Shown: piece after piece, positions 1 to 64,000 of the stretch
Numbering within the stretch: the stretch's first letter is position 1
Layout: every line of letters begins with the position of its first letter
Source: Minisyncoccota bacterium
Lineage (GTDB): Bacteria > Patescibacteriota > Minisyncoccia > Phycocordibacterales > SBAW01
Direction: 5' to 3'
Length of the DNA stretch: 64,000 nt
Assembly (NCBI GenBank): GCA_018060985.1
Contig: JAGOUZ010000001.1
Span: 85,057-149,056 of the forward strand
Translations under genes and position numbers: made by a program
The notes under the pieces: generated by a model
The model's input: only the letters and a program-made list of their open reading frames with translations
What the model was told of the DNA's origin: nothing
Database searches by the model: none

Positions 1-447
1 CTTAAGCAGGACGGCAACTATGGGTGGCCTATCTGCTACGGCAAAAATATCCACGACACCGAATTCGACAAGAATACCTACATCCGTAATCCTTGCATGA
101 CACCCTTCGAAACGCCGTCGCACATCGACATGCCTGCGCACTCTGCTCCGCTCGGGATCGCATTTGTACCAGAAGAAGGTTGGCCGGAAGAGTGGTGGTA
201 TGACGCTCTAGTTGCCTACCATGGCTCATGGAACCGCAGCACGCCAACCGGCTACAAGATTGTTCGCATACCTCTTAACGCACAGGGTATACCCTCAAGC
301 GCCCCACAAGATTTTATGACTGGCTTTACTACAGAAAACGATGTCATTGGTCGCCCTGTATCTCTCATGATTGAGCCGGGAGGCATACTGTGGGTCTCAG
401 ATGACAAAGCAGGGGCAATCTATCGCATAACACGCATCGGGGAATAA
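1..447 (+). CDS. PQQ-dependent sugar (glucose/sorbosone) dehydrogenase family protein, C-terminal fragment; the 5' end lies outside the window
   Basis: Frame 1 is open from position 1. It reads LKQDGNYGWPICYG...GIAFVPEEGWPEEWWYDALVAYHGSWNRSTP, matching the soluble aldose/sorbosone dehydrogenase beta-propeller family (GWP..CYG motif). Confidence 0.6.
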   Translation, partial: LKQDGNYGWPICYGKNIHDTEFDKNTYIRNPCMTPFETPSHIDMPAHSAPLGIAFVPEEGWPEEWWYDALVAYHGSWNRSTPTGYKIVRIPLNAQGIPSSAPQDFMTGFTTENDVIGRPVSLMIEPGGILWVSDDKAGAIYRITRIGE

Positions 448-517
448 TAATTCATTCAATCTTTAGATTGTGTGTAGATGGTTACTTGCGCTGCCGTAGC
501 GCTTGACCCACTATTGA

Positions 518-2584
518 TTGATGAATATAGGCAGTTTTTACCCGAGTCACTACTTTAGGGATCTTCTGCTGCCGGCATTGTTTACCTTTGCCGCGTATAT
601 GCTAACCGGGAGTCTCGGGCTCAGTATTTACCCAGCCCATGAGTTTGCATCGCTGGTGTGGCCTCCGGCAGGCATAGCCGTTGCAGCATTGCTACTTTGG
701 GGTAACCGGCTATGGCCGGTCATTTTACTTGCGGCATTTGCTGTGAACTTCTTTAATGGTGCGCCAATTTTGGTGTGCGCGGGGATAGCAGTTGGAAATA
801 CTCTTGAAGCTCTCACTGCGAGCTATTTAATGCGACGTATTGGTTTCCAAAATTGGTTTGGCCGGTTACGCGACTCACTGGGATTTATTATCCTCGCCGC
901 ATTTTGGGCAACCACTGTAAGTGCCACCATGGGCATAGGCTCGCTCGCACTTGGTGGTCTTGTTCCTACTGTAGACCTGCTAAGTACGTGGTTTACGTGG
1001 TGGGTTGGCGATGTTATGAGTGTGCTCGTCGTTGCACCACTTCTTATTACCTGGCTCTCAGGTAGACCCTTCAGTAAAAATCCCGCAGAAATTGCCGAGC
1101 GTGTGGCCATTTTAACCAGCATTGCTGTTATTACGCTCCTTGTGTCCTGGGCACCCTTTAATCAGATAGGCACGATGTCGCTGCTCTATATCCTGATTAT
1201 TCCCCTCATTTGGGCGGGGCTGCGCGCTGGCCCGCGCATTGTTACGCTCGGCATCTTCCTCACCTGTGTTATTGGGCTTGCAGGTCTTATTGGAAACGGC
1301 CTAGCCGTTTCTACTCAGTCAATCCTTCTTACACAACTCCTCCTTGGCACAATCACCATTGTGTTTTTGATCTTTACCTCTGCGGTAGAGGAAAGGAAGG
1401 ACGCTATTGCCGCTCTACGCAAACACGTCATTAACCTTGAAGATGCGGTAAAAGAGATCAGCTATCAAGACCAGGCGAAAGATGAATTCTTGGCACTGCT
1501 TGCACATGAGCTGCGCAATCCCCTCGCGCCAATCGTCAGTTCAATCGAACTCATTAAGCTTGAGAAAGGGTTAGATACTCCTTTGCGCCGCGTGGTTCGG
1601 ACTATCGATGAGCACATCAACACTCTCGTACGACTGGTGGACGATCTGCTCGACACCTCGCGCATTTCGCAGAAAAAGCTCAAACTTCAGCGCGAACCCG
1701 TAGAACTTCAACGCGTGATGCGCCGCTGCATGGCAGTGGTTGAGCCTCTGATGAAAAGTCGCGGCCACCATTTTACTGCCTCTATACCCCCAGAACCCCT
1801 CTGGCTTGAGGCAGACCCAGTGCGCCTTGAGCAAATTGTTGTAAATATTCTAAACAACGCAGCAAAATATACCGAGCAAGGAGGCGCGATAGATTTACGA
1901 GTGCGCGTTGCCGATGGGTCTGTTGAGGTGCGCGTACGTGACAATGGCATAGGTATTCCGGCTACTATGCTCGAGAAAATTTTTGAACCGTTTTTGCAGC
2001 TAGAGCGCAAAAACCGTCTGAATGCCGGTATTGGCATCGGCCTTGCCCTCACAAAATATCTGACCGAAATGCATGGAGGCATTATCGAGGCGTACAGTCC
2101 TGGCGAAGGTCAGGGAAGTGAATTCATGGTTACGTTGCCACTGTTACCGAGTGCTCCCCCTCCACAACCAAAACAGAACGACCCCCTTTCCAGGCGTTCG
2201 CCCGGGGGACCATTAAAGATATTAGTGGTGGACGACAACGAACCTGCCGCAAATGCGTTATCCAAACTTTTGTCCATGCGTGGACATACGGTGGACGTTG
2301 TCTACACGGGCGAAGGCGCTGTAGAGCGCGTACCTACATTCAAGCCCGACGTAGTACTGCTTGATGTGGGCCTCCCCGACATTGATGGCTACGAGGTTGC
2401 ACGACGCTTGCGCACGGCCAAAACAACCGCAACTCTTATCGCAGTAACCGGCTATGGCGCCGACAAAGATAAAGACGAGGCACTAGCAGCTGGTTTCTCG
2501 TTCCATTTAGTTAAACCCGTTGGCCTAGCAGAGCTAGAAGTCATCTTTAAGCAGCTTCATCAAGGTATCAGGCGCAAGAAGTAA
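518..2584 (+). CDS. Hybrid sensor histidine kinase: N-terminal MASE1-like polytopic membrane domain, HisKA, HATPase_c and a C-terminal receiver domain
   Basis: About 8 predicted TM helices in the first 300 aa. H-box AHELRNPL. ATPase G-boxes (DNGIGIP, GIGIGLAL). C-terminal ILVVDDNEPA...VVLLDVGLPDIDG receiver. Confidence 0.85.
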   Translation: MMNIGSFYPSHYFRDLLLPALFTFAAYMLTGSLGLSIYPAHEFASLVWPPAGIAVAALLLWGNRLWPVILLAAFAVNFFNGAPILVCAGIAVGNTLEALTASYLMRRIGFQNWFGRLRDSLGFIILAAFWATTVSATMGIGSLALGGLVPTVDLLSTWFTWWVGDVMSVLVVAPLLITWLSGRPFSKNPAEIAERVAILTSIAVITLLVSWAPFNQIGTMSLLYILIIPLIWAGLRAGPRIVTLGIFLTCVIGLAGLIGNGLAVSTQSILLTQLLLGTITIVFLIFTSAVEERKDAIAALRKHVINLEDAVKEISYQDQAKDEFLALLAHELRNPLAPIVSSIELIKLEKGLDTPLRRVVRTIDEHINTLVRLVDDLLDTSRISQKKLKLQREPVELQRVMRRCMAVVEPLMKSRGHHFTASIPPEPLWLEADPVRLEQIVVNILNNAAKYTEQGGAIDLRVRVADGSVEVRVRDNGIGIPATMLEKIFEPFLQLERKNRLNAGIGIGLALTKYLTEMHGGIIEAYSPGEGQGSEFMVTLPLLPSAPPPQPKQNDPLSRRSPGGPLKILVVDDNEPAANALSKLLSMRGHTVDVVYTGEGAVERVPTFKPDVVLLDVGLPDIDGYEVARRLRTAKTTATLIAVTGYGADKDKDEALAAGFSFHLVKPVGLAELEVIFKQLHQGIRRKK

Positions 2585-2595
2585 TACTTTATGGC

Positions 2596-2778
2596 ATGCA
2601 AGTATTAATTACATGCAGCGAGTGCGGACATAAGGAGTGGGGATACTCCGAGCGCGATCTGATGAACAAGATCAAGCTCGTTAACCACGCTTCTAAGGCT
2701 CACCCGACACAGCTAGAGCGCATTATGCGTCTCTCGCTCCCTAAGGTAGAGCCCGTGCAACCGCTCGCATATGCTTAA
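2596..2778 (+). CDS. Small hypothetical protein with a CxxC motif (possible zinc-ribbon)
   Basis: 60-aa ORF sits 12 nt after the kinase stop. Reads MQVLITCSECGHKEW...; no family recognised. Confidence 0.4.
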   Translation: MQVLITCSECGHKEWGYSERDLMNKIKLVNHASKAHPTQLERIMRLSLPKVEPVQPLAYA

Positions 2779-2824
2779 CAAAAAACTGCGTACCTTTTTT
2801 CCGTGAGTGCTATACTAGGCCTTA

Positions 2825-3592
2825 ATGGAGCTGTTTCAGAGCGCACTCTTAGGAATTATTGAGGGTATTACCGAATTTTTGCCCATCTCTTCAACTGGGC
2901 ATTTAATACTGGCGAGCAACGCGCTTGGTATCCCCCACACGGAGTTTCTGAAAAGTTTTGAGATCATCATCCAGCTTGGCGCAATCCTTGCTGTGATCGC
3001 TCTCTACTGGCGCGATTTTCTTAAAATAGAAATTCTCAAGAAATTGTTTGTGGCTTTTTTGCCAACGGCAGTTATTGGCTTTGCCCTCTACCCTTTTATT
3101 AAAGGATACTTACTTGGCAACGAAGTAGTCGTGCTATGGGCACTCCTCCTTGGCGGTGCAGCACTGATTGTGTTTGAGATATTCCATAAAGAAAACGCTC
3201 ATACGACGGGCACTATCACGACCATGAACTACCAACAAGCCGCGCTCATTGGCGTTGCTCAGGCCCTAGCCGTAATCCCTGGCGTTTCGCGCTCTGCCGC
3301 AACCATTGTCGGTGGCCTCCTTCTTGGCATGAAGCGCATCGCCATAGTCGAGTTCTCCTTCTTGCTTGCAGTTCCCACAATGATGGCCGCAACGGGGCTC
3401 GACTTGGTAAAGAGTTATTCGAGCTTTTCGATGGATCAGTTTGGCGTCCTTGCCGTAGGATTTATTACCTCTTTTGTCGTGGCAACGCTTGCCATCAAGT
3501 TCCTCCTTGCCTTTGTACGCACGCACACTTTTATTGCGTTTGGCTTTTACCGCATCATCTTGGCCATAGTCTTTTTCCTCTTTATCTTGTAA
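2825..3592 (+). CDS. uppP: Undecaprenyl-diphosphatase (UppP/BacA)
   Basis: N-terminal signature MELFQSALLGIIEGITEFLPISSTGHLIL plus a polytopic membrane profile. Typical length of 255 aa. Confidence 0.9.
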   Translation: MELFQSALLGIIEGITEFLPISSTGHLILASNALGIPHTEFLKSFEIIIQLGAILAVIALYWRDFLKIEILKKLFVAFLPTAVIGFALYPFIKGYLLGNEVVVLWALLLGGAALIVFEIFHKENAHTTGTITTMNYQQAALIGVAQALAVIPGVSRSAATIVGGLLLGMKRIAIVEFSFLLAVPTMMAATGLDLVKSYSSFSMDQFGVLAVGFITSFVVATLAIKFLLAFVRTHTFIAFGFYRIILAIVFFLFIL

Positions 3593-3601
3593 AACTAGAG
3601 G

Positions 3602-4744
3602 GTGAAAATAGCGCTTTTTACGGACACCTTTCCCCCGCAGGTTAATGGGGTTGCCAACACCGTCGCTCGCTACGCTAAAGCACTCAGCGAGATGGGGCAT
3701 GAGGTGTGTGTGTTTACGATCTCAGATCTAAGTGCCCAGAAACTTGAAGAGGCATGCGGCCACGCTTACAGCGTTCGTACGTTTCTTTCCCTGCCTGCCC
3801 TTGTTTACCCCGGTCTGCGCGCTGGGATACCGTTTGTTGGTGTGTTAAAAGCCGTGCGCGAGTTTAATCCTGACGTTATACATACCCATACGCCTTTTGC
3901 CGTGGGGTGGAGCGCTGTTCGTGCGGCGCGTAAACTTCATATCCCACTTGTTGGCACCCATCACACATTTTTTGATCACTACTTATCGCATGTGCATCTA
4001 GACTTTGCATGGGCACGCAACCTGGTATGGAAGCTTACCGTCAGGTACTACAGTCACTGCGACGTCGTAATAAGCCCTACCCGCTCGCTGAAGCATGGCC
4101 TCGAAGATCATGGGCTAACAAAGCCGATCGAAATACTGCCGAATATCCTGGACATCAACTTTTACGCTCCCTCAGCGCGACAGCCGGTCCAGCACAAAAC
4201 TCTGGTCTACATGGGCCGACTCAGTTACGAAAAGAGCATCGATGACGTACTTAAAGCTATGGCGCATGTCATTAAGCGTATGCCCAACACTCTCCTGCTT
4301 ATTATTGGCGACGGCCCAGAGCGCGAAAAGTTAGAAGCCTTGAGCGCTGAGCTTGGTATTGCGGAACACTGCATCTTTACTGGCTTTTTGTACGGCGAGG
4401 AGCTGGTATACACGCTTGGACAGTGTGATGTGTACTTAACCGGCAGTAAGAGTGAGAACATGCCGCTGGCGCTTATGGAAGCAATGGCCGTTGGTCTCCC
4501 TATCGTTGCGGTGCGCTCGCTCGGCCTGGAAGAGATGCTCGTACACCGCAAAAATGCCCTCCTTACTGCAGCAGGAGATCCGGTAGAAATTGCCGATCGT
4601 GTTATTGAAATATTAGAAGACGAAGCTCTGCGAATAAAATTCTCTGAAAATTCGCGCACGATGTCCCGCGTCTATTCTCAAGAAGTGGTGATGGGAAAGA
4701 CGGTTGAACTCTATGAACGCGCTAGCGAATATGTTTCCAGTTAG
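3602..4744 (+). CDS. Glycosyltransferase family 4 (GT-B, retaining)
   Basis: N-terminal MKIALFTDTFPPQVNGVANTV (GT4 N-domain). C-terminal EX7E-like region GSKSENMPLALMEAMAVGLPIVA. Confidence 0.85.
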   Translation: MKIALFTDTFPPQVNGVANTVARYAKALSEMGHEVCVFTISDLSAQKLEEACGHAYSVRTFLSLPALVYPGLRAGIPFVGVLKAVREFNPDVIHTHTPFAVGWSAVRAARKLHIPLVGTHHTFFDHYLSHVHLDFAWARNLVWKLTVRYYSHCDVVISPTRSLKHGLEDHGLTKPIEILPNILDINFYAPSARQPVQHKTLVYMGRLSYEKSIDDVLKAMAHVIKRMPNTLLLIIGDGPEREKLEALSAELGIAEHCIFTGFLYGEELVYTLGQCDVYLTGSKSENMPLALMEAMAVGLPIVAVRSLGLEEMLVHRKNALLTAAGDPVEIADRVIEILEDEALRIKFSENSRTMSRVYSQEVVMGKTVELYERASEYVSS

Positions 4745-5441
4745 GATGCCATGTACGGCCAAACAATTTAACAAAGAAGAGGTTTATAGTCCACTCGAAC
4801 CATAGTCGCATCCAGCCTATGGCATGCGCCCGACGACTTTCGTGCATAACCCAGAGCCGGCGCACCAGGCGAACCTGCCCGAGCTTACGCAAGCGTCCGT
4901 ATAGATCGTTGTCTTCGGAGATATTTAGCTTTTCGTTATAACCCCCTAGCTTACGAAAGGCTTCAGTACGCATCATTTGAAACTCGCCTGAAATACCTGC
5001 CGCGCGAAATACATTGTTTACGATAAAACAGTTAAAGTTGATGATCATGTGCGAAATTTTGTCGCCCCAGGTCTCAAACTCAGGAAGTGTCTTTACCCGG
5101 GCGCCAATAGCAACCAAGCGCTTGTTTTGGTCAAATTCCTGGACGGCTGTCTTAAAAAAATCGTCTATATTTACCAATGTAACGTCGGCATCTACAAATG
5201 CCAGCAACTCTCCTGTAGCTACTTTTGCGCCTTCATTGCGGCCCCGCCCGGCATTTCGTGGCATGTTTTCATAGCGCACCACTCGGTCCGCATACTGCTC
5301 CGCTATAGCCACCGTGCCGTCGGTACTACCGCTATCAGAGACAATAAGTTCGTACGGTACACTAGAAAGCTTCTTAATGTCTTTAAGGGTTGCTTCTAGG
5401 GCTCTTTCTTCGTTAAAAGTAGGAATGATTATTGAAATCAT
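4722..5441 (-). CDS. Small GT2 glycosyltransferase, polyprenyl-phosphate sugar transferase-like (DPM1/GtrB/ArnC type)
   Basis: MISIIIPTFNEE...DSGSTDGT...DAD motif. 239 aa with no C-terminal TM. Its 3' end overlaps the GT4 gene by 23 nt in convergent orientation. Confidence 0.8.
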   Translation of the reverse strand: MISIIIPTFNEERALEATLKDIKKLSSVPYELIVSDSGSTDGTVAIAEQYADRVVRYENMPRNAGRGRNEGAKVATGELLAFVDADVTLVNIDDFFKTAVQEFDQNKRLVAIGARVKTLPEFETWGDKISHMIINFNCFIVNNVFRAAGISGEFQMMRTEAFRKLGGYNEKLNISEDNDLYGRLRKLGQVRLVRRLWVMHESRRAHAIGWMRLWFEWTINLFFVKLFGRTWHPNWKHIR

Positions 5442-5442
5442 G

Positions 5443-6024
5443 TTATTCCGCCTTGGCGAATTGCCGATTAATGTATCGCACTAGCATGAACGCCGCAACA
5501 AACCCAAGTAATAGCGCCACAATCTTTAAGCCCGGCGGTACAAAGGTAATCACGTTGCCAAAGTAATATCCGATCCCCATGATCATAAATACCCATACAA
5601 AACTGCCGACGAAGGTGATAGCTAAAAATGCTAGAAACGGCACTTTGAGCATGCCTGCCATTAAAATAGTCCCTGCGCCGGTGCCATAGCCATTGGTTAC
5701 TTTGGAGATCATAAGTATGGAAAGCTTGTAGCGATGGAACCGGCGCTCAATCTTTTCTACTACTGCATGAGTGAGTCCAATTTTTATACCCCACCGGTTA
5801 ATAAGCCTTCGTGCACCAAAATAGCCTACGAAGTACCACACAATGTCTGAAATGACATCACCAGCAAACAGGGCGGCATAGGTGGGCCAGAACTCGGTTT
5901 GTCCGGCTTGCCATAGCACGCCACCGGTCATCATCACGAAAGCTCCTTCAGTAAAGGAACCTAAGAAGATAAGAATGTATTTTGAGCTCTCAAGAAACGC
6001 AACAATGGTAGATACAATATCCAT
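5443..6024 (-). CDS. DedA/VTT-family membrane protein; start moved to the internal Met of the 264-aa ORF
   Basis: From MDIVSTIVAFLESSKYILIFLGSFTEGAFV onward the protein shows the DedA core, ending in VTNGYGTGAGTILMAGMLKVPFLAFLAITFVG. The upstream 71 codons of the ORF have no DedA similarity. Confidence 0.7.
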   Translation of the reverse strand: MDIVSTIVAFLESSKYILIFLGSFTEGAFVMMTGGVLWQAGQTEFWPTYAALFAGDVISDIVWYFVGYFGARRLINRWGIKIGLTHAVVEKIERRFHRYKLSILMISKVTNGYGTGAGTILMAGMLKVPFLAFLAITFVGSFVWVFMIMGIGYYFGNVITFVPPGLKIVALLLGFVAAFMLVRYINRQFAKAE

Positions 6025-6036
6025 GGAGTAGCGGTA

Positions 6037-6549
6037 GTGCTTATAGTATACTCTAGGGGTATGGATAAGCGGGATTATACCCACTTGCGTTACACCCTTC
6101 CCCATTCGGCAATGGTGTATCCTGCTAGCCTGGGCGACCGCCTTAAGTACTGGTTTTGGCGTGCCTTCCATCCTATCCACCCCTATGTGCGCGACGCCAT
6201 TATTGCACTGCGTATCTACAAATATGAAGGGCGCCAAGACTACTTAATTGGCAAAATTGCTCCAGGCCTTTCAATTGAAGAGATAGTCTCTCATCTTATT
6301 GAGCAGGGCTATTCCAACCATTTTATTGCCCTTGAAGACCCTGGTGAGGTTGTCAGCCTCCGCTATACCGATAGTTTTAAATACCAGTACCATATACGCG
6401 TCTTTGAAGACGGCGAGGTTCGTGCACATTATGAATTCACCCCCGAGTGCCATCCCATTCTTCATATGAAGAATGGCACCTGGGAAGATCGCCGACATGA
6501 GTTCTTAACTTTACTAGGCCACAGAATTGTTCCAGTGCAAGAGCTCTAA
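6037..6549 (+). CDS. Hypothetical protein; alternative starts at 6061 or 6112
   Basis: 170-aa ORF with coding-like composition, divergent from the DedA gene. No recognisable family. Confidence 0.4.
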   Translation: MLIVYSRGMDKRDYTHLRYTLPHSAMVYPASLGDRLKYWFWRAFHPIHPYVRDAIIALRIYKYEGRQDYLIGKIAPGLSIEEIVSHLIEQGYSNHFIALEDPGEVVSLRYTDSFKYQYHIRVFEDGEVRAHYEFTPECHPILHMKNGTWEDRRHEFLTLLGHRIVPVQEL

Positions 6550-6671
6550 AGCCGTTATTTTGCAACGTATTTCCGAATTCTGAAGACAGTTCCTTAAATC
6601 TTCATGTAGAGTCCTTCATACTTAGAAGGGTTCATTGACTGTTTTATTCGTTGTAACACAACCATAACTAT

Positions 6672-7361
6672 ATGCATTTGCTCATTGTTGAAGACGAAGA
6701 GAAGTTAGCTAAAGCACTAAAAAAGGGTCTCGAGTTAAAAGGCTACGCCGTTGACTGGCTCCCTGATGCCGAAAAGGCACGGAACCGCATCATGCTCTAT
6801 CGAAATGAGTACGATTTGATCATTTTGGACCTTATGCTCCCCAATGTAGATGGCGCCACTATTACTGAAGCAGTTAGAGCGGAGGGCGTAACTACCCCTA
6901 TTATTATCTTGACTGCTCGTAACGAGACCGAACACAAGGTAGACCTGCTCAACAAAGGTGCCGACGATTATATTGTAAAACCCTTCTCATTTGAGGAGCT
7001 ATTGTCCCGCATCAGCGCCGTATTGCGCCGGCCTACTACCACCAAAGCGCCAGTCCTCAAGGTAGGAGTACTCGAAATGGACATTGGCACCCGCACTGTG
7101 CGCAAAAATGGCAAGGAAGTGCCACTTACTCTTAAGGAATTTTCACTCCTTGAGTGCTTCATGCGACAACCAAACGAGGTACTCTCGCGAGAAAAGCTCT
7201 TTGATCATGTATGGGACTTCAATTCCCTCTCCTGGTCTAACGTACTCGACGTGCATATGAAGAACCTACGCAAAAAACTTGATCAAACCGAAGATATAGA
7301 GCCTCTATTCGAGACGGTACGTGGCGTCGGCTACAAACTGGCCGGCGAAGTGCACGAATAA
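6672..7361 (+). CDS. OmpR/PhoB-family response regulator (receiver + winged-helix DNA-binding domain)
   Basis: MHLLIVEDEEKLAKALKKGLELKGY...DLMLP receiver. C-terminal ...LSREKLFDHVW...VHMKNLRKKLD...TVRGVGYKL. Confidence 0.9.
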   Translation: MHLLIVEDEEKLAKALKKGLELKGYAVDWLPDAEKARNRIMLYRNEYDLIILDLMLPNVDGATITEAVRAEGVTTPIIILTARNETEHKVDLLNKGADDYIVKPFSFEELLSRISAVLRRPTTTKAPVLKVGVLEMDIGTRTVRKNGKEVPLTLKEFSLLECFMRQPNEVLSREKLFDHVWDFNSLSWSNVLDVHMKNLRKKLDQTEDIEPLFETVRGVGYKLAGEVHE

Positions 7362-7467
7362 TCTCTTGTTTTCACCTCTCCTTCATTACGTCCGGAGTAG
7401 TCTAGTAATCGGACAGGTTTTATTATCCGAGTAACGTCTTAGGAGTATGAAGGTACTGGCTTGAGCT

Positions 7468-7517
7468 GAGGGGGTCTCTTTCCCACATGTGGAGAGAGGC
7501 CCCCTCGGCGCTTTTTG
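7468..7517 (+). terminator. GC-rich imperfect hairpin plus T-run downstream of the response-regulator gene
   Basis: gagggggtctctttcccacatgtggagagaggccccctc followed by ggcgctttttg. Confidence 0.5.
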
Positions 7518-7519
7518 CC

Positions 7520-7527
7520 TGTATAAT
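7520..7527 (+). promoter_or_regulatory. Candidate extended -10 element (tgTATAAT) placed 7 nt before the cupin ATG; suggests a leaderless transcript
   Basis: tgtataat at 7520-7527. The ATG at 7535 has no Shine-Dalgarno sequence. Confidence 0.3.
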
Positions 7528-7534
7528 TTTGTAC

Positions 7535-7888
7535 ATGGAAGGCCTTTCCAATTTTGAAAGGGATGTTCGTCCGTGGGGCGCGTTTGAGCGTTTTACCTTA
7601 AACGAAAACACAACGGTAAAAATAATTACCGTAAAGGCCGGAGAAGCCTTTAGTCTGCAAACCCATGCACACCGAAAAGAAGTCTGGCGCATTCTCAGTG
7701 GCTCTGGTTCCGTGACCGTAGGCGACACAAAAACCGAAGCGATTGCCGGAAAGAGTTTCTGCATAGAAGCCGGGGTACAACATCGCGCAGAGGCAGGAAC
7801 GGAGGATCTGCAGTTTTTGGAAATAGCCTTTGGAGAGTTTGATGAGGGGGACATTACCAGGCTCGAAGATAAGTATGGGCGAACCTAA
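7535..7888 (+). CDS. Cupin-domain protein, mannose-6-phosphate isomerase type II C-terminal-like
   Basis: PWGAFERF...VKIITVKAGEAFSLQTHAHRKEVWRILSGSGSV...HRAEA...LQFLEIAFGEFDEGDITRLEDKYGR matches the PMI-II/ManC cupin. Start chosen at MEGLSNFERDV, since the longer ORF starting at 7487 would span the terminator hairpin. Confidence 0.7.
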   Translation: MEGLSNFERDVRPWGAFERFTLNENTTVKIITVKAGEAFSLQTHAHRKEVWRILSGSGSVTVGDTKTEAIAGKSFCIEAGVQHRAEAGTEDLQFLEIAFGEFDEGDITRLEDKYGRT

Positions 7889-8999
7889 TTTCACTCCGTT
7901 ATTTTTTTTACTACTTGCCCTTGCGCTCGGTTTTCTTGCGCTTGTTTACTACTGGTACACACACGTAAGTAAACCGGTTGAGTTAAAGAGATTCAAAGAA
8001 AACCCAATATTGAGCCCCCGCAGAGAGGTCTGGTGGGAGTCTGAGGCAGTGTTCAACCCAGCAGCGCTGTATAGCGACGGCCGAGTGCATCTTCTGTACC
8101 GAGCGCTTGGACCTGATGGTATTTCGCGCATTGGCTATGCATCATCTGCTGATGGCATACATTTTGACGAACGCCTTCCTCACCCGGTGTTCCAACCTGA
8201 CCGCAGCTTTGGCATCCCTAACCAAAACCGCATCTATGGCCCTCTTTCCTACAGCCAAACATCATATGCATCTGGCGGCGGCTGGGGCGGCTGCGAAGAT
8301 CCTCGTATGGTAAAAATCGACGATCATGTACATATGACTTTTGTAGCATTCGACGGCTGGGGCTTTGTACGTGTAGCACTTGCCTCCATACTCCACGCAA
8401 GTTTTTTGGGCAAAAAATGGAATTGGAAGCAACCCGTACTCATGTCGCCGCCCGGAGAAATTCATAAAAACTGGGTGCTCTTTCCAGAAAAGATTAATGG
8501 CAAATATGCCATACTACACAGCCTTACACCAAAGATCCTTGTTGACTACGTAGACAATCTTGAAGCGTTTGATGGCACTAAGTTTATTTATGGATCAACG
8601 CGCGCCGGAGGGCGCGAGGGCGAATGGGACAACATAGTACGTGGCGCCGGTGCACCACCTATCAAAACCCCTTATGGCTGGCTTCTTTTTTATCATGGTA
8701 TGAACTCGCAAGAGCCGCATATTGGCTACAAAGTGGGTGCCATGCTCCTCGATCTAGATGACCCAACACAGGTACTGTACCGATCTGCGTACCCGATACT
8801 TACCCCGAACGAGTGGTACGAGCATGACTGGAAGCCAAACGTCGTAATGGCAACCGGCGCAGTAGTTGTAGGAGACGAGTTGCTCGTGTATTACGGTGGC
8901 GGGGATAAACATATTGCAGCCGCTCGCACAGATTTGCGTGACTTCATTCGCCGACTTCAGACTGACGAGCATATTGTGCTTACTCCGGTTACACTATAA
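7875..8999 (+). CDS. Glycoside hydrolase family 130 (DUF377) glycoside phosphorylase-like enzyme with an N-terminal transmembrane anchor
   Basis: TM segment LFFLLLALALGFLALVYYWY, then the GH130 hallmarks FNPAALYSDGRVHLLYRALG and GCEDPRMVKIDDHVHMTFVAFDG. The ORF could instead start at 7830. Confidence 0.8.
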   Translation: MGEPNFTPLFFLLLALALGFLALVYYWYTHVSKPVELKRFKENPILSPRREVWWESEAVFNPAALYSDGRVHLLYRALGPDGISRIGYASSADGIHFDERLPHPVFQPDRSFGIPNQNRIYGPLSYSQTSYASGGGWGGCEDPRMVKIDDHVHMTFVAFDGWGFVRVALASILHASFLGKKWNWKQPVLMSPPGEIHKNWVLFPEKINGKYAILHSLTPKILVDYVDNLEAFDGTKFIYGSTRAGGREGEWDNIVRGAGAPPIKTPYGWLLFYHGMNSQEPHIGYKVGAMLLDLDDPTQVLYRSAYPILTPNEWYEHDWKPNVVMATGAVVVGDELLVYYGGGDKHIAAARTDLRDFIRRLQTDEHIVLTPVTL

Positions 9000-9003
9000 G
9001 AGT

Positions 9004-10929
9004 ATGTACGTTATCCGTCGGAGCACCCATAACCCTTTTATCTCACCCATCGTTGATAAATCGTGGGAAGCTCGCGGTACGTTTAACCCTTCTCCCGTTA
9101 AAAAAGGAAATATTACGCACGTACTCTACCGCGCGCTTGGCCGCCCGGATGCCCTTATGACACCTGCAGGCCTTTCTACCATAGGCAAGGCGCTCTCGCT
9201 CGATGGCAAGCACTTTCAGAACCGCAGGCAATTTATTATTCCTGAAGCTGAGTGGGAAAAATACGGATGCGAAGACCCTCGGGTTACCTTTTTCGAAGGC
9301 AAGTATTATGTTTTTTATACTGCCCTTGGCGGCATGCCGTTTGGACCAGGCAACATTAAGATTGCCTGTGCTATTTCTAAAGATCTTGAGACGGTTGATG
9401 AGCGACATTTGATAACCCCCTTTAACGCAAAGGCTATGACGCTCTTTCCAGAACGCGTTAATGGCAAAATAACCGCTATTCTGACCGCACATACCGACGA
9501 ACCACCCGCAAAGATTGCCCTGGTGCAATGCGATGAGATTTCCGATTTGTGGGACATCGGGTTCTGGAATAAATGGCACGCGGAGCTCGACCAGCACACT
9601 ATCAACCCACTCCGCTTTGATACTGACCATGTTGAAGTTGGCTCTCAGCCAATAAAAACTAAAGACGGTTGGTTGCTCTTTTACTCGTACATCCAGCATT
9701 ACTTTGGTGGTGGTGAACGTGTGTTCGGCATTGAGGCAATGCTCCTCGACCTAAAAGATCCTCATAAGATTGCAGGTAAGACGAGAGGCCCTATCATGGT
9801 GCCTGAAGAAATCTATGAGAAGTACGGCATTGTGCCTGAGATTGTCTTCCCATCCGGCGCACTACTTCAGGATGACAATCGCGTTGATATTTACTACGGC
9901 GCTGCCGATACGGTATGTGCACGGGCCAGCCTTAACCTGCCTGACCTGCTTTCTGCCATGCTTCCCGAACGCAGAGTAGAGTTGGCGGTACGCGCCAAAG
10001 AAAATCCGATACTTATACCGAACCCTAAAAATGCGTGGGAAAAGAATGCGGTATTTAACGCCGCTGCGATAGACATAGATGATACGGTGAGGATCCTCTA
10101 CCGCGCCATGGGCGACGACAACACCAGCGTACTCGGCTACGCTACGTCAACAAACGGCACCAAGATCACCGAGCGCCTTGATGTACCTGTCTACGTTCCC
10201 CGCGAAGATTTTGAGATGAAGCACGGCTCTCCTACCGGCAACTCTGGCTGTGAAGACCCTCGTATTACCCGTATAGGTAATACCTTATATATGACCTACA
10301 CCGCCTATGATGGCGCGAATCCAACCCGAGTAGCACTTACCACTATTTCTATAAAAGACTTTTTGGCAGAGCGGTGGGACAAGTGGAGCAAACCGGTCAT
10401 AACAACGCCCGAACATGTCAACGAAAAAGACCTGTGTCTTATGCCGGAAAAAATAAACGGCCAGTACATGATTATGCACCGCATAGACCCTATGATCTGT
10501 GCCGACTTTCTTGATGATCTTGAATTTACAAAGAACAAGCTGACCCGCTGTATTGAAATTATGGGCCCAAGGCCCGGCATGTGGGACAGTAAGAAAATCG
10601 GCATTGCAGGGCCTCCCATAAAAACCAAGAAGGGTTGGCTCCTGATCTATCACGGAGTTTCGAAGACCTCTACCTACCGGCTTGGCGCGGTACTGCTCGA
10701 TCTCAAAAATCCTTCTATTATTCTATCGAGAAGCGTAGATACTATCCTTGAGCCGCTTGAGCCCTACGAAAAAGAAGGTATTGTGCGCAATGCCGTATTT
10801 TCTTGCGGACAAGCCCTACGAGGAGACAACCTCTATATATATTATGGCGGCGCAGACACCGTACTTGCTGTAGCAAAAGTCTCCCTTCAAAAACTCCTTG
10901 ATATCTTGCTACCGGACAACCTGGCCTAG
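9004..10929 (+). CDS. Tandem two-domain GH130 (DUF377) protein
   Basis: Two complete GH130 modules. Module 1: FNPSPVKKGNITHVLYRALG / GCEDPRVTFFEGKYYVFYTALGG. Module 2: FNAAAIDIDDTVRILYRAMG / GCEDPRITRIGNTLYMTYTAYDG. Start moved to the Met 5 nt after the upstream stop. Confidence 0.8.
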   Translation: MYVIRRSTHNPFISPIVDKSWEARGTFNPSPVKKGNITHVLYRALGRPDALMTPAGLSTIGKALSLDGKHFQNRRQFIIPEAEWEKYGCEDPRVTFFEGKYYVFYTALGGMPFGPGNIKIACAISKDLETVDERHLITPFNAKAMTLFPERVNGKITAILTAHTDEPPAKIALVQCDEISDLWDIGFWNKWHAELDQHTINPLRFDTDHVEVGSQPIKTKDGWLLFYSYIQHYFGGGERVFGIEAMLLDLKDPHKIAGKTRGPIMVPEEIYEKYGIVPEIVFPSGALLQDDNRVDIYYGAADTVCARASLNLPDLLSAMLPERRVELAVRAKENPILIPNPKNAWEKNAVFNAAAIDIDDTVRILYRAMGDDNTSVLGYATSTNGTKITERLDVPVYVPREDFEMKHGSPTGNSGCEDPRITRIGNTLYMTYTAYDGANPTRVALTTISIKDFLAERWDKWSKPVITTPEHVNEKDLCLMPEKINGQYMIMHRIDPMICADFLDDLEFTKNKLTRCIEIMGPRPGMWDSKKIGIAGPPIKTKKGWLLIYHGVSKTSTYRLGAVLLDLKNPSIILSRSVDTILEPLEPYEKEGIVRNAVFSCGQALRGDNLYIYYGGADTVLAVAKVSLQKLLDILLPDNLA

Positions 10930-10932
10930 CAT

Positions 10933-11715
10933 ATGGATTTTAAACCAAAGCTTATGGCGTTCGACCTCGACGGCACCCTTGCCGAGAGCAAACAGCGTCT
11001 GTCTGCCGACATGGGCGAACAATTTGCCGAGCTCCTTGAGGTAATGCCCGCAGCAATCCTTTCGGGTGCAGGTTTTGACCAGTTTGAGAATCAGTTTCTA
11101 CCCGCACTTCCTGCAGAAGCCAAGCTTGAGAAATTATTTCTTTTTCCTACCAACGGTGCTGAATGCATGATCTACAAAGACGGCGTATGGAAGGCTAAAT
11201 ATGACCTTTCGTTTAATCTAATGGAGCGTGGGCGTATTATGCAGGCACTCAAAGAATCTCTGGCGGAGAGTGGTCTTAGTACGATTCCAGAATATACAGA
11301 AGAATGGGGCAACCAGATAGAAGACCGTGGTGCACAGATTACTTTCTCGGCGCTAGGCCAGAAAGCGCCGATAGAGATCAAGAGAGCCTGGGACCCAAAC
11401 CGCACCAAGCGCAAGCCGCTTTACGATGCACTTAAACGCAGACTTCCCGACTTTTCCATCGGTCTTAATGCGAGCACCTCTATCGACATCACAAAGAAAG
11501 GCGTTAATAAAGCCTACGGTATCCGCAAACTCATAGAACTTACCGGCATCTCAGTGTCAGAAATGCTCTACGTGGGCGACGCACTTGAAGAAGGCGGCAA
11601 TGACTCCGTAGTGGTACAAACGGGCATTAAGACGCATGAAGTATTTGGACCGGATGAAACCGCCCGCCTGATTGGCGAAATCTTACGCACTACACGTCAT
11701 ATGGCTACTGCTTAG
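10933..11715 (+). CDS. HAD-IIB hydrolase, eukaryotic-type phosphomannomutase-like (PMM family)
   Basis: N-terminal AFDLDGTLAES (DxDGT) and C-terminal LYVGDALEEGGNDSVVVQTG...PDETARLIGEIL. These resemble the GGNDxEI C-terminal block of eukaryotic PMM. Length is 260 aa. Confidence 0.7.
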   Translation: MDFKPKLMAFDLDGTLAESKQRLSADMGEQFAELLEVMPAAILSGAGFDQFENQFLPALPAEAKLEKLFLFPTNGAECMIYKDGVWKAKYDLSFNLMERGRIMQALKESLAESGLSTIPEYTEEWGNQIEDRGAQITFSALGQKAPIEIKRAWDPNRTKRKPLYDALKRRLPDFSIGLNASTSIDITKKGVNKAYGIRKLIELTGISVSEMLYVGDALEEGGNDSVVVQTGIKTHEVFGPDETARLIGEILRTTRHMATA

Positions 11716-11729
11716 TAGAGGAGAATTCC

Positions 11730-14351
11730 CTACTGAGCCATGTACTGGAGACCTTCCTGCAGGGTAACCGCTTTAATACCTGACTGTTTGATATAGGTGA
11801 CGATATTCTGGAAGAGTGCAGTTGTTATCGCGTATTCGTTGCCACCGCTTGCCACCACATCGTGGAGTTCAAAGATTACCCAGCGTTTGTCGGCAATAGC
11901 CTGGTCTATCCACGCCTTAGCACTTGCGAGCGTCGTGGTTTTGTCTAGGCGGATATCATAGAGCGCATACTTGTTGGCTGTTGGAGAGTTGAGACCCCAA
12001 TAACTGCCACGCGCGCCAACGTAACCCGCGTCCTTAGTAACCTGCTCTACCGTAGGATTAACACCACCAATTGGATAGATGAAGGTCTTGGGTGTAAAGC
12101 TTTGTGCCACAAGGTCATCAAACGAACCCTTAATCTCAGTTTGCATTTGAGCCTGTGTGAGCGAAGTCAGGTCAGGATGAGTACGTGAGTGGCCGCCGAT
12201 CTCGTGACCCTCGTTCTTGAGTGTCGTGATGTTGGCCCAAGACATGTACGGTGAGGAATTAACTTCACTCGTAATGATGCCGAACATTCCCTTGATACCT
12301 GCAGTGTTCAGAATGCCGCGAGCATTTTGATACTGAGTTGCGAGACCATCGTCGAACACCAGCGTTACCATGCCTTGTGCAAATGGATTTGCAGGAAGTG
12401 CGATGAGCGACACGTTGTCTATCGTGAGGCTGCCATTTCTTGCAAGTGCATGAAATACATTCATTTCAACCGCATTTCTCGGTACCGTAACCTCTGCGCG
12501 GATCGACTGCCAAGTGCCGCCAGTAGATGGAGCGGTTGCAAGCCACTGATAGCTGTAAGTGCCATCACTCAGCTTAAACTCGATGTTGACCTCAGATATT
12601 GCAGTTGAGTTGTAGTCATTGCGATACTCGTAGATGGTATTGCTGGATACCGGAAGAGAGGTGTACACCCACTTAATGTCTCCAGTACTGTAGTTGCTGA
12701 TCTGCGCCGTTACTCCCCGACCACTTTTACCAGTTGCAGGATACGTAAAGGTTGCTGTGTTGCTACCCCACTTACTTGAATGCCATCCCTGAGGCACTGT
12801 GGTTCCAGTCTCGAAGGTACCGTTTGGTATCAAGTTGCTGCCGCCTGAGGGCATTGTGCATGAAGTGCCATTCCATGTTCCACCTTGGTTTACGCAGGTC
12901 GTGTCGGCGCACGGTGTGGTCGTTTGATCACCAGGAACATTCGGGCAGGTATCTGTTGGCGGAGGTGTAGTGCCGTCATCTTTTTTCAATGTTGCATTGT
13001 CTAACGTGAGTGTTCCTACTGAATTTAGAATGTGAAGAATAGACACTGATACCGCTCCCGTTGGCACGGTAAATTGCTTAGTAAACGTTGCCCACGAAGC
13101 AGAAGCTGGGGCATTGCCCAGCCATACGTAGCTTGTGGAACCATTGCTTAACTTAAATTCAGCCGTAACGTTAGTAACTTTATCTGAGATGTAGTCATCA
13201 GAGTAGGTATAGGTCTTCCCCGCCTCTACGGTTACATGATTGTGTATCCACTTGGCATCGCCTGAGGTATATGCAGTGACCTGGAGTTTTGCCGCATTGC
13301 CACTCTTTCCTGTAACTGGGTAGGTAAAGACAGGAGTAATCGTACCCCAGCTTCCTTTAATCCATGCTTGTGGAACTCCACTCGTGCCGACCGTATCTAG
13401 ATTGCCGTTTGTAATCAAGTTAGTCGTAGTAGGCGGAGGCGGCATGTCGCATGATGAACCGTTCCAGGTGCCGCCCTGGTTTACGCAGGTCGTGTCTGCA
13501 CACGGAGTAGTGGTCTGATTTCCGGGAACATTCGGGCAGGTGTCGGTAGGAGGTGGTGGCGGCATGTCGCAAGAACTACCATTCCAAGTACCTCCTTGCT
13601 GGGTGCAGGTCGTGTCAGCACACGGTGTAGTTGTTTGGTTGCCCGGGACATTTGGACACGTATCTGTAGGTGGCGGTGGTGGCATGTCGCAAGATGAACC
13701 GTTCCAAGTTCCCCCTTGATTCACGCACGTTGTATCAGCGCATGGGGTAGTTGTTTGATCACCAGGAACATTCGGACAGGTGTCAGTTGGAGGAGTAACA
13801 ACGCCGTCTTTTTGTACAGAAACATTATCTATCGTAAGCGTACCAACCGATGAGAGCGAGTGAAGAACCGACATAGAGACAGCATTTGCAGGAACCGTAA
13901 ATTGCTTGCTGAATGTCTTCCAGGTGTCATTGGTGGTGGCGGGATTGCCAAGCCAAACATAGCTATAGCTACCGTCCTGAAGTTTGTATTCGACACTTAC
14001 GCTGCTGGCCTTGTTGGAAGAATAGTCGTCAGAAAAGAGATATACCTCGCCTGGCGTAACTGGCATGTGGTTGAAGTACCACTTTGCATCACCGGAGGAA
14101 CGCTTAGTAACCTGTACCTTTGCTGCTTTAGCACTAGTATTTCCTGCAACTGGGTACGAAAAAGTTACCGTAATGGTACCCCATTTGTCGGTGCCCCATC
14201 CTTGAGGAATGGAAGCGTTTGAAGACGCTGTTTCTAAATTTCCGTTCTGAACTATGTTCGGACCAAATGCTGCAAATGTGTAAAAAACCGGTACCAAGAG
14301 TGCTCCCAATACAACCAATGCCGCCCTCCGCGTATAACTCATGTCTATCAA
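11730..14351 (-). CDS. Secreted multi-domain protein: four CBM4/9-like carbohydrate-binding modules separated by Cys-rich 40-aa linker modules, with a C-terminal CE4 (NodB) polysaccharide deacetylase
   Basis: Signal/TM start MSYTRRAALVVLGALLVPVF. Four repeats of ...GWGTDKWG...TLTIDNVS. Linkers PPPTDTCPNVPGxQTTTPCADTTCVNQGGTWNGSSCDMPPPP (three in tandem, one further downstream). C-terminal GMVTLVFDDGLATQY...HSRTHPDLTSL matches the NodB motifs. Confidence 0.8.
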   Translation of the reverse strand: MIDMSYTRRAALVVLGALLVPVFYTFAAFGPNIVQNGNLETASSNASIPQGWGTDKWGTITVTFSYPVAGNTSAKAAKVQVTKRSSGDAKWYFNHMPVTPGEVYLFSDDYSSNKASSVSVEYKLQDGSYSYVWLGNPATTNDTWKTFSKQFTVPANAVSMSVLHSLSSVGTLTIDNVSVQKDGVVTPPTDTCPNVPGDQTTTPCADTTCVNQGGTWNGSSCDMPPPPPTDTCPNVPGNQTTTPCADTTCTQQGGTWNGSSCDMPPPPPTDTCPNVPGNQTTTPCADTTCVNQGGTWNGSSCDMPPPPTTTNLITNGNLDTVGTSGVPQAWIKGSWGTITPVFTYPVTGKSGNAAKLQVTAYTSGDAKWIHNHVTVEAGKTYTYSDDYISDKVTNVTAEFKLSNGSTSYVWLGNAPASASWATFTKQFTVPTGAVSVSILHILNSVGTLTLDNATLKKDDGTTPPPTDTCPNVPGDQTTTPCADTTCVNQGGTWNGTSCTMPSGGSNLIPNGTFETGTTVPQGWHSSKWGSNTATFTYPATGKSGRGVTAQISNYSTGDIKWVYTSLPVSSNTIYEYRNDYNSTAISEVNIEFKLSDGTYSYQWLATAPSTGGTWQSIRAEVTVPRNAVEMNVFHALARNGSLTIDNVSLIALPANPFAQGMVTLVFDDGLATQYQNARGILNTAGIKGMFGIITSEVNSSPYMSWANITTLKNEGHEIGGHSRTHPDLTSLTQAQMQTEIKGSFDDLVAQSFTPKTFIYPIGGVNPTVEQVTKDAGYVGARGSYWGLNSPTANKYALYDIRLDKTTTLASAKAWIDQAIADKRWVIFELHDVVASGGNEYAITTALFQNIVTYIKQSGIKAVTLQEGLQYMAQ
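13441..13800. repeat. Three perfect-length (120 nt) tandem DNA repeats encoding the Cys-rich linker modules; a fourth diverged copy lies at about 12846-12965
   Basis: Units 13441-13560, 13561-13680 and 13681-13800 each begin ggcatgtcgca(a/t)ga... and align with a few substitutions. Confidence 0.75.
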
Positions 14352-14411
14352 TCTGCTATTCGTATAATATGTCTCAGTGACCTGTCTCTCCTGACAAGAA
14401 GTATACCGTGT

Positions 14412-14855
14412 CTATCGAGAGAATATGCCAAAGACTGAGTGAAAAAGCTGTGAAAAGAACTCTAGCACATTTTTTGCATGCTCGGCAATTTTAGTAGATG
14501 ACGTAGAAATCTCTTCATCAACTGCTATTTCTGTCTCTGCATGTGCAGTAGAACTGCTGTGTGCGTAAGTCTCGCCACTTACTGCTTCGACAACCGTTTC
14601 TACCTTAATGGGCTCGCCAGGGGCGTAGGTTTTATCAACCACTTCGCTCGTGGTATTGCCATCTACAGTTTTAATGATCTCGGTATGCGAAGTGCCTTCG
14701 TGGTCACCCGCGTGGACAATACTTGTTACCTGCACCGATGCAGAAGAATCCCCCGTTACTATTGTTTGCCCTTCGCCCGCAACCATACCGCCCGTTGCCG
14801 CAGCAGCTGCGCCTGCAGTCATTACTACTCCAGCTACAAATGAATCAATAGACAT
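14412..14855 (-). CDS. Hypothetical small protein with a hydrophobic N-terminal segment, co-transcribed downstream of the 901-aa surface protein
   Basis: Starts 4 nt after the upstream stop. N-terminal segment FVAGVVMTAGAAAAATGG. Acidic, Thr/Ser-rich. Confidence 0.45.
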   Translation of the reverse strand: MSIDSFVAGVVMTAGAAAAATGGMVAGEGQTIVTGDSSASVQVTSIVHAGDHEGTSHTEIIKTVDGNTTSEVVDKTYAPGEPIKVETVVEAVSGETYAHSSSTAHAETEIAVDEEISTSSTKIAEHAKNVLEFFSQLFHSVFGIFSR

Positions 14856-14859
14856 GAGG

Positions 14860-17565
14860 TTATTTTACCGCAGCTTGAACGTGTTCCGCGCTAAAGCCAA
14901 AAGCAATACTACTAAAGATGTCGCGCAACAGTGTTACCAGAGGAAACGATTGAAGCGAAAGCTTGGAGAAGAGTGACGGAGTCGTTGCAGGAGCTTCTGT
15001 ACCAAGTTGGAGGCCGTGGAATGATCCGTACTGCGCAAAGAATGGGAAGTTTGCTGCAGACCAGAGCGTAATTGGGGCGCTTGAGAGTGCAGGCTGGAAT
15101 GTACCGTTGCGGTACGCCATGATGTTGTTCATTTGGAGTGACGAAAGTGGAAATTCTTGTTCACCACCACAGTTGATCTCATTAATCTTTTTCTTAGTGG
15201 TGTAGTACACGTGACCGGTCGGGTCGCCGAGTCCCCATGGAGAGAGGATGTCGCTTGCGAATTCTTTCTGGAAGCTGGAAACGGCAGCTATAGAAGCCGC
15301 ATCATATTCGCCATCTGGCACAATCTCTGCGCCACGAACATCGTGAAGGAATGTCTCGAGCAACGTCACCTGTGCAGGATCGTTATTGGCACCAGGGATA
15401 ATGTACGAACTCAGGTATGCCGGACAGTCAGTTGCAGCAAGCACTTCCCCCTCAAGCAGCTCAACGGTTGCTTTGGCAGTAACTGGCTTGATCGTGATGC
15501 CATTGCTTGAGGTTTCATATCCGGTGAGGCGTGCAGTGTTGTCGTATTTACCCGGTACGAGTGATCCCTTAAATTCAATCGAGTATTTGATGACGATCTC
15601 TTCTCCTGCCTTAATAGTTCCCAGGTTCCAGGTCTGAACGCCTGCCGCCTCGCCCATCGGATTCATAAGCGTGTCGCGAAGTTTTGCGCCGTAGACATTT
15701 GAACCATTGTTCATGAGCGTCAGCGTGTACTCAATTACTCCTGGAGACGTAACGGTGCTTTGAGAAGCAGTCTTAGTGAGTTGTAGCTTTGATTCTGCTA
15801 CTGCCTTCTTCCAATAGCTTGAGCTTCCACCACCACTGCCCACCATCTGGCCTGCGGCTTGTTCTGACGGACCTGCTCCTGGGCGCGGACCGAAGGTAAA
15901 GTCTCCGTCCCAATTACCCGATACGGTGAAGAGTCCGAACATCCAGTCTTGGCCGATCAGCGTCGTGTTGAGAATGTTGAGGACGTAGAGGAAAGACTGC
16001 GCATCACCGGATTTAATAGTGACATCCCCACCGGTGCCTACGTTACCTCCAGTAGTTGCCTCGGCAATGGCATTAACCAATACTTTTGCGTAGTTAGTCT
16101 GTTTGATGTTGAAGTTCTCAAGCATATCTCCGCTTGCCTTGCCGCGACCGCAGATAATGTCTGCGTATGGCGTAGTTTCGCGATCATAGCCTTCCGGAAT
16201 CTGGTACACATCGCCGTTCCACGTGCCGCCGACAGAAATAATGAAGCAGGACGGAGGATTGATCTGATTTGCGAACGTACTCGTAAAGGCGTGAGCGAGA
16301 GCGTTTCCGGTGTCTACTGCAGATGTGCCAGTACCATTTGCGGTGTTATCGCCACTTGATGCTGTGGAGGTGCCGTTGTTAGTAGCATCAGCCGTGTTGC
16401 CGATAGCAAGCGCGCTACCTGCACCAATGCCACCGCCTGCGCGAAGACCTTCAAAGAAGCTTGCCTCTGGGAGCACAATGTCGCCCTCAAGATCACCTAC
16501 CTGGTTCATCAGGATGATGAGATAGCGCGAGTGTAGTGCGGTAAGGTCGCCGATCGTAACCGTGAGGTTTGAGCTGGTGCAGTCGCCGGCATCAATAAGC
16601 ACTGGACCTCCCTCTGATTCACCGAGATTCTTACCACTATTGCAGCCTGCGTAGGTATTGCGCTCAACTTCGCCGATATTGTCGCCAATGTAGTTAAAGA
16701 TAGCGTCGGTTGCTTCGCACACCGTAAGAGTACAGGTGCCTGATTCGCCCGTTAGATTCTTAAAAATATTCTGTATGCGCTGGCGCAAGTCGAGCTCACT
16801 CGCAAGCGGGTTCTGAAGAAGCATAATGTCTCCGGTCGAGTTTACGAGCGCAATGTTGTAGGTCAAAACATCAAACAAAGAAGAAATGCCTTCACCGGTA
16901 AATATATTTATACCGTCCGGGTCTCCGCCAGTGTTTTCACCTGTATTGGCAGTCGTAGAAGCGGTCGTAGTGGCATTTAGACCATTGGTGAGACCTACTG
17001 TTGTGTCTCCCGATCCGCCTGAGCCGCTCCCTGTAGACTCCTCCGGCGCAGGAGTAGTGCTTGAAGCAGTATCAACGCTCGTGGTATTTGCAGACGTATT
17101 TGCAGCAGCGCCCGCGGTAGCGTTGCCTGTAGAAATTTCTGCTGGCTGACCATCTGAGGGAGCTGCGGCAGGGGTAGTGGTACCGTTTGCCCCAGACTGA
17201 CCCTCCTGTCCCTGTGTTCCAGTATCTGTGACGGTTGATGGATCAGGAGTTTCTTGCGGAGCAGTCTGCGATTCGGTAGCGCCAGGCTGGCCTGCTTCGC
17301 CCGTGCCGCCCTGCTGAGCGTCTGGTGTAGACGGCGTAGTCTCAGGAGTAGGTTCCGAAGATGTAGATGCAGGAGTTGTTTCAGTTGTAGGAGCAGGAGG
17401 GGTAGAGGATTCTGGTGCAGGAGTGGATTCCGATGACGCGCTTTCTGTAGACTCACCTTCGGCGTGCACAAGGACAACGAAACCATTCGCCATGGTTACG
17501 ATCATCACTCCGAGCATCAAACCTGCCACCCACTTCTTTCCAACCCATTCCTCAATAACTTTCAT
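14860..17565 (-). CDS. Large secreted/cell-surface protein: signal peptide, Ser/Thr/Pro/Gly-rich low-complexity region, central domain of unknown function, DUF11-type repeat domain and a C-terminal PG_binding_1-like domain
   Basis: N-terminal MKVIEEWVGKKWVAGLMLGVMIVTMANGFVVLVHA. DUF11-like LTKTASQSTVTSPGVIEYTLTLMNNG...GKYDNTARLTGYE. C-terminal DVRGAEIVPDGEYDAASIAAVSSFQKEFASDILSPWGLGDPTG. Confidence 0.7.
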   Translation of the reverse strand: MKVIEEWVGKKWVAGLMLGVMIVTMANGFVVLVHAEGESTESASSESTPAPESSTPPAPTTETTPASTSSEPTPETTPSTPDAQQGGTGEAGQPGATESQTAPQETPDPSTVTDTGTQGQEGQSGANGTTTPAAAPSDGQPAEISTGNATAGAAANTSANTTSVDTASSTTPAPEESTGSGSGGSGDTTVGLTNGLNATTTASTTANTGENTGGDPDGINIFTGEGISSLFDVLTYNIALVNSTGDIMLLQNPLASELDLRQRIQNIFKNLTGESGTCTLTVCEATDAIFNYIGDNIGEVERNTYAGCNSGKNLGESEGGPVLIDAGDCTSSNLTVTIGDLTALHSRYLIILMNQVGDLEGDIVLPEASFFEGLRAGGGIGAGSALAIGNTADATNNGTSTASSGDNTANGTGTSAVDTGNALAHAFTSTFANQINPPSCFIISVGGTWNGDVYQIPEGYDRETTPYADIICGRGKASGDMLENFNIKQTNYAKVLVNAIAEATTGGNVGTGGDVTIKSGDAQSFLYVLNILNTTLIGQDWMFGLFTVSGNWDGDFTFGPRPGAGPSEQAAGQMVGSGGGSSSYWKKAVAESKLQLTKTASQSTVTSPGVIEYTLTLMNNGSNVYGAKLRDTLMNPMGEAAGVQTWNLGTIKAGEEIVIKYSIEFKGSLVPGKYDNTARLTGYETSSNGITIKPVTAKATVELLEGEVLAATDCPAYLSSYIIPGANNDPAQVTLLETFLHDVRGAEIVPDGEYDAASIAAVSSFQKEFASDILSPWGLGDPTGHVYYTTKKKINEINCGGEQEFPLSSLQMNNIMAYRNGTFQPALSSAPITLWSAANFPFFAQYGSFHGLQLGTEAPATTPSLFSKLSLQSFPLVTLLRDIFSSIAFGFSAEHVQAAVK

Positions 17566-17696
17566 AATGTTCTCCTGTTATCCTGTAAATTCTGTATATG
17601 CATCCCTCTCGGAAGCTTCGTTTCCCATCCAAGCCTCAGGAGAAGGAGGGAGCTGCTCAACTAGAGAGCTCCCTACCTTCATTCGTACGCTAAAAG

Positions 17697-18599
17697 TTAG
17701 CGAACAATGCGAACCAAGTTGGTATTAACAACGTTGATAGATCCAGAAACTGAAGTTGCTTCGCCGGTGATTACGAGACCACCTGCTGCACCTACGCCTC
17801 CGTTACCACCATTGCCGCCCATACCACCGTTACCACCTTCAGCATCAGCATCCGCATCAGCGTTTCCGCTGTTGTGATTGTTGTTGTGATAGTTGTTGTG
17901 ATAACCGTTAGAAGAAGAAGCATCTGCGTCAGCATCAGCATCTGCATTGCCGCCTTCTGAACCGTTGCCGCCCATAGAACCATTGCCGCCCTGAGAGCCA
18001 GAAGCGCTGTTGTCGCCGGTCGTTGCGCGAGCATCGGTGTAGTTAAGTACAAAACCGCCGTTTGAAACTTTGATGTTAGCCTCGTTGTCAACATCTACGT
18101 CGTCAACATTGTCTGCATCATAGTCAACACCTGCGCCGCAGCCGCATCCTTCGATCGAAAGATCGTTAGAGTTGACTACGTTCATGGTAGCTGCGCTAGC
18201 ATTTGCATTACCAGTCTGGATCTGACCGCCGAGGCCGCCATTTCCGCCGTTGCCGCCCATGCCACCCTCGCCACCATTACCACCTTCTGCATCTGCATTT
18301 GCATCACCATTGTCAGAATCTGCATCTGCGTCTGCATTGCCACCCTCATCACCATTGCCGCCAGCAGAACCATTGCCGCCAACTGAGCCACCTGCCCAGT
18401 TACCGCCAGTTGATGCTGAAGCTGTTGTTGAATTTACAACTGAACCCCAGTTGCTGACCTCGATAGTTGCGCTGTTGTCAACTGCGACATCACCTCCGTT
18501 GTTATTGTTGTGGTTGTAATTTGCGAACGCCGGTGTTGCTGATGCGAGCATCGCAATCGTCGTTGCAGTTGCAACTACATAATTGAACTTCTTTGTCAT
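17697..18599 (-). CDS. Secreted low-complexity repeat protein (Gly/Asn/Asp/Ala-rich; GGNGG and ADADAD tracts) with a twofold internal duplication
   Basis: Signal peptide MTKKFNYVVATATTIAMLASATPAFA. Two copies of a module: ...SN(W/G)G.V.N.T.A.A.TG.N...GGNGS.GGNG.EGGNADADAD...AEGGNGG.GGMGGNGGNGG...NVVN.N. Confidence 0.6.
   Translation of the reverse strand: MTKKFNYVVATATTIAMLASATPAFANYNHNNNNGGDVAVDNSATIEVSNWGSVVNSTTASASTGGNWAGGSVGGNGSAGGNGDEGGNADADADSDNGDANADAEGGNGGEGGMGGNGGNGGLGGQIQTGNANASAATMNVVNSNDLSIEGCGCGAGVDYDADNVDDVDVDNEANIKVSNGGFVLNYTDARATTGDNSASGSQGGNGSMGGNGSEGGNADADADADASSSNGYHNNYHNNNHNSGNADADADAEGGNGGMGGNGGNGGVGAAGGLVITGEATSVSGSINVVNTNLVRIVR
17790..18420. repeat. Low-complexity coding repeats (GGN/GAC-GCA tracts) within the Gly/Asn-rich gene
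   Basis: Repeated ccgccattgccgcc / gcatcagcatc units on the + strand. They create spurious antisense ORFs such as MPPMPPSPPLPP. Confidence 0.6.
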
Positions 18600-19173
18600 A
18601 ATCTGTCTTTAAGATAATTACCTATCAGTAATAGTTTGTAATTACTGCCATCCCGCTTCCGTACGGCGAGCGTGATGTCAGAGCATCGACCATGCCTGTG
18701 AGCGTGTAGTTTTACGTACAGCTCACAGCACCACCCACTTTCCCTGTCTGGATGATGCTATGAACTCTACGTACCCAACAAAAAGAGCGGCACTTCATCA
18801 TATACGACGAGCCGCTGGTTTCCCTTACTAGTCATTATCGGCCCCTACATTTAAGTGTCAATGAGTTTTCCACACATTGAGCATCAGGTATATAAAAAAG
18901 AGATGTGTCAATCCTGCATCTTAAAAATAAAAACCAGCACAAAAGCCACTTGGCAGACAAATATACAAAATAAAAAACTAAAAAACGCCATAGGAATGCG
19001 AGAGGGGCCCAAAACCCTGGGAAACCAACGGTAAAGTCGGAGTTTTTTGGGCCCGTCTCGAGTTCCTATTTCATTGCCGCAACAATAGTGACGCGGATGC
19101 GCGCAAGATGTTGCATTCCACTTCGTCACCTCGTCTGTGCTACACCATAGTCATGTACGCGCGTTGCGCAAGA

Positions 19174-19202
19174 TTGACAGTAAGGTAGTGCCTGTTTGCT
19201 AA
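19174..19202 (+). promoter_or_regulatory. Candidate sigma70-type promoter (TTGACA -35, 17-nt spacer, weak -10) upstream of the deacetylase-GT2 fusion gene
   Basis: ttgacagtaaggtagtgcctgtttgctaat; position-weight matching by eye only. Confidence 0.25.
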
Positions 19203-19266
19203 TTACATCACACGTTCATTTTTTATCCATAGAATATTGACATTCCCTCGGCAATACAGACAATAG

Positions 19267-21678
19267 GTGTTCTCCGGGAAAGTTTCCGATATGCCAATTT
19301 TTGTAGCGAACTCAAAACGTCGCAAGGTATTCTTTCGTGCAGCGGTTGTCGCCGTATTGGCATTTAGCCTACTCGTCGTATTTATTTTCTTTTTACAACT
19401 GCTCTCTCCCTCCTCACGTGACCCTATAACTCAGGCGGAAGCGCGCGATAGTTACCTGTACTACTACAGCAAAAATAACGACAAAAAGATCGCACTGACC
19501 TTTGATGACGGCCCGACCGCCAATGAGACACAGGACATCATGCGGGTGCTTCTTAAATATGACGTTCCTGCCACATTCTTTTTTATTGGCAAGAATGTCA
19601 TGACGCACCCCAGCGTTGCAAAAGACATAGCCGCCAACGGCTTTACCATAGGGAACCACACCTTTTCACACACCTACCGAGTGCACGACTCTGAGCAGCG
19701 CCTCGCACTTGAGCTCAAGTCGACTGAGATGATAATCCAGCGCATTACTGGCACAACCCCGACGTTTTATCGCCCGCCTTTCCTGCTTTCGATAGGCGTT
19801 GACCCTGCTCCTAACCCTTATATCCCTGCCGAGGTGGCCAACGACTGGGCGCTCGCCCTGGGCTATTTACCGGTAGGTATTGATATCGACAGTCGCGACT
19901 GGGCTACGCGCACCAAAGAGACCGTTGTTGAGGAATTTAAAAAGAACTTCGAACAGGGCGGGCGTATTATTACCCTCTTCCACGACGTAGAAAATACCGC
20001 TGAGGCCATCGATGAAATTATTCCGTGGATTAAAGAGCATGGAGTAGAAATTGTGCCGCTTGAGCAACTCCTTACTCCTCCGGTAACAACTATCCTTACG
20101 CGTGATCTTAGTGCGGGAGATACCGACGCAACCACCGCGGGCGAGGTGTCAAAACTGCAATGGTTTTTATACAAGAGCGGACTGCTTGACCCTTATGCTA
20201 TGAGCGGCATATACGACCAGGAGACCTCTGACGCAGTCCTGCGCTTCCAGTTTGCTGAAGGATTGGTAGATCCAACGGCCTTAGATCCAGCCAACGTAGG
20301 AGTAATACGTGAAGCCACACGTGAGCATATTGCCTCAACCCGTTTTGAAAACAGCGTAGCCACAACCCCAGCCCCCTCCATCGTTAAGCAGGCGTCTCTT
20401 TTGATTGAGGGCGTGTACATCTACGTACTTTCGTATCTGGGCAAGGTTATAGCGTTTGTTGGAGTACTTGCGTTTGCGCTTATTACTATGCGTATTGCCA
20501 TTCTTGCAGTCCTTCTTGCTATCGGATCATTCCAAAAGCCGAAGAAGGGTACCTCGAAGAAAAAATTTGAGCCCCTGGTTACCGTGCTTATCCCCGCCTA
20601 CAACGAGGAAGAGAACATTAAATCGGCCGTGAGCAGCGTCGTAAAAAATAACTACCCCAAGAAAGAGATTATCGTGCTAGATGATGGCTCAACCGACAAA
20701 ACAGCATCTATAGTCGAAGAATTCTGCCTAAAAAATCCTGACGCGCCTATTAAACTCATTCGGCTTGAAAACGGCGGTAAGGCGCGTGCACTTACCCTAG
20801 GAACCGAGCTTGCAAAAGGAGAATTGCTGGTAATAGTCGATGGGGATGCTGCACTTGATAAGAACGCTATCGAAATGATGGTGCAACACTTTAGCAACCC
20901 GAAGATTGGCGCAGTGGCAGGCAAGGTTGAAACTGCTCGGGAAAAAACTCTTTTGAGCTCATTTCAGGCATTGGAGTACGCCATGGGACAAAACATCGAT
21001 AAGCGCGCCATGTCGGTGGTAGGCGCCGTAGGAGTAGTCCCCGGCCCTGCAGGAACCTGGCGCAAAAGCCTGGTGCTTAAAGCTGGCGGTTTTCCTCAGG
21101 ACACCATTGTAGAGGACCAAGACATGACGCTTACCATCTTGCGCATGGGGTACCGAGTTATCTACGAGCCCCGCGCTATCACCTTTACGGAAACTCCGCA
21201 TACCGTTAGCAACTTTCTCAAACAACGCTTCCGCTGGGTATACGGAACTATTCAATGCTTCTGGAAACATAAAGGTATCTTTTGGGAGCGTCCCTCGAGC
21301 TGGATCAGCCTCCTCGTTATGCCTAACACCCTGTTCTTCGGGATACTCATGCCTCTGACCTATCCCATCATAGACACCCTTCTGATTGGAAGTCTTATTT
21401 TTGGCGCAGCACCAACCTTATGGATGCCTATTCTGCTCTTCACCCTTGTCGACATGCTCTATGCGCTCTGGGGCCTCTGGGGAGAAAAAGGTGCGCGAAG
21501 ACTAGTGCTATACGTGCCCTTACAGCGATTCTTCTACCGCCAGCTTCTGTACTACACGGTTATCAAGAGTGTCGTGCGAGCTATTGAAGGACGCGGTGCG
21601 CGCTGGAACAAGTTTGCCAAGATGGGAGAGACTGACCGCTACTTCTACAAAGATCTCTCTTCTACTGCCCCCAACTAA
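19267..21678 (+). CDS. Fused polysaccharide deacetylase (CE4) - peptidoglycan-binding domain - processive GT2 glycosyltransferase (PgaB/IcaB + PgaC/IcaA-like) membrane protein
   Basis: N-terminal TM. CE4 motifs IALTFDDGPT...NHTFSHT. PG_binding_1 AGEVSKLQWFLYKSGLLDPYAMSGIYDQETSDAVLRFQ. GT2 with LVTVLIPAYNEEENI, DGDA and QRFRWVYG (QxxRW), plus flanking TM helices. Confidence 0.85.
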   Translation: MFSGKVSDMPIFVANSKRRKVFFRAAVVAVLAFSLLVVFIFFLQLLSPSSRDPITQAEARDSYLYYYSKNNDKKIALTFDDGPTANETQDIMRVLLKYDVPATFFFIGKNVMTHPSVAKDIAANGFTIGNHTFSHTYRVHDSEQRLALELKSTEMIIQRITGTTPTFYRPPFLLSIGVDPAPNPYIPAEVANDWALALGYLPVGIDIDSRDWATRTKETVVEEFKKNFEQGGRIITLFHDVENTAEAIDEIIPWIKEHGVEIVPLEQLLTPPVTTILTRDLSAGDTDATTAGEVSKLQWFLYKSGLLDPYAMSGIYDQETSDAVLRFQFAEGLVDPTALDPANVGVIREATREHIASTRFENSVATTPAPSIVKQASLLIEGVYIYVLSYLGKVIAFVGVLAFALITMRIAILAVLLAIGSFQKPKKGTSKKKFEPLVTVLIPAYNEEENIKSAVSSVVKNNYPKKEIIVLDDGSTDKTASIVEEFCLKNPDAPIKLIRLENGGKARALTLGTELAKGELLVIVDGDAALDKNAIEMMVQHFSNPKIGAVAGKVETAREKTLLSSFQALEYAMGQNIDKRAMSVVGAVGVVPGPAGTWRKSLVLKAGGFPQDTIVEDQDMTLTILRMGYRVIYEPRAITFTETPHTVSNFLKQRFRWVYGTIQCFWKHKGIFWERPSSWISLLVMPNTLFFGILMPLTYPIIDTLLIGSLIFGAAPTLWMPILLFTLVDMLYALWGLWGEKGARRLVLYVPLQRFFYRQLLYYTVIKSVVRAIEGRGARWNKFAKMGETDRYFYKDLSSTAPN

Positions 21679-22438
21679 CACCTCTTGTTGTAATAATCTC
21701 TTTCCACGGGCCTGCTGGAACTTCAGAGGCACTGACGAAGCGCCACTTGGTTATTTCGTTGGTAGTAAGCCCTAAGCAATCCCACAGCGCTGGAGAAACG
21801 TCGAGACCTGCCCCGACACCGAACGTATTGTGCGGCGCATCACTGCCAAAGACGTATGTGAAATCGTCAGTTAAAAAAGGGCCCACGTCCTGCCACTGGC
21901 CATAGCATGTTTTATTCCCATAACGCACCTCAACCCACCTATTCTTCAGGAGTTCTTGGCTACTCTCAGGAGAGAACCACGGGATAAGGCGTGTGGACGA
22001 TTTGAGGGTAAGTCCGTCGCTCTCTTCCTCGTATTCTCCATACGGCAGCGCTACATAAAAAGGGTTCTCTTTTGGGGTAAACCCGCACGGATAAAAACCC
22101 TTGCGACACTCAGGGTCATCCACTCCGCCAAAGTGTTGCATCCACTGATCGTCCCAGTAACTTTCGTGGTTTGGAATGAATCCGTTCGATTCATCCGACA
22201 CTTCACCCACCCAGAATTGTGTAGTCAGCGTAGTCTTGTATACTGGTGCCAGCTGTAAGGGGTCTGTAGATGAAGAAACATCGTTTCCACCCGGTTCGAT
22301 GTTTTCAATAGATTCGATAGGTGCCATAGGTTCGATAGTGGGTGCCAGGCTTAGGCTGGGACCTATAGCGTACAGACCGCCCAACAACAAAACGACAAAT
22401 ATCAGCAGTGCAGCAATCAGAAACGGATTTTTAGTCAT
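21662..22438 (-). CDS. Hypothetical signal-anchored exported protein
   Basis: N-terminal TM MTKNPFLIAALLIFVVLLLGG. Short tandem peptide repeat IEPMAPIESIENIEP. Cys/Trp-rich C-terminal domain with no family recognised. Confidence 0.5.
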   Translation of the reverse strand: MTKNPFLIAALLIFVVLLLGGLYAIGPSLSLAPTIEPMAPIESIENIEPGGNDVSSSTDPLQLAPVYKTTLTTQFWVGEVSDESNGFIPNHESYWDDQWMQHFGGVDDPECRKGFYPCGFTPKENPFYVALPYGEYEEESDGLTLKSSTRLIPWFSPESSQELLKNRWVEVRYGNKTCYGQWQDVGPFLTDDFTYVFGSDAPHNTFGVGAGLDVSPALWDCLGLTTNEITKWRFVSASEVPAGPWKEIITTRGVSWGQ

Positions 22439-22474
22439 TACTTATTCAGCATAGCAAATCGGCGCCCTAACTCC

Positions 22475-23740
22475 ATGGTTGAACAGCAGGACTCATTTTG
22501 GAAACTATTCTTTACCGCTACGGCAGGTGTGCTTGCCATTGCGGCTTTTGTCATAACCATACTGTTGCTTAAACCATCAGACGAACTCCCCACTCTGCCA
22601 CATGAGAACGCAACTGAGCCCTATGCATACGTAGGTGGGCCAGAGCTTACTGCTACGTCTACTTACTTTTATCGAGAGTCTATCCCTCTTGGCTTTAGCA
22701 ATACTTCGTGGAGCGCGAACGCAAACTGGCGTTCCAAACAGAAGCACTTTGAGGGCACCTACTCTGCGCGTGCAGAATTTACTGGCGAATGGGGTGGCCT
22801 TTCTCTTGCAGGTCGTGGCCTGCCAAGCGCCTCGTACGCAGGCATTTCACTAGCGCTGTTTGCCGAACCTGGGTTACAGGATTTGTATCTTGAACTGTAC
22901 AACGCAGCAGGGGCTACCGTAGGACGCCAATCCATCGGATGGTACTTCCCTTCCGGGAAACTTGAGCCAGGTGCCTGGCAGATGATAGCCATACCGCTCC
23001 GCAACTTTGGCGTAGTGCCAGCAACTATTGGAGGTTTTGCCATAATCTCTCCTCAGAAAGGTGTGGTGTATGTGGATGACGTGCATTTGGCCAAAAACGC
23101 TCCCGCACACGCAGCATGGGCGCCAGCGCCCGAAGTAGCGGGTGCCAGCATAGCTTCACTTACAGAACTATTTGCCCGTACAAAACAAACCGTACTTCCT
23201 TACTGGCTACCGCACGACCCTCAACAGATGCTCGAGTGGCACGCACCGACAGGACAATTTTCTATTTCAGAAAAGGGCATAACGGCTGGCCCACCGGCCA
23301 AAGGAGGAGGTATGCATGCCGCCTACCTTGGCGGACAAATATGGACTGACTACCGAGTAAACGCAGTAACTAACTGGGGCTCTGCCGCCAGCATTTCTTT
23401 GGTCGCGCGCATTCGTGATGAAAACTCACAGGTGTCTTGTTCATTTTCTCAATACGGAGGAGTCATTCAGATATACGCTATGAAAGACGGCATATCTGAA
23501 CTCATAAAAGAAAGTGCCTACGTAGAGGCACTTCCGCCACAGATCCATCCTTGGACTGACATTCCTCTGGGAATTGAAGTTAAGGGTGACCGTGTTAACT
23601 GCTATGCATACGGCCGCCTGAGCCTTACCGCCACACCAAAAAATATGCCCGCAGCAGGATCAGTGGGTATAGAAGTCTGGGATGAACAGCCCAACAAAGA
23701 GCCTCACATCATAAAAACCCTTGGAGTTGAGCCGCGCTAG
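22475..23740 (+). CDS. Membrane-anchored protein with two predicted β-sandwich domains (CBM4/9-like followed by a LamG/DUF1080-like region)
   Basis: TM FFTATAGVLAIAAFVITILLL. ...GGFAIISPQKGVVYVDDVHLAKN (CBM-like C-terminal strand). ...IWTDYRVNAVTNWGSAASISLVARIRDENS (DUF1080-like). Confidence 0.5.
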   Translation: MVEQQDSFWKLFFTATAGVLAIAAFVITILLLKPSDELPTLPHENATEPYAYVGGPELTATSTYFYRESIPLGFSNTSWSANANWRSKQKHFEGTYSARAEFTGEWGGLSLAGRGLPSASYAGISLALFAEPGLQDLYLELYNAAGATVGRQSIGWYFPSGKLEPGAWQMIAIPLRNFGVVPATIGGFAIISPQKGVVYVDDVHLAKNAPAHAAWAPAPEVAGASIASLTELFARTKQTVLPYWLPHDPQQMLEWHAPTGQFSISEKGITAGPPAKGGGMHAAYLGGQIWTDYRVNAVTNWGSAASISLVARIRDENSQVSCSFSQYGGVIQIYAMKDGISELIKESAYVEALPPQIHPWTDIPLGIEVKGDRVNCYAYGRLSLTATPKNMPAAGSVGIEVWDEQPNKEPHIIKTLGVEPR

Positions 23741-24652
23741 TTAGGGCAAACTCTCACAGGCTTCCCCGTCTTTGTTCGAGTCGAGCTTGTGAATGTCGTT
23801 TGAGGAACCCCCACACTGCTCGAACACTGCCTGTGCCTCGGCATGAGTCTCGAAGTCGGTGCAATTGTACTTATTGGTAGAGCACGTGTAGGAAGATGTA
23901 TCAACGGGATCACTCGCCTCCTGTGATTCAGGCGGAGTCTCCTGTTTTTTAACGGGCGTTGGTTTTTCTTCTACCTTCTCTTCTACTTTTGAAACAGGTT
24001 CTTCAGCAGCTTTCTTTGCTTGCACTGGTACGGGAACAGGTTCTTCCACCACAGATTTCTTGGGAGCAGACGATTTTGCACACGCACTTGGTGCCCATAA
24101 ACCTTTTTTACTATCCTGAGCACTTTTTTGTGCAGCTTTATACGCCGCTTGATACTTATACGCCTTGCTGTAGGTGTACTCTTTTGCAAACCCCTCCTCT
24201 ATGAGTTGTTCGCCAGTATGTACCCCCTCTTCGCTAAATACGTAGGCCAAGATACGATCGTATTTATCCCGCTCACCCTGGGATGAATCTTTTTCTAATC
24301 GTACACGAGCGCCTGCTAACTTTTTTAGCGCAGCAGTTGCTTCTGCAGCAAAACATTCGCCATTCGCACCCGTTTCTGGAGTATCAATACCTATCAGCCG
24401 TATAGTCTCGGACTCTCCAGCTATTTTTACCGTAAGCGTGTCACCGTCTATTACTTTTATAACGTCATATAAGTCTGAAGAAACCGCAGCATTCCCCAGA
24501 GCCGCCGTTTGAGTCTGATCTTCAGCGTCGGCGCTTTCGGGGCCCAATGCTGCCAGCCCCTCATCTAGCGCCGGTTTATCAAAATAGATAGCAGCCGCAA
24601 TAACTATTGCAGCAAGGAGACCAAACCCGCCATATATGACATGCTTTGCCAT
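23741..24652 (-). CDS. Secreted thermonuclease (SNase-like) with a C-terminal Excalibur calcium-binding domain
   Basis: N-terminal TM/signal. DVIKVIDGDTLTVKIAGESETIRLIGIDTPET...DKYDRILAYV. C-terminal CTDFETHAEAQAVFEQCGG...LDSNKDGEACE. Confidence 0.8.
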   Translation of the reverse strand: MAKHVIYGGFGLLAAIVIAAAIYFDKPALDEGLAALGPESADAEDQTQTAALGNAAVSSDLYDVIKVIDGDTLTVKIAGESETIRLIGIDTPETGANGECFAAEATAALKKLAGARVRLEKDSSQGERDKYDRILAYVFSEEGVHTGEQLIEEGFAKEYTYSKAYKYQAAYKAAQKSAQDSKKGLWAPSACAKSSAPKKSVVEEPVPVPVQAKKAAEEPVSKVEEKVEEKPTPVKKQETPPESQEASDPVDTSSYTCSTNKYNCTDFETHAEAQAVFEQCGGSSNDIHKLDSNKDGEACESLP

Positions 24653-24700
24653 GAATGGGAACTTGCGCTACCCCTTTAGAGTACGCTATTTTTTATAGAT

Positions 24701-25255
24701 ATGAACAAGCTATCTGTGCTTATCGGTCTCTTTATCGTAATTCTTATCGCCGGTGCTGCGCTCGTGCTCCTGCCGCCAAGCGCTAATGCCCCGACTGGCA
24801 TTACGGAAACGGAGCCTACTAGTTTTGCTGAGTGCGTAGCTGATGGAAACCCCGTTATGGAAAGTTATCCTCGCCAGTGCAATACCCCAAACGGTGGACA
24901 CTTTATTGAAAATATTGGCAATGCACTTGAAAAGCAGGATCTTATTGTTGCAGCAACGCCGCGCCCAGGAGACTCTGCTGTTTCCCCTCTCACTATTTCT
25001 GGCGAGGCACGCGGCTACTGGTTCTTCGAAGCGAGCTTCCCCTACGAACTCCAAGATGCACAAGGCAACATGATCGCTCAGGGTCCAGTGCAAGCAACCG
25101 GCGATTGGATGACGGAAGAGTTTGTGCCCTTTACTATCGACATTACCTTCCCTCCTCAACCTGTAGGTTCAGAGGGCACTTTACTACTTAAAAAAGACAA
25201 TCCATCAGGATTACCGGAAAACGAGGATGCACTCGTGATCCCAGTAGTATTTTAG
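24701..25255 (+). CDS. Secreted protein with a Gmad2-type immunoglobulin-like domain
   Basis: Signal MNKLSVLIGLFIVILIAGAALVLL. LTISGEARGYWFFEASFPYELQDAQGNMIAQGPVQATGDWMTEEFVPFTIDITF resembles the Gmad2/GerMN Ig-like fold. Confidence 0.5.
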   Translation: MNKLSVLIGLFIVILIAGAALVLLPPSANAPTGITETEPTSFAECVADGNPVMESYPRQCNTPNGGHFIENIGNALEKQDLIVAATPRPGDSAVSPLTISGEARGYWFFEASFPYELQDAQGNMIAQGPVQATGDWMTEEFVPFTIDITFPPQPVGSEGTLLLKKDNPSGLPENEDALVIPVVF

Positions 25256-25266
25256 AGAAAAAGAGA

Positions 25267-25299
25267 AACCCCGCGCATGTGCGCGGGGTTCGTTTTCGT
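25267..25299. terminator. Perfect GC hairpin with flanking T/A runs; bidirectional terminator at the left edge of the GC-rich island
   Basis: aaccccgcgcatgtgcgcggggtt, then tcgttttcgt. The upstream side reads tttagagaaaaagagaa. Confidence 0.55.
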
Positions 25300-25348
25300 G
25301 AAGAACAGTTTCGTCCTGCCTAAGCAGGAACTGGACGGATGGACCGCC

Positions 25349-25621
25349 CTAGACCGACCCTCGGCAGCTCTTGCTCGAGGAATCTTCCAGGCACGCGCAG
25401 ACGTTGCCGACGTGTGGCTGGATGCTGACCGGCACCGAGGCGAATGTCGTCGGCTCGGGCGCCTTGCAGTAGGCGGCGATCGGGTCGGCCACCTTGGCCA
25501 CGACGGTGTCGCCGACGATGGCGACGAGACCGAGAGCCGCAAGGCACAGCGCGGTGGGTAACGGGTAGAGGGCACCGATGTGCCCCAATCCAGAGACCCG
25601 ACCGGGGGGTGATACTGACAT
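25349..25621 (-). CDS. Small hypothetical (possibly membrane) protein, last gene of the GC-rich island operon
   Basis: Starts 5 nt after the CE4 stop. Third-position GC is about 85%, consistent with a real reading frame in high-GC DNA. Hydrophobic stretch LCLAALGLVAIVGDTVVAKV. Confidence 0.4.
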   Translation of the reverse strand: MSVSPPGRVSGLGHIGALYPLPTALCLAALGLVAIVGDTVVAKVADPIAAYCKAPEPTTFASVPVSIQPHVGNVCACLEDSSSKSCRGSV

Positions 25622-25625
25622 GGTA

Positions 25626-26357
25626 CTAGGTACCTCCTGTGTTCTGATGAAGTTCCTTCAGTGCGTCGCCGACCGTGAGGACGGCGAACCCTTTGACATG
25701 TACGAGCTCGACGAGATCCGCAAGCAGGTCCGTGCCCCAAGGCTCAGTGACCACCTGCCCTTTCGGGTAAATGTGGTGCAGTTGGAATACTACCCAACCA
25801 CCGCGAACTTGCAAGTCTTCAAGAAGCGTGTCGAGCTCCTCGAGCGTCGTCTCCTTGTTCAGGTAATAGGAGGCGATCGTGTAGGGATCGGGCTTGGTGG
25901 TGTTCATCCCAATAGGCCATGCGGCCCGGTGGGACTGGTAGTGGCGCTTGAGGATCGCAAGAACGCGATCATCGTAGGCGCCAAAAGGCGAAGCGAAGTG
26001 CACAGGGCTGTACCCATGCTTGTTGAACTCCTCCGCCGACATTCGCAGCTCTTCCTCGATGCCAGCGTCTGTGAGTTTGGTGAGCCTCGCATGGGTATGC
26101 GTATGCGCACCGATCTCGCAATGGTATTTCTGGACGGCGTCGGCGACGGCGTCCCAATCCATGTAGTCAGGCCGCGTCGTATTTCTCGTCGAGATATACA
26201 CCGTGGCTGGATACTCGTATTTGTCGAGGAGCGGAAGCCCCACGGTAAGGACCGAGTCCGGCGCATCGTCGAACGTGAAGCTGACGATGGCCTGCTCCGC
26301 ACTCGCCACACAGGGCGTGAGAGCGAGTGCGACAAGTGCAAACAAAATCCGAATCAT
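25626..26357 (-). CDS. Secreted polysaccharide deacetylase (CE4/NodB family)
   Basis: Signal MIRILFALVALALTPCVASA. SFTFDDAPDS...TVYIST...GAHTHTHARL. Confidence 0.8.
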   Translation of the reverse strand: MIRILFALVALALTPCVASAEQAIVSFTFDDAPDSVLTVGLPLLDKYEYPATVYISTRNTTRPDYMDWDAVADAVQKYHCEIGAHTHTHARLTKLTDAGIEEELRMSAEEFNKHGYSPVHFASPFGAYDDRVLAILKRHYQSHRAAWPIGMNTTKPDPYTIASYYLNKETTLEELDTLLEDLQVRGGWVVFQLHHIYPKGQVVTEPWGTDLLADLVELVHVKGFAVLTVGDALKELHQNTGGT

Positions 26358-26373
26358 GACCTGGTTTCCTTTC

Positions 26374-27543
26374 TCAGGCGGTCTTTTCGACGTACCGTTT
26401 TGGTGACTCCCACTTTACCGTTCCCTTCCGGATAATCGCCCGCCAAAACCCCTTGAGGAAGTAAAGGACGTCGACATACCAGATAAAAGGATATGTGGGA
26501 GAGTACAGGATGATGTCCCAGCGTCTTTCGAGCCAGGCAAAGAGTATCGTCGTCGGAAGCGATATTGCGTAGCTCCCGACGGTTAGTGCGCCAAATGCTA
26601 GTAACCCCGAGTACCAAGGGGTACCGAGAGTGACGTAGTAGTCGAGCGTCTTCTGGCTGATCAGATGAAACTGATGGCCAAACACGTTCAGGTCAGCAAG
26701 CCATGACAGCCTGTGAGCAATGAACGGCAGCATGAGAGCCATGATGGGCATCGCGAAGCGCCAAAAGGCCGTCAGGATACCCTCGGTCCAGAGCAGTTTG
26801 CACTCCCAGTCCACACGCTTGGTACCCCAGTAGATCTTGCGTTTGTCGATCACCTGCCACGTGCCGGTGTACCAACGCAACATCTGCTTCATATAGTCGT
26901 TTAGAGTTCGGGGTGTCTGAGTATAGACTTTGGCGTCGACCACATAGGCGATCTTGCCAAGTCTTTCGTGATGGATCTGGATAGTCACATCCATATCCTC
27001 CGATACCGTTCCGCCTTTCCAGTCGAGCTGCTTGAAGACGGAGGTGCGGTACATGCTCGAACACCCGGGAGCAATGCAGACCATACCGAGTTTTCCCTGC
27101 GCCTTCCGGTATATATAGTGTCCGTTGGCGTAGCAGAGCGCCCGATAGGCGGTAAGCCAGTTGTATCTGATCGAGATCGGCCGCCCGCATGCGGCAACCA
27201 CCCACGGATCATCAAAGCTCTTGAGCATCCATGTGAAGTAGTCGACGTCGACGAGGGTGTCGGCATCCATAAGCGCAACGTAGTCGTATTGATTTGTCAG
27301 ATTGAACACCTCAAACGCACGTTCGATGCCGAGGGCCTTGCCGATGTTCGGGTCGTTGCGAAGCACGTTGACACCGAACTCGCGTCCGATGTCCCCAGTA
27401 TTGTCTGTCGAACCGTCATCCACCAGGTAGATATCTTCAGCGCGCGCTCCGGCGGCTATGAGCCCCCGGAGAGTGTTTGGCAGCATCATCTCCTCGTTGT
27501 GAGCAGGGACGATGACGCAGAACTTTTTTCTTGGTTCCCACAT
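26374..27543 (-). CDS. Processive family-2 glycosyltransferase (PgaC/IcaA/chitin-synthase-like) with C-terminal TM helices
   Basis: FCVIVPAHNEE...VDDGSTDNT...MDAD...QMLRWYTG (QxxRW). Four to five C-terminal TM segments. Confidence 0.8.
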   Translation of the reverse strand: MWEPRKKFCVIVPAHNEEMMLPNTLRGLIAAGARAEDIYLVDDGSTDNTGDIGREFGVNVLRNDPNIGKALGIERAFEVFNLTNQYDYVALMDADTLVDVDYFTWMLKSFDDPWVVAACGRPISIRYNWLTAYRALCYANGHYIYRKAQGKLGMVCIAPGCSSMYRTSVFKQLDWKGGTVSEDMDVTIQIHHERLGKIAYVVDAKVYTQTPRTLNDYMKQMLRWYTGTWQVIDKRKIYWGTKRVDWECKLLWTEGILTAFWRFAMPIMALMLPFIAHRLSWLADLNVFGHQFHLISQKTLDYYVTLGTPWYSGLLAFGALTVGSYAISLPTTILFAWLERRWDIILYSPTYPFIWYVDVLYFLKGFWRAIIRKGTVKWESPKRYVEKTA

Positions 27544-27553
27544 ACCCTATTCC

Positions 27554-28159
27554 TTAAGACAGCGCCGATACCCGCAGCTCTTGCTTGAGCGTATAGCGGG
27601 CAGCAGGAAGATTTCTTTCGATAGTGATACGAGGACCAAAGATACTTCCTGGAGCGACGATGCGTCCGGGAAGAATAATGACCTGGATGCCGAGAGACGC
27701 CTTTGCGCCGATATAGGCACCCAACTTGTCGAGCCCGGTGTCACGAAGCGAACCTCTATACATCGCCGAGACCGGGTTACGGTCTAGGCGCTGATTGCTG
27801 GTACGCACCATGGCGCCGAGATAGGCCTCGCTGTCCACGACAGAATCCGCGACGTAGCACATGGGACCAATGAGGACCCTGGTGCCGATCACAGCGTTCT
27901 TGAGTTCGGTTGCAAGACCGATGCGCGAGCCCGCCGCAATTCTGAGCGGGCCGCGCAGCATAGTGTTGTTGCCGATCATGCAGTTTGCACCGATCCACAC
28001 CGGACCTTTGATGGTGGCGCCGGGGCAGATCATTGTATTCGCTCCAATCCGCACATCACCCTCTACGATTGCCGAGCGGGCGATCTTAGCAGAAGGGCTA
28101 ACATACGGATCGAAGTGAGAGCAGAATTGTGCCATTACTCCGAGTTTTTTCCACCACAC
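27554..28159 (-). CDS. Left-handed β-helix (hexapeptide-repeat) acyl/acetyltransferase
   Basis: Repeated [LIV]-G-x-x-x-x-I hexads (IGANTMI, IGANCMIGNNTML, IAAGSRIG, IGTRVLIG). Confidence 0.75.
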   Translation of the reverse strand: MWWKKLGVMAQFCSHFDPYVSPSAKIARSAIVEGDVRIGANTMICPGATIKGPVWIGANCMIGNNTMLRGPLRIAAGSRIGLATELKNAVIGTRVLIGPMCYVADSVVDSEAYLGAMVRTSNQRLDRNPVSAMYRGSLRDTGLDKLGAYIGAKASLGIQVIILPGRIVAPGSIFGPRITIERNLPAARYTLKQELRVSALS

Positions 28160-28179
28160 AGTCTCATTCCTTCCTTGTT

Positions 28180-28800
28180 CTAGAGGACTAGTTTGTACGC
28201 GATGAATGCTTCCGCCGGACCGATGCCGACGAGCTGCCCACGAAAGTGGGCTAAGTCACGCATCACGTTGGGCTGTGTGTAAGGGCGGTCGCACTGACTT
28301 GTATGTAGCGCGAGCGCCGCTATCTTCTTGTCGAGCACCCGTTCGTCGAAGCCCTCGAACACCTGCGGAGTGAAGTTGGTCCAACTCGACGGTGTCTCGT
28401 AGCAAATGATCTGACCTGCTGGGCGACACGCCACAACAGACGCCTCAAAGGCCGTGCGATGATCCTGATGCTTGTCTCTCTCGAACATTGTGTATACCCT
28501 GTCGGGTTTTATGGCGTTGGAATGACCTTCGATGAAGGTAATTATTTCGGTGAGATGGTTGTACATCTTGGTGTCTGGAAAGTCCTCTGTGTGGACGTCC
28601 GTGACACCAAGCAAGGCAAGCGCCTCGGTCGTCTCCTGAAGACGATCGGTATTATGACGATTGCCGACCGCGCCATTACTAAGAACGAGCGCACGGACGT
28701 GCGTCCCGCACTCAGCGAACTTTGCAATACTGCCGCCACATCCCAGCTCGATATCGTCTGGGTGGGCGCCGATCGCGAGAATTGTCTGCAATTTCCTCAT
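28180..28800 (-). CDS. PIG-L/LmbE-family N-acetylglucosaminyl deacetylase
   Basis: ILAIGAHPDDIELGCGGSIAKF...HQDHR. Start taken at MRKLQT, which has an upstream AAGGTG RBS; the ORF extends 20 codons further. Confidence 0.8.
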   Translation of the reverse strand: MRKLQTILAIGAHPDDIELGCGGSIAKFAECGTHVRALVLSNGAVGNRHNTDRLQETTEALALLGVTDVHTEDFPDTKMYNHLTEIITFIEGHSNAIKPDRVYTMFERDKHQDHRTAFEASVVACRPAGQIICYETPSSWTNFTPQVFEGFDERVLDKKIAALALHTSQCDRPYTQPNVMRDLAHFRGQLVGIGPAEAFIAYKLVL

Positions 28801-28980
28801 TTCACACCTTCTATTTCGATTCATGTCAAGGGTCGGTCCCTGGAGCGCAGCATACCACATAATTTTACATTTTTCAATGTTTATGCGGCTATAAAAATCT
28901 TTGACACATTAAACAACGCGTGTTAGATTGTGCGCGGCGTTCTATGTAAGAAAGCCGACCCAAAACCGGAGACCTTGAGA

Positions 28981-29823
28981 ATGAAAAAGATGATCGGACT
29001 GTTCGTGGCTGCCGCATTGCTGGCAGTTACGCCCTTCTCTGCCTTTGCGGCCGACGATACCCTTCCCATCCCCAAGCTCCGCATCGACGCCAAGAAGAGG
29101 ATGCCCATGATCAGCATCTCCTTCGACGTCGCCGACAAGGACAACGCGCTCGGCGCATCGCTCGCCCTGCTCAAGAAGTACGATCTTCCGGCAACATTCT
29201 TCCTCACCACCGGCGGAGTCGGCTATGATGGCGGGCTCTCCTGGCAGGAAGTCCAGAACTACATCTCGCTCGGATACGAGGTCGCATCGCGCGGCCACAC
29301 CGGCGCAGACATGATCAAGACCAACATGAGCGCCGACGCCATTTCGGCCTCGATCGCGACGTCTACCTGGAACATCGCTCGCGAGACGGGAGCTATCGCA
29401 ACCGTCTTTTCGACAGCCTGGAACGCCGGCAACGACGTGTCGTCCAGTGCGGCACGGGCACTCCATCTCGCCGTCGTGTCCACCAGCGACTACGGCGCCA
29501 TCGTGGGAGCCGGGCAGAACGACCTCGCGGGGATCGGCGACGGGGCCATCAGCCGCGTCATGCTGACCAATGCGACGGACTACGGCGAGATCTGCGACAA
29601 GGTCGCGTTTGCGGCGTCCGACCATCGGTGGCTGAACATCGGCATCATGCAGGTCGTGAAGGACCCGAAGGCGTCAGCCCCCGAGTGGTACGACATCTCG
29701 ACGGCGAACCTCGACCTGGTCTTCGAATGCATCTCCATCTATGCCAATGCCGGCCTGATCAAGCCGGTCACCATCAGCGAGGGCCTCAAGGCCATCGCGC
29801 CGGCCAAGGTTGCGGCCAAGTAA
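28981..29823 (+). CDS. Secreted NodB-homology-like protein with degenerate catalytic motifs
   Basis: Signal MKKMIGLFVAAALLAVTPFSAFA, preceded by a GGAGA RBS. ISISFDVADKDNALG...LPATFFLTTGG...SRGHTGADM replaces the TFDDG / HxxxH motifs. Confidence 0.5.
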   Translation: MKKMIGLFVAAALLAVTPFSAFAADDTLPIPKLRIDAKKRMPMISISFDVADKDNALGASLALLKKYDLPATFFLTTGGVGYDGGLSWQEVQNYISLGYEVASRGHTGADMIKTNMSADAISASIATSTWNIARETGAIATVFSTAWNAGNDVSSSAARALHLAVVSTSDYGAIVGAGQNDLAGIGDGAISRVMLTNATDYGEICDKVAFAASDHRWLNIGIMQVVKDPKASAPEWYDISTANLDLVFECISIYANAGLIKPVTISEGLKAIAPAKVAAK

Positions 29824-29952
29824 CAACCACCTGTGCGAAATTGAGCGGGACCTACGGGTCCCGCTTTTTCTATATTAATTAGTATAGAGAGTATTGACAT
29901 TTTTGCTTTTTTGATGTAAACCAATTTCAGATTCCCGGTTTTGGAGGCGAAT

Positions 29953-30558
29953 GTGAACGCACATCGAGTGATCTGCCCAGCTCTCGCCTTGTGCCTTATG
30001 GCCTTAGCGGGATTCACCGAAAAACTGACAGACTCTAACCCCTGCCCTAATGGCTGGGACAACATGGGTGGCTTCAATATTACGGGCTATTACGCCCCAA
30101 CTGAAGAAGAGTTCGACGGTAAGAGCAAGAAAGTCAAAGTAAATGGGGTATGGCGTACCATAAACGCCGACTTTCTGGACGCCGTCAGCGACCACGACGG
30201 CAATGGCGAAGGGTGGGGCCGAACTCAAAAAGGCGATTTCATCGGTTACTACGACAACCATTGGAGCTCTTCTCCCCACCCTCTCGACGAGCAAGGGAAC
30301 GAGCTCCGCATCGGCACTGTCGCCGTCGATCCCGCAATGATCGAACCTGGCTCGCAGGTGATGATCCTTACGCTCCCCGAGACTGAGTTCTTTGATCCGG
30401 ACACGGTTTTTAGTGCCACTGACACGGGCACTCAGATTCGAGACAAACATATCGATATTTACACCGGTGTGGGACCCGAAGCCAGAGAAGCCATGTTCAC
30501 CATCACTTCCCTGGAAAACGCTGCCGAGGTCTGCATATTGGGCCCGTCAGATCAATAA
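29953..30558 (+). CDS. 3D-domain protein (MltA/YuiC-like cell-wall associated)
   Basis: GTG start after a GGAGG RBS; signal VNAHRVICPALALCLMALAGF. C-terminal TDTGTQIRDKHIDIYTG, typical of the 3D domain. Confidence 0.6.
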   Translation: MNAHRVICPALALCLMALAGFTEKLTDSNPCPNGWDNMGGFNITGYYAPTEEEFDGKSKKVKVNGVWRTINADFLDAVSDHDGNGEGWGRTQKGDFIGYYDNHWSSSPHPLDEQGNELRIGTVAVDPAMIEPGSQVMILTLPETEFFDPDTVFSATDTGTQIRDKHIDIYTGVGPEAREAMFTITSLENAAEVCILGPSDQ

Positions 30559-30568
30559 AAGAAGCCTC

Positions 30569-30600
30569 GCGCGACCGCCCTGCGGTCGCGCTTTCTATTT
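30569..30600 (+). terminator. GC hairpin plus T-run at the right edge of the GC-rich island
   Basis: gcgcgaccgccctgcggtcgcgc followed by tttctattt. Confidence 0.55.
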
Positions 30601-30809
30601 CCACCAAATGAGCCGAAATTTCGATACACAACTTCAAAAAATGCCGTTGCTTTTTTGAGAAAAAGTTCTCCACTTTCTTATACACACGCAACTTGCGTAA
30701 ATGCACATGTAACCATCAGACAGACCTCGGTATACTTGATAGTCCAAGTGTCAGGTATACCAAAAGGGGCGTCTAAAAGATTATTAGCTACTTAATAAGA
30801 AAGAGCGGC

Positions 30810-33800
30810 ATGTCCACCACCCAAAAAATTAAAAAAAGAAACGGAGAAATAGTCGACTTTAAACCTGAAAAGATTAATGTCGCAATAAAAAAAGCGTTTG
30901 CCGCAACGCTGGGTGATGCTCATGAATCGGAGGCAGATGCAATAACAAAACTTATTGTAGACACCATTGATGCAAAATTCGGCAACACAGCACTCCTTCC
31001 AACAGTGGAAGCAATTCAGGATCTGGTAGAAAACGCGTTGATGGACCGCACCTTCTTTACGGTTGCAAAAGCCTACATCATTTACCGCTACGAACACGAG
31101 AAAATCCGCCGAGAAGAAAAAGAGAAAATTGTTGAAAAAATTATCGATAATGAGCTTTATATAACCAAAAGAAATGGCTCAAGAGAGCGCTTTTCTGAAA
31201 GTAAGCTCACCCGCACCCTCCTGCGCGCCGCAGAAGGCTATGACCGCGTTATAGACGTACCTTCTATCATCTCCAAAGTGCGCCAGGAAATGTACGACGG
31301 CATTAAAACGCGGGAGATCCACGAAGTGTTGGTGATGGTGGTGCGCTCATTTATTGAACGCGACCCGGCACACTCTACCGTTGCCGCGCGTCTTTTGATG
31401 CAGTCTATATATCATGAAGTAATGGGCGAGGTTGATTATGAAAGACTCGAAGAAGTGCACCGCAATGGTTTTATCGACGCCATAAAGCGCGGTGTGTCTA
31501 TCGGCCAGTTCGACCCACGCATGCTCGACTTTGATTTGCCCAAGCTTGCTGAAGCACTCCAGGTTGAGCGCGACCTTGAGTTTAAGTACCTTGGCCTCCA
31601 GACCCTCCAGACCAACTACCTATCTAAAGAGCACGGCACGCGGAAGATCCTCGAAACACCGCAGATGTTCTGGATGCGTATCGCTATGGGCTGCGCCTTG
31701 GCAGAAAAGACCGTTGAGGAGCGCGAGCGCCACGCCATAGAGTTCTACGAGATTATGTCGGCTATGTACTATACGCCGTCTTCACCAACCCTCTATCACT
31801 CGGGCCTTATGAAGCCCCAGCTCTCATCCTGCTTCCTTGCCACCGTTCCAGACGACCTCCACCAGATCTTTGCTGAGTACTCAGACGGTGCCCAGCTCCT
31901 TAAATATGCTGGCGGCCTTGGTACCGACTGGACCCCAGTTCGTGCGACCGGCTCATTGGTTAAGACAACTGGTGTAGAGAGCCAGGGCGTAATTCCATTC
32001 CTTAAGATTGCTAACGACGTCACTATCTCGATTAACCGCTCCGGCCGCCGTCGCGGCGCCGCAGCCGTGTACCTCGAGTATTGGCACCTAGATATTGAGG
32101 ACTTTATGGAGCTCCGTAAGAACACCGGTGACGAGCGGCGCCGTGCCCACGATCTCAACACCGCCACCTGGATCCCCGACCTCTTTATGAAGCGCCTCCG
32201 CGAAGACGGTTACTGGACGCTCTTTAGCCCATCAGATGTTCCTGACCTGCACGAAATCTACGGCCGCAAGTTTGAGGAAGCCTATACCAAGTACGAACAA
32301 ATGGCAGAAGCTGGGCAAATCCCCCACCACAAAAAGATTCGCGCCGCAGAAATCTGGCGCAAGCACCTCACCATGCTCTTCGAAACTGGCCATCCTTGGA
32401 TTACCTGGAAGGACCCTTCTAACATCCGCTCCCCTCAGGACCATGTAGGAGTTGTGCACTCATCGAACCTCTGCACCGAAATTACACTTAACTCTTCTGC
32501 TACCGAGACCGCCGTCTGTAACCTTGGGTCAATTAACATGGCTAAGTTTGTGGTTAACGGCAAGTTTGACCGCGACCTCGTTGCCCGCGTAGTCCCTGTA
32601 GCTATGCGCATGCTCGACAACGTCATTGACGTTAACTACTATCCGACCGAAAAGACCAAGCGCTCTAATGCCCGCCACCGCCCAGTAGGCCTTGGCCTCC
32701 GCGGCTTGCAGGATGCACTGTATAAGCTGAATATCAACTTCGATACCGAAGAGGCTGTGCGCTTTAGCGACGAGTCCATGGAGGCAATCTCCTACCACGC
32801 CATCCTTTCTTCTGCCCTTTTGGCAAAAGAGCGCGGAGCCTACGAGACCTACAAAGGCTCTAAATGGGACCGCGGTATCTTGCCACAAGACACGCTTAAC
32901 CTGCTTGAACACGAGCGCGGTATGCGCATCGATGTGCCTCGCCACGAGACTCTAGACTGGCGCCTGGTGCGTGAAGCCGTTCGCCAGTGGGGTATGCGCA
33001 ATAGCAATACCATGGCTAACGCTCCCACTGCAACGACTGCCAACATTGCTGGCTGCTACCCAACTATCGAGCCTATCTACAAGAACCTCTACGTTAAGAG
33101 CAATATGGCCGGCGACTTTATGGTCGTTAACGACTACTTGGTTGAAGACCTCAAGAGCCTCGGCCTCTGGAACGAAGACATGCTCGAAAAGATTAAATAC
33201 CACGACGGCAGCATCCAAGAAATCCTCGAGATCCCGCAGGCAATGCGCGACAAGTACAAAGAAGTGTTTGAGATCGAACCGCAGTGGCTTATTAAAGCAG
33301 CTGCCTACCGCGGCCGCTGGATAGACCAAAGCCAGTCGCTCAACATCTTCTACAGCGGACAGAGCGGCAAAGTGCTTTCAGAAATCTATCAGTACGCTTG
33401 GAGTCTTGGCCTTAAAACCACCTACTACCTGCGCACCATGGGCGCCAGCCGTATTGAAAAATCGACGGTTAACCTCGCCAAATTCGGCGGCACCAGCAAA
33501 GGCGACACCTCAGTAGCCTCCTCACCACAAGGCTCAGTTCCATCAACAGTGATTATTGAAGAAACAATAACCGTAGCCTCTATCAACCAAAGCCCTCTTT
33601 TAACCGCCGTAATTAACGAACGCGCCATGTATACCGAGCCCACACCCTCAACTCCCTCTATGGGCTTCATGGCGCCCTCTGCAGCCTCAACACCTGCCCC
33701 AGCACCTCAGGCAACACCGGTAGTTACCGCATCGGTCGGAATCCCAAGCTTTAGCGAAAGCACGGTCGTAAAGAACTTCGTTGGCCCAACTGGCAAGCGG

Positions 33801-33845
33801 GTGGAGGTAGTAAATAGCCAAGAGTGCGAGAGTTGCTCGGCATAG
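30810..33845 (+). CDS. nrdA: Ribonucleoside-diphosphate reductase alpha subunit (class I), with a ~150-aa low-complexity C-terminal extension ending in a Cys pair
   Basis: ATP-cone KKRNGEIVDFKPEKINVAIKKAF. Catalytic NLCTEI. C-terminal ...QECESCSA. Confidence 0.9.
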   Translation: MSTTQKIKKRNGEIVDFKPEKINVAIKKAFAATLGDAHESEADAITKLIVDTIDAKFGNTALLPTVEAIQDLVENALMDRTFFTVAKAYIIYRYEHEKIRREEKEKIVEKIIDNELYITKRNGSRERFSESKLTRTLLRAAEGYDRVIDVPSIISKVRQEMYDGIKTREIHEVLVMVVRSFIERDPAHSTVAARLLMQSIYHEVMGEVDYERLEEVHRNGFIDAIKRGVSIGQFDPRMLDFDLPKLAEALQVERDLEFKYLGLQTLQTNYLSKEHGTRKILETPQMFWMRIAMGCALAEKTVEERERHAIEFYEIMSAMYYTPSSPTLYHSGLMKPQLSSCFLATVPDDLHQIFAEYSDGAQLLKYAGGLGTDWTPVRATGSLVKTTGVESQGVIPFLKIANDVTISINRSGRRRGAAAVYLEYWHLDIEDFMELRKNTGDERRRAHDLNTATWIPDLFMKRLREDGYWTLFSPSDVPDLHEIYGRKFEEAYTKYEQMAEAGQIPHHKKIRAAEIWRKHLTMLFETGHPWITWKDPSNIRSPQDHVGVVHSSNLCTEITLNSSATETAVCNLGSINMAKFVVNGKFDRDLVARVVPVAMRMLDNVIDVNYYPTEKTKRSNARHRPVGLGLRGLQDALYKLNINFDTEEAVRFSDESMEAISYHAILSSALLAKERGAYETYKGSKWDRGILPQDTLNLLEHERGMRIDVPRHETLDWRLVREAVRQWGMRNSNTMANAPTATTANIAGCYPTIEPIYKNLYVKSNMAGDFMVVNDYLVEDLKSLGLWNEDMLEKIKYHDGSIQEILEIPQAMRDKYKEVFEIEPQWLIKAAAYRGRWIDQSQSLNIFYSGQSGKVLSEIYQYAWSLGLKTTYYLRTMGASRIEKSTVNLAKFGGTSKGDTSVASSPQGSVPSTVIIEETITVASINQSPLLTAVINERAMYTEPTPSTPSMGFMAPSAASTPAPAPQATPVVTASVGIPSFSESTVVKNFVGPTGKRVEVVNSQECESCSA

Positions 33846-33898
33846 ACTGCACTCTGTCAATCTTGTTCAACATTAAAAGCTAGTTAGAATACTCCTGT

Positions 33899-34894
33899 AT
33901 GGCAGGGATCATAAATGGTGCGTCCAGTACCGACCCGAACAAGATACTTCCGATGAAGTACCCGTGGGCACGTACTCACTATAAAAAAGGTGTGGCAAAC
34001 AACTGGGTACCGGAAGAGGTTTCGATGCAGCAAGACGTTGAGCTTTGGAAGAAACCCGGTGCACTCAGCGAAGACGAGCGCCGCATGATCCTCTGGAACC
34101 TCGGCTTCTTTTCTACTGCCGAGTCTCTTACCGGCAACAACTTGGTGCTCGCAATCTATCGTCACATCTCTAACCCAGAAGCGCGTCAGTACCTACTCCG
34201 CCAAGCGTACGAAGAAGCCGTACACACCGACACCTTCATTTACTGCTGCGACACGCTCGGCCTCAACCCCGACGAGATCTACAACATGTACCTCACCATC
34301 CCATCTATCAAAGACAAGGATGACTTTGTGGTGGAGATAACCAAGAGCGTATTTGATCCGGGCTTTACGACTGAAGGCACCGAAAACATGCAGAAGTTCG
34401 TGCATGACCTCGTGGGCTTCTACGTAATCATGGAGGGTATCTTCTTTTACGCAGGATTTGTGATGATGCTCTCGATGCTCCGCAAAAACCGTATGGTAGG
34501 CATTGGCGAACAATTCCAGTTTATCCTCCGCGACGAGTCGGTACACTTGGCCTTTGGCGCTGACCTTATTAACACCATTGTGCAAGAGAATCCGCAGATC
34601 TGGACCACAGAATATAAAGAAACGCTTACAAAAAACATTATGCGTGGCGTTGAGCTTGAAAAGAAGTATGCCGATGACGCACTCCCGCGCGGTATTGTTG
34701 GCCTCAGCCCAACCACGATTAAGCAATATATAGAGCACATTGCCGACCGTCGCCTAGAGCGCATTGGCCTCCAGCGCCAGTATCACAAAGACAACCCCTT
34801 CCCTTGGATGTCAGAGATTATTGACATGCCGAAAGAGAAGAACTTCTTCGAAACCCGCGTTACGGAGTACAAAACCGGAGAACTAGACTGGTAG
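33899..34894 (+). CDS. nrdB: Ribonucleotide reductase beta (R2) subunit
   Basis: Ferritin-like di-iron motifs (EAVHTDTF..., ESVHLAFG). Located 54 nt after nrdA. Confidence 0.9.
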   Translation: MAGIINGASSTDPNKILPMKYPWARTHYKKGVANNWVPEEVSMQQDVELWKKPGALSEDERRMILWNLGFFSTAESLTGNNLVLAIYRHISNPEARQYLLRQAYEEAVHTDTFIYCCDTLGLNPDEIYNMYLTIPSIKDKDDFVVEITKSVFDPGFTTEGTENMQKFVHDLVGFYVIMEGIFFYAGFVMMLSMLRKNRMVGIGEQFQFILRDESVHLAFGADLINTIVQENPQIWTTEYKETLTKNIMRGVELEKKYADDALPRGIVGLSPTTIKQYIEHIADRRLERIGLQRQYHKDNPFPWMSEIIDMPKEKNFFETRVTEYKTGELDW

Positions 34895-34917
34895 CGGCTT
34901 AATTCTTAAATACAAAA

Positions 34918-34939
34918 GCCGCGGCACGTATGCCGCGGC
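34918..34939. terminator. Hairpin between the convergent nrdB and sigma-factor genes
   Basis: gccgcggcacgtatgccgcggc, with a T-run on the minus-strand side. Confidence 0.45.
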
Positions 34940-34956
34940 AGATAACTTCGCACAGT

Positions 34957-35838
34957 TTAACTCGGAACAGTCTCTAGATACTCTCTGAGCGCTTCCTGGA
35001 CTCGCTTCATCCGCGGAGAGCCCATGCGTTCCATATCAACTCCAGCCGACTGGAACAAAAAGGTAAAGATACGCTGGTTTACCTGTTGGGCGCGCCCAGA
35101 CGTTATTCCATGTGCAGCACCCAGATCCTTGTGCCGAAGCTGCCTCCCATTCGGCCTGTAGTACTGCCAGAAGATCTTTTTGTCTCTCTCAGAGATCTCT
35201 GGGTGAGAGTCGATATTCTGCAACAGCGCATCAACGCGCAACCGCGCACTCTTCGACTCTTCCTGAGCAATGAGCGCCTCTTCTGGACTGATCGCATCAT
35301 CAGGCAAAAATGAACCGAGGCTTTCTGACCCTGGCTCTCCTACGGGTGAATCGAGCGAGACCGTATTCACCGCCTTCGCTAGCTGCCACTCCCTCACCTG
35401 ATCAAGGGAGACGCCCAGTTGTTCCGAGAGTTCCTGGTCGGTGGGCGTCCTCCCATTCTGTCGTTCAAAGTCTTCAGTGGTGTGCTCCATTCTATTGAGC
35501 GTGCACATCAGATGATCTGCCCGACCCACACGAGAGACACCCTTTCGTACTGCCTCTTGCATAGCACTGCGGACCTTTCGGGCCATGTAGGTACCAAATC
35601 GGGTATTTCTGCTCGGATCAAAATCTTTTGCTTTGTTGGTGAGCTTGATGAGGCCAATTTGCACAAGATCATCATATGATACGAAATTATTCGCGTATCC
35701 ATGTGCCAACTTCCGCACCAGCGGAATATGTGCAACGACGAGCCGATTGAGTGCGGCTGTGCTGCCGGCATGCATACGCTCCGCAAGTTCTGCCTCTTCC
35801 TCACGAGTGAGGAATTTCACTTTACCGTTGAGTGGCAT
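34957..35838 (-). CDS. Sigma-70 family RNA polymerase sigma factor (group 3-like; regions 2-4)
   Basis: YDDLVQIGLIKLTNKAKDFDPSRNTRFGTYMARKVRSAMQEAVRK (region 2). C-terminal HTH LGAAHGITSGRAQQVNQR. Start moved to the Met preceded by a GGAGAGGG RBS. Confidence 0.8.
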   Translation of the reverse strand: MPLNGKVKFLTREEEAELAERMHAGSTAALNRLVVAHIPLVRKLAHGYANNFVSYDDLVQIGLIKLTNKAKDFDPSRNTRFGTYMARKVRSAMQEAVRKGVSRVGRADHLMCTLNRMEHTTEDFERQNGRTPTDQELSEQLGVSLDQVREWQLAKAVNTVSLDSPVGEPGSESLGSFLPDDAISPEEALIAQEESKSARLRVDALLQNIDSHPEISERDKKIFWQYYRPNGRQLRHKDLGAAHGITSGRAQQVNQRIFTFLFQSAGVDMERMGSPRMKRVQEALREYLETVPS

Positions 35839-36187
35839 TATCCCTCTCCTCTGAGTAAGAAGGTTGCTTCTAAATCGCAGAATCTCACACAATATATAAG
35901 GAGTCAATAGGTCATAGCGTAAAGGAAAACTGCCAGCATCACTTAATAGAAAGAGCCCCGTATGAAGGGGGCTCTCGCAAAGCCTGCGACCTAATGCAGG
36001 GTAACTGCTGAAGTTTGAATTCCTGCCACCTTAGCCGCCTGTTGAGCAAGGAGAAGAGCCCTTCTCACTGCCCCTTGGGGCGTACTGGCGCCATACAGGC
36101 GTTGCACATCTTGGATAGTATGCGACTTAGGATTGGGTTTCTTTTCCAAAGTATCCTCCCTTTGTTCAGCTACACCTATGGTACCTA

Positions 36188-36952
36188 CTAGCGCAAAGAG
36201 CGGTCAAGGGTATACTCGCCCACTTTGTTGCGAAGGATATGGAGCGCGAGTGCCGGTACCCCAAGCTCTTTGCCAAGCCCATGAGCAATAGAGCGTGCAT
36301 AGGTGCCGCTCGAGCAGGATATTGAAATAGTGGCGCATGGGAACTCGCGCGACCCTTCTGCCTTTAGACGACGCTTCCACAGGCGTATAGTCTCATCCTG
36401 CCTAAAGTCCCCTTCAACCTTTTCTACATTCTCTTCTATATAGTTTAGGAGGCTGTGTTCGTCTACTTTATACATCGCGGTAAGCTGGATGTCATAAATA
36501 ACGACCACTTTGCGCGGCAACACGAGCGTGCTTATAGCACCGCCGCGCGCCCATTCAATCAAAGATTTTCCTTCAACGGTTTTAGAAGAGTACGGTGGAT
36601 ACTCTTGTGCAAAGGTCCCGCGGAATTCATTTAAGCCTTTTAGAACCGCTTCGCGCCTCACGGTTGATGCATCACCCGCGTCCATAACGCGGCCGAGGAT
36701 ATCGTAGGTGTCGGTGGAAAAGCCAAACAACACGTCGAGCGTATACTCTTTGGTCATGTCCAAATACTGCTCGCGGCGCTTGTTCATCGAGCCAACCAGG
36801 CACAGAAGTACGCCTTCGGCCATCGGGTCAAGCCGACCGGCGTAAGAAAGTACCTCATGCTCATATTCGGGCCTCTGGATTCGTAAACGCTCTAACCGCT
36901 CGCGGGGTGTTTCGCCAAGATTTTTGTATAAATTCAGTACTTCTCCACCCAT
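36188..36952 (-). CDS. truB: tRNA pseudouridine(55) synthase TruB-like
   Basis: AGRLDPMAEGVLLCLVG and LDMTKEYTLDVLFGFSTDTYDILGRV, matching the TruB KEY / TDT.D..G blocks. Confidence 0.7.
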   Translation of the reverse strand: MGGEVLNLYKNLGETPRERLERLRIQRPEYEHEVLSYAGRLDPMAEGVLLCLVGSMNKRREQYLDMTKEYTLDVLFGFSTDTYDILGRVMDAGDASTVRREAVLKGLNEFRGTFAQEYPPYSSKTVEGKSLIEWARGGAISTLVLPRKVVVIYDIQLTAMYKVDEHSLLNYIEENVEKVEGDFRQDETIRLWKRRLKAEGSREFPCATISISCSSGTYARSIAHGLGKELGVPALALHILRNKVGEYTLDRSLR

Positions 36953-36985
36953 AAATATCTTGCTACACTATCACTAACAGACTAT

Positions 36986-38233
36986 ATGTCCAAAAAAGAC
37001 CGACTTTCAACGGAACCATACAAAGGAGTGCGCGACTTTTATCCGGAAGATCAGGCATTTTTAAATTACATTATCGCTACCCAGCGCCAGGTTGTGGAGC
37101 GTTTTGGCTATGCTGAGTACAGCGCCTCGATTCTTGAGCCGTCCGAACTCTATAAAAACAAGGGTGCCGAAAATGAAGAGATCGTAAACGAGCAAACCTA
37201 CACGTTTACCGACCGTGGAGACCGCGAAGTAACCCTCCGTCCCGAGATGACGCCCACTGTAGCGCGCCTGGTGGCTGGTAAGAGGCGTGAACTGGGCTTC
37301 CCCCTCCGTTGGTACTCAATACCCAATCTCTTCCGTTACGAGCGTCCACAGCGCGGCAGACTCCGTGAGCACTGGCAGTTAAATGTAGACATCTTTGGTT
37401 CAAACGCGGCTGAAGCTGATGCAGAAGTTATCGCAGTAGCAAGCGCTGTTATGAAAGCGTTTGGGGCTACAGACAGCGACTTTGTCATAAAAGTGGCGAG
37501 CCGCAAGTTCCTCGATACTCTAACCAAAGACCTCGGACTCTCTGAAGCAACTGCTAAAAAGCTACGGGGCATTCTTGATCGAAAAGACAAGGTGACAAAA
37601 GAACAGTTTGAGGCGGATCTTACAGAAATTGGCGTAGCGCTCGAGATTACTTCGCCAAACAATCCACCCGAAGACGTTAAAGAAATACTACGCCTTCTTA
37701 AAGCCATGGGGGTGACCAATGCCGTGTTTGAGCCGTCTATAGTGCGCGGGTTCGACTACTACACCGGTATAGTGTTTGAGGTATTTGATACCCATCCAGA
37801 AAATAATCGCGCGCTTCTTGGCGGCGGCCGCTACGACAACCTTCTTGAACTTTTTGACGACAGCACTATACCCGGCGTGGGTTTTGGCATGGGCGACGCC
37901 ACCATTCGCGACTTTTTGACCGTGCGCAACATGCTCCCCGACTATGCGCCTGCAACCAAGGTGTACGTGGCTGTAGCGGGAACAGAGTTTGTACCAGCAG
38001 CGCTTGAACTTGCAGACGGTCTCCGCAAAGAAGGCGTGGCTACAGCAGTAGACTTTGGCGAAAAGAAGCTGGGCGACCAGATTAAGACTGCAGACAAACA
38101 GCGCGTCCCGTACGTTATTGTTATTGGTTCCGACGAAGCCTCAAGCGGCAACTACAAAGTAAAAGATCTCGCAACGGGCGAAGAAAAGCGGCTTAGTCGT
38201 ACAGAGCTCGCCTCTTTTTTCCTAAACCTCTAG
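36986..38233 (+). CDS. hisS: Histidine--tRNA ligase
   Basis: Class II motifs: EVTLRPEMTPTVARLV, RWYSIPNLFRYERPQRGRLREHWQ, GGGRYDNL. C-terminal anticodon-binding domain. Confidence 0.9.
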   Translation: MSKKDRLSTEPYKGVRDFYPEDQAFLNYIIATQRQVVERFGYAEYSASILEPSELYKNKGAENEEIVNEQTYTFTDRGDREVTLRPEMTPTVARLVAGKRRELGFPLRWYSIPNLFRYERPQRGRLREHWQLNVDIFGSNAAEADAEVIAVASAVMKAFGATDSDFVIKVASRKFLDTLTKDLGLSEATAKKLRGILDRKDKVTKEQFEADLTEIGVALEITSPNNPPEDVKEILRLLKAMGVTNAVFEPSIVRGFDYYTGIVFEVFDTHPENNRALLGGGRYDNLLELFDDSTIPGVGFGMGDATIRDFLTVRNMLPDYAPATKVYVAVAGTEFVPAALELADGLRKEGVATAVDFGEKKLGDQIKTADKQRVPYVIVIGSDEASSGNYKVKDLATGEEKRLSRTELASFFLNL

Positions 38234-38242
38234 AATTACTGA

Positions 38243-38812
38243 ATGCGCAAAGTTACACTCGACATAGAAACCGAGGGCGATTTCCGTACTAACGGCGATT
38301 TTGGCAATTTAGAAGTTACGATTGCCTGTATTCACGACTCTGAAACGGATGAGTTTAAAAGCTTCCTAAAGCCGGAGCTTTCTGGGCTATGGCCCATACT
38401 TGAACAGGCCGATCTTATTATCGGCTACAACTCCGATCACTTTGATATCCCGATACTTAACAAATACTACGCGGGAGATCTGTCTAAAATTAGGAGTGTT
38501 GACCTCCTCAAAGAGATTAAAAACGCGTTTGGTAGAAGATTAAAGCTCGACAGCGTTGCCGAGGGCACCTTAGGTAAGAAAAAAAGCGGTCACGGTCTTG
38601 ATGCCGTGCAGTGGTGGAAGGAGGGCAAAGTAGATAAAGTACGCCAGTATTGCATCGACGATGTGCGTATAACCCGCGATATCTATGACTACGCCAGAAA
38701 AAACGGCTCTATAAAATACCGCGACTTTGACGGTATCCGTGAGATAAAACTCGACACCAGCAAATGGGAGGAGGGCGGCCCGGCAGCTATCACCCACACG
38801 CTTCCGTTCTAG
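38243..38812 (+). CDS. Predicted 3'-5' exonuclease of the RNase H-like fold (DnaQ/PolB-exo-like)
   Basis: TLDIETEG (Exo I-like) ... IIGYNSDHFDIPIL (Exo II-like) ... YCIDDVRITRDIYDY (Exo III-like). Confidence 0.55.
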   Translation: MRKVTLDIETEGDFRTNGDFGNLEVTIACIHDSETDEFKSFLKPELSGLWPILEQADLIIGYNSDHFDIPILNKYYAGDLSKIRSVDLLKEIKNAFGRRLKLDSVAEGTLGKKKSGHGLDAVQWWKEGKVDKVRQYCIDDVRITRDIYDYARKNGSIKYRDFDGIREIKLDTSKWEEGGPAAITHTLPF

Positions 38813-38878
38813 AGCGGGACAATCTGTGCACACTGTCAAGACTTTTACCGGCAGTGTAAATCAGTACAATAGACATAT

Positions 38879-39592
38879 ATGAAAAGCCAATACGTGTTGC
38901 CTATTACTATAGTAGTTGCGGGTCTTTTAATAGCGGGTGCAGTATTTTTGCTCGGTGGTGATGGAGGCGGTGCTACGACCGACTCTCAAAATATCAAAGG
39001 CCGCGCATTTGACCCATCCAAAGACTACATCGTGGGCAACCCTGACGCTCCTATCAAAGTGGTTGAGTACGCAGACCTCGAGTGCCCATTCTGCAAAACT
39101 TTCCACAACACCATGCACCAGGTTATGCAGTACTACGGCCCTGGCGGTCAGGTGGCGTGGGTATTCCGCCCATTTCCTCTAGCACAGCTTCACTCTAAAG
39201 CACCGCGCGAAGCGCAGGCTGCAGAATGTGCCGGTGAACAGGGCGGTAGCGAAGCATTCTTTAAATTTATCGATCGTCTCTACGAAGTTACCCCGTCATC
39301 AAACGGTCTCGATCTTAACCAACTCCCCGTTATTGCTGGCGAAGTTGGCCTTGATACCAATGCGTTTAACTCCTGCCTTGCAAGCGAAAAATATGCCAAG
39401 AAAGTCAGCGAATCATACGCAGAAGCTATTAAACTAGGTGCGCAGGGTACGCCATACACACTCATCATGGTTGGCGACGAAGCAGTAACCCTCCCAGGCA
39501 ATCAGCCGTATGACTCAATGCGCGCTGCTATCGACGCAGTACTCGTAGGCGTAAATGCTCCAGCAGCAACTGAAGAGACTCCGGCTCAGTAA
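38879..39592 (+). CDS. DsbA-family thiol:disulfide oxidoreductase, membrane-anchored
   Basis: N-terminal TM. VEYADLECPFCKTFH thioredoxin CPxC active site. Confidence 0.8.
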   Translation: MKSQYVLPITIVVAGLLIAGAVFLLGGDGGGATTDSQNIKGRAFDPSKDYIVGNPDAPIKVVEYADLECPFCKTFHNTMHQVMQYYGPGGQVAWVFRPFPLAQLHSKAPREAQAAECAGEQGGSEAFFKFIDRLYEVTPSSNGLDLNQLPVIAGEVGLDTNAFNSCLASEKYAKKVSESYAEAIKLGAQGTPYTLIMVGDEAVTLPGNQPYDSMRAAIDAVLVGVNAPAATEETPAQ

Positions 39593-39595
39593 GCT

Positions 39596-40453
39596 CTATT
39601 CGTCGGGTTTAAAGTGCACATCATAGGCCTCGGGCATGAGGTTGATGCGATATATATCAAACGAATTCTCCCCTTCAAATATATCTGACGGGTTAGGGAG
39701 AAACACGCGCGCTGTAGCGAGCGAATCTGTTGCATCGCGCAATAGCCGGTTAAAGATAATAAATTCCTCTCTAAACTTGCGGAAGTCGACGACATACCGT
39801 CTCATCTGCGAACTACCGTCGGCATTGCGCGGGATCTTCCACTCGTGGACGATAAAGCGGCGCACGGGCTTGTTAAAGCTCTTTTTGACCGTGTAGTAGT
39901 TAAATATTGCTTGTAGGATAAAGAGTGAACGGTCTCCTCCTGCTGGGCTAAACGCCCCCACAAACTTATGGTCTATAACGTCGATGCCGCGCTTGTCGAC
40001 CTTGCTAACGGCCACAAGGTCAGAAACTGCCTTAACCGGTAGAACCAGACCTTCTACCTTGGCCATCCCCTTAACTTCAACCCCAAGTACTTTATAGACG
40101 GGAGGCCTTGCGGCAAAGTACTCCATCACCTGAGTGTACTCGCGCTCCATGGCTAAACGCTTCTTCTTTTGGGCAGCTTTGCTTTTAACTTTTTTACCGA
40201 AGTTAATCTCAAAGTCTGCAATGTTACGCAAATATTCCAGCCCAAGTTCGCGCGCTGCCTCAAGCCCCACGCCCGTATAGTAATGCTCTACCGCCTTATG
40301 CGCTGCGCGCCCTACCGCGGCTGCTGGGCCCATCGGGGTGTCGTATACCTGCTCTACATAGCGCTTGTACCAAGCAAGCGGGTTGCGCAGGTAGGCCATA
40401 AGGGACGAGAAGCTCCAGTGCATGATCGGAAGTTTGGGAGCCTTGGTAACCAT
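39596..40453 (-). CDS. PD-(D/E)xK nuclease superfamily protein (PDDEXK_1 / Cas4-RecB-like fold), tentative
   Basis: N-terminal HWSFSSLMAYLRNPLAWYKRYV, like the family's N-terminal helix. ...SKVDKRGIDVIDHKFVG (D...D-H-K) resembles the catalytic D / (D/E)xK block. Confidence 0.45.
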   Translation of the reverse strand: MVTKAPKLPIMHWSFSSLMAYLRNPLAWYKRYVEQVYDTPMGPAAAVGRAAHKAVEHYYTGVGLEAARELGLEYLRNIADFEINFGKKVKSKAAQKKKRLAMEREYTQVMEYFAARPPVYKVLGVEVKGMAKVEGLVLPVKAVSDLVAVSKVDKRGIDVIDHKFVGAFSPAGGDRSLFILQAIFNYYTVKKSFNKPVRRFIVHEWKIPRNADGSSQMRRYVVDFRKFREEFIIFNRLLRDATDSLATARVFLPNPSDIFEGENSFDIYRINLMPEAYDVHFKPDE

Positions 40454-40517
40454 ATAATAAGTATAACAATCTAAGGTAAGAAAAAGGGCCGGTGTGAACC
40501 GGCCCCGTTGAAGGTGG

Positions 40518-41372
40518 CTACGTTACTAGTGTCCCCTCCAGCACAAAGATCTTGTGAAAGACAGGGTCGCCGCTGCAACGCCTCATTTCTGCTTCACGCG
40601 CATTTAGAGGCATACAAGCCTCAGAGTCAGCAAAGAACTCGAACTCGGATTCGTCTCGACCTTCTGATTCGATTGTCGCGAGAGAACTCAGAGACGTTGC
40701 CGCATGCTGCGGCACGACCGCCTGGTACAGTACCCTCGACGTGTATCCGCACTCACCGAACATAGTGTGGAGTCGCCTTTCTCCGGGGCGACCACTGAGA
40801 TTCAAGACAACCTTACCCTTAGGAACCAGGACGTTTCGTGCGGCTTTGAGAAGTGCCTCATTGAGTGCAAGGCCGCACGCGTGCCGCTTAGAACACGGGA
40901 ACATGCTTGGATCGTAGTAGTGGGCGATTCGGTCTGACTCGCGCAAGTCCTGCGTCGTCGTGGGAACCTGCGGCAAACAGCCAAAGACCACGTCGACTTC
41001 GGGCGTAGTCTGCCCCTCGCCCGCAAAGACAAGATTCCTACTACCCTCGAGTGGATTGTAGGAGGAACAATCAACGCCCGCCGCCTTCAGGTTGGAGAAG
41101 GCAAGCGATACGCAGTCGGGATTGTAGTCCGAGAAGTACCACGTCGCATCAGGGACTATCTCACTCAGCGCGACGAGATTGATCCCAGTTCCCACACCGA
41201 CTTCCCACAAACGAGCCGAGGCAAAGTCGTCTGACACTGCCATAAGTCCTCGAAGAAATGTTGCGTTCCAGTGGTCAGGCTTGAAGGCCCAGTCTGGAAC
41301 TTGCACTTTGGTGAAGGTGTGCCCCCCAACAAGCTCAGGCGGCAGAAGGTCCCGCAAATTATACAGGCTCAT
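40518..41372 (-). CDS. Class I SAM-dependent methyltransferase of uncertain substrate
   Basis: Motif I EVGVGTGINL; acidic β2 end YFSDYNP; motif IV-like DVVFGCLPQVP, i.e. no canonical (D/N)PP(Y/F). Start set at the Met with an AGGGGAG RBS. GC is higher than the neighbouring genes. Confidence 0.55.
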   Translation of the reverse strand: MSLYNLRDLLPPELVGGHTFTKVQVPDWAFKPDHWNATFLRGLMAVSDDFASARLWEVGVGTGINLVALSEIVPDATWYFSDYNPDCVSLAFSNLKAAGVDCSSYNPLEGSRNLVFAGEGQTTPEVDVVFGCLPQVPTTTQDLRESDRIAHYYDPSMFPCSKRHACGLALNEALLKAARNVLVPKGKVVLNLSGRPGERRLHTMFGECGYTSRVLYQAVVPQHAATSLSSLATIESEGRDESEFEFFADSEACMPLNAREAEMRRCSGDPVFHKIFVLEGTLVT

Positions 41373-41537
41373 TGTCACTCCCCTTGTGTCATTCCGTTTC
41401 GAACAAAAACGATGCATAAGTAAGACAATCTCTTACCCCACGTTTTCAGCACAAAGCGCCTCCCCATTGGAAGCGCGTCTAACATAGTACTCCTTCTTAA
41501 AAGGAAGGCAATCGGGATATGTATTAAGCCTCTGCGT

Positions 41538-42764
41538 TTAGTAGCTTCTGAGTCTTTTTGCTTTCTCGTGCGTGCGGATACGCTCCAGGGCTTTAGCCTC
41601 GATCTGACGAATGCGCTCACGCGTGACACCGAACTTTTTACCCACCTCTTCGAGCGTATGGTAGATGCCGTCCTCAAGGCCGTGACGGAGTTTCAAAATT
41701 TCGCGTTCTTTTGGAGAGAGCTCATCCAAAATCTCTTTCAGCTGGTCGGCCAAGATACGGCGTGCCACCTCTTGGTCTGGGGAGAGAATCTTGTCGTCTT
41801 TGATAAAGTCGCCAAGAACCGACTTGCCGTCGTCATCGTCAGAACCAACTGGCGACTCAAGCGACACAGTGTCCTGGTCGATCTTTTCGATCTGGTAAAC
41901 CTTTTCTACATCAATACCCATCTCAAGTGCGATCTCTTCAGCGAGCGGGTCGCGACCAAGGTCTTGGGAAAGGCGGCGGGAAACTTGTTTGTATTTAGCG
42001 ATGGTCTCAACCATGTGCACAGGGATGCGGATGGTGCGGCTCTGGTCGGCAAGTGCACGCGTAATAGCCTGGCGGATCCACCACGTTGCATAGGTAGAAA
42101 ACTTAAAGCCTTTGGTGAAGTCGAATTTATCTACCGCCTTAAAGAGGCCGATGTTGCCCTCTTGAATAAGGTCGAGAAGCGTAAGGTCGGGCGAGCGGCC
42201 CACATATTTTTTAGCAATAGAAACCACAAGACGGAGGTTTGCACGAGCAAGCAGGTTGCGAGCCTCGGCATCGCCATCAACAATACGCTTAGCTAGGTCG
42301 CGCTCAGACTGGGCATTGAGGAGCGGATACTTACCTATTTCGCGCAGGTACATCTGGATAGAGTCGTACTGACTATCAGAACGTGAGTAGCCCTTTTCTG
42401 GCTCGGCATCTACCTCAAGCAAGCCGCCGCCCTCGAGCACGTCGATGTGTGCAGTAGCAAACTTTTCGTAGAGTTCTTCAAGGAACTCGACATCGGTCTC
42501 GATGTTCGGGAAGGCTTTCAGAATTTCATCATAGGTAACAAACCCGCGCTCGCGGCCGCGCACCATGAGACCCTCGGCCTTACGGCTTTGGTCGTCGTGC
42601 TTTTTTTGGAGCTTAGGGTTGAGCTTGGCTGCCGGGGCTGCCTTTGCTTTTTTAACTACCTTTTTAGGTGCGAGCTTAGACCGCTTCTTGGCGGCTGCCA
42701 TGCGATATTGCCGCGCCTTCCTCTGCTTGGAGGGCGCTTTTTTAGATTTCTTGGCCTTCGCCAT
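41538..42764 (-). CDS. rpoD: Primary RNA polymerase sigma factor (sigma-70/RpoD) with a Lys/Ala-rich N-terminal tail
   Basis: [40 protein letters not shown] and region 4 [24 protein letters not shown]. Lies directly downstream of dnaG. Confidence 0.9.
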
Positions 42765-42789
42765 AGTTGGTGACTATTCTACCACACTA

Positions 42790-44406
42790 TTACAAAAATT
42801 TCATTCTAAACTGCTCTTTATGCACCACGCCTCCAATCTGCCGAAGCATGTCCTCGGCTACCACCTCTGCGGTAGTATGTTCCCCTAGCTCAGACTCAAA
42901 CCTAAAGCGCAGCGTTTCTGCCTGCAATTCTAGACGCTTTTCGAGAGCAGTCACCTCCTCTTCGCCAAGGAGCTCCGCAAGCTTTTTACGAATTTCCGAC
43001 TCTGGCGCGAACTGGAAAATAATCATCCCCGCTTTGCGCTCGATAGGAGTAAGAACCGCATCTTCGAGCGCCTGTACCGCTTGCTGTTCTTCTTCGGTCA
43101 CTTCGCGCAAAACCGGATGCTTGGCAACCTCGGCCAGTACGGCCGCCTCGGGCACACGCAGGCGCTCCGCAACAATGCGGCTAAAGTGCGCCTGCTCTAT
43201 CTTGCTGCCCATGGCAGATATAAGCGGGAGTATTTGTGACTCAACTAACTTTTGGTACGCGCGCTCGTCTTTTGCTTGCGGGCGGATCGCATCTAAAAAG
43301 AATTCAACCGCCGTTCTACTGGTACGAACAGCGGCTTTGAGAAGCTCTGGGTTTTCGCGTGCCACATCGGCCGGATCCTTACCTTCGGGAAATAGTGGAA
43401 CCTTTACCTCAAACCCCGCTGCAAAGGCCATCAGAGCGCTTTTAAGGCCACTACGCACGCCGGCCTGGTCTGCATCGAGTGCAAGTACTAAACGCTTAGA
43501 AAGCCGTCCTAGGAGCGATAGGTGCTCAACGGTTAGTGCGGTACCCGAGAGTGCAACGGTAAATGGTAAGCCGGACTGATGCGACAAAATTAAATCGAAC
43601 TGGCCCTCTACTAATAAAATGCAGTCGAGCTTGCGGATAGGACCACGCGCTCGATCCAGGCCATAAAGCACCTTCGACTTTTTAAACAGTGCAGTCTCGG
43701 GCGAGTTTACATACTTAGCAGGTTCGACATCGTCTTTCTGGCCCGGGACCTTCTCAAAAAACCTGCCAGACACAGCGATAGGCTGCCCTGCATTGTCGAA
43801 GATAGGAAAGATAATCCTGCCCCGAAAGCGGTCAAACACTTCCCCCTGTTTTTTTTCTGAACGCACGGCAAAGCCTGCATCAACCATTTCGTCTTTAATA
43901 AACCCCTGCCCTGCCAAGTGTTTAGAAAGCTCTTCCCACATGGCGGGCGCGTAGCCAAGGCGCCACGCAGTAGTAGTTTCCGGCAAGACGCCCCGAGTAT
44001 GCAAATACGCCTGCACATCTTTGCGCTCAGCAAGCTGCCCTTCAAAAAACTTAACGGCACCCTCGGTTACCTGTCGCAGACGTTCCTCTTTGTCTTTGTT
44101 CTCGGTCGACTGGGTAAAGCGCTGTTCGAGTGTAACCCCCGCTTTTTCTGCAAGCTGGCGAAGCACGGTGGGGAAGTCGGTCCCCTCTAGCTTTTGTACG
44201 AAACTAAAAATATCACCACGTTCGCCACACCCAAAGCACATGTAGGTGCCGCGCTCAGGGCTTATGTGGAAGCTCGGCGTCTTTTCTTTATGGAAAGGAC
44301 AGCGCGCCGTGTAGTTGCGACCTGCTTTTTTAAGCTGGATGTACTGCCCCGCTATGTCGACGATAGAAAGGCGGTCTTTAATCTTTTCTACATCACTAGA
44401 AGACAT
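42790..44406 (-). CDS. dnaG: DNA primase
   Basis: Zinc-binding CPFHKEKTPSFHISPERGTYMCFGCGERGD, then a Toprim domain (ILVEGQFD...DADQAG). Confidence 0.9.
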   Translation of the reverse strand: MSSSDVEKIKDRLSIVDIAGQYIQLKKAGRNYTARCPFHKEKTPSFHISPERGTYMCFGCGERGDIFSFVQKLEGTDFPTVLRQLAEKAGVTLEQRFTQSTENKDKEERLRQVTEGAVKFFEGQLAERKDVQAYLHTRGVLPETTTAWRLGYAPAMWEELSKHLAGQGFIKDEMVDAGFAVRSEKKQGEVFDRFRGRIIFPIFDNAGQPIAVSGRFFEKVPGQKDDVEPAKYVNSPETALFKKSKVLYGLDRARGPIRKLDCILLVEGQFDLILSHQSGLPFTVALSGTALTVEHLSLLGRLSKRLVLALDADQAGVRSGLKSALMAFAAGFEVKVPLFPEGKDPADVARENPELLKAAVRTSRTAVEFFLDAIRPQAKDERAYQKLVESQILPLISAMGSKIEQAHFSRIVAERLRVPEAAVLAEVAKHPVLREVTEEEQQAVQALEDAVLTPIERKAGMIIFQFAPESEIRKKLAELLGEEEVTALEKRLELQAETLRFRFESELGEHTTAEVVAEDMLRQIGGVVHKEQFRMKFL

Positions 44407-44504
44407 ATTTACCTTTAGTGTACTGCTTCACGCACCTCGCTTCGACTTGACTCTACTCAATTAAAGCGGTATGGTTTTTGAAGATAAAACGGAGGGACTT
44501 CAAA

Positions 44505-44717
44505 ATGAACATCCATCTGAGAGAACTGTACACTCTCTCGAGGCCGGCCGACCACAACCCGAACCAGCTCGCCTTTCAGAAGGAGTGCCTGCGGGAGCAC
44601 TCGCTGTCGCACGATCGCAGAGACAACAGGTGGTATTGGCGCCTCGGTGCCCTGCTCACCGTCGGAGGCATCTGCAGCATCGGCGGCATGATATACGAGA
44701 TCAGCAAATACCAGTAA
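44505..44717 (+). CDS. Small hypothetical protein with a C-terminal TM helix
   Basis: ATG 8 nt after a GGAGGG RBS. WYWRLGALLTVGGICSIGGMIYEI. Followed by a strong terminator. Confidence 0.4.
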   Translation: MNIHLRELYTLSRPADHNPNQLAFQKECLREHSLSHDRRDNRWYWRLGALLTVGGICSIGGMIYEISKYQ

Positions 44718-44742
44718 GCGAGCCTCGGCTCGCAACGCCAAA

Positions 44743-44780
44743 CGGCGCGGGGAATGTATCCCCCGCGCCGTTTTTCTTTT
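44743..44780. terminator. Strong bidirectional rho-independent terminator between the small + ORF and the end of rpoBC
   Basis: cggcgcggggaatgtatccccgcgccg followed by tttttctttt. Confidence 0.6.
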
Positions 44781-44793
44781 ATCTATGTAGTTT

Positions 44794-51651
<6,858 letters not shown>

Positions 51652-51927
51652 GGGGCTTTAATAATTACGCGGGGTTAATAATTGCCGAACCGAACAAAAG
51701 TAATCTAAAAATCGAACGCAACTAAGTTATCCACAGCCCTATAACACGAAAAAGTGCGGGGGCATATCGCTCCCTCGCTCGATTCTTCAAGCTCTCTTAT
51801 TTGGTAGTTCCCTCTACCACTATGTTGTATCGAAACCCCGCTACTCGATACTCAATCTTAGCCCTGCCTTGGTTTCGCTAATGAGTATACGCCCTTTGAA
51901 GGGGGCGTCAAGCGGAACCACCCCTAT

Positions 51928-52575
51928 TTATAGAGGTTTACTCGGTCTTTTACCCTTCCAGGCATCCATGAGGGCATGATTGCCCGAAAGAAAGACCTTA
52001 GGAACCCGGTAGGCCTTGCCTTTAACCTTAATCACCTCCGGGCGGGTGTAGACGTCGTGGGAAGCCACGCGAGACTCCTCAAGACTCTCAAAGCGACCGA
52101 GTACGCCTTTGATCTGCCTTGCAGCGGCATCGATAATGGCAAGCGCTGGCACTTCGCCACCAGTTAGGATGTACGGACCAACCGACACCTCTTCGGCCTT
52201 TAAAATCTGCTTAGCGCGAGCGTCTATGCCCTCGTAGCGACCACAGACGATAATAACGTCTTTGTTTTTAAGCAACGCCTTGGCGTAGGCATTAGTTAGA
52301 GCCTTACCACCTGCAGAAGTAATAAGTACTTTTGCTTTTGGCTTCCCCTTCTTAATCTTCTGCACGGCGCGGATTACCGGCTCGGCCTGCACCACCATGC
52401 CCGGACCTCCGCCGTAAGGGCGCTCATCTACCTTGCCCCATTTGTTAGTTACAAAATCGCGTAGTTGGTACGTTTTAACAGAAAACTTTTTTTCCTTTTG
52501 GCCACGGCCAAGAATAGACGCATTGGTATACGCTGAAATAGTCTCCGGGAAGAGTGTTATGACGTGAAAATTCAT
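51928..52575 (-). CDS. trmD: tRNA (guanine37-N1)-methyltransferase
   Basis: MNFHVITLFPETISAYTNASILGRGQ...LICGRYEGIDAR...YTRPEV. Confidence 0.9.
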   Translation of the reverse strand: MNFHVITLFPETISAYTNASILGRGQKEKKFSVKTYQLRDFVTNKWGKVDERPYGGGPGMVVQAEPVIRAVQKIKKGKPKAKVLITSAGGKALTNAYAKALLKNKDVIIVCGRYEGIDARAKQILKAEEVSVGPYILTGGEVPALAIIDAAARQIKGVLGRFESLEESRVASHDVYTRPEVIKVKGKAYRVPKVFLSGNHALMDAWKGKRPSKPL

Positions 52576-52634
52576 ACAAAAACCGTGGCACTAAAGTACC
52601 ACGGTTTTTGAGTCTTGTCAGTATTACTAACGGC

Positions 52635-53006
52635 TTAGAGTCTTAGGTCCTCCATCGCCTCGTCAACAGACTTCATTTGCTGAGAAGACTCAGGCGCAGA
52701 AGAAGAGCTCGATGAGGAAGAAGATGAACCGCCATCCCATGAACCCGCGCGGCTACCGCCAGCCGGTTCGTTGATCTTAAGATTTACGCGCGCGTTATGC
52801 TTCATGCCTACTACTCGAAGGAGTGTGCGGATTGCTTTAGCCGTGTTACCAGAGCGGCCGATCACCTTGCCCATATCGTCACCGTGGAGATCAAGCGTAA
52901 GAAGCACACCCATCTCATCGACGGTGCGGCCAATTTTGACGTCTTCCGGATGCTCTACGAGCCCTTTAACGACAAATTCCAAAAATTCCTGATCCTTTTC
53001 TGCCAT
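52635..53006 (-). CDS. KH-domain RNA-binding protein (YlqC/UPF0109-like) with a poly-Ser C-terminal tail
   Basis: LVEHPEDVKIGRTVDEMGVLLTLDLHGDDMGKVIGRSGNTAKAIRTLL. C-terminal GGSSSSSSSSSSAPESS. Confidence 0.75.
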   Translation of the reverse strand: MAEKDQEFLEFVVKGLVEHPEDVKIGRTVDEMGVLLTLDLHGDDMGKVIGRSGNTAKAIRTLLRVVGMKHNARVNLKINEPAGGSRAGSWDGGSSSSSSSSSSAPESSQQMKSVDEAMEDLRL

Positions 53007-53064
53007 GCTGTATATGAATAGTTATTAAAAGGCTAGACCTCTTAATATCTTATGAACTTACTGG

Positions 53065-53451
53065 TTAGGCCGCAACTGCGTTATCCCCCTCTGCTACTGT
53101 TGGAGCTTCTGCGGGAGCAGTTTCTGCTGCCGCGACTGGTGCCGCTGCTTCAGGAGCCGCTTCACCTTCTACTTTCGGAGGAGACTTGCGAGGAAGCACG
53201 TTTATTTTTTTGCCTTCGATAACTTTTTGAGAAACAAGGAGGTTGTGAACGGTGTCAGAAACGGTAGTGCCCATAGAGATCCAGTGCTTAATGCGATCTG
53301 CCTTAAGCTCAACACGGTCCGTGCGGGCGTCGTACGAGCCAAGCATCTCTTTGTAGTTGCCGGTCTTTGCGGCACGTTTTGCCTCAACCAAAATAACCCG
53401 GAAAGATGGGTCGTTTTTGCGGCCTACGCGCTGTAATCTGATCGTCTGCAT
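53065..53451 (-). CDS. rpsP: 30S ribosomal protein S16 with an Ala/Pro/Glu-rich C-terminal extension
   Basis: MQTIRLQRVGRKNDPSFRVILVEAKRAAKTGNYKEMLGSYD... Confidence 0.9.
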   Translation of the reverse strand: MQTIRLQRVGRKNDPSFRVILVEAKRAAKTGNYKEMLGSYDARTDRVELKADRIKHWISMGTTVSDTVHNLLVSQKVIEGKKINVLPRKSPPKVEGEAAPEAAAPVAAAETAPAEAPTVAEGDNAVAA

Positions 53452-53494
53452 GTGTGGCTAGCAGAGTAGCATATATGTGCTATAGTGGCAATAA

Positions 53495-55426
53495 GTGGCA
53501 ACAGCTAGAGAGAAAGGACCGAAAAAACTCATCTCCGGAGTCATCCAGGTAAACCGCAGAGGGACGGGATATCTCGCATGGCCGGAAGATCCTGAAAAAG
53601 AGGATATTGAGGTTAAAACCGATCAACTCGGTGGCGCTTTAAACGGCGATACCGTTGAAGTAGAGCTTGCAGGGCTCTTCCCTCGCCCGCACGGCAAAGT
53701 ACAGAAAGTCGTTACGCGCGCTAAAGAAGAATTTGTTGCAACGATTAAAGACCCTCGCACCGCGACCGCAGACGATCAGCGCTTTTATCGCCCCTTTTCT
53801 CTTGTAGAACCAAGTAACTACGCACCCGGCGAAAAGGTGTTGGTGCAGCTCGTGTCGTTTGACGGCAAGACGGATCCTAAGGGCATGATTGTGAAGCACC
53901 TCGGTAAAGCCGGCGAGCACAAGGTAGAGATGAACGCGATCGTGCTTGCTCATGGCTTTAGAACCGAGTTTCCTGAAGCAGCCGTACGCGAGGCTCGCGA
54001 CCTGGAGGCCCGCCACTCTGAAATTATTGAAGAAGAGCTACAGAAACGCACCGACTTCCGCGGTACGCCCACGATGACGATCGACCCAGCCGACGCTAAA
54101 GATTTTGACGACGCCCTTTCGCTTGCTGCGCTTCCCAATGGCGAGTTTGAGGTTGGCGTACATATTGCCGACGCAACGCACTTTGTCGTGCCAGGCACAG
54201 CGCTCGACGACGAGGCCCAACGCCGCGGCACCAGCGTGTATCTTGTCGACTCGACCATACCGATGCTGCCTCACGAACTTTCTGCAGGCATTGCGTCCCT
54301 TAAACCAGACGAAGATCGCCTCGCCTTTTCTGCAATATTTAGAATGAATGAGAAAGCGCAGGTACTAGAAAGACGCTTTGAAAAGACAGTAATACGCTCG
54401 CAGAAGAGATTTACCTACGAAGAGGCGCAGGAAGTTTTGAATAAAGGCCAAGGGACGTTTATAGAAGAGCTGGGCCATATGCGCCAGCTTGCGAGGGTGA
54501 TGCGCAAACAGCGCGAGCATGAGGGCGCCATAGACTTTGGCGACAACGAAGTAAAATTCAAACTCGATGAGAACGGCAAGGTCATAGACATTGTGCGCAA
54601 GACGCGCATTGAGACCATGCTGATGATTGAGGAGTTTATGCTCCTTGCTAACCGCGAGGTCGCAACACACATATCTAAACTTGCAGAAAAAGTGCCGGAG
54701 AAGAACATGGTGTTCCTCTACCGCATCCACGACGAACCAAAAGAAGACCGCATTGGAGAACTTGCCACCTTTGTTCGTGCTATCGGCTACGAATTTGGCA
54801 GCCAAAAGAAAAAGCCTACCGTAAAAGACATCGCAAAGCTTCTTAAAGATATCGAGGGCAAGCCTGAGGAGCATTTAATCCGCACTGCAACCCTGCGCTC
54901 GATGGCCAAGGCGATCTACTCGACCAAAAATATCGGACACTTTGGACTCGCCTTCCGTTACTACACGCACTTTACGTCGCCCATCCGTCGCTACCCCGAC
55001 ATGTTGGCGCACCGCATCCTTGCATCGCATCTAAGCGGCAAGCCTATAACGCGCAGTGAGTTCGGTAACCTAGAAAAAATGTGTATCGCTGCCTCAGCAC
55101 GCGAGGCAGAAGCCGTTGATGCAGAGCGCGAGTCTATCCGCTACAAACAGGTTGAGTATATGGCTACGAAAATTGGCCAGGAGTTCGACGGGGTTATCTC
55201 CGGCGTCACCGACTGGGGACTTTATGTTGAAGAAAAGCTAAGTGCAGCAGAAGGCTTGGTGCGTATTCGCACGCTCGGCCAGGAGTTTTTTACCTATGCA
55301 CCTAAAGCATACGCCATTGTAGGTGAGCGTACAAAGAAAAAATACGTCCTTGGTGACAAGGTACGTATTAAATTAGTAGGTGCGGACCTGTTGGCCCGCA
55401 CCCTAGACTTTGAGTTGGCCCGTTAG
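53495..55426 (+). CDS. rnr: Ribonuclease R / RNase II-family 3'-5' exoribonuclease
   Basis: RNB catalytic domain (TIDPADAKDFDDALS...) and a C-terminal S1-like region (GVISGVTDWGLYVEE). Confidence 0.85.
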   Translation: MATAREKGPKKLISGVIQVNRRGTGYLAWPEDPEKEDIEVKTDQLGGALNGDTVEVELAGLFPRPHGKVQKVVTRAKEEFVATIKDPRTATADDQRFYRPFSLVEPSNYAPGEKVLVQLVSFDGKTDPKGMIVKHLGKAGEHKVEMNAIVLAHGFRTEFPEAAVREARDLEARHSEIIEEELQKRTDFRGTPTMTIDPADAKDFDDALSLAALPNGEFEVGVHIADATHFVVPGTALDDEAQRRGTSVYLVDSTIPMLPHELSAGIASLKPDEDRLAFSAIFRMNEKAQVLERRFEKTVIRSQKRFTYEEAQEVLNKGQGTFIEELGHMRQLARVMRKQREHEGAIDFGDNEVKFKLDENGKVIDIVRKTRIETMLMIEEFMLLANREVATHISKLAEKVPEKNMVFLYRIHDEPKEDRIGELATFVRAIGYEFGSQKKKPTVKDIAKLLKDIEGKPEEHLIRTATLRSMAKAIYSTKNIGHFGLAFRYYTHFTSPIRRYPDMLAHRILASHLSGKPITRSEFGNLEKMCIAASAREAEAVDAERESIRYKQVEYMATKIGQEFDGVISGVTDWGLYVEEKLSAAEGLVRIRTLGQEFFTYAPKAYAIVGERTKKKYVLGDKVRIKLVGADLLARTLDFELAR

Positions 55427-55716
55427 TCCCGGAGTCCGAAATTGGTGATCTGATCCACCGGGATCTTCTTGCCGGATTCGAGGACGGGGCTGACCGCCGG
55501 CACACCACCAGCAACGAGGACATCGAACTGACTCACCAGCGTCTTGCTCGGCAAGTCGTCCCGCTCGACAGCTTCGGGCTTCTGCAGCGCATCGAGCTTA
55601 TCGCCATTGAGCAGCCGACGAAGCCCCCAGACAAAGCCATTGCAGTCGCGACCGACCCAAAAGACATAGTCGCCGTGCTCCTCCTGGCCACCCTGAAATT
55701 CCGACTTATTGCCCAA
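55423..55716 (-). CDS. Hypothetical protein (TTG start, strong RBS); GC-elevated segment
   Basis: GGAGGA sits 6 nt before the TTG start. 97 aa, no family recognised. GC about 58%, above the local background. Confidence 0.4.
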   Translation of the reverse strand: MGNKSEFQGGQEEHGDYVFWVGRDCNGFVWGLRRLLNGDKLDALQKPEAVERDDLPSKTLVSQFDVLVAGGVPAVSPVLESGKKIPVDQITNFGLRD

Positions 55717-55787
55717 GATAAATCCTCCGTTGAAAAATGTGCACTTCCGCCCTATACGGAATCCTTTTTACTTAACCACAAACAGGG

Positions 55788-58028
55788 CTATTTGGCTACC
55801 GCTGCCGCTTCTTCAAAATTGACTGAGAGAAGTTTGGACGCGCCGTCACTGCCCATGGTTACGCCGTAGAGTATGCCAGCGCGTGACATCGTTTCGCGGT
55901 TATGGCTTATCAATATAAGCTGCGACTTCTTAGCCAAGTTTTCAATCATGTCTCCATAGCGGCGCGAGTTGGCCTCGTCGAGCGCTGCATCAGTTTCGTC
56001 GAGTATGAGGAACGGCGGCGGATTTACTTGGCTCATTGCAAAGATTAGCGCAATCGAGGTAAGCGCACGCTCGCCCCCGGAGAGCATGTGGAGGCCTTTA
56101 ACACGCTTGTGCGGTAGCGAAACAGTAATTTCTATACCCTCTTCTACTTCTTCCAAGTCCTCATCACGCTCCTCCTCTTCGCCGTCCCCCATTTCGCCTT
56201 CTTGCGCACCGGCGCCGCGCTTGAGCTTCTTCTCTTTAACAATCACCAGAGCCGCCGTGCCGCCGCCAAACATAAGCTTAAAGAACGAATCAAACTCTTT
56301 ATTAATTTTATTGATACCGCTTACAAAGCGGGTCTCCAAAGTCTCGGTCAACTCCTCAATAAGCTGGTTCAGTTTATCTGCAGAAGACTCAAGGTCAGTA
56401 AGCTCGCGTGCCAAAAACTCGTCGCGCTCAACGGTTTCTTTATGCTCTTTCAAAATTTCGTTGGTATTACCAAGACCGGTCTCCTCGAGGCGTATCTTCA
56501 TGCGCTCTAGCTTGCGACGGCGTTCTTCTTGTTTAATGCGTGGCTCGTCGGCTATGTCTGCGTTTGAAATGGGGTGGCCATCGGTGTCGCGCGGCGTATG
56601 CGAAGCGTAGTCTAAGACCGCGCGACCGATAAGCACAGAGGCTTCCGCAAGCTCGCTCTTAAACTGCTCATGCTCACGCGCAAGCATCTCTTCGCGAGCG
56701 CGAAAGCCCACCAACGTGGCCTCAAGTTCGCCGCGGCGCGCCATCGCAGCAAAAAGTTCGCGCTCGGCCTCGCGGCTGGCGTCCTTTTCGCTCTCTATCT
56801 TTCTGCGCAAGCTTTCGACTGCCTGTACTGCATGACTAGCGCGCACCTCAAGCTCTTTAAGCTCTGCTTCAAGCTTTTTCTTTTTTTCTTCAAGCTCGGC
56901 AACTGAGTGTCCTGGAGAACTTGGCCCGCTGCTTACATGGGCAATAAAATCACGCACGCGGGTGAGGAGTTTTGACACTCGGTCCCTTAAGTTAGTTGCG
57001 TCAAGACTTTCAAGATCATTCAACAGGGTTTCTGCAAAGTCGCGCACCTTAGATGCGGGCACCGTTGCACCGCTGTCTTGTGCCATGCGTGTATGAGCCG
57101 CAAGTTCGCCCTCAATGCGCCCCAGCTCACGACCAAGGGAGTCGCGCCTTGATGAAACCGTACGGCCCTCCTGTTCAAGTTGCATGAGCTCCTGCGCTTC
57201 TCCATCGTTCTTCTTCTTACCCACTTCAGCCCGCAGGTGAGCAACTTTAGCATCGAGCTTTTTACGTTCATCGGCAGGGCCTGCAATTTCTTCTTTTAAG
57301 GTCTCTTCAGCAATATGCAGGTACACACTTTCGCGCTTCAAATAATCTAGATACTTTTCAGAAAGTTCTTCGCGCAACACGCGAGACTCTTCTATCTTTT
57401 TGACCTGGCCTGACAAAAATTTAAGGTGTGGCACCAGCTCGCGACGCAGGGCCTCTACCTCGCGCATGTTTTCTGCCGTTTTTTCCAGCTTTCGCTCCGC
57501 TTCTTCGCGTTTATATAAATACTGAGTAAGACCAAGGGCGTCTTCGATCATCTCGCGACGCTCCTTGCTCGACGACGACAAAATGCGGTCTGCCTCGCCC
57601 TGCGAAATAATGTGATGCCCCGAGGCACCAATGTTGGCCTGTGCCAACAACTCTGCAATGTCGCGCAGACGCACCACCGAGCCATTCAGCAGGTAGTCGT
57701 TGCCACCATCGCGATACACCACGCGCTCGAGCGCCACTTCATCGAAGTCGAGATTAAGGGCGCGGTCGCTGTTGTCGAAAATAAGTTTAACGCCGGCACG
57801 GCTGCCGCGCGGCGTACTTGGACTGCCGTTCCATATAAGGTCTTCGCCCTTGCGGCCGCGCATCGACTTCATCGACTGCTCGCCGAGCACAAAGCGGAAG
57901 CTTTCTGCAATGTTAGATTTGCCAGAACCATTCGGCCCCACTACCGAGGTTATCGCTGAAGCAAATTCAAGCTGCGTCTTTTTTGCAAAAGACTTAAACC
58001 CCGAGAGCTCAATGCTCTTTAAGCGCAT
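55788..58028 (-). CDS. smc: SMC-family chromosome segregation ATPase, unusually short (746 aa)
   Basis: N-terminal MRLKSIELSGFKSFAKKTQLEFASAITSVVGPNGSGKSN (Walker A). C-terminal LSGGERALTSIALIFAMSQVNPPPFLILDETDAALD (signature + Walker B). The central region is coiled-coil rich. Confidence 0.8.
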   Translation of the reverse strand: MRLKSIELSGFKSFAKKTQLEFASAITSVVGPNGSGKSNIAESFRFVLGEQSMKSMRGRKGEDLIWNGSPSTPRGSRAGVKLIFDNSDRALNLDFDEVALERVVYRDGGNDYLLNGSVVRLRDIAELLAQANIGASGHHIISQGEADRILSSSSKERREMIEDALGLTQYLYKREEAERKLEKTAENMREVEALRRELVPHLKFLSGQVKKIEESRVLREELSEKYLDYLKRESVYLHIAEETLKEEIAGPADERKKLDAKVAHLRAEVGKKKNDGEAQELMQLEQEGRTVSSRRDSLGRELGRIEGELAAHTRMAQDSGATVPASKVRDFAETLLNDLESLDATNLRDRVSKLLTRVRDFIAHVSSGPSSPGHSVAELEEKKKKLEAELKELEVRASHAVQAVESLRRKIESEKDASREAERELFAAMARRGELEATLVGFRAREEMLAREHEQFKSELAEASVLIGRAVLDYASHTPRDTDGHPISNADIADEPRIKQEERRRKLERMKIRLEETGLGNTNEILKEHKETVERDEFLARELTDLESSADKLNQLIEELTETLETRFVSGINKINKEFDSFFKLMFGGGTAALVIVKEKKLKRGAGAQEGEMGDGEEEERDEDLEEVEEGIEITVSLPHKRVKGLHMLSGGERALTSIALIFAMSQVNPPPFLILDETDAALDEANSRRYGDMIENLAKKSQLILISHNRETMSRAGILYGVTMGSDGASKLLSVNFEEAAAVAK

Positions 58029-58105
58029 GACATCATTGTAACAAAAGAAAAGGCCCGGGCTAATATGCCCGGGGCCCTCAACCGCAGCGTTATAGTGGTG
58101 CGGGT

Positions 58106-58336
58106 TTATATATTCTTGCGTAATCGCTCGCGAACAGCCGTAGCCCTTTCACGCATCCTTTTCTGCGCGGGAGTCTCCTCCACAAGCAGCTGTGCAGCCT
58201 TGTCGGCCACACTGACGGCGCGACAAAACCCCGGACTCTTAATCATCCGGCGGGTGGGCAAAAAGTCCTGCACCTCGTCATACGCCTCATGTGCAGCACG
58301 GCGCTGTTCCTTTGAAGTAGCAATAACCCTCGTCAC
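58106..58336 (-). CDS. Small basic hypothetical protein between rnc and smc (GTG start, strong RBS)
   Basis: AAGGAGG sits 7 nt upstream of a GTG start. 76 aa: MTRVIATSKEQRRAAHEAYDEV... Confidence 0.45.
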   Translation of the reverse strand: MTRVIATSKEQRRAAHEAYDEVQDFLPTRRMIKSPGFCRAVSVADKAAQLLVEETPAQKRMRERATAVRERLRKNI

Positions 58337-58379
58337 CAGGACACCTCCTTCTCACAAAAAAACAATTACCTCAACGATC

Positions 58380-59072
58380 TTACCATCCCTTTTCTTCAAG
58401 CGCATTACGGGCAGCATCTTGCTCGGCTTCTTGTTTAGACTTACCTGAACCCTGCGCGAGCAAGTTCTCTTTAACGTAAACGCCCACAATAAACTGCTTA
58501 TCGTGGTCGGGACCGGTTTCGCGCACCACACTGTAGTGCGGCGTTACGCCCTCAATCTCCTGCGCTTTTTCCTGGAGCGTCGACTTAGGGTCGCGCCAAA
58601 GTTTTTTGCTTATTATTTCTTCAATTTTAGGGAAGAGGTGGCGCTCGATAAACTCTTTAGCCTTGTCGTAGCCTTGATCCAGATAAATGGCACCGATGAG
58701 CGCTTCAATAGCATTTGCGAGCAAAATGCCGCGCGCACGGCCCGTGTCTTTAGCCTCGCCTTTTGAAAGCAAGAGGTAGTCGTTCATACCAATGGTGCTC
58801 GCTACCTCAGAGAGAGTAACAGCGTTTACGAGCGCAGCGCGAAACGCGGTTAAGTCGCCTTCCGGCTTATCCGGAAATTTCTCATACAAAAAGTGCGTGA
58901 CGATAAGTTCAAGCACTGCGTCGCCCAAAAACTCGAGGCGCTCGTTGTGCGTAGACACTTCTCCCCGGTGCTCGTTTAGGTACGAGCGGTGGGTAAATGC
59001 CTGTCGCAATAATTCGCCGTCTTTAAATGTTACTCCAATACCTTCTTCGAACGTCTTAAAGTTGCTCGTCAT
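58380..59072 (-). CDS. rnc: Ribonuclease III
   Basis: ERLEFLGDAVLELIV signature and a C-terminal dsRBD. Confidence 0.9.
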   Translation of the reverse strand: MTSNFKTFEEGIGVTFKDGELLRQAFTHRSYLNEHRGEVSTHNERLEFLGDAVLELIVTHFLYEKFPDKPEGDLTAFRAALVNAVTLSEVASTIGMNDYLLLSKGEAKDTGRARGILLANAIEALIGAIYLDQGYDKAKEFIERHLFPKIEEIISKKLWRDPKSTLQEKAQEIEGVTPHYSVVRETGPDHDKQFIVGVYVKENLLAQGSGKSKQEAEQDAARNALEEKGW

Positions 59073-59995
59073 TTTTTCTTATTAGAGTCCTGTAGGGTGT
59101 GTAATCTCTGTACTGCCTTGGTCACAATGGGGAGCATGTCGTCATAAAAGTTAAGCTCAAGTGCATCCTGCACCTTAAACCACTTAGCGTCGTCGAGGCC
59201 TCCCTTTTGCTCGAGGGTGATCTCGGTAAACGGTGACTCTGCCAAAAAGTACGTAACGTGTTTGCGTTTCTTCCCGGTTTCCGGGTCGCTCGCCACATAT
59301 TCGTTCTCGCCCACTTTCTCAACAATCTTTATGGTAAGTCCGAGTTCTTCTTTAATTTCGCGAATGGTGCCCTCTTCTACACTTTCGCTTGCTATCTCCG
59401 GAGCGTCGCCGATTTTTCCTTTCGAAAGGGTCCAGTGACCGAATATATCGTGGACAAGGGCCAAGTAGAGTTCGTTGTGCTGCTTGGCAAACACGATGGC
59501 GCCACCAAGACGCTGTACCGGCATCTGATCGTACGGAATATCCTTCTTCTTTTTAGAGACCTCGTCTTTGCCTGGCTCGCCAAGCTCTTTGTATACCGCT
59601 CCGAGTACGCCGTTTACAAAGCGACCGCTATTCTCGCCGCCAAAACTTTTAGCAAGCTCAATCGCTTCGTTAATAGCCACTTTGGCAGGAACTTTTTCCC
59701 GGTCGGAGAATAGGAGTTCGTAGAGTCCAAGACGCAGTACATTACGGTCAACGGGTGCGATGCGCTCAAGCGGCCACTCGGGCGCCGCTTTGCCAATAAC
59801 TAAGTCGAGGTCGCTTGTACGTTCAAGAACTCCTTTAAGAAGATCCTCCATAAATGGCATATCACCCGCTGCAGGTGCAAACTCACTCACGTTGCGCTCC
59901 AGAGACTCTTTAGCAAGGTCGGGAGAACATTGACGTATATCCCACTCGAAGAGTGTTTGGAGAACAACCGAGCGTGAAAGGTGTCTGTTTGCCAT
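59069..59995 (-). CDS. nusB: Fusion protein: N-terminal NusB-like transcription antitermination domain + C-terminal NUDIX hydrolase domain
   Basis: NusB: RSVVLQTLFEWD...AINEAIELAKSFGGENSGRFVNGVLGAV. NUDIX box: GHWTLSKGKIGDAPEIASESVEEGTIREIKEELGL. Confidence 0.75.
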   Translation of the reverse strand: MANRHLSRSVVLQTLFEWDIRQCSPDLAKESLERNVSEFAPAAGDMPFMEDLLKGVLERTSDLDLVIGKAAPEWPLERIAPVDRNVLRLGLYELLFSDREKVPAKVAINEAIELAKSFGGENSGRFVNGVLGAVYKELGEPGKDEVSKKKKDIPYDQMPVQRLGGAIVFAKQHNELYLALVHDIFGHWTLSKGKIGDAPEIASESVEEGTIREIKEELGLTIKIVEKVGENEYVASDPETGKKRKHVTYFLAESPFTEITLEQKGGLDDAKWFKVQDALELNFYDDMLPIVTKAVQRLHTLQDSNKKK

Positions 59996-60060
59996 TTGTT
60001 GAGGAACTCACTTTAAACTCGCACCGCCCGAGATAGACCCAAGAGCAAAACCAAAATTAC

Positions 60061-60297
60061 CTAGTTCCGTGCTTCGCTCTTATTTCCCTCTTTCTTTGCA
60101 CGCTTGATCTGCTTTGCAGCAGCCTTGCCTGCAATATCAACGACCACCCGGCCCTTGTAGCGACCGCATGCTGGACACGCACGATGTGACACGCGAGCAG
60201 CTCCACATTCGCATGTGGCAAGAACCCGCGCCTTAAGCGCTAGGTGAGCCCGGTGTTGGCCGGTCTGGGACCGGTTATGTCGCATTCGTACGACCAT
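60061..60297 (-). CDS. rpmF: 50S ribosomal protein L32
   Basis: MVVRMRHNRSQTGQHRAHLALK...CECGAARVSHRACPACGRYKGR, matching the L32 pattern. Confidence 0.8.
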   Translation of the reverse strand: MVVRMRHNRSQTGQHRAHLALKARVLATCECGAARVSHRACPACGRYKGRVVVDIAGKAAAKQIKRAKKEGNKSEARN

Positions 60298-60317
60298 GGC
60301 CCTACAGTAACAAAATA

Positions 60318-60362
60318 AGGCTAAAAAGCAAACCCCCGCCCGGTGGACACCGGGGACGGGGG
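60318..60362 (-). terminator. GC-rich hairpin plus U-run on the minus strand between the small Cys-rich ORF and rpmF (terminator or attenuator)
   Basis: Minus strand reads ccccgtccccggtgtccaccgggcggggg followed by tttgcttttt. Confidence 0.45.
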
Positions 60363-60384
60363 CTCGAATAAAACAGGGGTGGCA

Positions 60385-60582
60385 CTAGGCCGCCGCCAAA
60401 GTGAACTTGGGGCAGGATATGCGCATTAGCTCAATAATGATTGAACTGACGTCATCTTTGTCCTTGCACTCTCGCATACAGAGCACATCTCTGCTGGGAG
60501 AAGTTGGATCAGGGTTGAATTTGCAGCGGTCTTTGCAGCCGCCTTTTTTCTTTTGTCCTTTCGGACCTGATGAGGCACTCAT
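60385..60582 (-). CDS. Small Cys-rich, Lys-rich hypothetical ORF upstream of rpmF; coding status uncertain
   Basis: 65 aa with 5 Cys (GCKDRCK...LCMREC...SCP). Sits where a YceD/DUF177-like gene usually lies, but is much shorter. Confidence 0.25.
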   Translation of the reverse strand: MSASSGPKGQKKKGGCKDRCKFNPDPTSPSRDVLCMRECKDKDDVSSIIIELMRISCPKFTLAAA

Positions 60583-60653
60583 GCTGTCAATCGCTCCCTG
60601 GGGGCTTGTTGTTGCAGTACAGGCACTCCTACTACTAGTAGACGATGGTACTC

Positions 60654-61247
60654 CTATTTTGTTGCTATATCAATGTGACAAAATGAACGACGGTGCATAT
60701 CGCAAAGGCCATATATTTCTAGGGCTTTTTTATGAGCTTTGGTCCCGTAGCCTTTATGAACTTCAAACCCATAGTCAGGATACTTAAGCGCCAGCTTATG
60801 CATCAAACGGTCACGCTTCACTTTGGCAGCAATCGAGGCAAGCGATATTAACGGCTCTGTTTCGTCGCCTTTAATGATCGTTGTCTGATCGACAAAATGT
60901 TTGGGTGCGCGCAATGCCCCATCAAGTAGCACCGTGGAGCGCATCGGCGGAGCCTCAAGTGCGCGCAACCCGCGAGCCATAGCCGCACGCACGGCGGGCA
61001 CAATGCCATAGGTGTCTATAAATTTGGCTGAGGAAAATTGTACAGAATATCGTAGCCCGTGCGTTTCGAGTATACGAAGCTTCTCGAACCAGATCTCCCG
61101 CCCGAGTTCGGTCATCTGCTTACTGTCGCGCACCCCATCAAGAAGTGTAAGGTCAAACCGCGCGGGCACCATAACAACGCCTACTGCAACAGGGCCTGCA
61201 AGTGGCCCGCGTCCGGCTTCGTCTATCCCCACAATGACGCGACTCAT
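60654..61247 (-). CDS. rnhB: Ribonuclease HII
   Basis: VIVGIDEAGRGPLAGPVAVGVV and the remaining RNase HII blocks. Start placed at MSRVIVG. Confidence 0.85.
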   Translation of the reverse strand: MSRVIVGIDEAGRGPLAGPVAVGVVMVPARFDLTLLDGVRDSKQMTELGREIWFEKLRILETHGLRYSVQFSSAKFIDTYGIVPAVRAAMARGLRALEAPPMRSTVLLDGALRAPKHFVDQTTIIKGDETEPLISLASIAAKVKRDRLMHKLALKYPDYGFEVHKGYGTKAHKKALEIYGLCDMHRRSFCHIDIATK

Positions 61248-61268
61248 GACAATCAGTATACTGACTCT

Positions 61269-64000
61269 ATGTCCGCCCGCTTTACTCCCCTCCACATCCA
61301 CTCACACTTCTCACTCCTCAAGTCGCTACCAAAGATCCCCGACATTGTAGAAGCGGCAAAGGAGGCGGGCTGCGAGGCACTTGCCCTTACCGACATCGAC
61401 AACCTCTACGGCGCCATTGAGTTTTATAAAGAATGTAAGAGTGCGGGTATTAAGCCCATCATTGGCGTAGACGTACATGTGGGCGAAGGCAAGCGCCTGC
61501 TCTTGTATGCAGAAAATTTTGAAGGCTACCAAAACTTGTTGGCACTGGTTACCAAAGCGCACTTTGAGACACCCGAGAAGCCGACAGTAACCCCCACGAT
61601 GCTGGGCGAACACGCCGCCGGCGTTATCTTGCTCGACCCACTCGACAAAAGTGTAGCGCTGCAGGAAGTGTATTACTTAAAGCCGGAAGACCGCCGCGCC
61701 TGGGAAACGCTCTGTGCGATCGGCACGGGTGCGCCGCAAGATGACGGTGATATTAATGCAGAAGAAAAAGACTACTCTTTTTTAAACGCTAAGCAGATGG
61801 CGGCAAAGTTCTCTGCAGAGGCGCTGGCAAAAACGCTGGAGCTTGGAGCGCGCTGCAATGTCGAGCTTCCACTTGGTAGCTGGGTGTTCCCCGCGTACCC
61901 AATCCCCAAAGACTCAACGCCGTCTGACGAGCTGCGTAAACTCATCGAAGCAGGCATTAAGAGTCGTGGTCTAGAGAACGACCCCACTGCTCGCGAGCGC
62001 ATCGAGTACGAATATAAAATTATTACCGACAAAGGATACGCACCATACTTTTTAACCGTGGCCGACCTGCTTGCCTTTGCCCGCAGAAATAAAATCCTTA
62101 CGACCATTAGAGGTTCAGTTGCCGGCTCGCTCATTACCTATGTGACCGGCATTACGAACGTAAACCCGCTCAATTACAAACTCCCCTTCGAGCGCTTCTT
62201 AAACCCAGAGCGTCCCTCCGCTCCCGATATCGACATGGACTACGCCGACACAAGGCGCGATGAGGTGATTGAGTATGCTCGCAAAACATACGGTGCCGAC
62301 CACGTGGCGCAAATTGGTACCTTCGGCACCATGCTTGCGCGCGGCGTTGTGCGCGATGTAGCCCGCGCGCTTGGCTACCCGTACGGCCTTGGCGATCGTA
62401 TTGCTAAAGAAGTGCCGTTTGGCTCACAAGGCTTCCCGATGACGCTTGAACGCGCTCTTAAAGACAATACCGAGTTAGCCGCCATGTACAAAAACGAGCG
62501 CGAGGTAAAAGAAATTATTGACCTCGGCCAGAAGATAGAAGGCAATGCGCGCCACATTTCGGTACACGCAGCCGGCGTGGTTATCTCCCCAGGACCCTTA
62601 GTTACCTACGCCCCGCTTCAGCTTGACCCAAAAGGCGGCAAGATTATTACGCAGTACGACATGTACTCGATAGAAGAGGCGGGCCTGCTTAAGTTCGACT
62701 TCCTCGGTATTAGAAACCTTTCAATCCTCGCGAATGCGGTTGAGCTCGTAGAAACGACGCGCGGTGTTACGGTCGACATCGAAAATGTGCCTCTCGACGA
62801 TACCAAAACATTTGAGATGCTGGCGCGTGGCGAAACCGAAGGCACCTTCCAGCTGAACGGCGCCGGCATGACACGCTACCTTAAAGAGCTTAAGCCCTCG
62901 TCGATCCACGACATCAACGCCATGGTGGCACTCTTCCGCCCAGGCCCGATGGAAACCATTCCTCAATATATTGAGCGCAAGCATAACCCAGCACTCATTC
63001 AGTATCTCGACCCACGTATGAAAGAGTTCCTCGACTTTTCGTACGGAGTGCTTGTGTATCAGGACGACGTTCTTTTGACCGCTATTAAACTTGCCGGCTA
63101 CAGCTGGCTCGAGGCCGACAAACTGCGCAAAGCCATGGGTAAGAAAATTCCTGAGGTTATGGCCGCAGAAAAAGAGAAGCTGATTAAAGGTTTTATCGAG
63201 TTCGGTAAGCTTAAACCCCAGCTCGCAGAAAAACTGTGGAGCCTCATTGAGCCCTTTGCCGCGTACGGATTTAACAAAGCGCACGCTGCAAGCTATGGAA
63301 AAGTGGCGTACCAGACCGCGTACATGAAGGCCAACTATCCAGCTGAGTACATGACGGCACTACTTACCGCAGAAGCCGGCGACATCGACACGGTGGGTAT
63401 TTACGTCGCTGAGTGTAAGCGGTTAGGCATCCCGGTACTTGCGCCAAACGTTAATGAAAGTTTTGGCGACTTTACTGCACTCATTAGCGCGCAAACTGGC
63501 CGCACAGAGAAAGCTGCCAAGCTTGCCGGCAATGTGGAAATAGATTCGATCCGCTTCGGCCTGTACTCTATTAAAAACTTTGGCCGAGGTATTGCCGATG
63601 AACTAATTGCCGAGCGTAAAGCGGGAGGCCGCTTTACGTCGCTCTCAGATTTTTTAAGCCGTATTAAATCGCAGGGGTTAAACAAAAAAGGCCTCGAGTC
63701 GCTGATACAGTGCGGAGCGCTCGACAGCTTTGGGGAGCGCGGCCAAATGCTCGCACACCTAGAATTGTTGTTGCAATACCATCGCGACGCTGCTGCAGAC
63801 TCTGGCCACGACTCACTTTTTGCTGGCATGCACGAAATGGCAGAACTTAAACTCCCCCCAGCGCCAGAAGCGCCGATGGCGTCGCGTTTGGCTTGGGAAA
63901 AAGAACTGCTTGGCCTCTATGTCTCCGGCCACCCACTCGATAGGTTTAAGGAACAGTTGAGTAAGAGGCCAATGACCCTTACCGAACTCAAAACAAAAAT
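61269..64000 (+). CDS. dnaE: DNA polymerase III alpha subunit (DnaE), 5' part; continues past the window end
   Basis: MSARFTPLHIHSHFSLLKSLPKIPDIVEAAKEAGCEALALTDIDNLYGAIEFYKECKSAGIKPIIG (PHP domain). Downstream GIRNLSILANAVELV...FQLNGAGMTRYLKELKP...FRPGPME core. No stop before position 64000. Confidence 0.9.
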   Translation, partial: MSARFTPLHIHSHFSLLKSLPKIPDIVEAAKEAGCEALALTDIDNLYGAIEFYKECKSAGIKPIIGVDVHVGEGKRLLLYAENFEGYQNLLALVTKAHFETPEKPTVTPTMLGEHAAGVILLDPLDKSVALQEVYYLKPEDRRAWETLCAIGTGAPQDDGDINAEEKDYSFLNAKQMAAKFSAEALAKTLELGARCNVELPLGSWVFPAYPIPKDSTPSDELRKLIEAGIKSRGLENDPTARERIEYEYKIITDKGYAPYFLTVADLLAFARRNKILTTIRGSVAGSLITYVTGITNVNPLNYKLPFERFLNPERPSAPDIDMDYADTRRDEVIEYARKTYGADHVAQIGTFGTMLARGVVRDVARALGYPYGLGDRIAKEVPFGSQGFPMTLERALKDNTELAAMYKNEREVKEIIDLGQKIEGNARHISVHAAGVVISPGPLVTYAPLQLDPKGGKIITQYDMYSIEEAGLLKFDFLGIRNLSILANAVELVETTRGVTVDIENVPLDDTKTFEMLARGETEGTFQLNGAGMTRYLKELKPSSIHDINAMVALFRPGPMETIPQYIERKHNPALIQYLDPRMKEFLDFSYGVLVYQDDVLLTAIKLAGYSWLEADKLRKAMGKKIPEVMAAEKEKLIKGFIEFGKLKPQLAEKLWSLIEPFAAYGFNKAHAASYGKVAYQTAYMKANYPAEYMTALLTAEAGDIDTVGIYVAECKRLGIPVLAPNVNESFGDFTALISAQTGRTEKAAKLAGNVEIDSIRFGLYSIKNFGRGIADELIAERKAGGRFTSLSDFLSRIKSQGLNKKGLESLIQCGALDSFGERGQMLAHLELLLQYHRDAAADSGHDSLFAGMHEMAELKLPPAPEAPMASRLAWEKELLGLYVSGHPLDRFKEQLSKRPMTLTELKTK

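Follow-up and report, generated by a model that had tools for sequence, protein, structure and literature searches.

The closest characterised relatives of the GH130 enzymes considered here are Teth514_1788 and Teth514_1789, a pair with differing chain-length preferences that has been assigned to the salvage of imported β-1,2-oligomannan. The β-1,2-mannoside cluster of Thermoanaerobacter also contains five ABC-transporter genes and a GH5 gene (PMC4264767), while no source of β-1,2-mannoside has been identified even for this organism. A decision tree for GH130 and GT108 holds that a short L2 loop permits access of GDP-Man, and that an enzyme with fewer phosphate contacts is expected to be a GT whose phosphorylase activity is weak or absent (PMC12814180). 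In GT108, phosphorylase and transferase are not told apart by the switch residue alone (PMC10913872), and the R202A substitution of Uhgb_MS abolished GT activity and lowered GP activity 16-fold; thus, a Ser or Ala substitution alone does not predict a transferase.

A four-gene unit conserved in Paceibacteria

In the window analysed here, a stretch of 64,000 nucleotides, positions 7535-11715 carry four plus-strand genes for a type-II PMI cupin, an anchored GH130, a two-module GH130, and a HAD-IIB mutase (Table 1). The tight co-directional packing described in the original prediction was observed: the cupin and anchored GH130 genes overlap by 14 nt (or by 47 nt when the gene caller's alternative start at 7842 is used, which yields an anchored GH130 of 385 aa), and gaps of 4 nt and 3 nt precede the fusion and the HAD-IIB gene, respectively. 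The Pfam profiles PF01050, PF04041, and PF03332 were all matched, in agreement with the gene identities assigned earlier. The four genes are predicted to form a single transcription unit.

Table 1. Features of the four-gene operon and its surroundings in the window
Feature	Position	Strand	Length	Characteristics
Response regulator	6672-7361
Terminator-like hairpin	7465-7509	+		19-bp stem with 12 G-C pairs, followed by a T-run
Extended -10 box	7520-7527	+		TGTATAAT; ends 7 nt before the cupin ATG
Stand-alone cupin	7535-7888	+	117 aa	PF01050 (MannoseP_isomer), 73.2 bits
Membrane-anchored GH130	7875-8999	+	374 aa	PF04041, 145 bits
N-terminal transmembrane helix	7893-7961	+		TPLFFLLLALALGFLALVYYWYT; N-flank acidic/neutral, C-flank Lys/Arg-rich
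GH130-GH130 fusion	9004-10929	+	641 aa	PF04041, 309 bits in two stretches
Fusion N-module	9004-9963	+		Catalytic Asp and β-1,2 Glu/Lys kept; Arg replaced by Thr, His by Ser
Fusion C-module	9964-10929	+		R367, E417, D418, K475, H492-R493, K531, and H550 invariant
HAD-IIB phosphohexomutase (PMM/APGM family)	10933-11715	+	260 aa	PF03332, 33.7 bits
CBM/CE4 protein	11730-14351		873 aa	Convergent with the operon

We compared 80 independent Patescibacteria loci from species-representative genomes, 71 of which could be assessed for the order of the four genes. The two GH130 genes are adjacent at all 80 species-level loci, wherever the contig permits. The order cupin-GH130-GH130x2-HAD was present in 45 of the 71 assessable loci and the order HAD-cupin-GH130-GH130x2 in 11, and both the cupin and the HAD gene adjoin the GH130 pair in 56. 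This four-gene arrangement is far above chance expectation, and its occurrence in two different orders points to selection for a functional link. In species-representative genomes, relatives of the anchored GH130 were confirmed at no fewer than 438 places. This family is very abundant and strongly conserved (55-89% identity) in organisms with minimal genomes. The four-gene unit is a hallmark of Paceibacteria, which belong to the ultra-small Patescibacteria/CPR.

The cupin and the HAD-IIB mutase

By its sequence, the cupin is a homologue of the PMI domain found in type-II PMI/GMP enzymes, covering only model positions 357-467 of the 467 in TIGR01479, and its family keeps RPWG, SLQxH..RxExW, HR, and DIxRxEDxYGR. 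We predict that it is a mannose-6-phosphate isomerase that interconverts Fru6P and Man6P. Neither a close solved structure nor a close characterised single-domain relative was found for this protein.

The score of the HAD protein with PF03332 exceeds the cut-off of 22.4 bits, and the protein also matches PF08282 (39.6 bits). Its termini, DLDGT and GGNDSVV...PDETARLIGEIL, are present as previously quoted, and the family keeps DxDGT, SGA, K, and GGND. The closest characterised relative is the L. lactis α-phosphoglucomutase (APGM, PDB 4BND; 35% identity, E 1.8e-38), and human PMM2 is matched with E 5e-10. Assignment as a Cof/YidA phosphatase was rejected: the TIGR00099 score of 40 bits falls short of the cut-off (137), and APGM and PMMs are the nearest solved proteins, in line with the earlier description as PMM-like. 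A PMM-fold mutase in a bacterium had been regarded as uncommon, whereas the Lactococcus enzyme shows that a branch of the PMM family is already known from bacteria. This enzyme is reportedly specific for glucose-1-phosphate. We predict the HAD protein to be a phosphomannomutase (Man6P <-> Man1P), with a mannose specificity that comes from context only, because the closest characterised relative is an APGM.

These two proteins bear on an alternative without a linear mannose pathway, in which the HAD protein is an α-phosphoglucomutase or a sugar phosphatase, the cupin is not a PMI, and the variant GH130 modules are non-catalytic binding or regulatory domains. The nature of the closest mutase, the distance of the cupin from solved or characterised single-domain proteins, and the loss of phosphate-binding residues from two GH130 modules are consistent with this alternative. 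However, the cupin keeps the type-II PMI signature, with putative Gln/His/Glu/His metal ligands and its conserved C-terminal motif, neither variant module shows any variation at the catalytic Asp or the sugar-binding residues, and the two gene orders speak for functional linkage. We consider it highly improbable.

Three GH130 modules with different active sites

All three GH130 modules share an invariant Glu next to the catalytic Asp and a Lys, the determinants of the β-1,2 linkage, the latter being equivalent to K199 of BT3780 and K184 of Uhgb_MS (PMC4599007; PMC7660257). These residues point to β-1,2 and not β-1,4 as the predicted linkage, and thus away from the β-1,4-mannobiose or Man-GlcNAc first suggested for assays.

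The expectation that every GH130 module would carry phosphate-binding residues was correct for one of the three. The C-module retains the phosphate-binding Arg and His in all 76 homologues and shares 40-41% identity with Teth514_1788/1789; it is predicted to be a canonical β-1,2-mannoside phosphorylase, and the only one in the operon. The N-module lacks both residues, with Thr/Ser at the Arg position in 70 of 76 homologues and Ser/Cys/Ala at the His position in all 76, and it has near-invariant carboxylates close by (D165 and E211 in 76/76, D208 in 74/76). Under criteria taken from PMC4599007 and PMC7660257, this combination suggests a non-phosphorolytic, hydrolase-like module.

The anchored GH130 lacks the Arg alone. 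At this phosphate “switch” position the window protein has Ser, and its 120 homologues have Ser (80), Ala (29), Gly (4), or Arg (1), that is, Ser or Ala in 109, whereas the His of the phosphate pair is invariant. A 23-aa insertion with an invariant SGGGWGG precedes the catalytic CEDPR, and GGGDK is invariant in the family. The L2 loop is short, as in the C-module and the Teth514 enzymes, and together with the absent switch Arg this predicts a transferase-leaning enzyme by the published GH130/GT108 decision rules. There is also an invariant Arg one residue past the R242-equivalent position, which with the Lys of GGGDK could rebuild a phosphate site and would then count against a transferase role.

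Membrane topology of the anchored GH130

The AF2 model of the anchored GH130 (pLDDT 87.5) consists of one helix and a five-bladed propeller, and by fold it comes closest to Teth514_1788/1789 (35% identity, TM 0.85). The helix comprises residues 18-42 of the 385-aa form, and a hydrophobic N-terminal helix is found in 114 of 115 homologues. On average, 0.05 Lys and Arg residues precede the helix and 3.36 follow it, with an excess after the helix in 113 of the 115 homologues. This excess implies an N-out/C-in anchor and, with it, a catalytic domain in the cytoplasm. No signal peptide or hydrophobic segment was visible in the cupin, fusion, and HAD proteins. In many relatives the anchor is replaced by a propeller domain that is soluble and degenerate, so membrane tethering is not essential to the family.

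The flank charges contradict the earlier suggestion that the anchored GH130 acts at the cell surface, where it would build or remodel surface glycans or glycolipids extracellularly by reverse phosphorolysis. The N-terminal hydrophobic segment is the one feature in favour of such a role, and it has no positive n-region and is oriented N-out/C-in by the positive-inside rule. It also speaks against such a role that Man1P, GDP-Man, and phosphate at millimolar levels are located in the cytoplasm. In addition, none of the characterised GH130 phosphorylases has a signal peptide (PMC7660257). Surface action is thus scarcely credible.

A possible route to an endogenous β-1,2-mannoside

We tentatively propose, with somewhat less than even confidence, that the operon encodes a largely reversible Fru6P-Man6P-Man1P-β-1,2-mannoside module acting on an endogenous mannoside, by analogy with the mannogen cycle of Leishmania. 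The whole unit would be cytoplasmic and would join central metabolism to β-1,2-linked mannosides: the cupin and the mutase would connect Fru6P through Man6P to α-Man1P, and the GH130 modules would form or cleave Man-β-1,2 linkages, with the labour split three ways. The C-module would act as a reversible phosphorylase, (Man)n + Pi <-> (Man)n-1 + Man1P, and the N-module most likely as a hydrolase or trimming enzyme on the same glycan. The anchored GH130, at the inner membrane face and presumably not an efficient phosphorylase, may use Man1P or GDP-Man to prime or elongate an acceptor close to the membrane. The substrate would be either a reserve resembling mannogen or a glycan linked to the membrane, made from and returned to hexose phosphate; since all steps are reversible, gene content does not give the direction of flux. 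Fructose-6-phosphate would in this way be tied to β-1,2-mannosides via three versions of one fold, one of them phosphorylase-like. The gene identities, the active-site residues, the charge pattern around the anchor, the synteny, and the promoter layout are observed, and the enzymatic activities, the sugar used by the mutase, the flux direction, and the polymer itself are inferred. To our knowledge, no β-1,2-mannan has been reported from any CPR bacterium, which speaks against the proposal. A GDP-Man pyrophosphorylase gene adjoins the cluster in only 1 of 80 loci, which counts against the endogenous reading.

The route from β-mannoside to Fru6P by GH130, PMM, and PMI in the original prediction is reasonable in its logic and gains weight from the conservation of just these four genes across Paceibacteria, but its catabolic direction is not favoured. 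Under minimal catabolism, an exogenous or host-derived β-mannoside would be imported and phosphorolysed to Man1P, which PMM and PMI would convert to Fru6P for glycolysis, with the variant modules specialised for particular chain lengths or aglycones. We rate this as unlikely, though still a weighty competitor and a serious rival. One operon holds the canonical phosphorylase module with PMM- and PMI-family genes, the exact set for imported-mannoside catabolism, the Teth514 pair provides a precedent, and the hydrolase-like N-module could finish the last disaccharide. CPR bacteria are also generally seen as host-dependent scavengers. Against this, none of the neighbours that unbiased clustering showed to be conserved within ±8 kb across the 80 loci is a transporter, a solute-binding protein, or an endo- or extracellular mannanase, unlike in Thermoanaerobacter; mannoside transporters could lie elsewhere in the genome. 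Furthermore, β-1,2-mannosides are rare in nature, yet the anchored family is widespread, two of three GH130 modules fail published phosphorylase criteria, and a membrane tether has no obvious purpose on a cytoplasmic catabolic phosphorylase. A self-made mannoside is therefore more likely than imported food.

Neighbouring genes and promoter

BacA, GT4, GT2, and DedA/VTT, which are envelope and lipid-carrier genes, are frequent upstream neighbours in the window and its relatives, and the same clustering found VTT, GT4, and GT2 recurring in 17-24 of 80 loci. They would belong to one pathway with the operon if it served pure envelope-glycoconjugate biosynthesis, in which PMI and PMM supply Man1P, the tethered GH130 works at the inner leaflet as a β-1,2-mannosyltransferase with a lipid-linked acceptor, chain length is edited or limited by the fusion, and a flipping step brings the product to the outside. 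The conserved cytoplasm-facing anchor and the loss of the switch Arg with a still short L2 loop agree with such a pathway. Nevertheless, we regard it as rather improbable: only about one locus in four keeps this neighbourhood, the first GH130 is soluble and anchorless in many relatives, one-way biosynthesis does not readily account for a canonical phosphorylase module that is fully conserved, and the core unit has no conserved flippase or polymerase.

In 54 of 65 loci, a hexamer resembling a -10 box ends 5-10 nt ahead of the cupin start (exactly 6 nt in 34), as compared to 7.6% of shuffled control sequences. No Shine-Dalgarno sequence was found upstream of the cupin in the window, nor in 64 of the 65 loci, and given the close distance of the -10 box to the ATG, the transcript is probably leaderless. 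The response regulator and the convergent CBM/CE4 protein are located as originally reported; the former adjoins the operon in no more than about 17-21 of 80 loci, and the latter was matched in only 7 of 81 (L001-L081). A conserved terminator-like hairpin and the promoter stand between the response-regulator gene and the operon, and the hairpin appears to insulate the one from the other. Its stem sequence is kept in relatives L033 and L082 with a variable loop, and similar GC-rich hairpins lie upstream of the promoter at other loci.

Gene arrangement and transcription of the operon

Four consecutive co-directional genes in the window encode a cupin, a GH130 protein with an N-terminal anchor (the anchored GH130), a GH130 protein made of two modules (the fusion, with an N-module and a C-module), and a HAD protein. 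The original prediction was borne out for this arrangement at 7535-11715, as the ORFs, spacing, and Pfam matches are all as described, and Pfam likewise identified the response regulator and the convergent CBM/CE4 protein that it placed beside the operon. The genes are joined by a 14-nt overlap followed by gaps of 4 nt and 3 nt. For the anchored GH130 a gene caller chose a start at 7842, but the start at 7875 is supported by the closest homologues, which open with MGEPNF or MDEPNL.

Table. Coordinates of the operon, its flanks, and other features of the window
Feature	Position	Strand	Remarks
Hybrid MASE1-HisKA-HATPase-receiver kinase	518-2581		
BacA (undecaprenyl-PP phosphatase family)	2819-3589		Envelope/lipid-carrier block
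GT4	3602-4744		Envelope/lipid-carrier block
GT2	4722-5441	-	Envelope/lipid-carrier block
DedA/VTT	5443-6237	-	Envelope/lipid-carrier block
Mini-ORF MKVLA*	7446-7464		Five codons
Hairpin, 19 bp, GC-rich, then T-run	7465-7509		3' of response-regulator gene; terminator-like
Cupin, 117 aa	7535-7888	+	ORF; PF01050
GH130 anchored protein	7875-8999	+	ORF; PF04041
GH130 two-module protein, 641 aa	9004-10929	+	ORF; PF04041 in two stretches
HAD protein, 260 aa	10933-11715	+	ORF; PF03332 with PF08282
CE4 protein, 873 aa	11730-14351	-	Three CBM-like modules
147-aa protein	14412-14855	-	
901-aa protein	14860-17565	-	No Pfam match
CE4/PG_binding_1/GT2 fusion, 803 aa	19267-21675	+	
Fused RNA polymerase beta-beta' gene, 2287 aa	44797-51657	-	Uninterrupted ORF

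The sequence TGTATAAT directly follows the hairpin, ends 7 nt before the cupin ATG, and lacks a Shine-Dalgarno motif. The hairpin stem and the -10 box are kept in relatives, while the loop and flanks vary. Of 65 loci compared, 54 have a -10-like hexamer whose end lies 5-10 nt ahead of the cupin start, in 34 of them at exactly 6 nt (shuffled controls, 7.6%). In these 54 loci the box reads TATAAT, TATACT, or TACAAT, often with G or TG in front, and ends about 6-7 nt before the ATG (window 7520-7537). The Shine-Dalgarno motif is missing before the cupin in 64 of the 65. A -10 box so close to the cupin ATG, together with the missing Shine-Dalgarno motif, points to a leaderless mRNA: the operon transcript probably starts at the cupin, with the downstream genes translationally coupled. 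Terminator-like matches inside the operon are weak only, and a terminator and a promoter are conserved ahead of its first gene. An Rfam scan of the whole window at gathering thresholds gave zero matches, so the conserved upstream hairpin is not any known riboswitch or sRNA.

Co-transcription with the response regulator is unlikely because this terminator and promoter lie between the two. Their adjacency is also limited to one clade, in which a histidine kinase gene intervenes as well; this gene separates the response regulator from the cupin in 16 related loci (including L005, L009, and L014) and is missing from the window at 6672-7535. A hybrid kinase is encoded farther upstream. Just before the conserved hairpin there is a five-codon mini-ORF (ATG AAG GTA CTG GCT TGA); in two related loci, L033 and L082, it is kept as MKVLA or MKILA, with changes that are conservative or at third positions. 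It may have arisen by chance, belong to the hairpin flank, or encode a leader peptide.

Conservation of the four-gene unit across CPR

A large part of bacterial diversity belongs to CPR/Patescibacteria, whose genomes are minimal and whose biochemistry is almost wholly uncharacterised. Environmental assemblies under the labels Pacebacteria or Patescibacteria contain exact and near-exact copies. Relatives of the anchored GH130 number in the thousands; identity to it is 54-89% for the best 120, and the named ones among these 120 are labelled Patescibacteria, Paceibacterota, Adlerbacteria, or Parcubacteria. When one genome per species was scanned, relatives of this first GH130 were confirmed at at least 438 places, of which we compared 80 loci from Adler-, Nomura-, Zambryski-, and Taylorbacteria, Paceibacterota, and bins labelled Saccharibacteria.

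The two-module GH130 immediately follows the anchored-type GH130 in every one of the 80 loci where the contig continues. The order cupin, GH130, two-module GH130, HAD is present in 45 of 71 assessable loci, and HAD, cupin, GH130, two-module GH130 in 11; the remaining loci have only the HAD gene (2), only the cupin gene (4), or neither adjacent (9, one clade). Unbiased clustering of all neighbouring ORFs in the 80 loci returned the four operon families as the only widely conserved ones, followed by DedA/VTT (24 loci), GT4 (21), response regulator (21), GT2 (17), and histidine kinase (16). Since the four-gene unit is kept in most of the 80 species-level loci, it is likely central to CPR physiology, whether as a reserve, an envelope glycan, or a phosphate/hexose buffer. 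A link between the CE4 protein and the operon was dropped, with matches in 7 of 81 loci (L001-L081).

The same clustering found no conserved sugar transporter, binding protein, or endo-mannanase near the cluster. This bears on the main model of the original prediction, the catabolism of imported or exogenous mannosides, which would make the unit a tidy but ordinary salvage operon; as no importer is conserved near the cluster, we regard it as possible but somewhat unlikely. A purely biosynthetic envelope pathway would fit the BacA, GT4, GT2, and DedA genes upstream, but this block (2819-6237), which is also present in close relatives, recurs in only about a quarter of the distant loci, and such a pathway appears improbable to us.

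A motif scan found no GDP-mannose pyrophosphorylase in the window. Within the 1.27 Mb that the related loci cover, a ManC-like gene stands beside the cluster in L013 only (1 of 80 loci; 8026-9422, minus strand), where it is directly upstream and encodes a guanylyltransferase with the GGSGTRLWP motif and a cupin-like C-terminus. Literature searches for GH130 with Patescibacteria, Parcubacteria, CPR, or Paceibacteria returned no published description of this cluster or of these GH130 variants; the only relevant mention is of two GH130 genes in a Microgenomates genome. The operon consists of known folds and chemistry; what is new is the widely conserved combination, two uncharacterised active-site classes, and a membrane tether.

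Predicted mutase and isomerase

The HAD protein scored 33.7 bits against PF03332 (threshold 22.4) and 60.5 bits against the HAD-IIB model TIGR01484 (threshold 41.8). The motifs DLDGT, SGA, K, and GGND are conserved in 120 homologues, as is the first substrate-phosphate Arg (EDR). A Cof/YidA-like phosphatase, which would have contradicted the PMM assignment proposed earlier, does not fit the protein: it passed the PMM model, matched TIGR00099 over a C-terminal stretch only (40.4 bits vs 137), and failed the Cof, SPP, and phosphoglycolate-phosphatase equivalogs. No Pfam or NCBIfam match to PGM_PMM domains I-IV (ManB, PGM, GlmM type) was found in its 260 residues.

The best solved relative is the L. 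lactis alpha-phosphoglucomutase (APGM, PgmH, 4BND), with an E-value of 1.8e-38 and 35% identity. Eukaryotic PMMs are much weaker matches (E about 5e-10), and identity to human PMM2 is about 23% when an approximate PMM2 sequence is used. In the cap, LGQK and KxxW follow APGM, while ‘SID’ follows the ‘SFD’ of PMM. With APGM as the best match and the HAD and PMM models passed, we place the protein in a known bacterial branch of PMM-fold mutases; it has the HAD-IIB type, the PMM fold, DxD, S, K, and GGND in common with APGM and PMM1/2. APGM is reportedly a glucose-phosphate mutase (Neves 2006, Nogly 2013), whereas the HAD protein adjoins mannoside enzymes, and we infer its mannose specificity (Man6P <-> Man1P) from this gene neighbourhood. 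If the HAD protein were instead a PGM or a phosphatase and the GH130 modules were non-catalytic, there would be no pathway at all, a reading that we consider very improbable.

The cupin matched PF01050 over the full model length (73.2 bits vs 23.6) and TIGR01479 only at model positions 357-467 (72.9 bits vs 373). It resembles the PMI domain of GMP-PMI enzymes of the AlgA/ManC/XanB type but, at 117 aa, is without their guanylyltransferase domain, and it is therefore predicted to be a stand-alone PMI-type cupin rather than a GMP-PMI. The family conserves RPWG, SLQxH..RxExW, HR, and DIxRxEDxYGR, which we take to be the signature of type-II PMI with the metal ligands Gln/His/Glu/His. No close solved structure was found for the cupin.

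Active sites of the three GH130 modules

The anchored GH130 matched PF04041 with 145 bits and the fusion with 309 bits over two stretches. The AF2 model of the anchored GH130 has a pLDDT of 87.5, and its top Foldseek matches are all GH130, a family with a 5-bladed beta-propeller fold. The best sequence and fold relatives of all three modules are the beta-1,2-mannoside phosphorylases Teth514_1788/1789 of Thermoanaerobacter (30-41% identity; Foldseek TM 0.85 for the anchored GH130). The cut-off of NF052550 (beta-1,2-mannobiose phosphorylase, 450 bits) was reached neither by the anchored GH130 (221.1) nor by the two-module protein (433.6), and the whole two-module protein scored 188.5 bits against the BT3780-type model NF058598 (cut-off 550). 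Membership in GT108 was rejected: Foldseek matches to MTP1, MTP2, and MTP4 have E-values of 1e-7 to 1e-9 and 12-16% identity, as compared to 4e-28 for GH130_6, and PDB sequence searches with the GH130 proteins returned no GT108 match.

GH130 phosphorylases have a proton-donor Asp (D104 in Uhgb_MP), a phosphate-binding Arg/His pair (R168/H231 in Uhgb_MP), and no signal peptide, while GH130 hydrolases are without the Arg/His pair and carry carboxylate bases (PMC7660257, PMC4599007). Specificity for beta-1,2 linkages is marked by a Glu beside the catalytic Asp and by a Lys, corresponding to E141/K199 of BT3780 (PMC7660257, PMC4599007); the Lys is K184 in Uhgb_MS. The Uhgb_MS numbering (pair R202/H261) was derived from PDB alignments.

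The proton-donor motif CEDPR is present in all three modules and invariant among the homologues of each (120 for the anchored GH130, 75-76 for the N-module, and 76 for the C-module), and the beta-1,2 Glu and Lys are likewise invariant. As YRA, CEDPR, and the Lys are kept in all three modules, all are predicted from sequence to be beta-1,2-specific enzymes.

The modules differ at the phosphate site. In the C-module, H492-R493 is invariant (76/76), as is the His of YHG (76/76), and a Lys occupies the R242 position as in Teth514_1789; judged by these residues, it is a canonical phosphorylase. Here the residues expected for the phosphorolysis of the original prediction are in place, but the other two modules do not have the full pair: the anchored GH130 is without the Arg, and the N-module has neither Arg nor His. 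Of 76 N-module homologues, 60 carry Thr, 10 Ser, and 5 Pro at the Arg position, and 67 carry Ser, 5 Cys, and 4 Ala at the His position. Beside these lost basic positions, D165 and E211 are invariant and D208 is kept in 74/76, with His or Gln at the R242 position. This residue pattern shows the changes that convert phosphorylases to hydrolases in GH130_3.

In the anchored GH130 the His of YHG is kept in 120/120 homologues. At its switch position, the phosphate-contacting Arg of Uhgb_MS (R202) and Uhgb_MP (R168), 80 of the 120 carry Ser, 29 Ala, 4 Gly, and 1 Arg; the window protein reads LHS. An invariant KN-W replaces KD, and Val at the R242 position is followed in 119/120 by an Arg, which is R256 in the 374-aa form of the window protein. 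Also invariant are GGGDK and, ahead of CEDPR, the SGGGWGG of a 23-aa insertion. The shifted Arg and the extra Lys of GGGDK could restore phosphate binding. The L2 loop is short both in the anchored GH130 and in the C-module.

The class of the anchored GH130 (Asp and His, no Arg) is missing from the published table of GH130 mechanisms (PMC7660257). There are thus two natural, deeply conserved GH130 lineages outside every class of that table, one with the donor Asp and His but no Arg, and one with the donor Asp but neither Arg nor His that is predicted to be cytoplasmic and is fused to a phosphorylase. As both stand beside a canonical paralogue, which serves as an internal control, the question of phosphorylase, transferase, or hydrolase can be tested with the three proteins of one operon.

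The ‘KN...H[S/G/A]’ lineage is large at the 50%-identity representative level, and a few of its members keep the Arg. Most are soluble proteins of about 610-640 aa, in which a degenerate GH130-like N-terminal domain replaces the anchor. Relatives such as P0241 (971 aa), P0288 (1029 aa), and P0242 (697 aa) are fusions of two kinds: some chains combine three or four GH130 modules, and in others the anchored variant is joined straight to a canonical ‘KD...HR’ module. These multi-GH130 fusions support the idea that differently equipped modules act together.

Topology of the anchored GH130

A strongly hydrophobic 19-residue stretch is present in 114 of 115 homologues with a normal N-terminus, and the AF2 model has a single long helix followed by a confident propeller, with low confidence in the inserted loop. 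Hydrophobic N-termini are absent from the cupin, fusion, and HAD proteins. The mean number of Lys and Arg is 0.05 in the 15 residues before the helix and 3.36 in the 15 after it, and the C-flank is more positive in 113/115 homologues. By the positive-inside rule, this Lys/Arg-rich C-flank indicates an N-out/C-in anchor with the catalytic domain facing the cytoplasm. The cell-surface location that had been raised for this protein is contradicted by the C-in charge pattern; we rejected it and consider a surface enzyme extremely improbable.

Proposed function

A recent rule set (Ladeveze et al. 2025, PMC12814180) relates GH130 structure to activity. GDP-Man can bind when the L2 loop is short or folded outward; an enzyme with four phosphate contacts is a bifunctional phosphorylase/transferase, one with fewer contacts is a transferase whose phosphorylase activity is weak or absent, and one with a carboxylate in the phosphate pocket is a hydrolase. 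Applied to our modules, with the L2 loop short in the anchored GH130 and the C-module, these rules suggest that the C-module is a phosphorylase (with a possible side GT activity), that the anchored enzyme leans toward a transferase, and that the N-module is hydrolase-like. These assignments carry caveats: in the same study, GT activity was lost in Uhgb_MS R202A (PMC12814180), and in GT108 the switch residue by itself does not set activity (PMC10913872).

The steps of PMI, PMM, and phosphorolysis would all be cytoplasmic and each of them reversible. An endogenous beta-1,2-mannoside, either a reserve oligomer/polymer or a membrane-proximal glycan, could be built from hexose phosphate and recycled to it. 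Beta-1,2-mannosides are rare in the environment (PMC4264767), and this rarity, the lack of a conserved importer, and the very small genomes favour an endogenous mannoside. That the operon acts on such a mannoside, made from and returned to hexose phosphate, is the reading we tentatively prefer, with confidence just short of an even balance. Further caveats to it are that, in the loci compared, the genes for GDP-Man synthesis are unlinked to the cluster and that many relatives of the first GH130 are unanchored.

A more specific proposal, which is speculative and in our view unlikely to hold in full, is that a beta-1,2-mannan, intracellular or membrane-linked, is synthesised and turned over in Paceibacteria, and perhaps in many CPR, by GH130-fold enzymes only, as a bacterial counterpart of Leishmania mannogen. 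The Arg-less tethered GH130 would act as the beta-mannosyltransferase or primer, and the fused modules would recycle the polymer to Man1P. If the proposal were true, the tethered enzyme would be the first membrane-bound natural GH130-fold beta-mannosyltransferase or primer enzyme, and the cell would gain a buffer of hexose and phosphate that works near equilibrium at little or no expense of nucleotide triphosphate, which would suit energy-starved ultra-small cells.

Comparison with known systems

The unit has the beta-1,2 determinants, the short L2 loop, and the paired genes in common with Teth514_1788/1789 (Thermoanaerobacter sp. X-514, GH130_6), and the C-module has every catalytic and phosphate-binding residue of these enzymes. 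In contrast to the Teth514 pair, the CPR unit has three modules, of which two have altered phosphate sites, as well as one anchor and one fusion. The Thermoanaerobacter cluster, proposed as a salvage route to GDP-Man, contains an ABC importer, a GH5, a Man1P guanylyltransferase, and a GT4, whereas the CPR unit has none of these and has PMI and PMM instead (PMC4264767).

The predicted division of labour in the CPR modules mirrors the Leishmania mannogen cycle (GT108 MTP1-7, PMM, PMI), which is, as the CPR unit would be, a cytoplasmic beta-1,2-mannan system coupled to Man1P, Man6P, and Fru6P. In both, paralogues of the 5-bladed propeller are split into transferase-only and phosphorylase types, a split that is predicted for CPR. 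It is partly marked at the same switch position, with His in MTP1/2 and Arg in MTP3/4, but with Ser/Ala, not His, in the CPR anchored enzyme. Unlike the mannogen cycle, the CPR unit is not GT108, has no cluster-linked GDP-Man pyrophosphorylase, and has one anchored enzyme; its polymer is putative.

The GH130_3 mannosidases BT3780 and BACOVA_03624, like the N-module, keep the Asp and the beta-1,2 Glu/Lys without the basic phosphate binders and with carboxylates nearby (PMC4599007); D165, D208, and E211 of the N-module are likened to E227 and E268 of BT3780 by residue spacing alone. Unlike BT3780, the N-module has no signal peptide, is predicted to be cytoplasmic, and is fused to a phosphorylase. 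Uhgb_MS and the other dual GP/GT beta-1,2 GH130 enzymes have the same fold and beta-1,2 residues as the CPR modules. The GH130 phosphorylases of the Ladeveze study all carry the Arg (R202), with GT as a weak side activity, whereas the CPR anchored family is naturally without it and also without the GH130_4 lid, and carries a 23-aa insertion of its own.

Other features of the window

In the 873-aa CE4 protein, the CBM-like modules are separated by four Cys-rich repeats that are nearly identical and about 40 aa long (TDTCPNVPG[DN]QTTTPCADTTC..QGGTWNG.SC.MP). The adjoining 901-aa and 147-aa proteins are both kept in L082 (906 and 150 aa) and are probably surface proteins; the larger one has a Ser/Thr/Pro/Ala-rich N-terminal region after a hydrophobic segment. 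The 803-aa fusion, also found in L082, combines a CE4 polysaccharide deacetylase with PG_binding_1 and a processive GT2 (chitin/PNAG-synthase-like). In the fused RNA polymerase gene, the RpoB domains Rpb2_1 to Rpb2_7 occupy residues 21-1049, followed by the RpoC domains Rpb1_1 to Rpb1_5 at 1068-2165.

Follow-up and report, generated by a model that had tools for sequence, protein, structure and literature searches.

An island of seven genes, located between a Gmad2-domain gene and nrdA in an Adlerbacteria-like Patescibacterium, contains a coherent glycan-synthesis unit whose ordered operon recurs in other CPR contigs. We consider, with a probability of about 0.6, that this locus was acquired laterally by the common ancestor of the genome and its nearest relative (L003), most likely from a somewhat GC-richer bacterium of the same class; the donor was probably another Patescibacterium. 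Judged from the encoded proteins, its product would most likely be an exported GlcNAc-based glycan that undergoes deacetylation extracellularly and, possibly, N-re-acylation within the cell.

Composition and boundaries of the island

The term window designates here the whole stretch of DNA analysed (64,000 nucleotides). GC content was 56.2% (0.562) in the island (about 25.26-30.6 kb) versus 50.9% (0.509) in the rest of the window, and ranged from 0.52 to 0.60 in 1-kb windows across it. The initial annotation had thus recognised a distinct compositional block, but its estimate of 60% GC or more was too high. The same applies to the GC3 of about 85% proposed for the coding frames: island genes range from 0.62 to 0.83 and average about 0.70, values above 0.8 being limited to the small open reading frame and CE4b, the latter with the highest of the window (0.83). 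Nevertheless, the sliding-window and tetranucleotide analyses suggested at that time, once run, showed that the island deviates. The 44 other ORFs of the window have a GC3 of 0.527 ± 0.052 and do not exceed 0.642 (Mann-Whitney p = 7e-5 against island genes), and the tetranucleotide distance peaks at 25001-30000, the strongest outlier of the window (z = 2.97).

The seven ORFs and their domain assignments (CE4, GT2, hexapeptide LbH, PIG-L, weak CE4 and 3D, plus the tiny ORF) stand as first described, and the hairpin terminators predicted at both edges are genuine; a third one was found downstream of CE4b (Table 1). The left-edge hairpin has a stem of 10-11 bp, of which 8 are GC pairs, and carries T-runs on either strand. 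The core operon consists of five closely packed minus-strand genes, in the order PIG-L, LbH, GT2, CE4a and 90-aa protein. Upstream of it, the segment 28861-28929 is only 27.5% GC, and promoter-like sites, each with an extended -10 TG, are present at 28877-28849 (minus strand) and 28901-28929 (plus strand). No integrase or tRNA gene was found at the island, and the sole flanking repeat was a 14-nt imperfect pair lacking conservation in the sister genome, in agreement with the earlier report of neither integrase nor direct repeats. Identical island junctions were present in two assemblies of the genome (Logan, contig of 34 kb; NCBI, contig of 155 kb) and also in the independent metagenome-assembled genome L003, thus ruling out an assembly artefact.

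Table 1. Features of the island and of its flanking genes (window coordinates).
Feature	Position	Strand	Basis or remark
Gmad2 domain protein, left flanking host gene	24701..25255	+	Pfam Gmad2 6.9e-14; left island boundary
Bidirectional terminator, Gmad2 (+) / five-gene operon (-)	25267..25290	.	GC-rich hairpin
90-aa single-pass membrane protein, last operon gene	25349..25621	-	Conserved ORF; candidate synthase partner
CE4a, secreted NodB-fold carbohydrate-esterase-4 deacetylase, predicted intact	25626..26357	-	Pfam Polysacc_deac_1 4.9e-22
Membrane GT2 synthase, processive type	26374..27543	-	Pfam GT2 families, Chitin_synth_2
YaiX-type left-handed beta-helix (LbH) protein, cytoplasmic	27554..28159	-	Hexapep 5.7e-20
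YaiS-type PIG-L/LmbE zinc deacetylase, cytoplasmic, first operon gene	28180..28800	-	Pfam PIG-L 3.2e-23
Divergent promoter region, operon / CE4b	28849..28929	.	AT-rich
CE4b, secreted NodB-fold protein, divergent from operon	28981..29823	+	Weak Polysacc_deac_1 8.6e-10
Terminator 3' of CE4b	29843..29866	+	10-bp stem, 7 GC pairs, then T-run
Secreted 3D-domain (MltA-like) protein	29953..30558	+	Pfam 3D 9.2e-10; hydrophobic N-terminus
Right-edge island terminator	30569..30591	+	10-bp stem, 9 GC pairs, then T-run
nrdA, class I ribonucleotide reductase large subunit, right flanking host gene	30810..33845	+	Pfam families of identical gene

Proteins encoded by the island

The GT2 protein displays the D, DxD, ED and QxxRW motifs, and residues D93, D95, E182, D183, Q220, R223 and W224 are invariant across 50 homologues. 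When its AlphaFold2 model (pLDDT 90.9) was compared with the PDB by Foldseek, the best matches were hyaluronan, chitin and cellulose synthases (E 1e-15 to 1e-12, TM 0.55-0.68). The predicted fold and the motifs are therefore those of processive synthases, as initially annotated, with scores below the thresholds of the PgaC and NodC families (NCBIfam PgaC_IcaA, 95 bits for a cut-off of 422; NodC, 52 bits for a cut-off of 550); the sugar specificity of this protein cannot be read from its sequence. The proposal of a second, split pgaC/pgaB system beside the fused CE4-GT2 of the host was not borne out. Besides the low PgaC_IcaA score, the protein lacks N-terminal transmembrane helices, its interface and transmembrane helices being located in the C-terminal part, and it shares only about 26% identity with the host's fused protein. 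The PgaB profile scored 24 bits for a cut-off of 322, and no PgaD or IcaD homologue was found among the island proteins with NCBIfam profiles.

CE4a carries a signal peptide, and the motifs TFDD, HTHTH and LHH are kept in all its orthologues, which supports its assignment as a separate, putatively active secreted deacetylase. Among PDB entries, CE4a best matches ArCE4A, a chitin deacetylase, and its best NCBIfam match, over the full length and below cut-off, is the holdfast oligosaccharide deacetylase HfsH (2.4e-16). In the CE4b copies of the window, L003 and L095, motif 1 lacks its second Asp or does not conserve it, and the same holds for the His residues in motifs 2 and 5. This protein, aptly described as degenerate NodB-like, is predicted to be a pseudo-deacetylase devoid of catalytic and metal residues, which probably binds glycan. 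A homologue is encoded divergently upstream of PIG-L in L095, L094 and L110. In contrast to these recurrent members, the 3D gene had no match at other nrdA loci or other cassette loci and is present only in the islands of the window genome and L003 (47% identity), so that its inclusion in the coherent unit does not hold.

The tiny ORF at the operon end is a real gene, as attested by its orthologues located directly after the CE4 gene in L003, L083, L086, L087 and L094, by its invariant residues (G7, R8, S10, H14, P20, C26, G31, Y51, C52, P55, C75, C77 and C86) and by an AGGAGG sequence 11 nt 5' of the ATG. The 90-aa product has a conserved N-terminal G-R-x-S...H motif, a single hydrophobic segment (15-45) and a tail with four invariant Cys; Pfam and NCBIfam searches gave no match. 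Public annotation misses this gene and calls instead an opposite-strand ORF (25277-25561).

The LbH protein matches Arch_glmU over the C-terminal half (8.6e-35, below cut-off) and ST0452 (2.6e-18), indicating a relationship to the acetyltransferase half of these GlcN-1-P acetyltransferases. Pro99, in a G98-P99 pair that is invariant or nearly so in the family, occupies the position of the catalytic His of GlmU/ST0452 (His308/His363). Because this His is absent, LbH may not be an acyltransferase: the fold initially assigned is confirmed while the acyltransferase role is uncertain. In PIG-L, the AHPDD and HQDH residues match the metal and base motif of the LmbE family, HxDD + H (PMC4101496), consistent with the deacetylase assignment. 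No transmembrane segment was predicted in this protein, whose best PDB matches are TT1542, BshB and diacetylchitobiose deacetylase.

Both proteins have counterparts in the yaiS-yaiP-yaiX-yaiO operon of Escherichia coli, which is uncharacterised, yaiS and yaiX being unstudied. PIG-L is 44% identical to YaiS and 52% to a Stenotrophomonas PIG-L, and LbH is 55% identical both to YaiX and to a Stenotrophomonas LbH; the four-gene layout of the Stenotrophomonas operon is identical to that of E. coli. A membrane GT2 always adjoins PIG-L and LbH, in 80 metagenome loci as well as in Stenotrophomonas and E. coli yaiSPXO, and this trio is conserved across phyla although the GT2 lineage varies.

Distribution in relatives and origin

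We used nrdA as an anchor for synteny and phylogeny, relatives being inspected within 10 kb on either side of this gene, so that a cassette may exist elsewhere in their genomes. Gmad2 lies directly upstream of nrdA, with no island in between, in about 30 relatives, for many of which the upstream flank covered 8-10 kb. The island was present at this site only in the window genome and L003, whose nrdA genes are 91% identical. All seven island genes have their closest homologues in L003, with the same neighbours, at about 45-85% identity, a situation that the initial annotation itself had named as evidence against a recent acquisition. Since the island is shared by the nearest relative only and absent from about 30 others, it was probably acquired, without detectable integrase or repeats, but not recently as had been claimed; the insertion would have occurred between Gmad2 and the nrdA region.

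The same operon order recurs, often with a divergent dead CE4, in other contexts in CPR contigs (L083-86, L087-89, L094-95, L099, L100, L110 and L178). L087/L099, L100, L110 and L178 carry the cassette, in some cases together with CE4b, directly adjoining Gmad2-nrdA on the upstream side, in the same orientation. This arrangement could suggest that the cassette is an old vertical resident of the region, rearranged across Gmad2 and since lost from most lineages, with gene-specific codon selection as the cause of its raised GC3. Identities between the window and L087 cassettes (54-66%) are indeed similar to those of hisS and truB (65-69%), and GC3 of nrdA and nrdB is also raised, here and in relatives. 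However, the four lineages with this arrangement form a separate nrdA clade in a neighbour-joining tree (without support values), whereas the window genome and L003 are nested among cassette-less genomes. The window cassette is nearer to those of L083 and L086, found in unrelated contexts, than to the cassettes linked to nrdA, and its identities to L003 are mosaic (84-86% for LbH and GT2; 65% for PIG-L, no closer than to other cassettes). Finally, the codon shift of the island is unrelated to that of the putatively highly expressed nrdAB (r = 0.05) and includes rare G-ending and Arg codons. We therefore regard old residence as unlikely.

Lateral acquisition from a GC-richer relative agrees with codon usage, for which the island correlates at 0.85-0.88 with family members of 57-64% GC, versus 0.49 with the host's own genes. 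A recent transfer of a split PgaC/PgaB (PNAG) system from a high-GC, actinobacterial-like donor, as first proposed from the elevated GC and GC3, is very improbable and largely refuted, even though PgaC_IcaA is the top NCBIfam match of GT2 and several sources label its homologues PNAG synthase: in addition to the profile scores and the divergence from L003, the entire operon recurs in Patescibacteria contigs, which include the nearest same-order operons, family members of 57-64% GC already match the codon usage, homologues with named taxa belong to Pacebacteria, Kaiserbacteria, Terriglobales/Acidobacteria and Stenotrophomonas (more distant PIG-L/LbH relatives being from Gammaproteobacteria), and none was actinobacterial among named homologues or operon matches.

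Proposed product of the cassette

In the biosynthesis of GPI, mycothiol and bacillithiol, deacetylation directly follows GlcNAc transfer. For LmbE-family deacetylases, the substrate is a GlcNAc-containing small molecule in every pathway characterised (PMC4101496). The cassette could accordingly make a short oligosaccharide or glycolipid, following the logic of Nod-factor (NodC-NodB-NodA), GPI, mycothiol and lipid A synthesis: GT2 would produce a GlcNAc oligomer or GlcNAc-lipid, PIG-L would deacetylate one residue and LbH would add another acyl group. The conservation of the trio despite differing GT2 lineages, the presence of LpxD among the PDB and NCBIfam matches of LbH and that of NodC among the matches of GT2 point in this direction. 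However, GT2 has the full processive motif set and polymer synthases as nearest folds, the customary catalytic His is absent from LbH, scores stay below the NodC and NodB thresholds and there is no NodA; moreover, a secreted, predicted active CE4 together with a secreted CE4-like binder would better suit an extracellular polymer. A short product thus appears rather unlikely.

Editing of peptidoglycan is less probable still. CE4a would then be a GlcNAc/MurNAc deacetylase and the 3D protein a lytic transglycosylase, while GT2, PIG-L and LbH would decorate a wall-linked glycan. CE4a weakly matches PgdA, PdaB and PdaC-type models or structures, the 3D domain is MltA-like and the adjoining host genes are envelope-related. 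Against this, all PgdA and Pda scores are far under their cut-offs, HfsH is a better full-length match, CE4a always occurs in an operon with a synthase-type GT2, and the 3D gene does not recur as a partner.

We thus favour an exported polymer. The fold, motifs and partner enzymes of GT2 suggest that it would polymerise a GlcNAc-containing chain from UDP-GlcNAc and move it across the membrane, the 90-aa protein perhaps, speculatively, lending a membrane helix to a synthase without N-terminal ones. By analogy with LmbE-family pathways, LpxC/LpxD and NodB/NodA, PIG-L may de-N-acetylate a GlcNAc-bearing intermediate on the cytoplasmic side, and LbH may then re-acylate the freed amine or otherwise handle the intermediate. 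Outside the cell, CE4a, with its intact motifs and signal peptide, would remove some of the N-acetyl groups, in the manner of IcaB, PgaB and HfsH, and the dead CE4b might, again speculatively, bind or retain the polymer.

Composition and layout of the island

The shift in base composition reported in the initial annotation is real, although smaller than stated there (60% GC or more): the GC content of positions 25285-30600 is 56.2%, against 50.9% elsewhere in the window, and 1-kb windows range from 52 to 60%. GC3 reached 0.62-0.83 in the seven island ORFs, versus 0.527 +/- 0.052 in the 44 other ORFs (Mann-Whitney p = 7e-5), the highest value outside the island being that of nrdB (0.642). Among the 5-kb windows of the 64 kb, tetranucleotide distance was maximal at 25001-30000 (z = 2.97). 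The second compositional outlier (11730-17565, tetranucleotide z about 2) holds two large minus-strand ORFs; one, of 873 aa, combines a CE4 domain with a weak similarity to CBM_4_9 that stays under the Pfam cut-off, and the other, of 901 aa, has no Pfam match. Codon bias driven by expression was ruled out as the cause of the high GC3, since the codon shift of the island is uncorrelated with that of nrdAB. In many relatives nrdA and nrdB themselves have a GC3 markedly above that of their neighbours (nrdA in L005, L017, L033, L038, L045 and other retrieved loci; 30810-34894 in the window), with 0.91 versus 0.46-0.67 in L038, which suggests an expression-linked codon bias of these two genes in the family.

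Pfam and NCBIfam searches confirmed all the ORFs and domains that had been named, and GC-rich hairpin terminators are indeed present at both edges of the island. Identical junctions were found in two assemblies of the host genome and in the independent metagenome-assembled genome L003, indicating that the island is not an assembly chimera. Atypical composition and presence/absence polymorphism among relatives qualify the block as a genomic island. It is not one of the classical type: as had been noted, there is no integrase or recombinase among the seven ORFs (Pfam) and no conserved flanking repeat, and tRNA and Rfam scans of the window returned no match. The sole flanking repeat is a 14-nt pair matching at 13 positions (25250 and 30652); it is not conserved in L003 and was rejected as an att site.

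The island consists of three transcription units, the genes of the first being separated by gaps of 4-20 nt. Hydrophobic segments were found neither in PIG-L nor in LbH; CE4a, CE4b and the 3D-domain protein have N-terminal signal-like segments, and a single TM helix is predicted in the 90-aa protein.

Features of the island (window positions)
Feature	Position	Strand	Remark
Unit 1: PIG-L	28180-28800	-	
Unit 1: LbH	27554-28159	-	
Unit 1: GT2	26374-27543	-	
Unit 1: CE4a	25626-26357	-	
Unit 1: 90-aa ORF	25349-25621	-	
Terminator ending Unit 1	25267-25290	bidirectional	GC-rich hairpin
94-aa ORF of the public gene calls	25277-25561	+	
Spacer	28861-28929		27.5% GC; promoter-like sites on both strands
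Unit 2: CE4b	28981-29823	+	
Terminator of Unit 2	29843-29866		
Unit 3: 3D-domain protein	29953-30558	+	
Terminator of Unit 3	30569-30591		

The 90-aa ORF is a gene. Its orthologues follow the CE4 gene in L003, L083 (where it is uncalled), L086, L087 and L094, and 13 residues are invariant besides the initiator Met. Among these 13 are those of a G-R-x-S...H motif ahead of the TM helix and four Cys in the tail behind it. An AGGAGG Shine-Dalgarno sequence precedes the ORF. Public gene calls for the host genome carry the 94-aa ORF in its place, and a small-protein search of 1.8 billion representative proteins retrieved only four relatives, as would fit a gene that is usually not called. The annotation should therefore be corrected for a conserved gene that public records leave uncalled or put on the wrong strand. 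The gene of a DsbA-like thioredoxin lies 8 kb downstream (38879-39592); disulfide formation outside the cytoplasm would be in keeping with the four-Cys tail.

Acquisition and source of the cassette

Retrieval based on nrdA placed the host in the Patescibacteria/Paceibacteria, as an Adlerbacteria-like organism. The comparison drew on roughly 55 Adlerbacteria-like genomes, with L004-L011, L017 and L045 among the nearest relatives. Gmad2 stands directly upstream of nrdA-nrdB...truB in about 30 of the relatives, usually with a gene for a membrane protein of about 170-190 aa between Gmad2 and nrdA, and the 8-10 kb flanks of these nrdA loci contain no island gene. Only in the window and in L003 is the island found, collinear, between Gmad2 and nrdA. 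The flanking genes of these two loci are closely similar (nrdA 91%, nrdB 95% and truB 91% identity), whereas the island proteins have diverged far more: identities are 84-86% for GT2 and LbH, 61-65% for CE4a, PIG-L and the small protein, and 45-47% for CE4b and the 3D-domain protein. An island shared with L003 only, and diverged to this extent, indicates an acquisition relative to the family, though not the recent one that had been proposed. We conclude that the locus is real, moderately atypical in composition and laterally acquired.

To the right of the island, L003 has a gene for a 192-aa membrane protein (L003 7137-7835) that is gone from the window (30592-30809); a gene for such a protein of about 190 aa, between Gmad2 (or the island) and nrdA, also occurs in about 25 relatives. 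The 100 bases or so upstream of nrdA (about 30690-30790) are nearly identical in the window and L003, have no Rfam match, and may represent a conserved leader or regulatory site.

The actinobacterial-like donor suggested in the initial annotation was not borne out. Neither of two large protein searches returned an actinobacterial homologue, and the operon, with the order PIG-L > LbH > GT2 > CE4 > small protein, is found again in further Patescibacteria-like contigs, whose surroundings differ. It lies between a VTT-domain gene and clpB in L083-85, near secDF in L086 and, in four lineages (L087/L099, L100, L110 and L178), between type IV pilus genes and Gmad2-nrdA, that is, on the other side of Gmad2. 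A divergent dead CE4 gene homologous to that of CE4b is found upstream of PIG-L in L094/95 and L110. Elsewhere the GC content of the cassette follows that of its host (44% in L083, 53-59% in L087), and the codon usage of the island correlates at 0.85-0.88 with family members of 57-64% GC, versus 0.49 with its own host. As GC spans 44-64% within this one family, a related donor is sufficient, and GC-rich islands of CPR bacteria need not derive from distant high-GC phyla.

In a neighbour-joining tree of nrdA, which carries no support values, the four lineages with the order cassette, Gmad2, nrdA form one clade; the window and L003 fall in another, whose other members have no cassette near nrdA. 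The window cassette resembles those of L083 and L086 (66-67% identity for GT2) more closely than those of the nrdA-linked cassette clade (54-62%). PIG-L is 65% identical between the window and L003 (L003 4620-5237) and 62-68% identical between the window and other cassettes. This lack of pairing with L003 suggests, from sequence comparison, a mosaic history with recombination inside the operon.

Type IV pilus genes lie downstream of the small gene in L087-89, L094-95, L099, L100 and L178, and also occur in L090 and L119; they encode a T2SSE ATPase, a T2SSF platform protein, N_methyl pilins and an LVIVD protein. No such genes adjoin the island in the window. The left half of the window (2825-11715 and 19267-24652) is envelope- or glycan-related throughout, with genes for BacA, GT4 and GT2 enzymes, a VTT protein, two GH130 phosphorylases, a PMM-like hydrolase, a fused CE4-PG_binding-GT2 protein (803 aa), a secreted SNase and several secreted proteins without family assignment. 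A 2285-aa ORF is present on the minus strand at 44794-51651.

Predicted activities and comparison with known glycan systems

The GT2 protein has the catalytic motifs of processive membrane synthases (D, DxD, (T/S)ED and Q(Q/R)xRW), the superfamily compared being that of BcsA, HAS, chitin synthase, PgaC and NodC. The corresponding residues, D43/D47, D93-A-D95, E182-D183 and Q220-M-L-R223-W224, are invariant in 50 homologues. A sequence search of the PDB gave only weak GT-A matches, so that a structure model was needed. The AF2 model (pLDDT 90.9) had its best matches in Cv-HAS, XlHAS1, Chs1 and BcsA (TM 0.55-0.68), so that synthases of hyaluronan, chitin and cellulose are its nearest structural neighbours. 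N-terminal TM helices are missing from the protein, in which one segment alone passes a simple hydropathy cut-off. Its scores lie far below the family cut-offs of PgaC/IcaA (TIGR03937 equivalog, 95.1 versus 422.3 bits, with an alignment starting at model position 46) and of NodC (TIGR04242, 52.3 versus 550 bits). It is about 26% identical to the GT2 part of the host's fused CE4-PG_binding-GT2 protein (19267-21678). Fused proteins of this type, to which Streptomyces MatB presumably belongs, are among the nearest known counterparts of the cassette. The nearest GT2 relatives outside the cassette (40-45% identity) adjoin a CE4 gene, in Kaiserbacteria and Acidobacteria; PIG-L, LbH and the 90-aa protein are missing from these pairs, which have other conserved partners of 250-275 aa.

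CE4a has a signal peptide and, like all its orthologues, keeps TFD-DAP, GAHTHTH and QLHH, corresponding to motifs 1 (TFDD), 2 (H(S/T)xxH) and 5 (LxH) of active CE4 enzymes, that is, the Asp-His-His metal site and the catalytic Asp and His. Motif 3 lacks the usual Arg. The best full-length NCBIfam match was HfsH (60 bits, cut-off 400); scores against NodB (TIGR04243, 25.6 bits, cut-off 240), PgaB (24 bits, cut-off 322) and IcaB (24 bits, cut-off 248) were lower. CE4b and its orthologues, in contrast, have lost the metal and catalytic residues: FDV replaces FDD and the motif 5 His is absent from CE4b, and the motif 2 His residues are missing from its homologues in L003 and L095. A word-index search with CE4b returned CE4b itself only.

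PIG-L carries AHPDD and HQDH, which constitute the HxDD + H metal and general-base motif defining the LmbE/PIG-L family, whose characterised members all deacetylate GlcNAc-containing substrates (PMC4101496). It scored 83 bits against PF02585 (cut-off 28) and 74 against the BshB1 equivalog (cut-off 182). LbH, a stand-alone protein of 201 aa without the N-terminal nucleotidyltransferase domain, resembles the acetyltransferase moiety of GlmU and of archaeal GlmU/ST0452, and aligns with model positions 218-392 only of Arch_glmU (120 bits, cut-off 292). The position of the catalytic His, which we take to be His363 in E. coli GlmU and His308 in ST0452, is Pro99 in the window protein. In 30 family members, those of E. 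coli and Stenotrophomonas among them, Gly98 is invariant and Pro99 conserved to at least 90%; equivalents of Tyr311, Asn331 and Arg333 are kept. With a conserved Pro at the place of the catalytic His, acyltransferase activity of LbH is no more than plausible.

With PNAG systems (pgaABCD/icaADBC) the island shares a synthase-dependent organisation, a membrane GT2 with D, DxD, ED and QxxRW motifs, an extracytoplasmic CE4 de-N-acetylase and a small membrane protein, parallel to IcaD/PgaD by position only. However, GT2 lacks about 45 N-terminal (TM) positions of the PgaC_IcaA model, similarity of the 90-aa protein to PgaD or IcaD could not be detected, the PgaA porin and IcaC are missing, and PIG-L and LbH are additional. 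These differences and the scores of GT2 and CE4a against PgaC/IcaA and PgaB do not support the second pgaC/pgaB system that had been proposed. The Caulobacter holdfast resembles the island product as predicted here in being a GlcNAc-based adhesin tuned by deacetylation (HfsH, the below-cut-off best match of CE4a) and by acyl transfer (the N-acyltransferase HfsK), but it is made by a Wzy-type pathway; HfsH is cytoplasmic and HfsK is not known to be an LbH protein.

Gene order, operon structure, intact GT2, CE4a and PIG-L motifs, predicted localisations and conserved linkage are established from the sequence. In the mechanism that we propose, GT2 would polymerise and export a GlcNAc-based chain, CE4a would partly de-N-acetylate this chain outside the cell, and PIG-L together with LbH would edit a GlcNAc-bearing intermediate inside the cell. 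The main argument for GlcNAc/GlcN as the sugar is that three unrelated enzyme families of the locus point to it. More speculatively, the small protein could complete the membrane part of the synthase, CE4b could bind the product, and the glycan could serve attachment, as the pilus neighbours in relatives would suggest. The main functional rival is that the locus makes a short acylated oligosaccharide or a glycolipid, following Nod-factor or LpxC/LpxD logic. The NodC-NodB-NodA pathway likewise combines a GT2 that assembles a GlcNAc chain, a deacetylase that exposes one amine and an acyltransferase, NodL being an LbH O-acetyltransferase; in the island, however, the cytoplasmic deacetylase has the PIG-L fold and not that of CE4, NodA is absent, and CE4a is secreted whereas NodB is cytoplasmic. 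We regard this rival as unlikely. Among synthase-dependent amino-sugar glycan systems the locus is a new form; it is neither a PNAG operon nor of actinobacterial origin. We found no description of a PIG-L + LbH + GT2 + CE4 locus from CPR bacteria in the literature.

Relation to the E. coli yaiSPXO operon

Homologues of LbH with 53-56% identity occur in cultured Stenotrophomonas, in an operon PIG-L > GT2 > LbH > YaiO (an outer-membrane barrel). The yaiS-yaiP-yaiX-yaiO operon of E. coli K-12 (b0364, b0363, b4579, b0358) is the same operon. The window PIG-L shares 44% identity with YaiS and 52% with its Stenotrophomonas counterpart; for LbH the value is 55% with both YaiX and the Stenotrophomonas LbH. 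The 200-aa LbH proteins share an MWWK N-terminus and an IGPxC[FY] motif where the catalytic His would be, and their genes, like those of PIG-L, share an operon with a gene for a multi-pass membrane GT2. The island thus has a YaiS-like PIG-L adjacent to a YaiX-like LbH beside a membrane GT2. Its GT2, in contrast, is of another lineage (26-31% identity to YaiP and the Stenotrophomonas GT2, YaiP having an N-terminal TM helix), and the gene order differs, PIG-L > GT2 > LbH versus PIG-L > LbH > GT2 in CPR. The diderm operon ends with YaiO, whereas the CPR cassettes have a secreted CE4, the Cys-rich mini-protein and often a dead CE4; no YaiO homologue was found in the window or in other CPR cassettes.

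Among 80 metagenome loci, nearly all have the PIG-L > GT2 > LbH > YaiO architecture and five that of CPR. In both, LbH has PIG-L and a membrane GT2 as neighbours in all contigs long enough to show it. A GT2 + CE4 core of the Kaiserbacteria type occurs with PIG-L and LbH upstream in L119 and without them in L090. As judged from these gene arrangements, the CPR cassette looks like a recombination of a YaiS/YaiX pair with a GT2/CE4 pair. Of 5426 complete E. coli genomes, 4909 contain the yaiX segment; in K-12 (L179, 376000-388000) yaiX is split by IS2A. Strain 15A (E. coli O111:H21, L180) has an intact yaiX but a PIG-L gene listed as a partial pseudogene, so that decay of the operon may be under way in some E. 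coli strains. The literature contained no functional study of the yaiSPXO genes that we could find. Identity of the Stenotrophomonas operon with Xanthomonas xagABCD was not demonstrable, since the papers do not describe the domains; a KEGG-based table lists no COG for XagA, and XagB is called monoglucosyl-DAG-synthase-like.

A bolder and rather doubtful proposal is that the island represents the monoderm/CPR form of an unrecognised, phylum-spanning module (GT2, YaiS-type PIG-L and His-less YaiX-type LbH), also present in Stenotrophomonas and in about 90% of complete E. coli genomes. The product of this module would be a glycan or glycolipid containing GlcN, made by intracellular removal of the N-acetyl group and its replacement or processing; in CPR bacteria, recombination would have joined the module to another GT2 + CE4 pair and to a Cys-rich mini-subunit. 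If so, a NodCBA- or LpxCD-like logic would have been built from different folds. The YaiS/YaiX-type PIG-L and LbH pair, conserved and unstudied, is the most interesting aspect of the locus, and because it is shared, its chemistry is testable in culturable E. coli or Stenotrophomonas and transferable to CPR. Attachment to other cells is the presumed way of life of Patescibacteria, whose surface glycans are almost uncharted. The cassette is a mobile surface-glycan locus exchanged within this group, repeatedly beside type IV pilus genes in relatives, and if the proposal holds, this frequent neighbourhood would be in keeping with a function in attaching to host cells.
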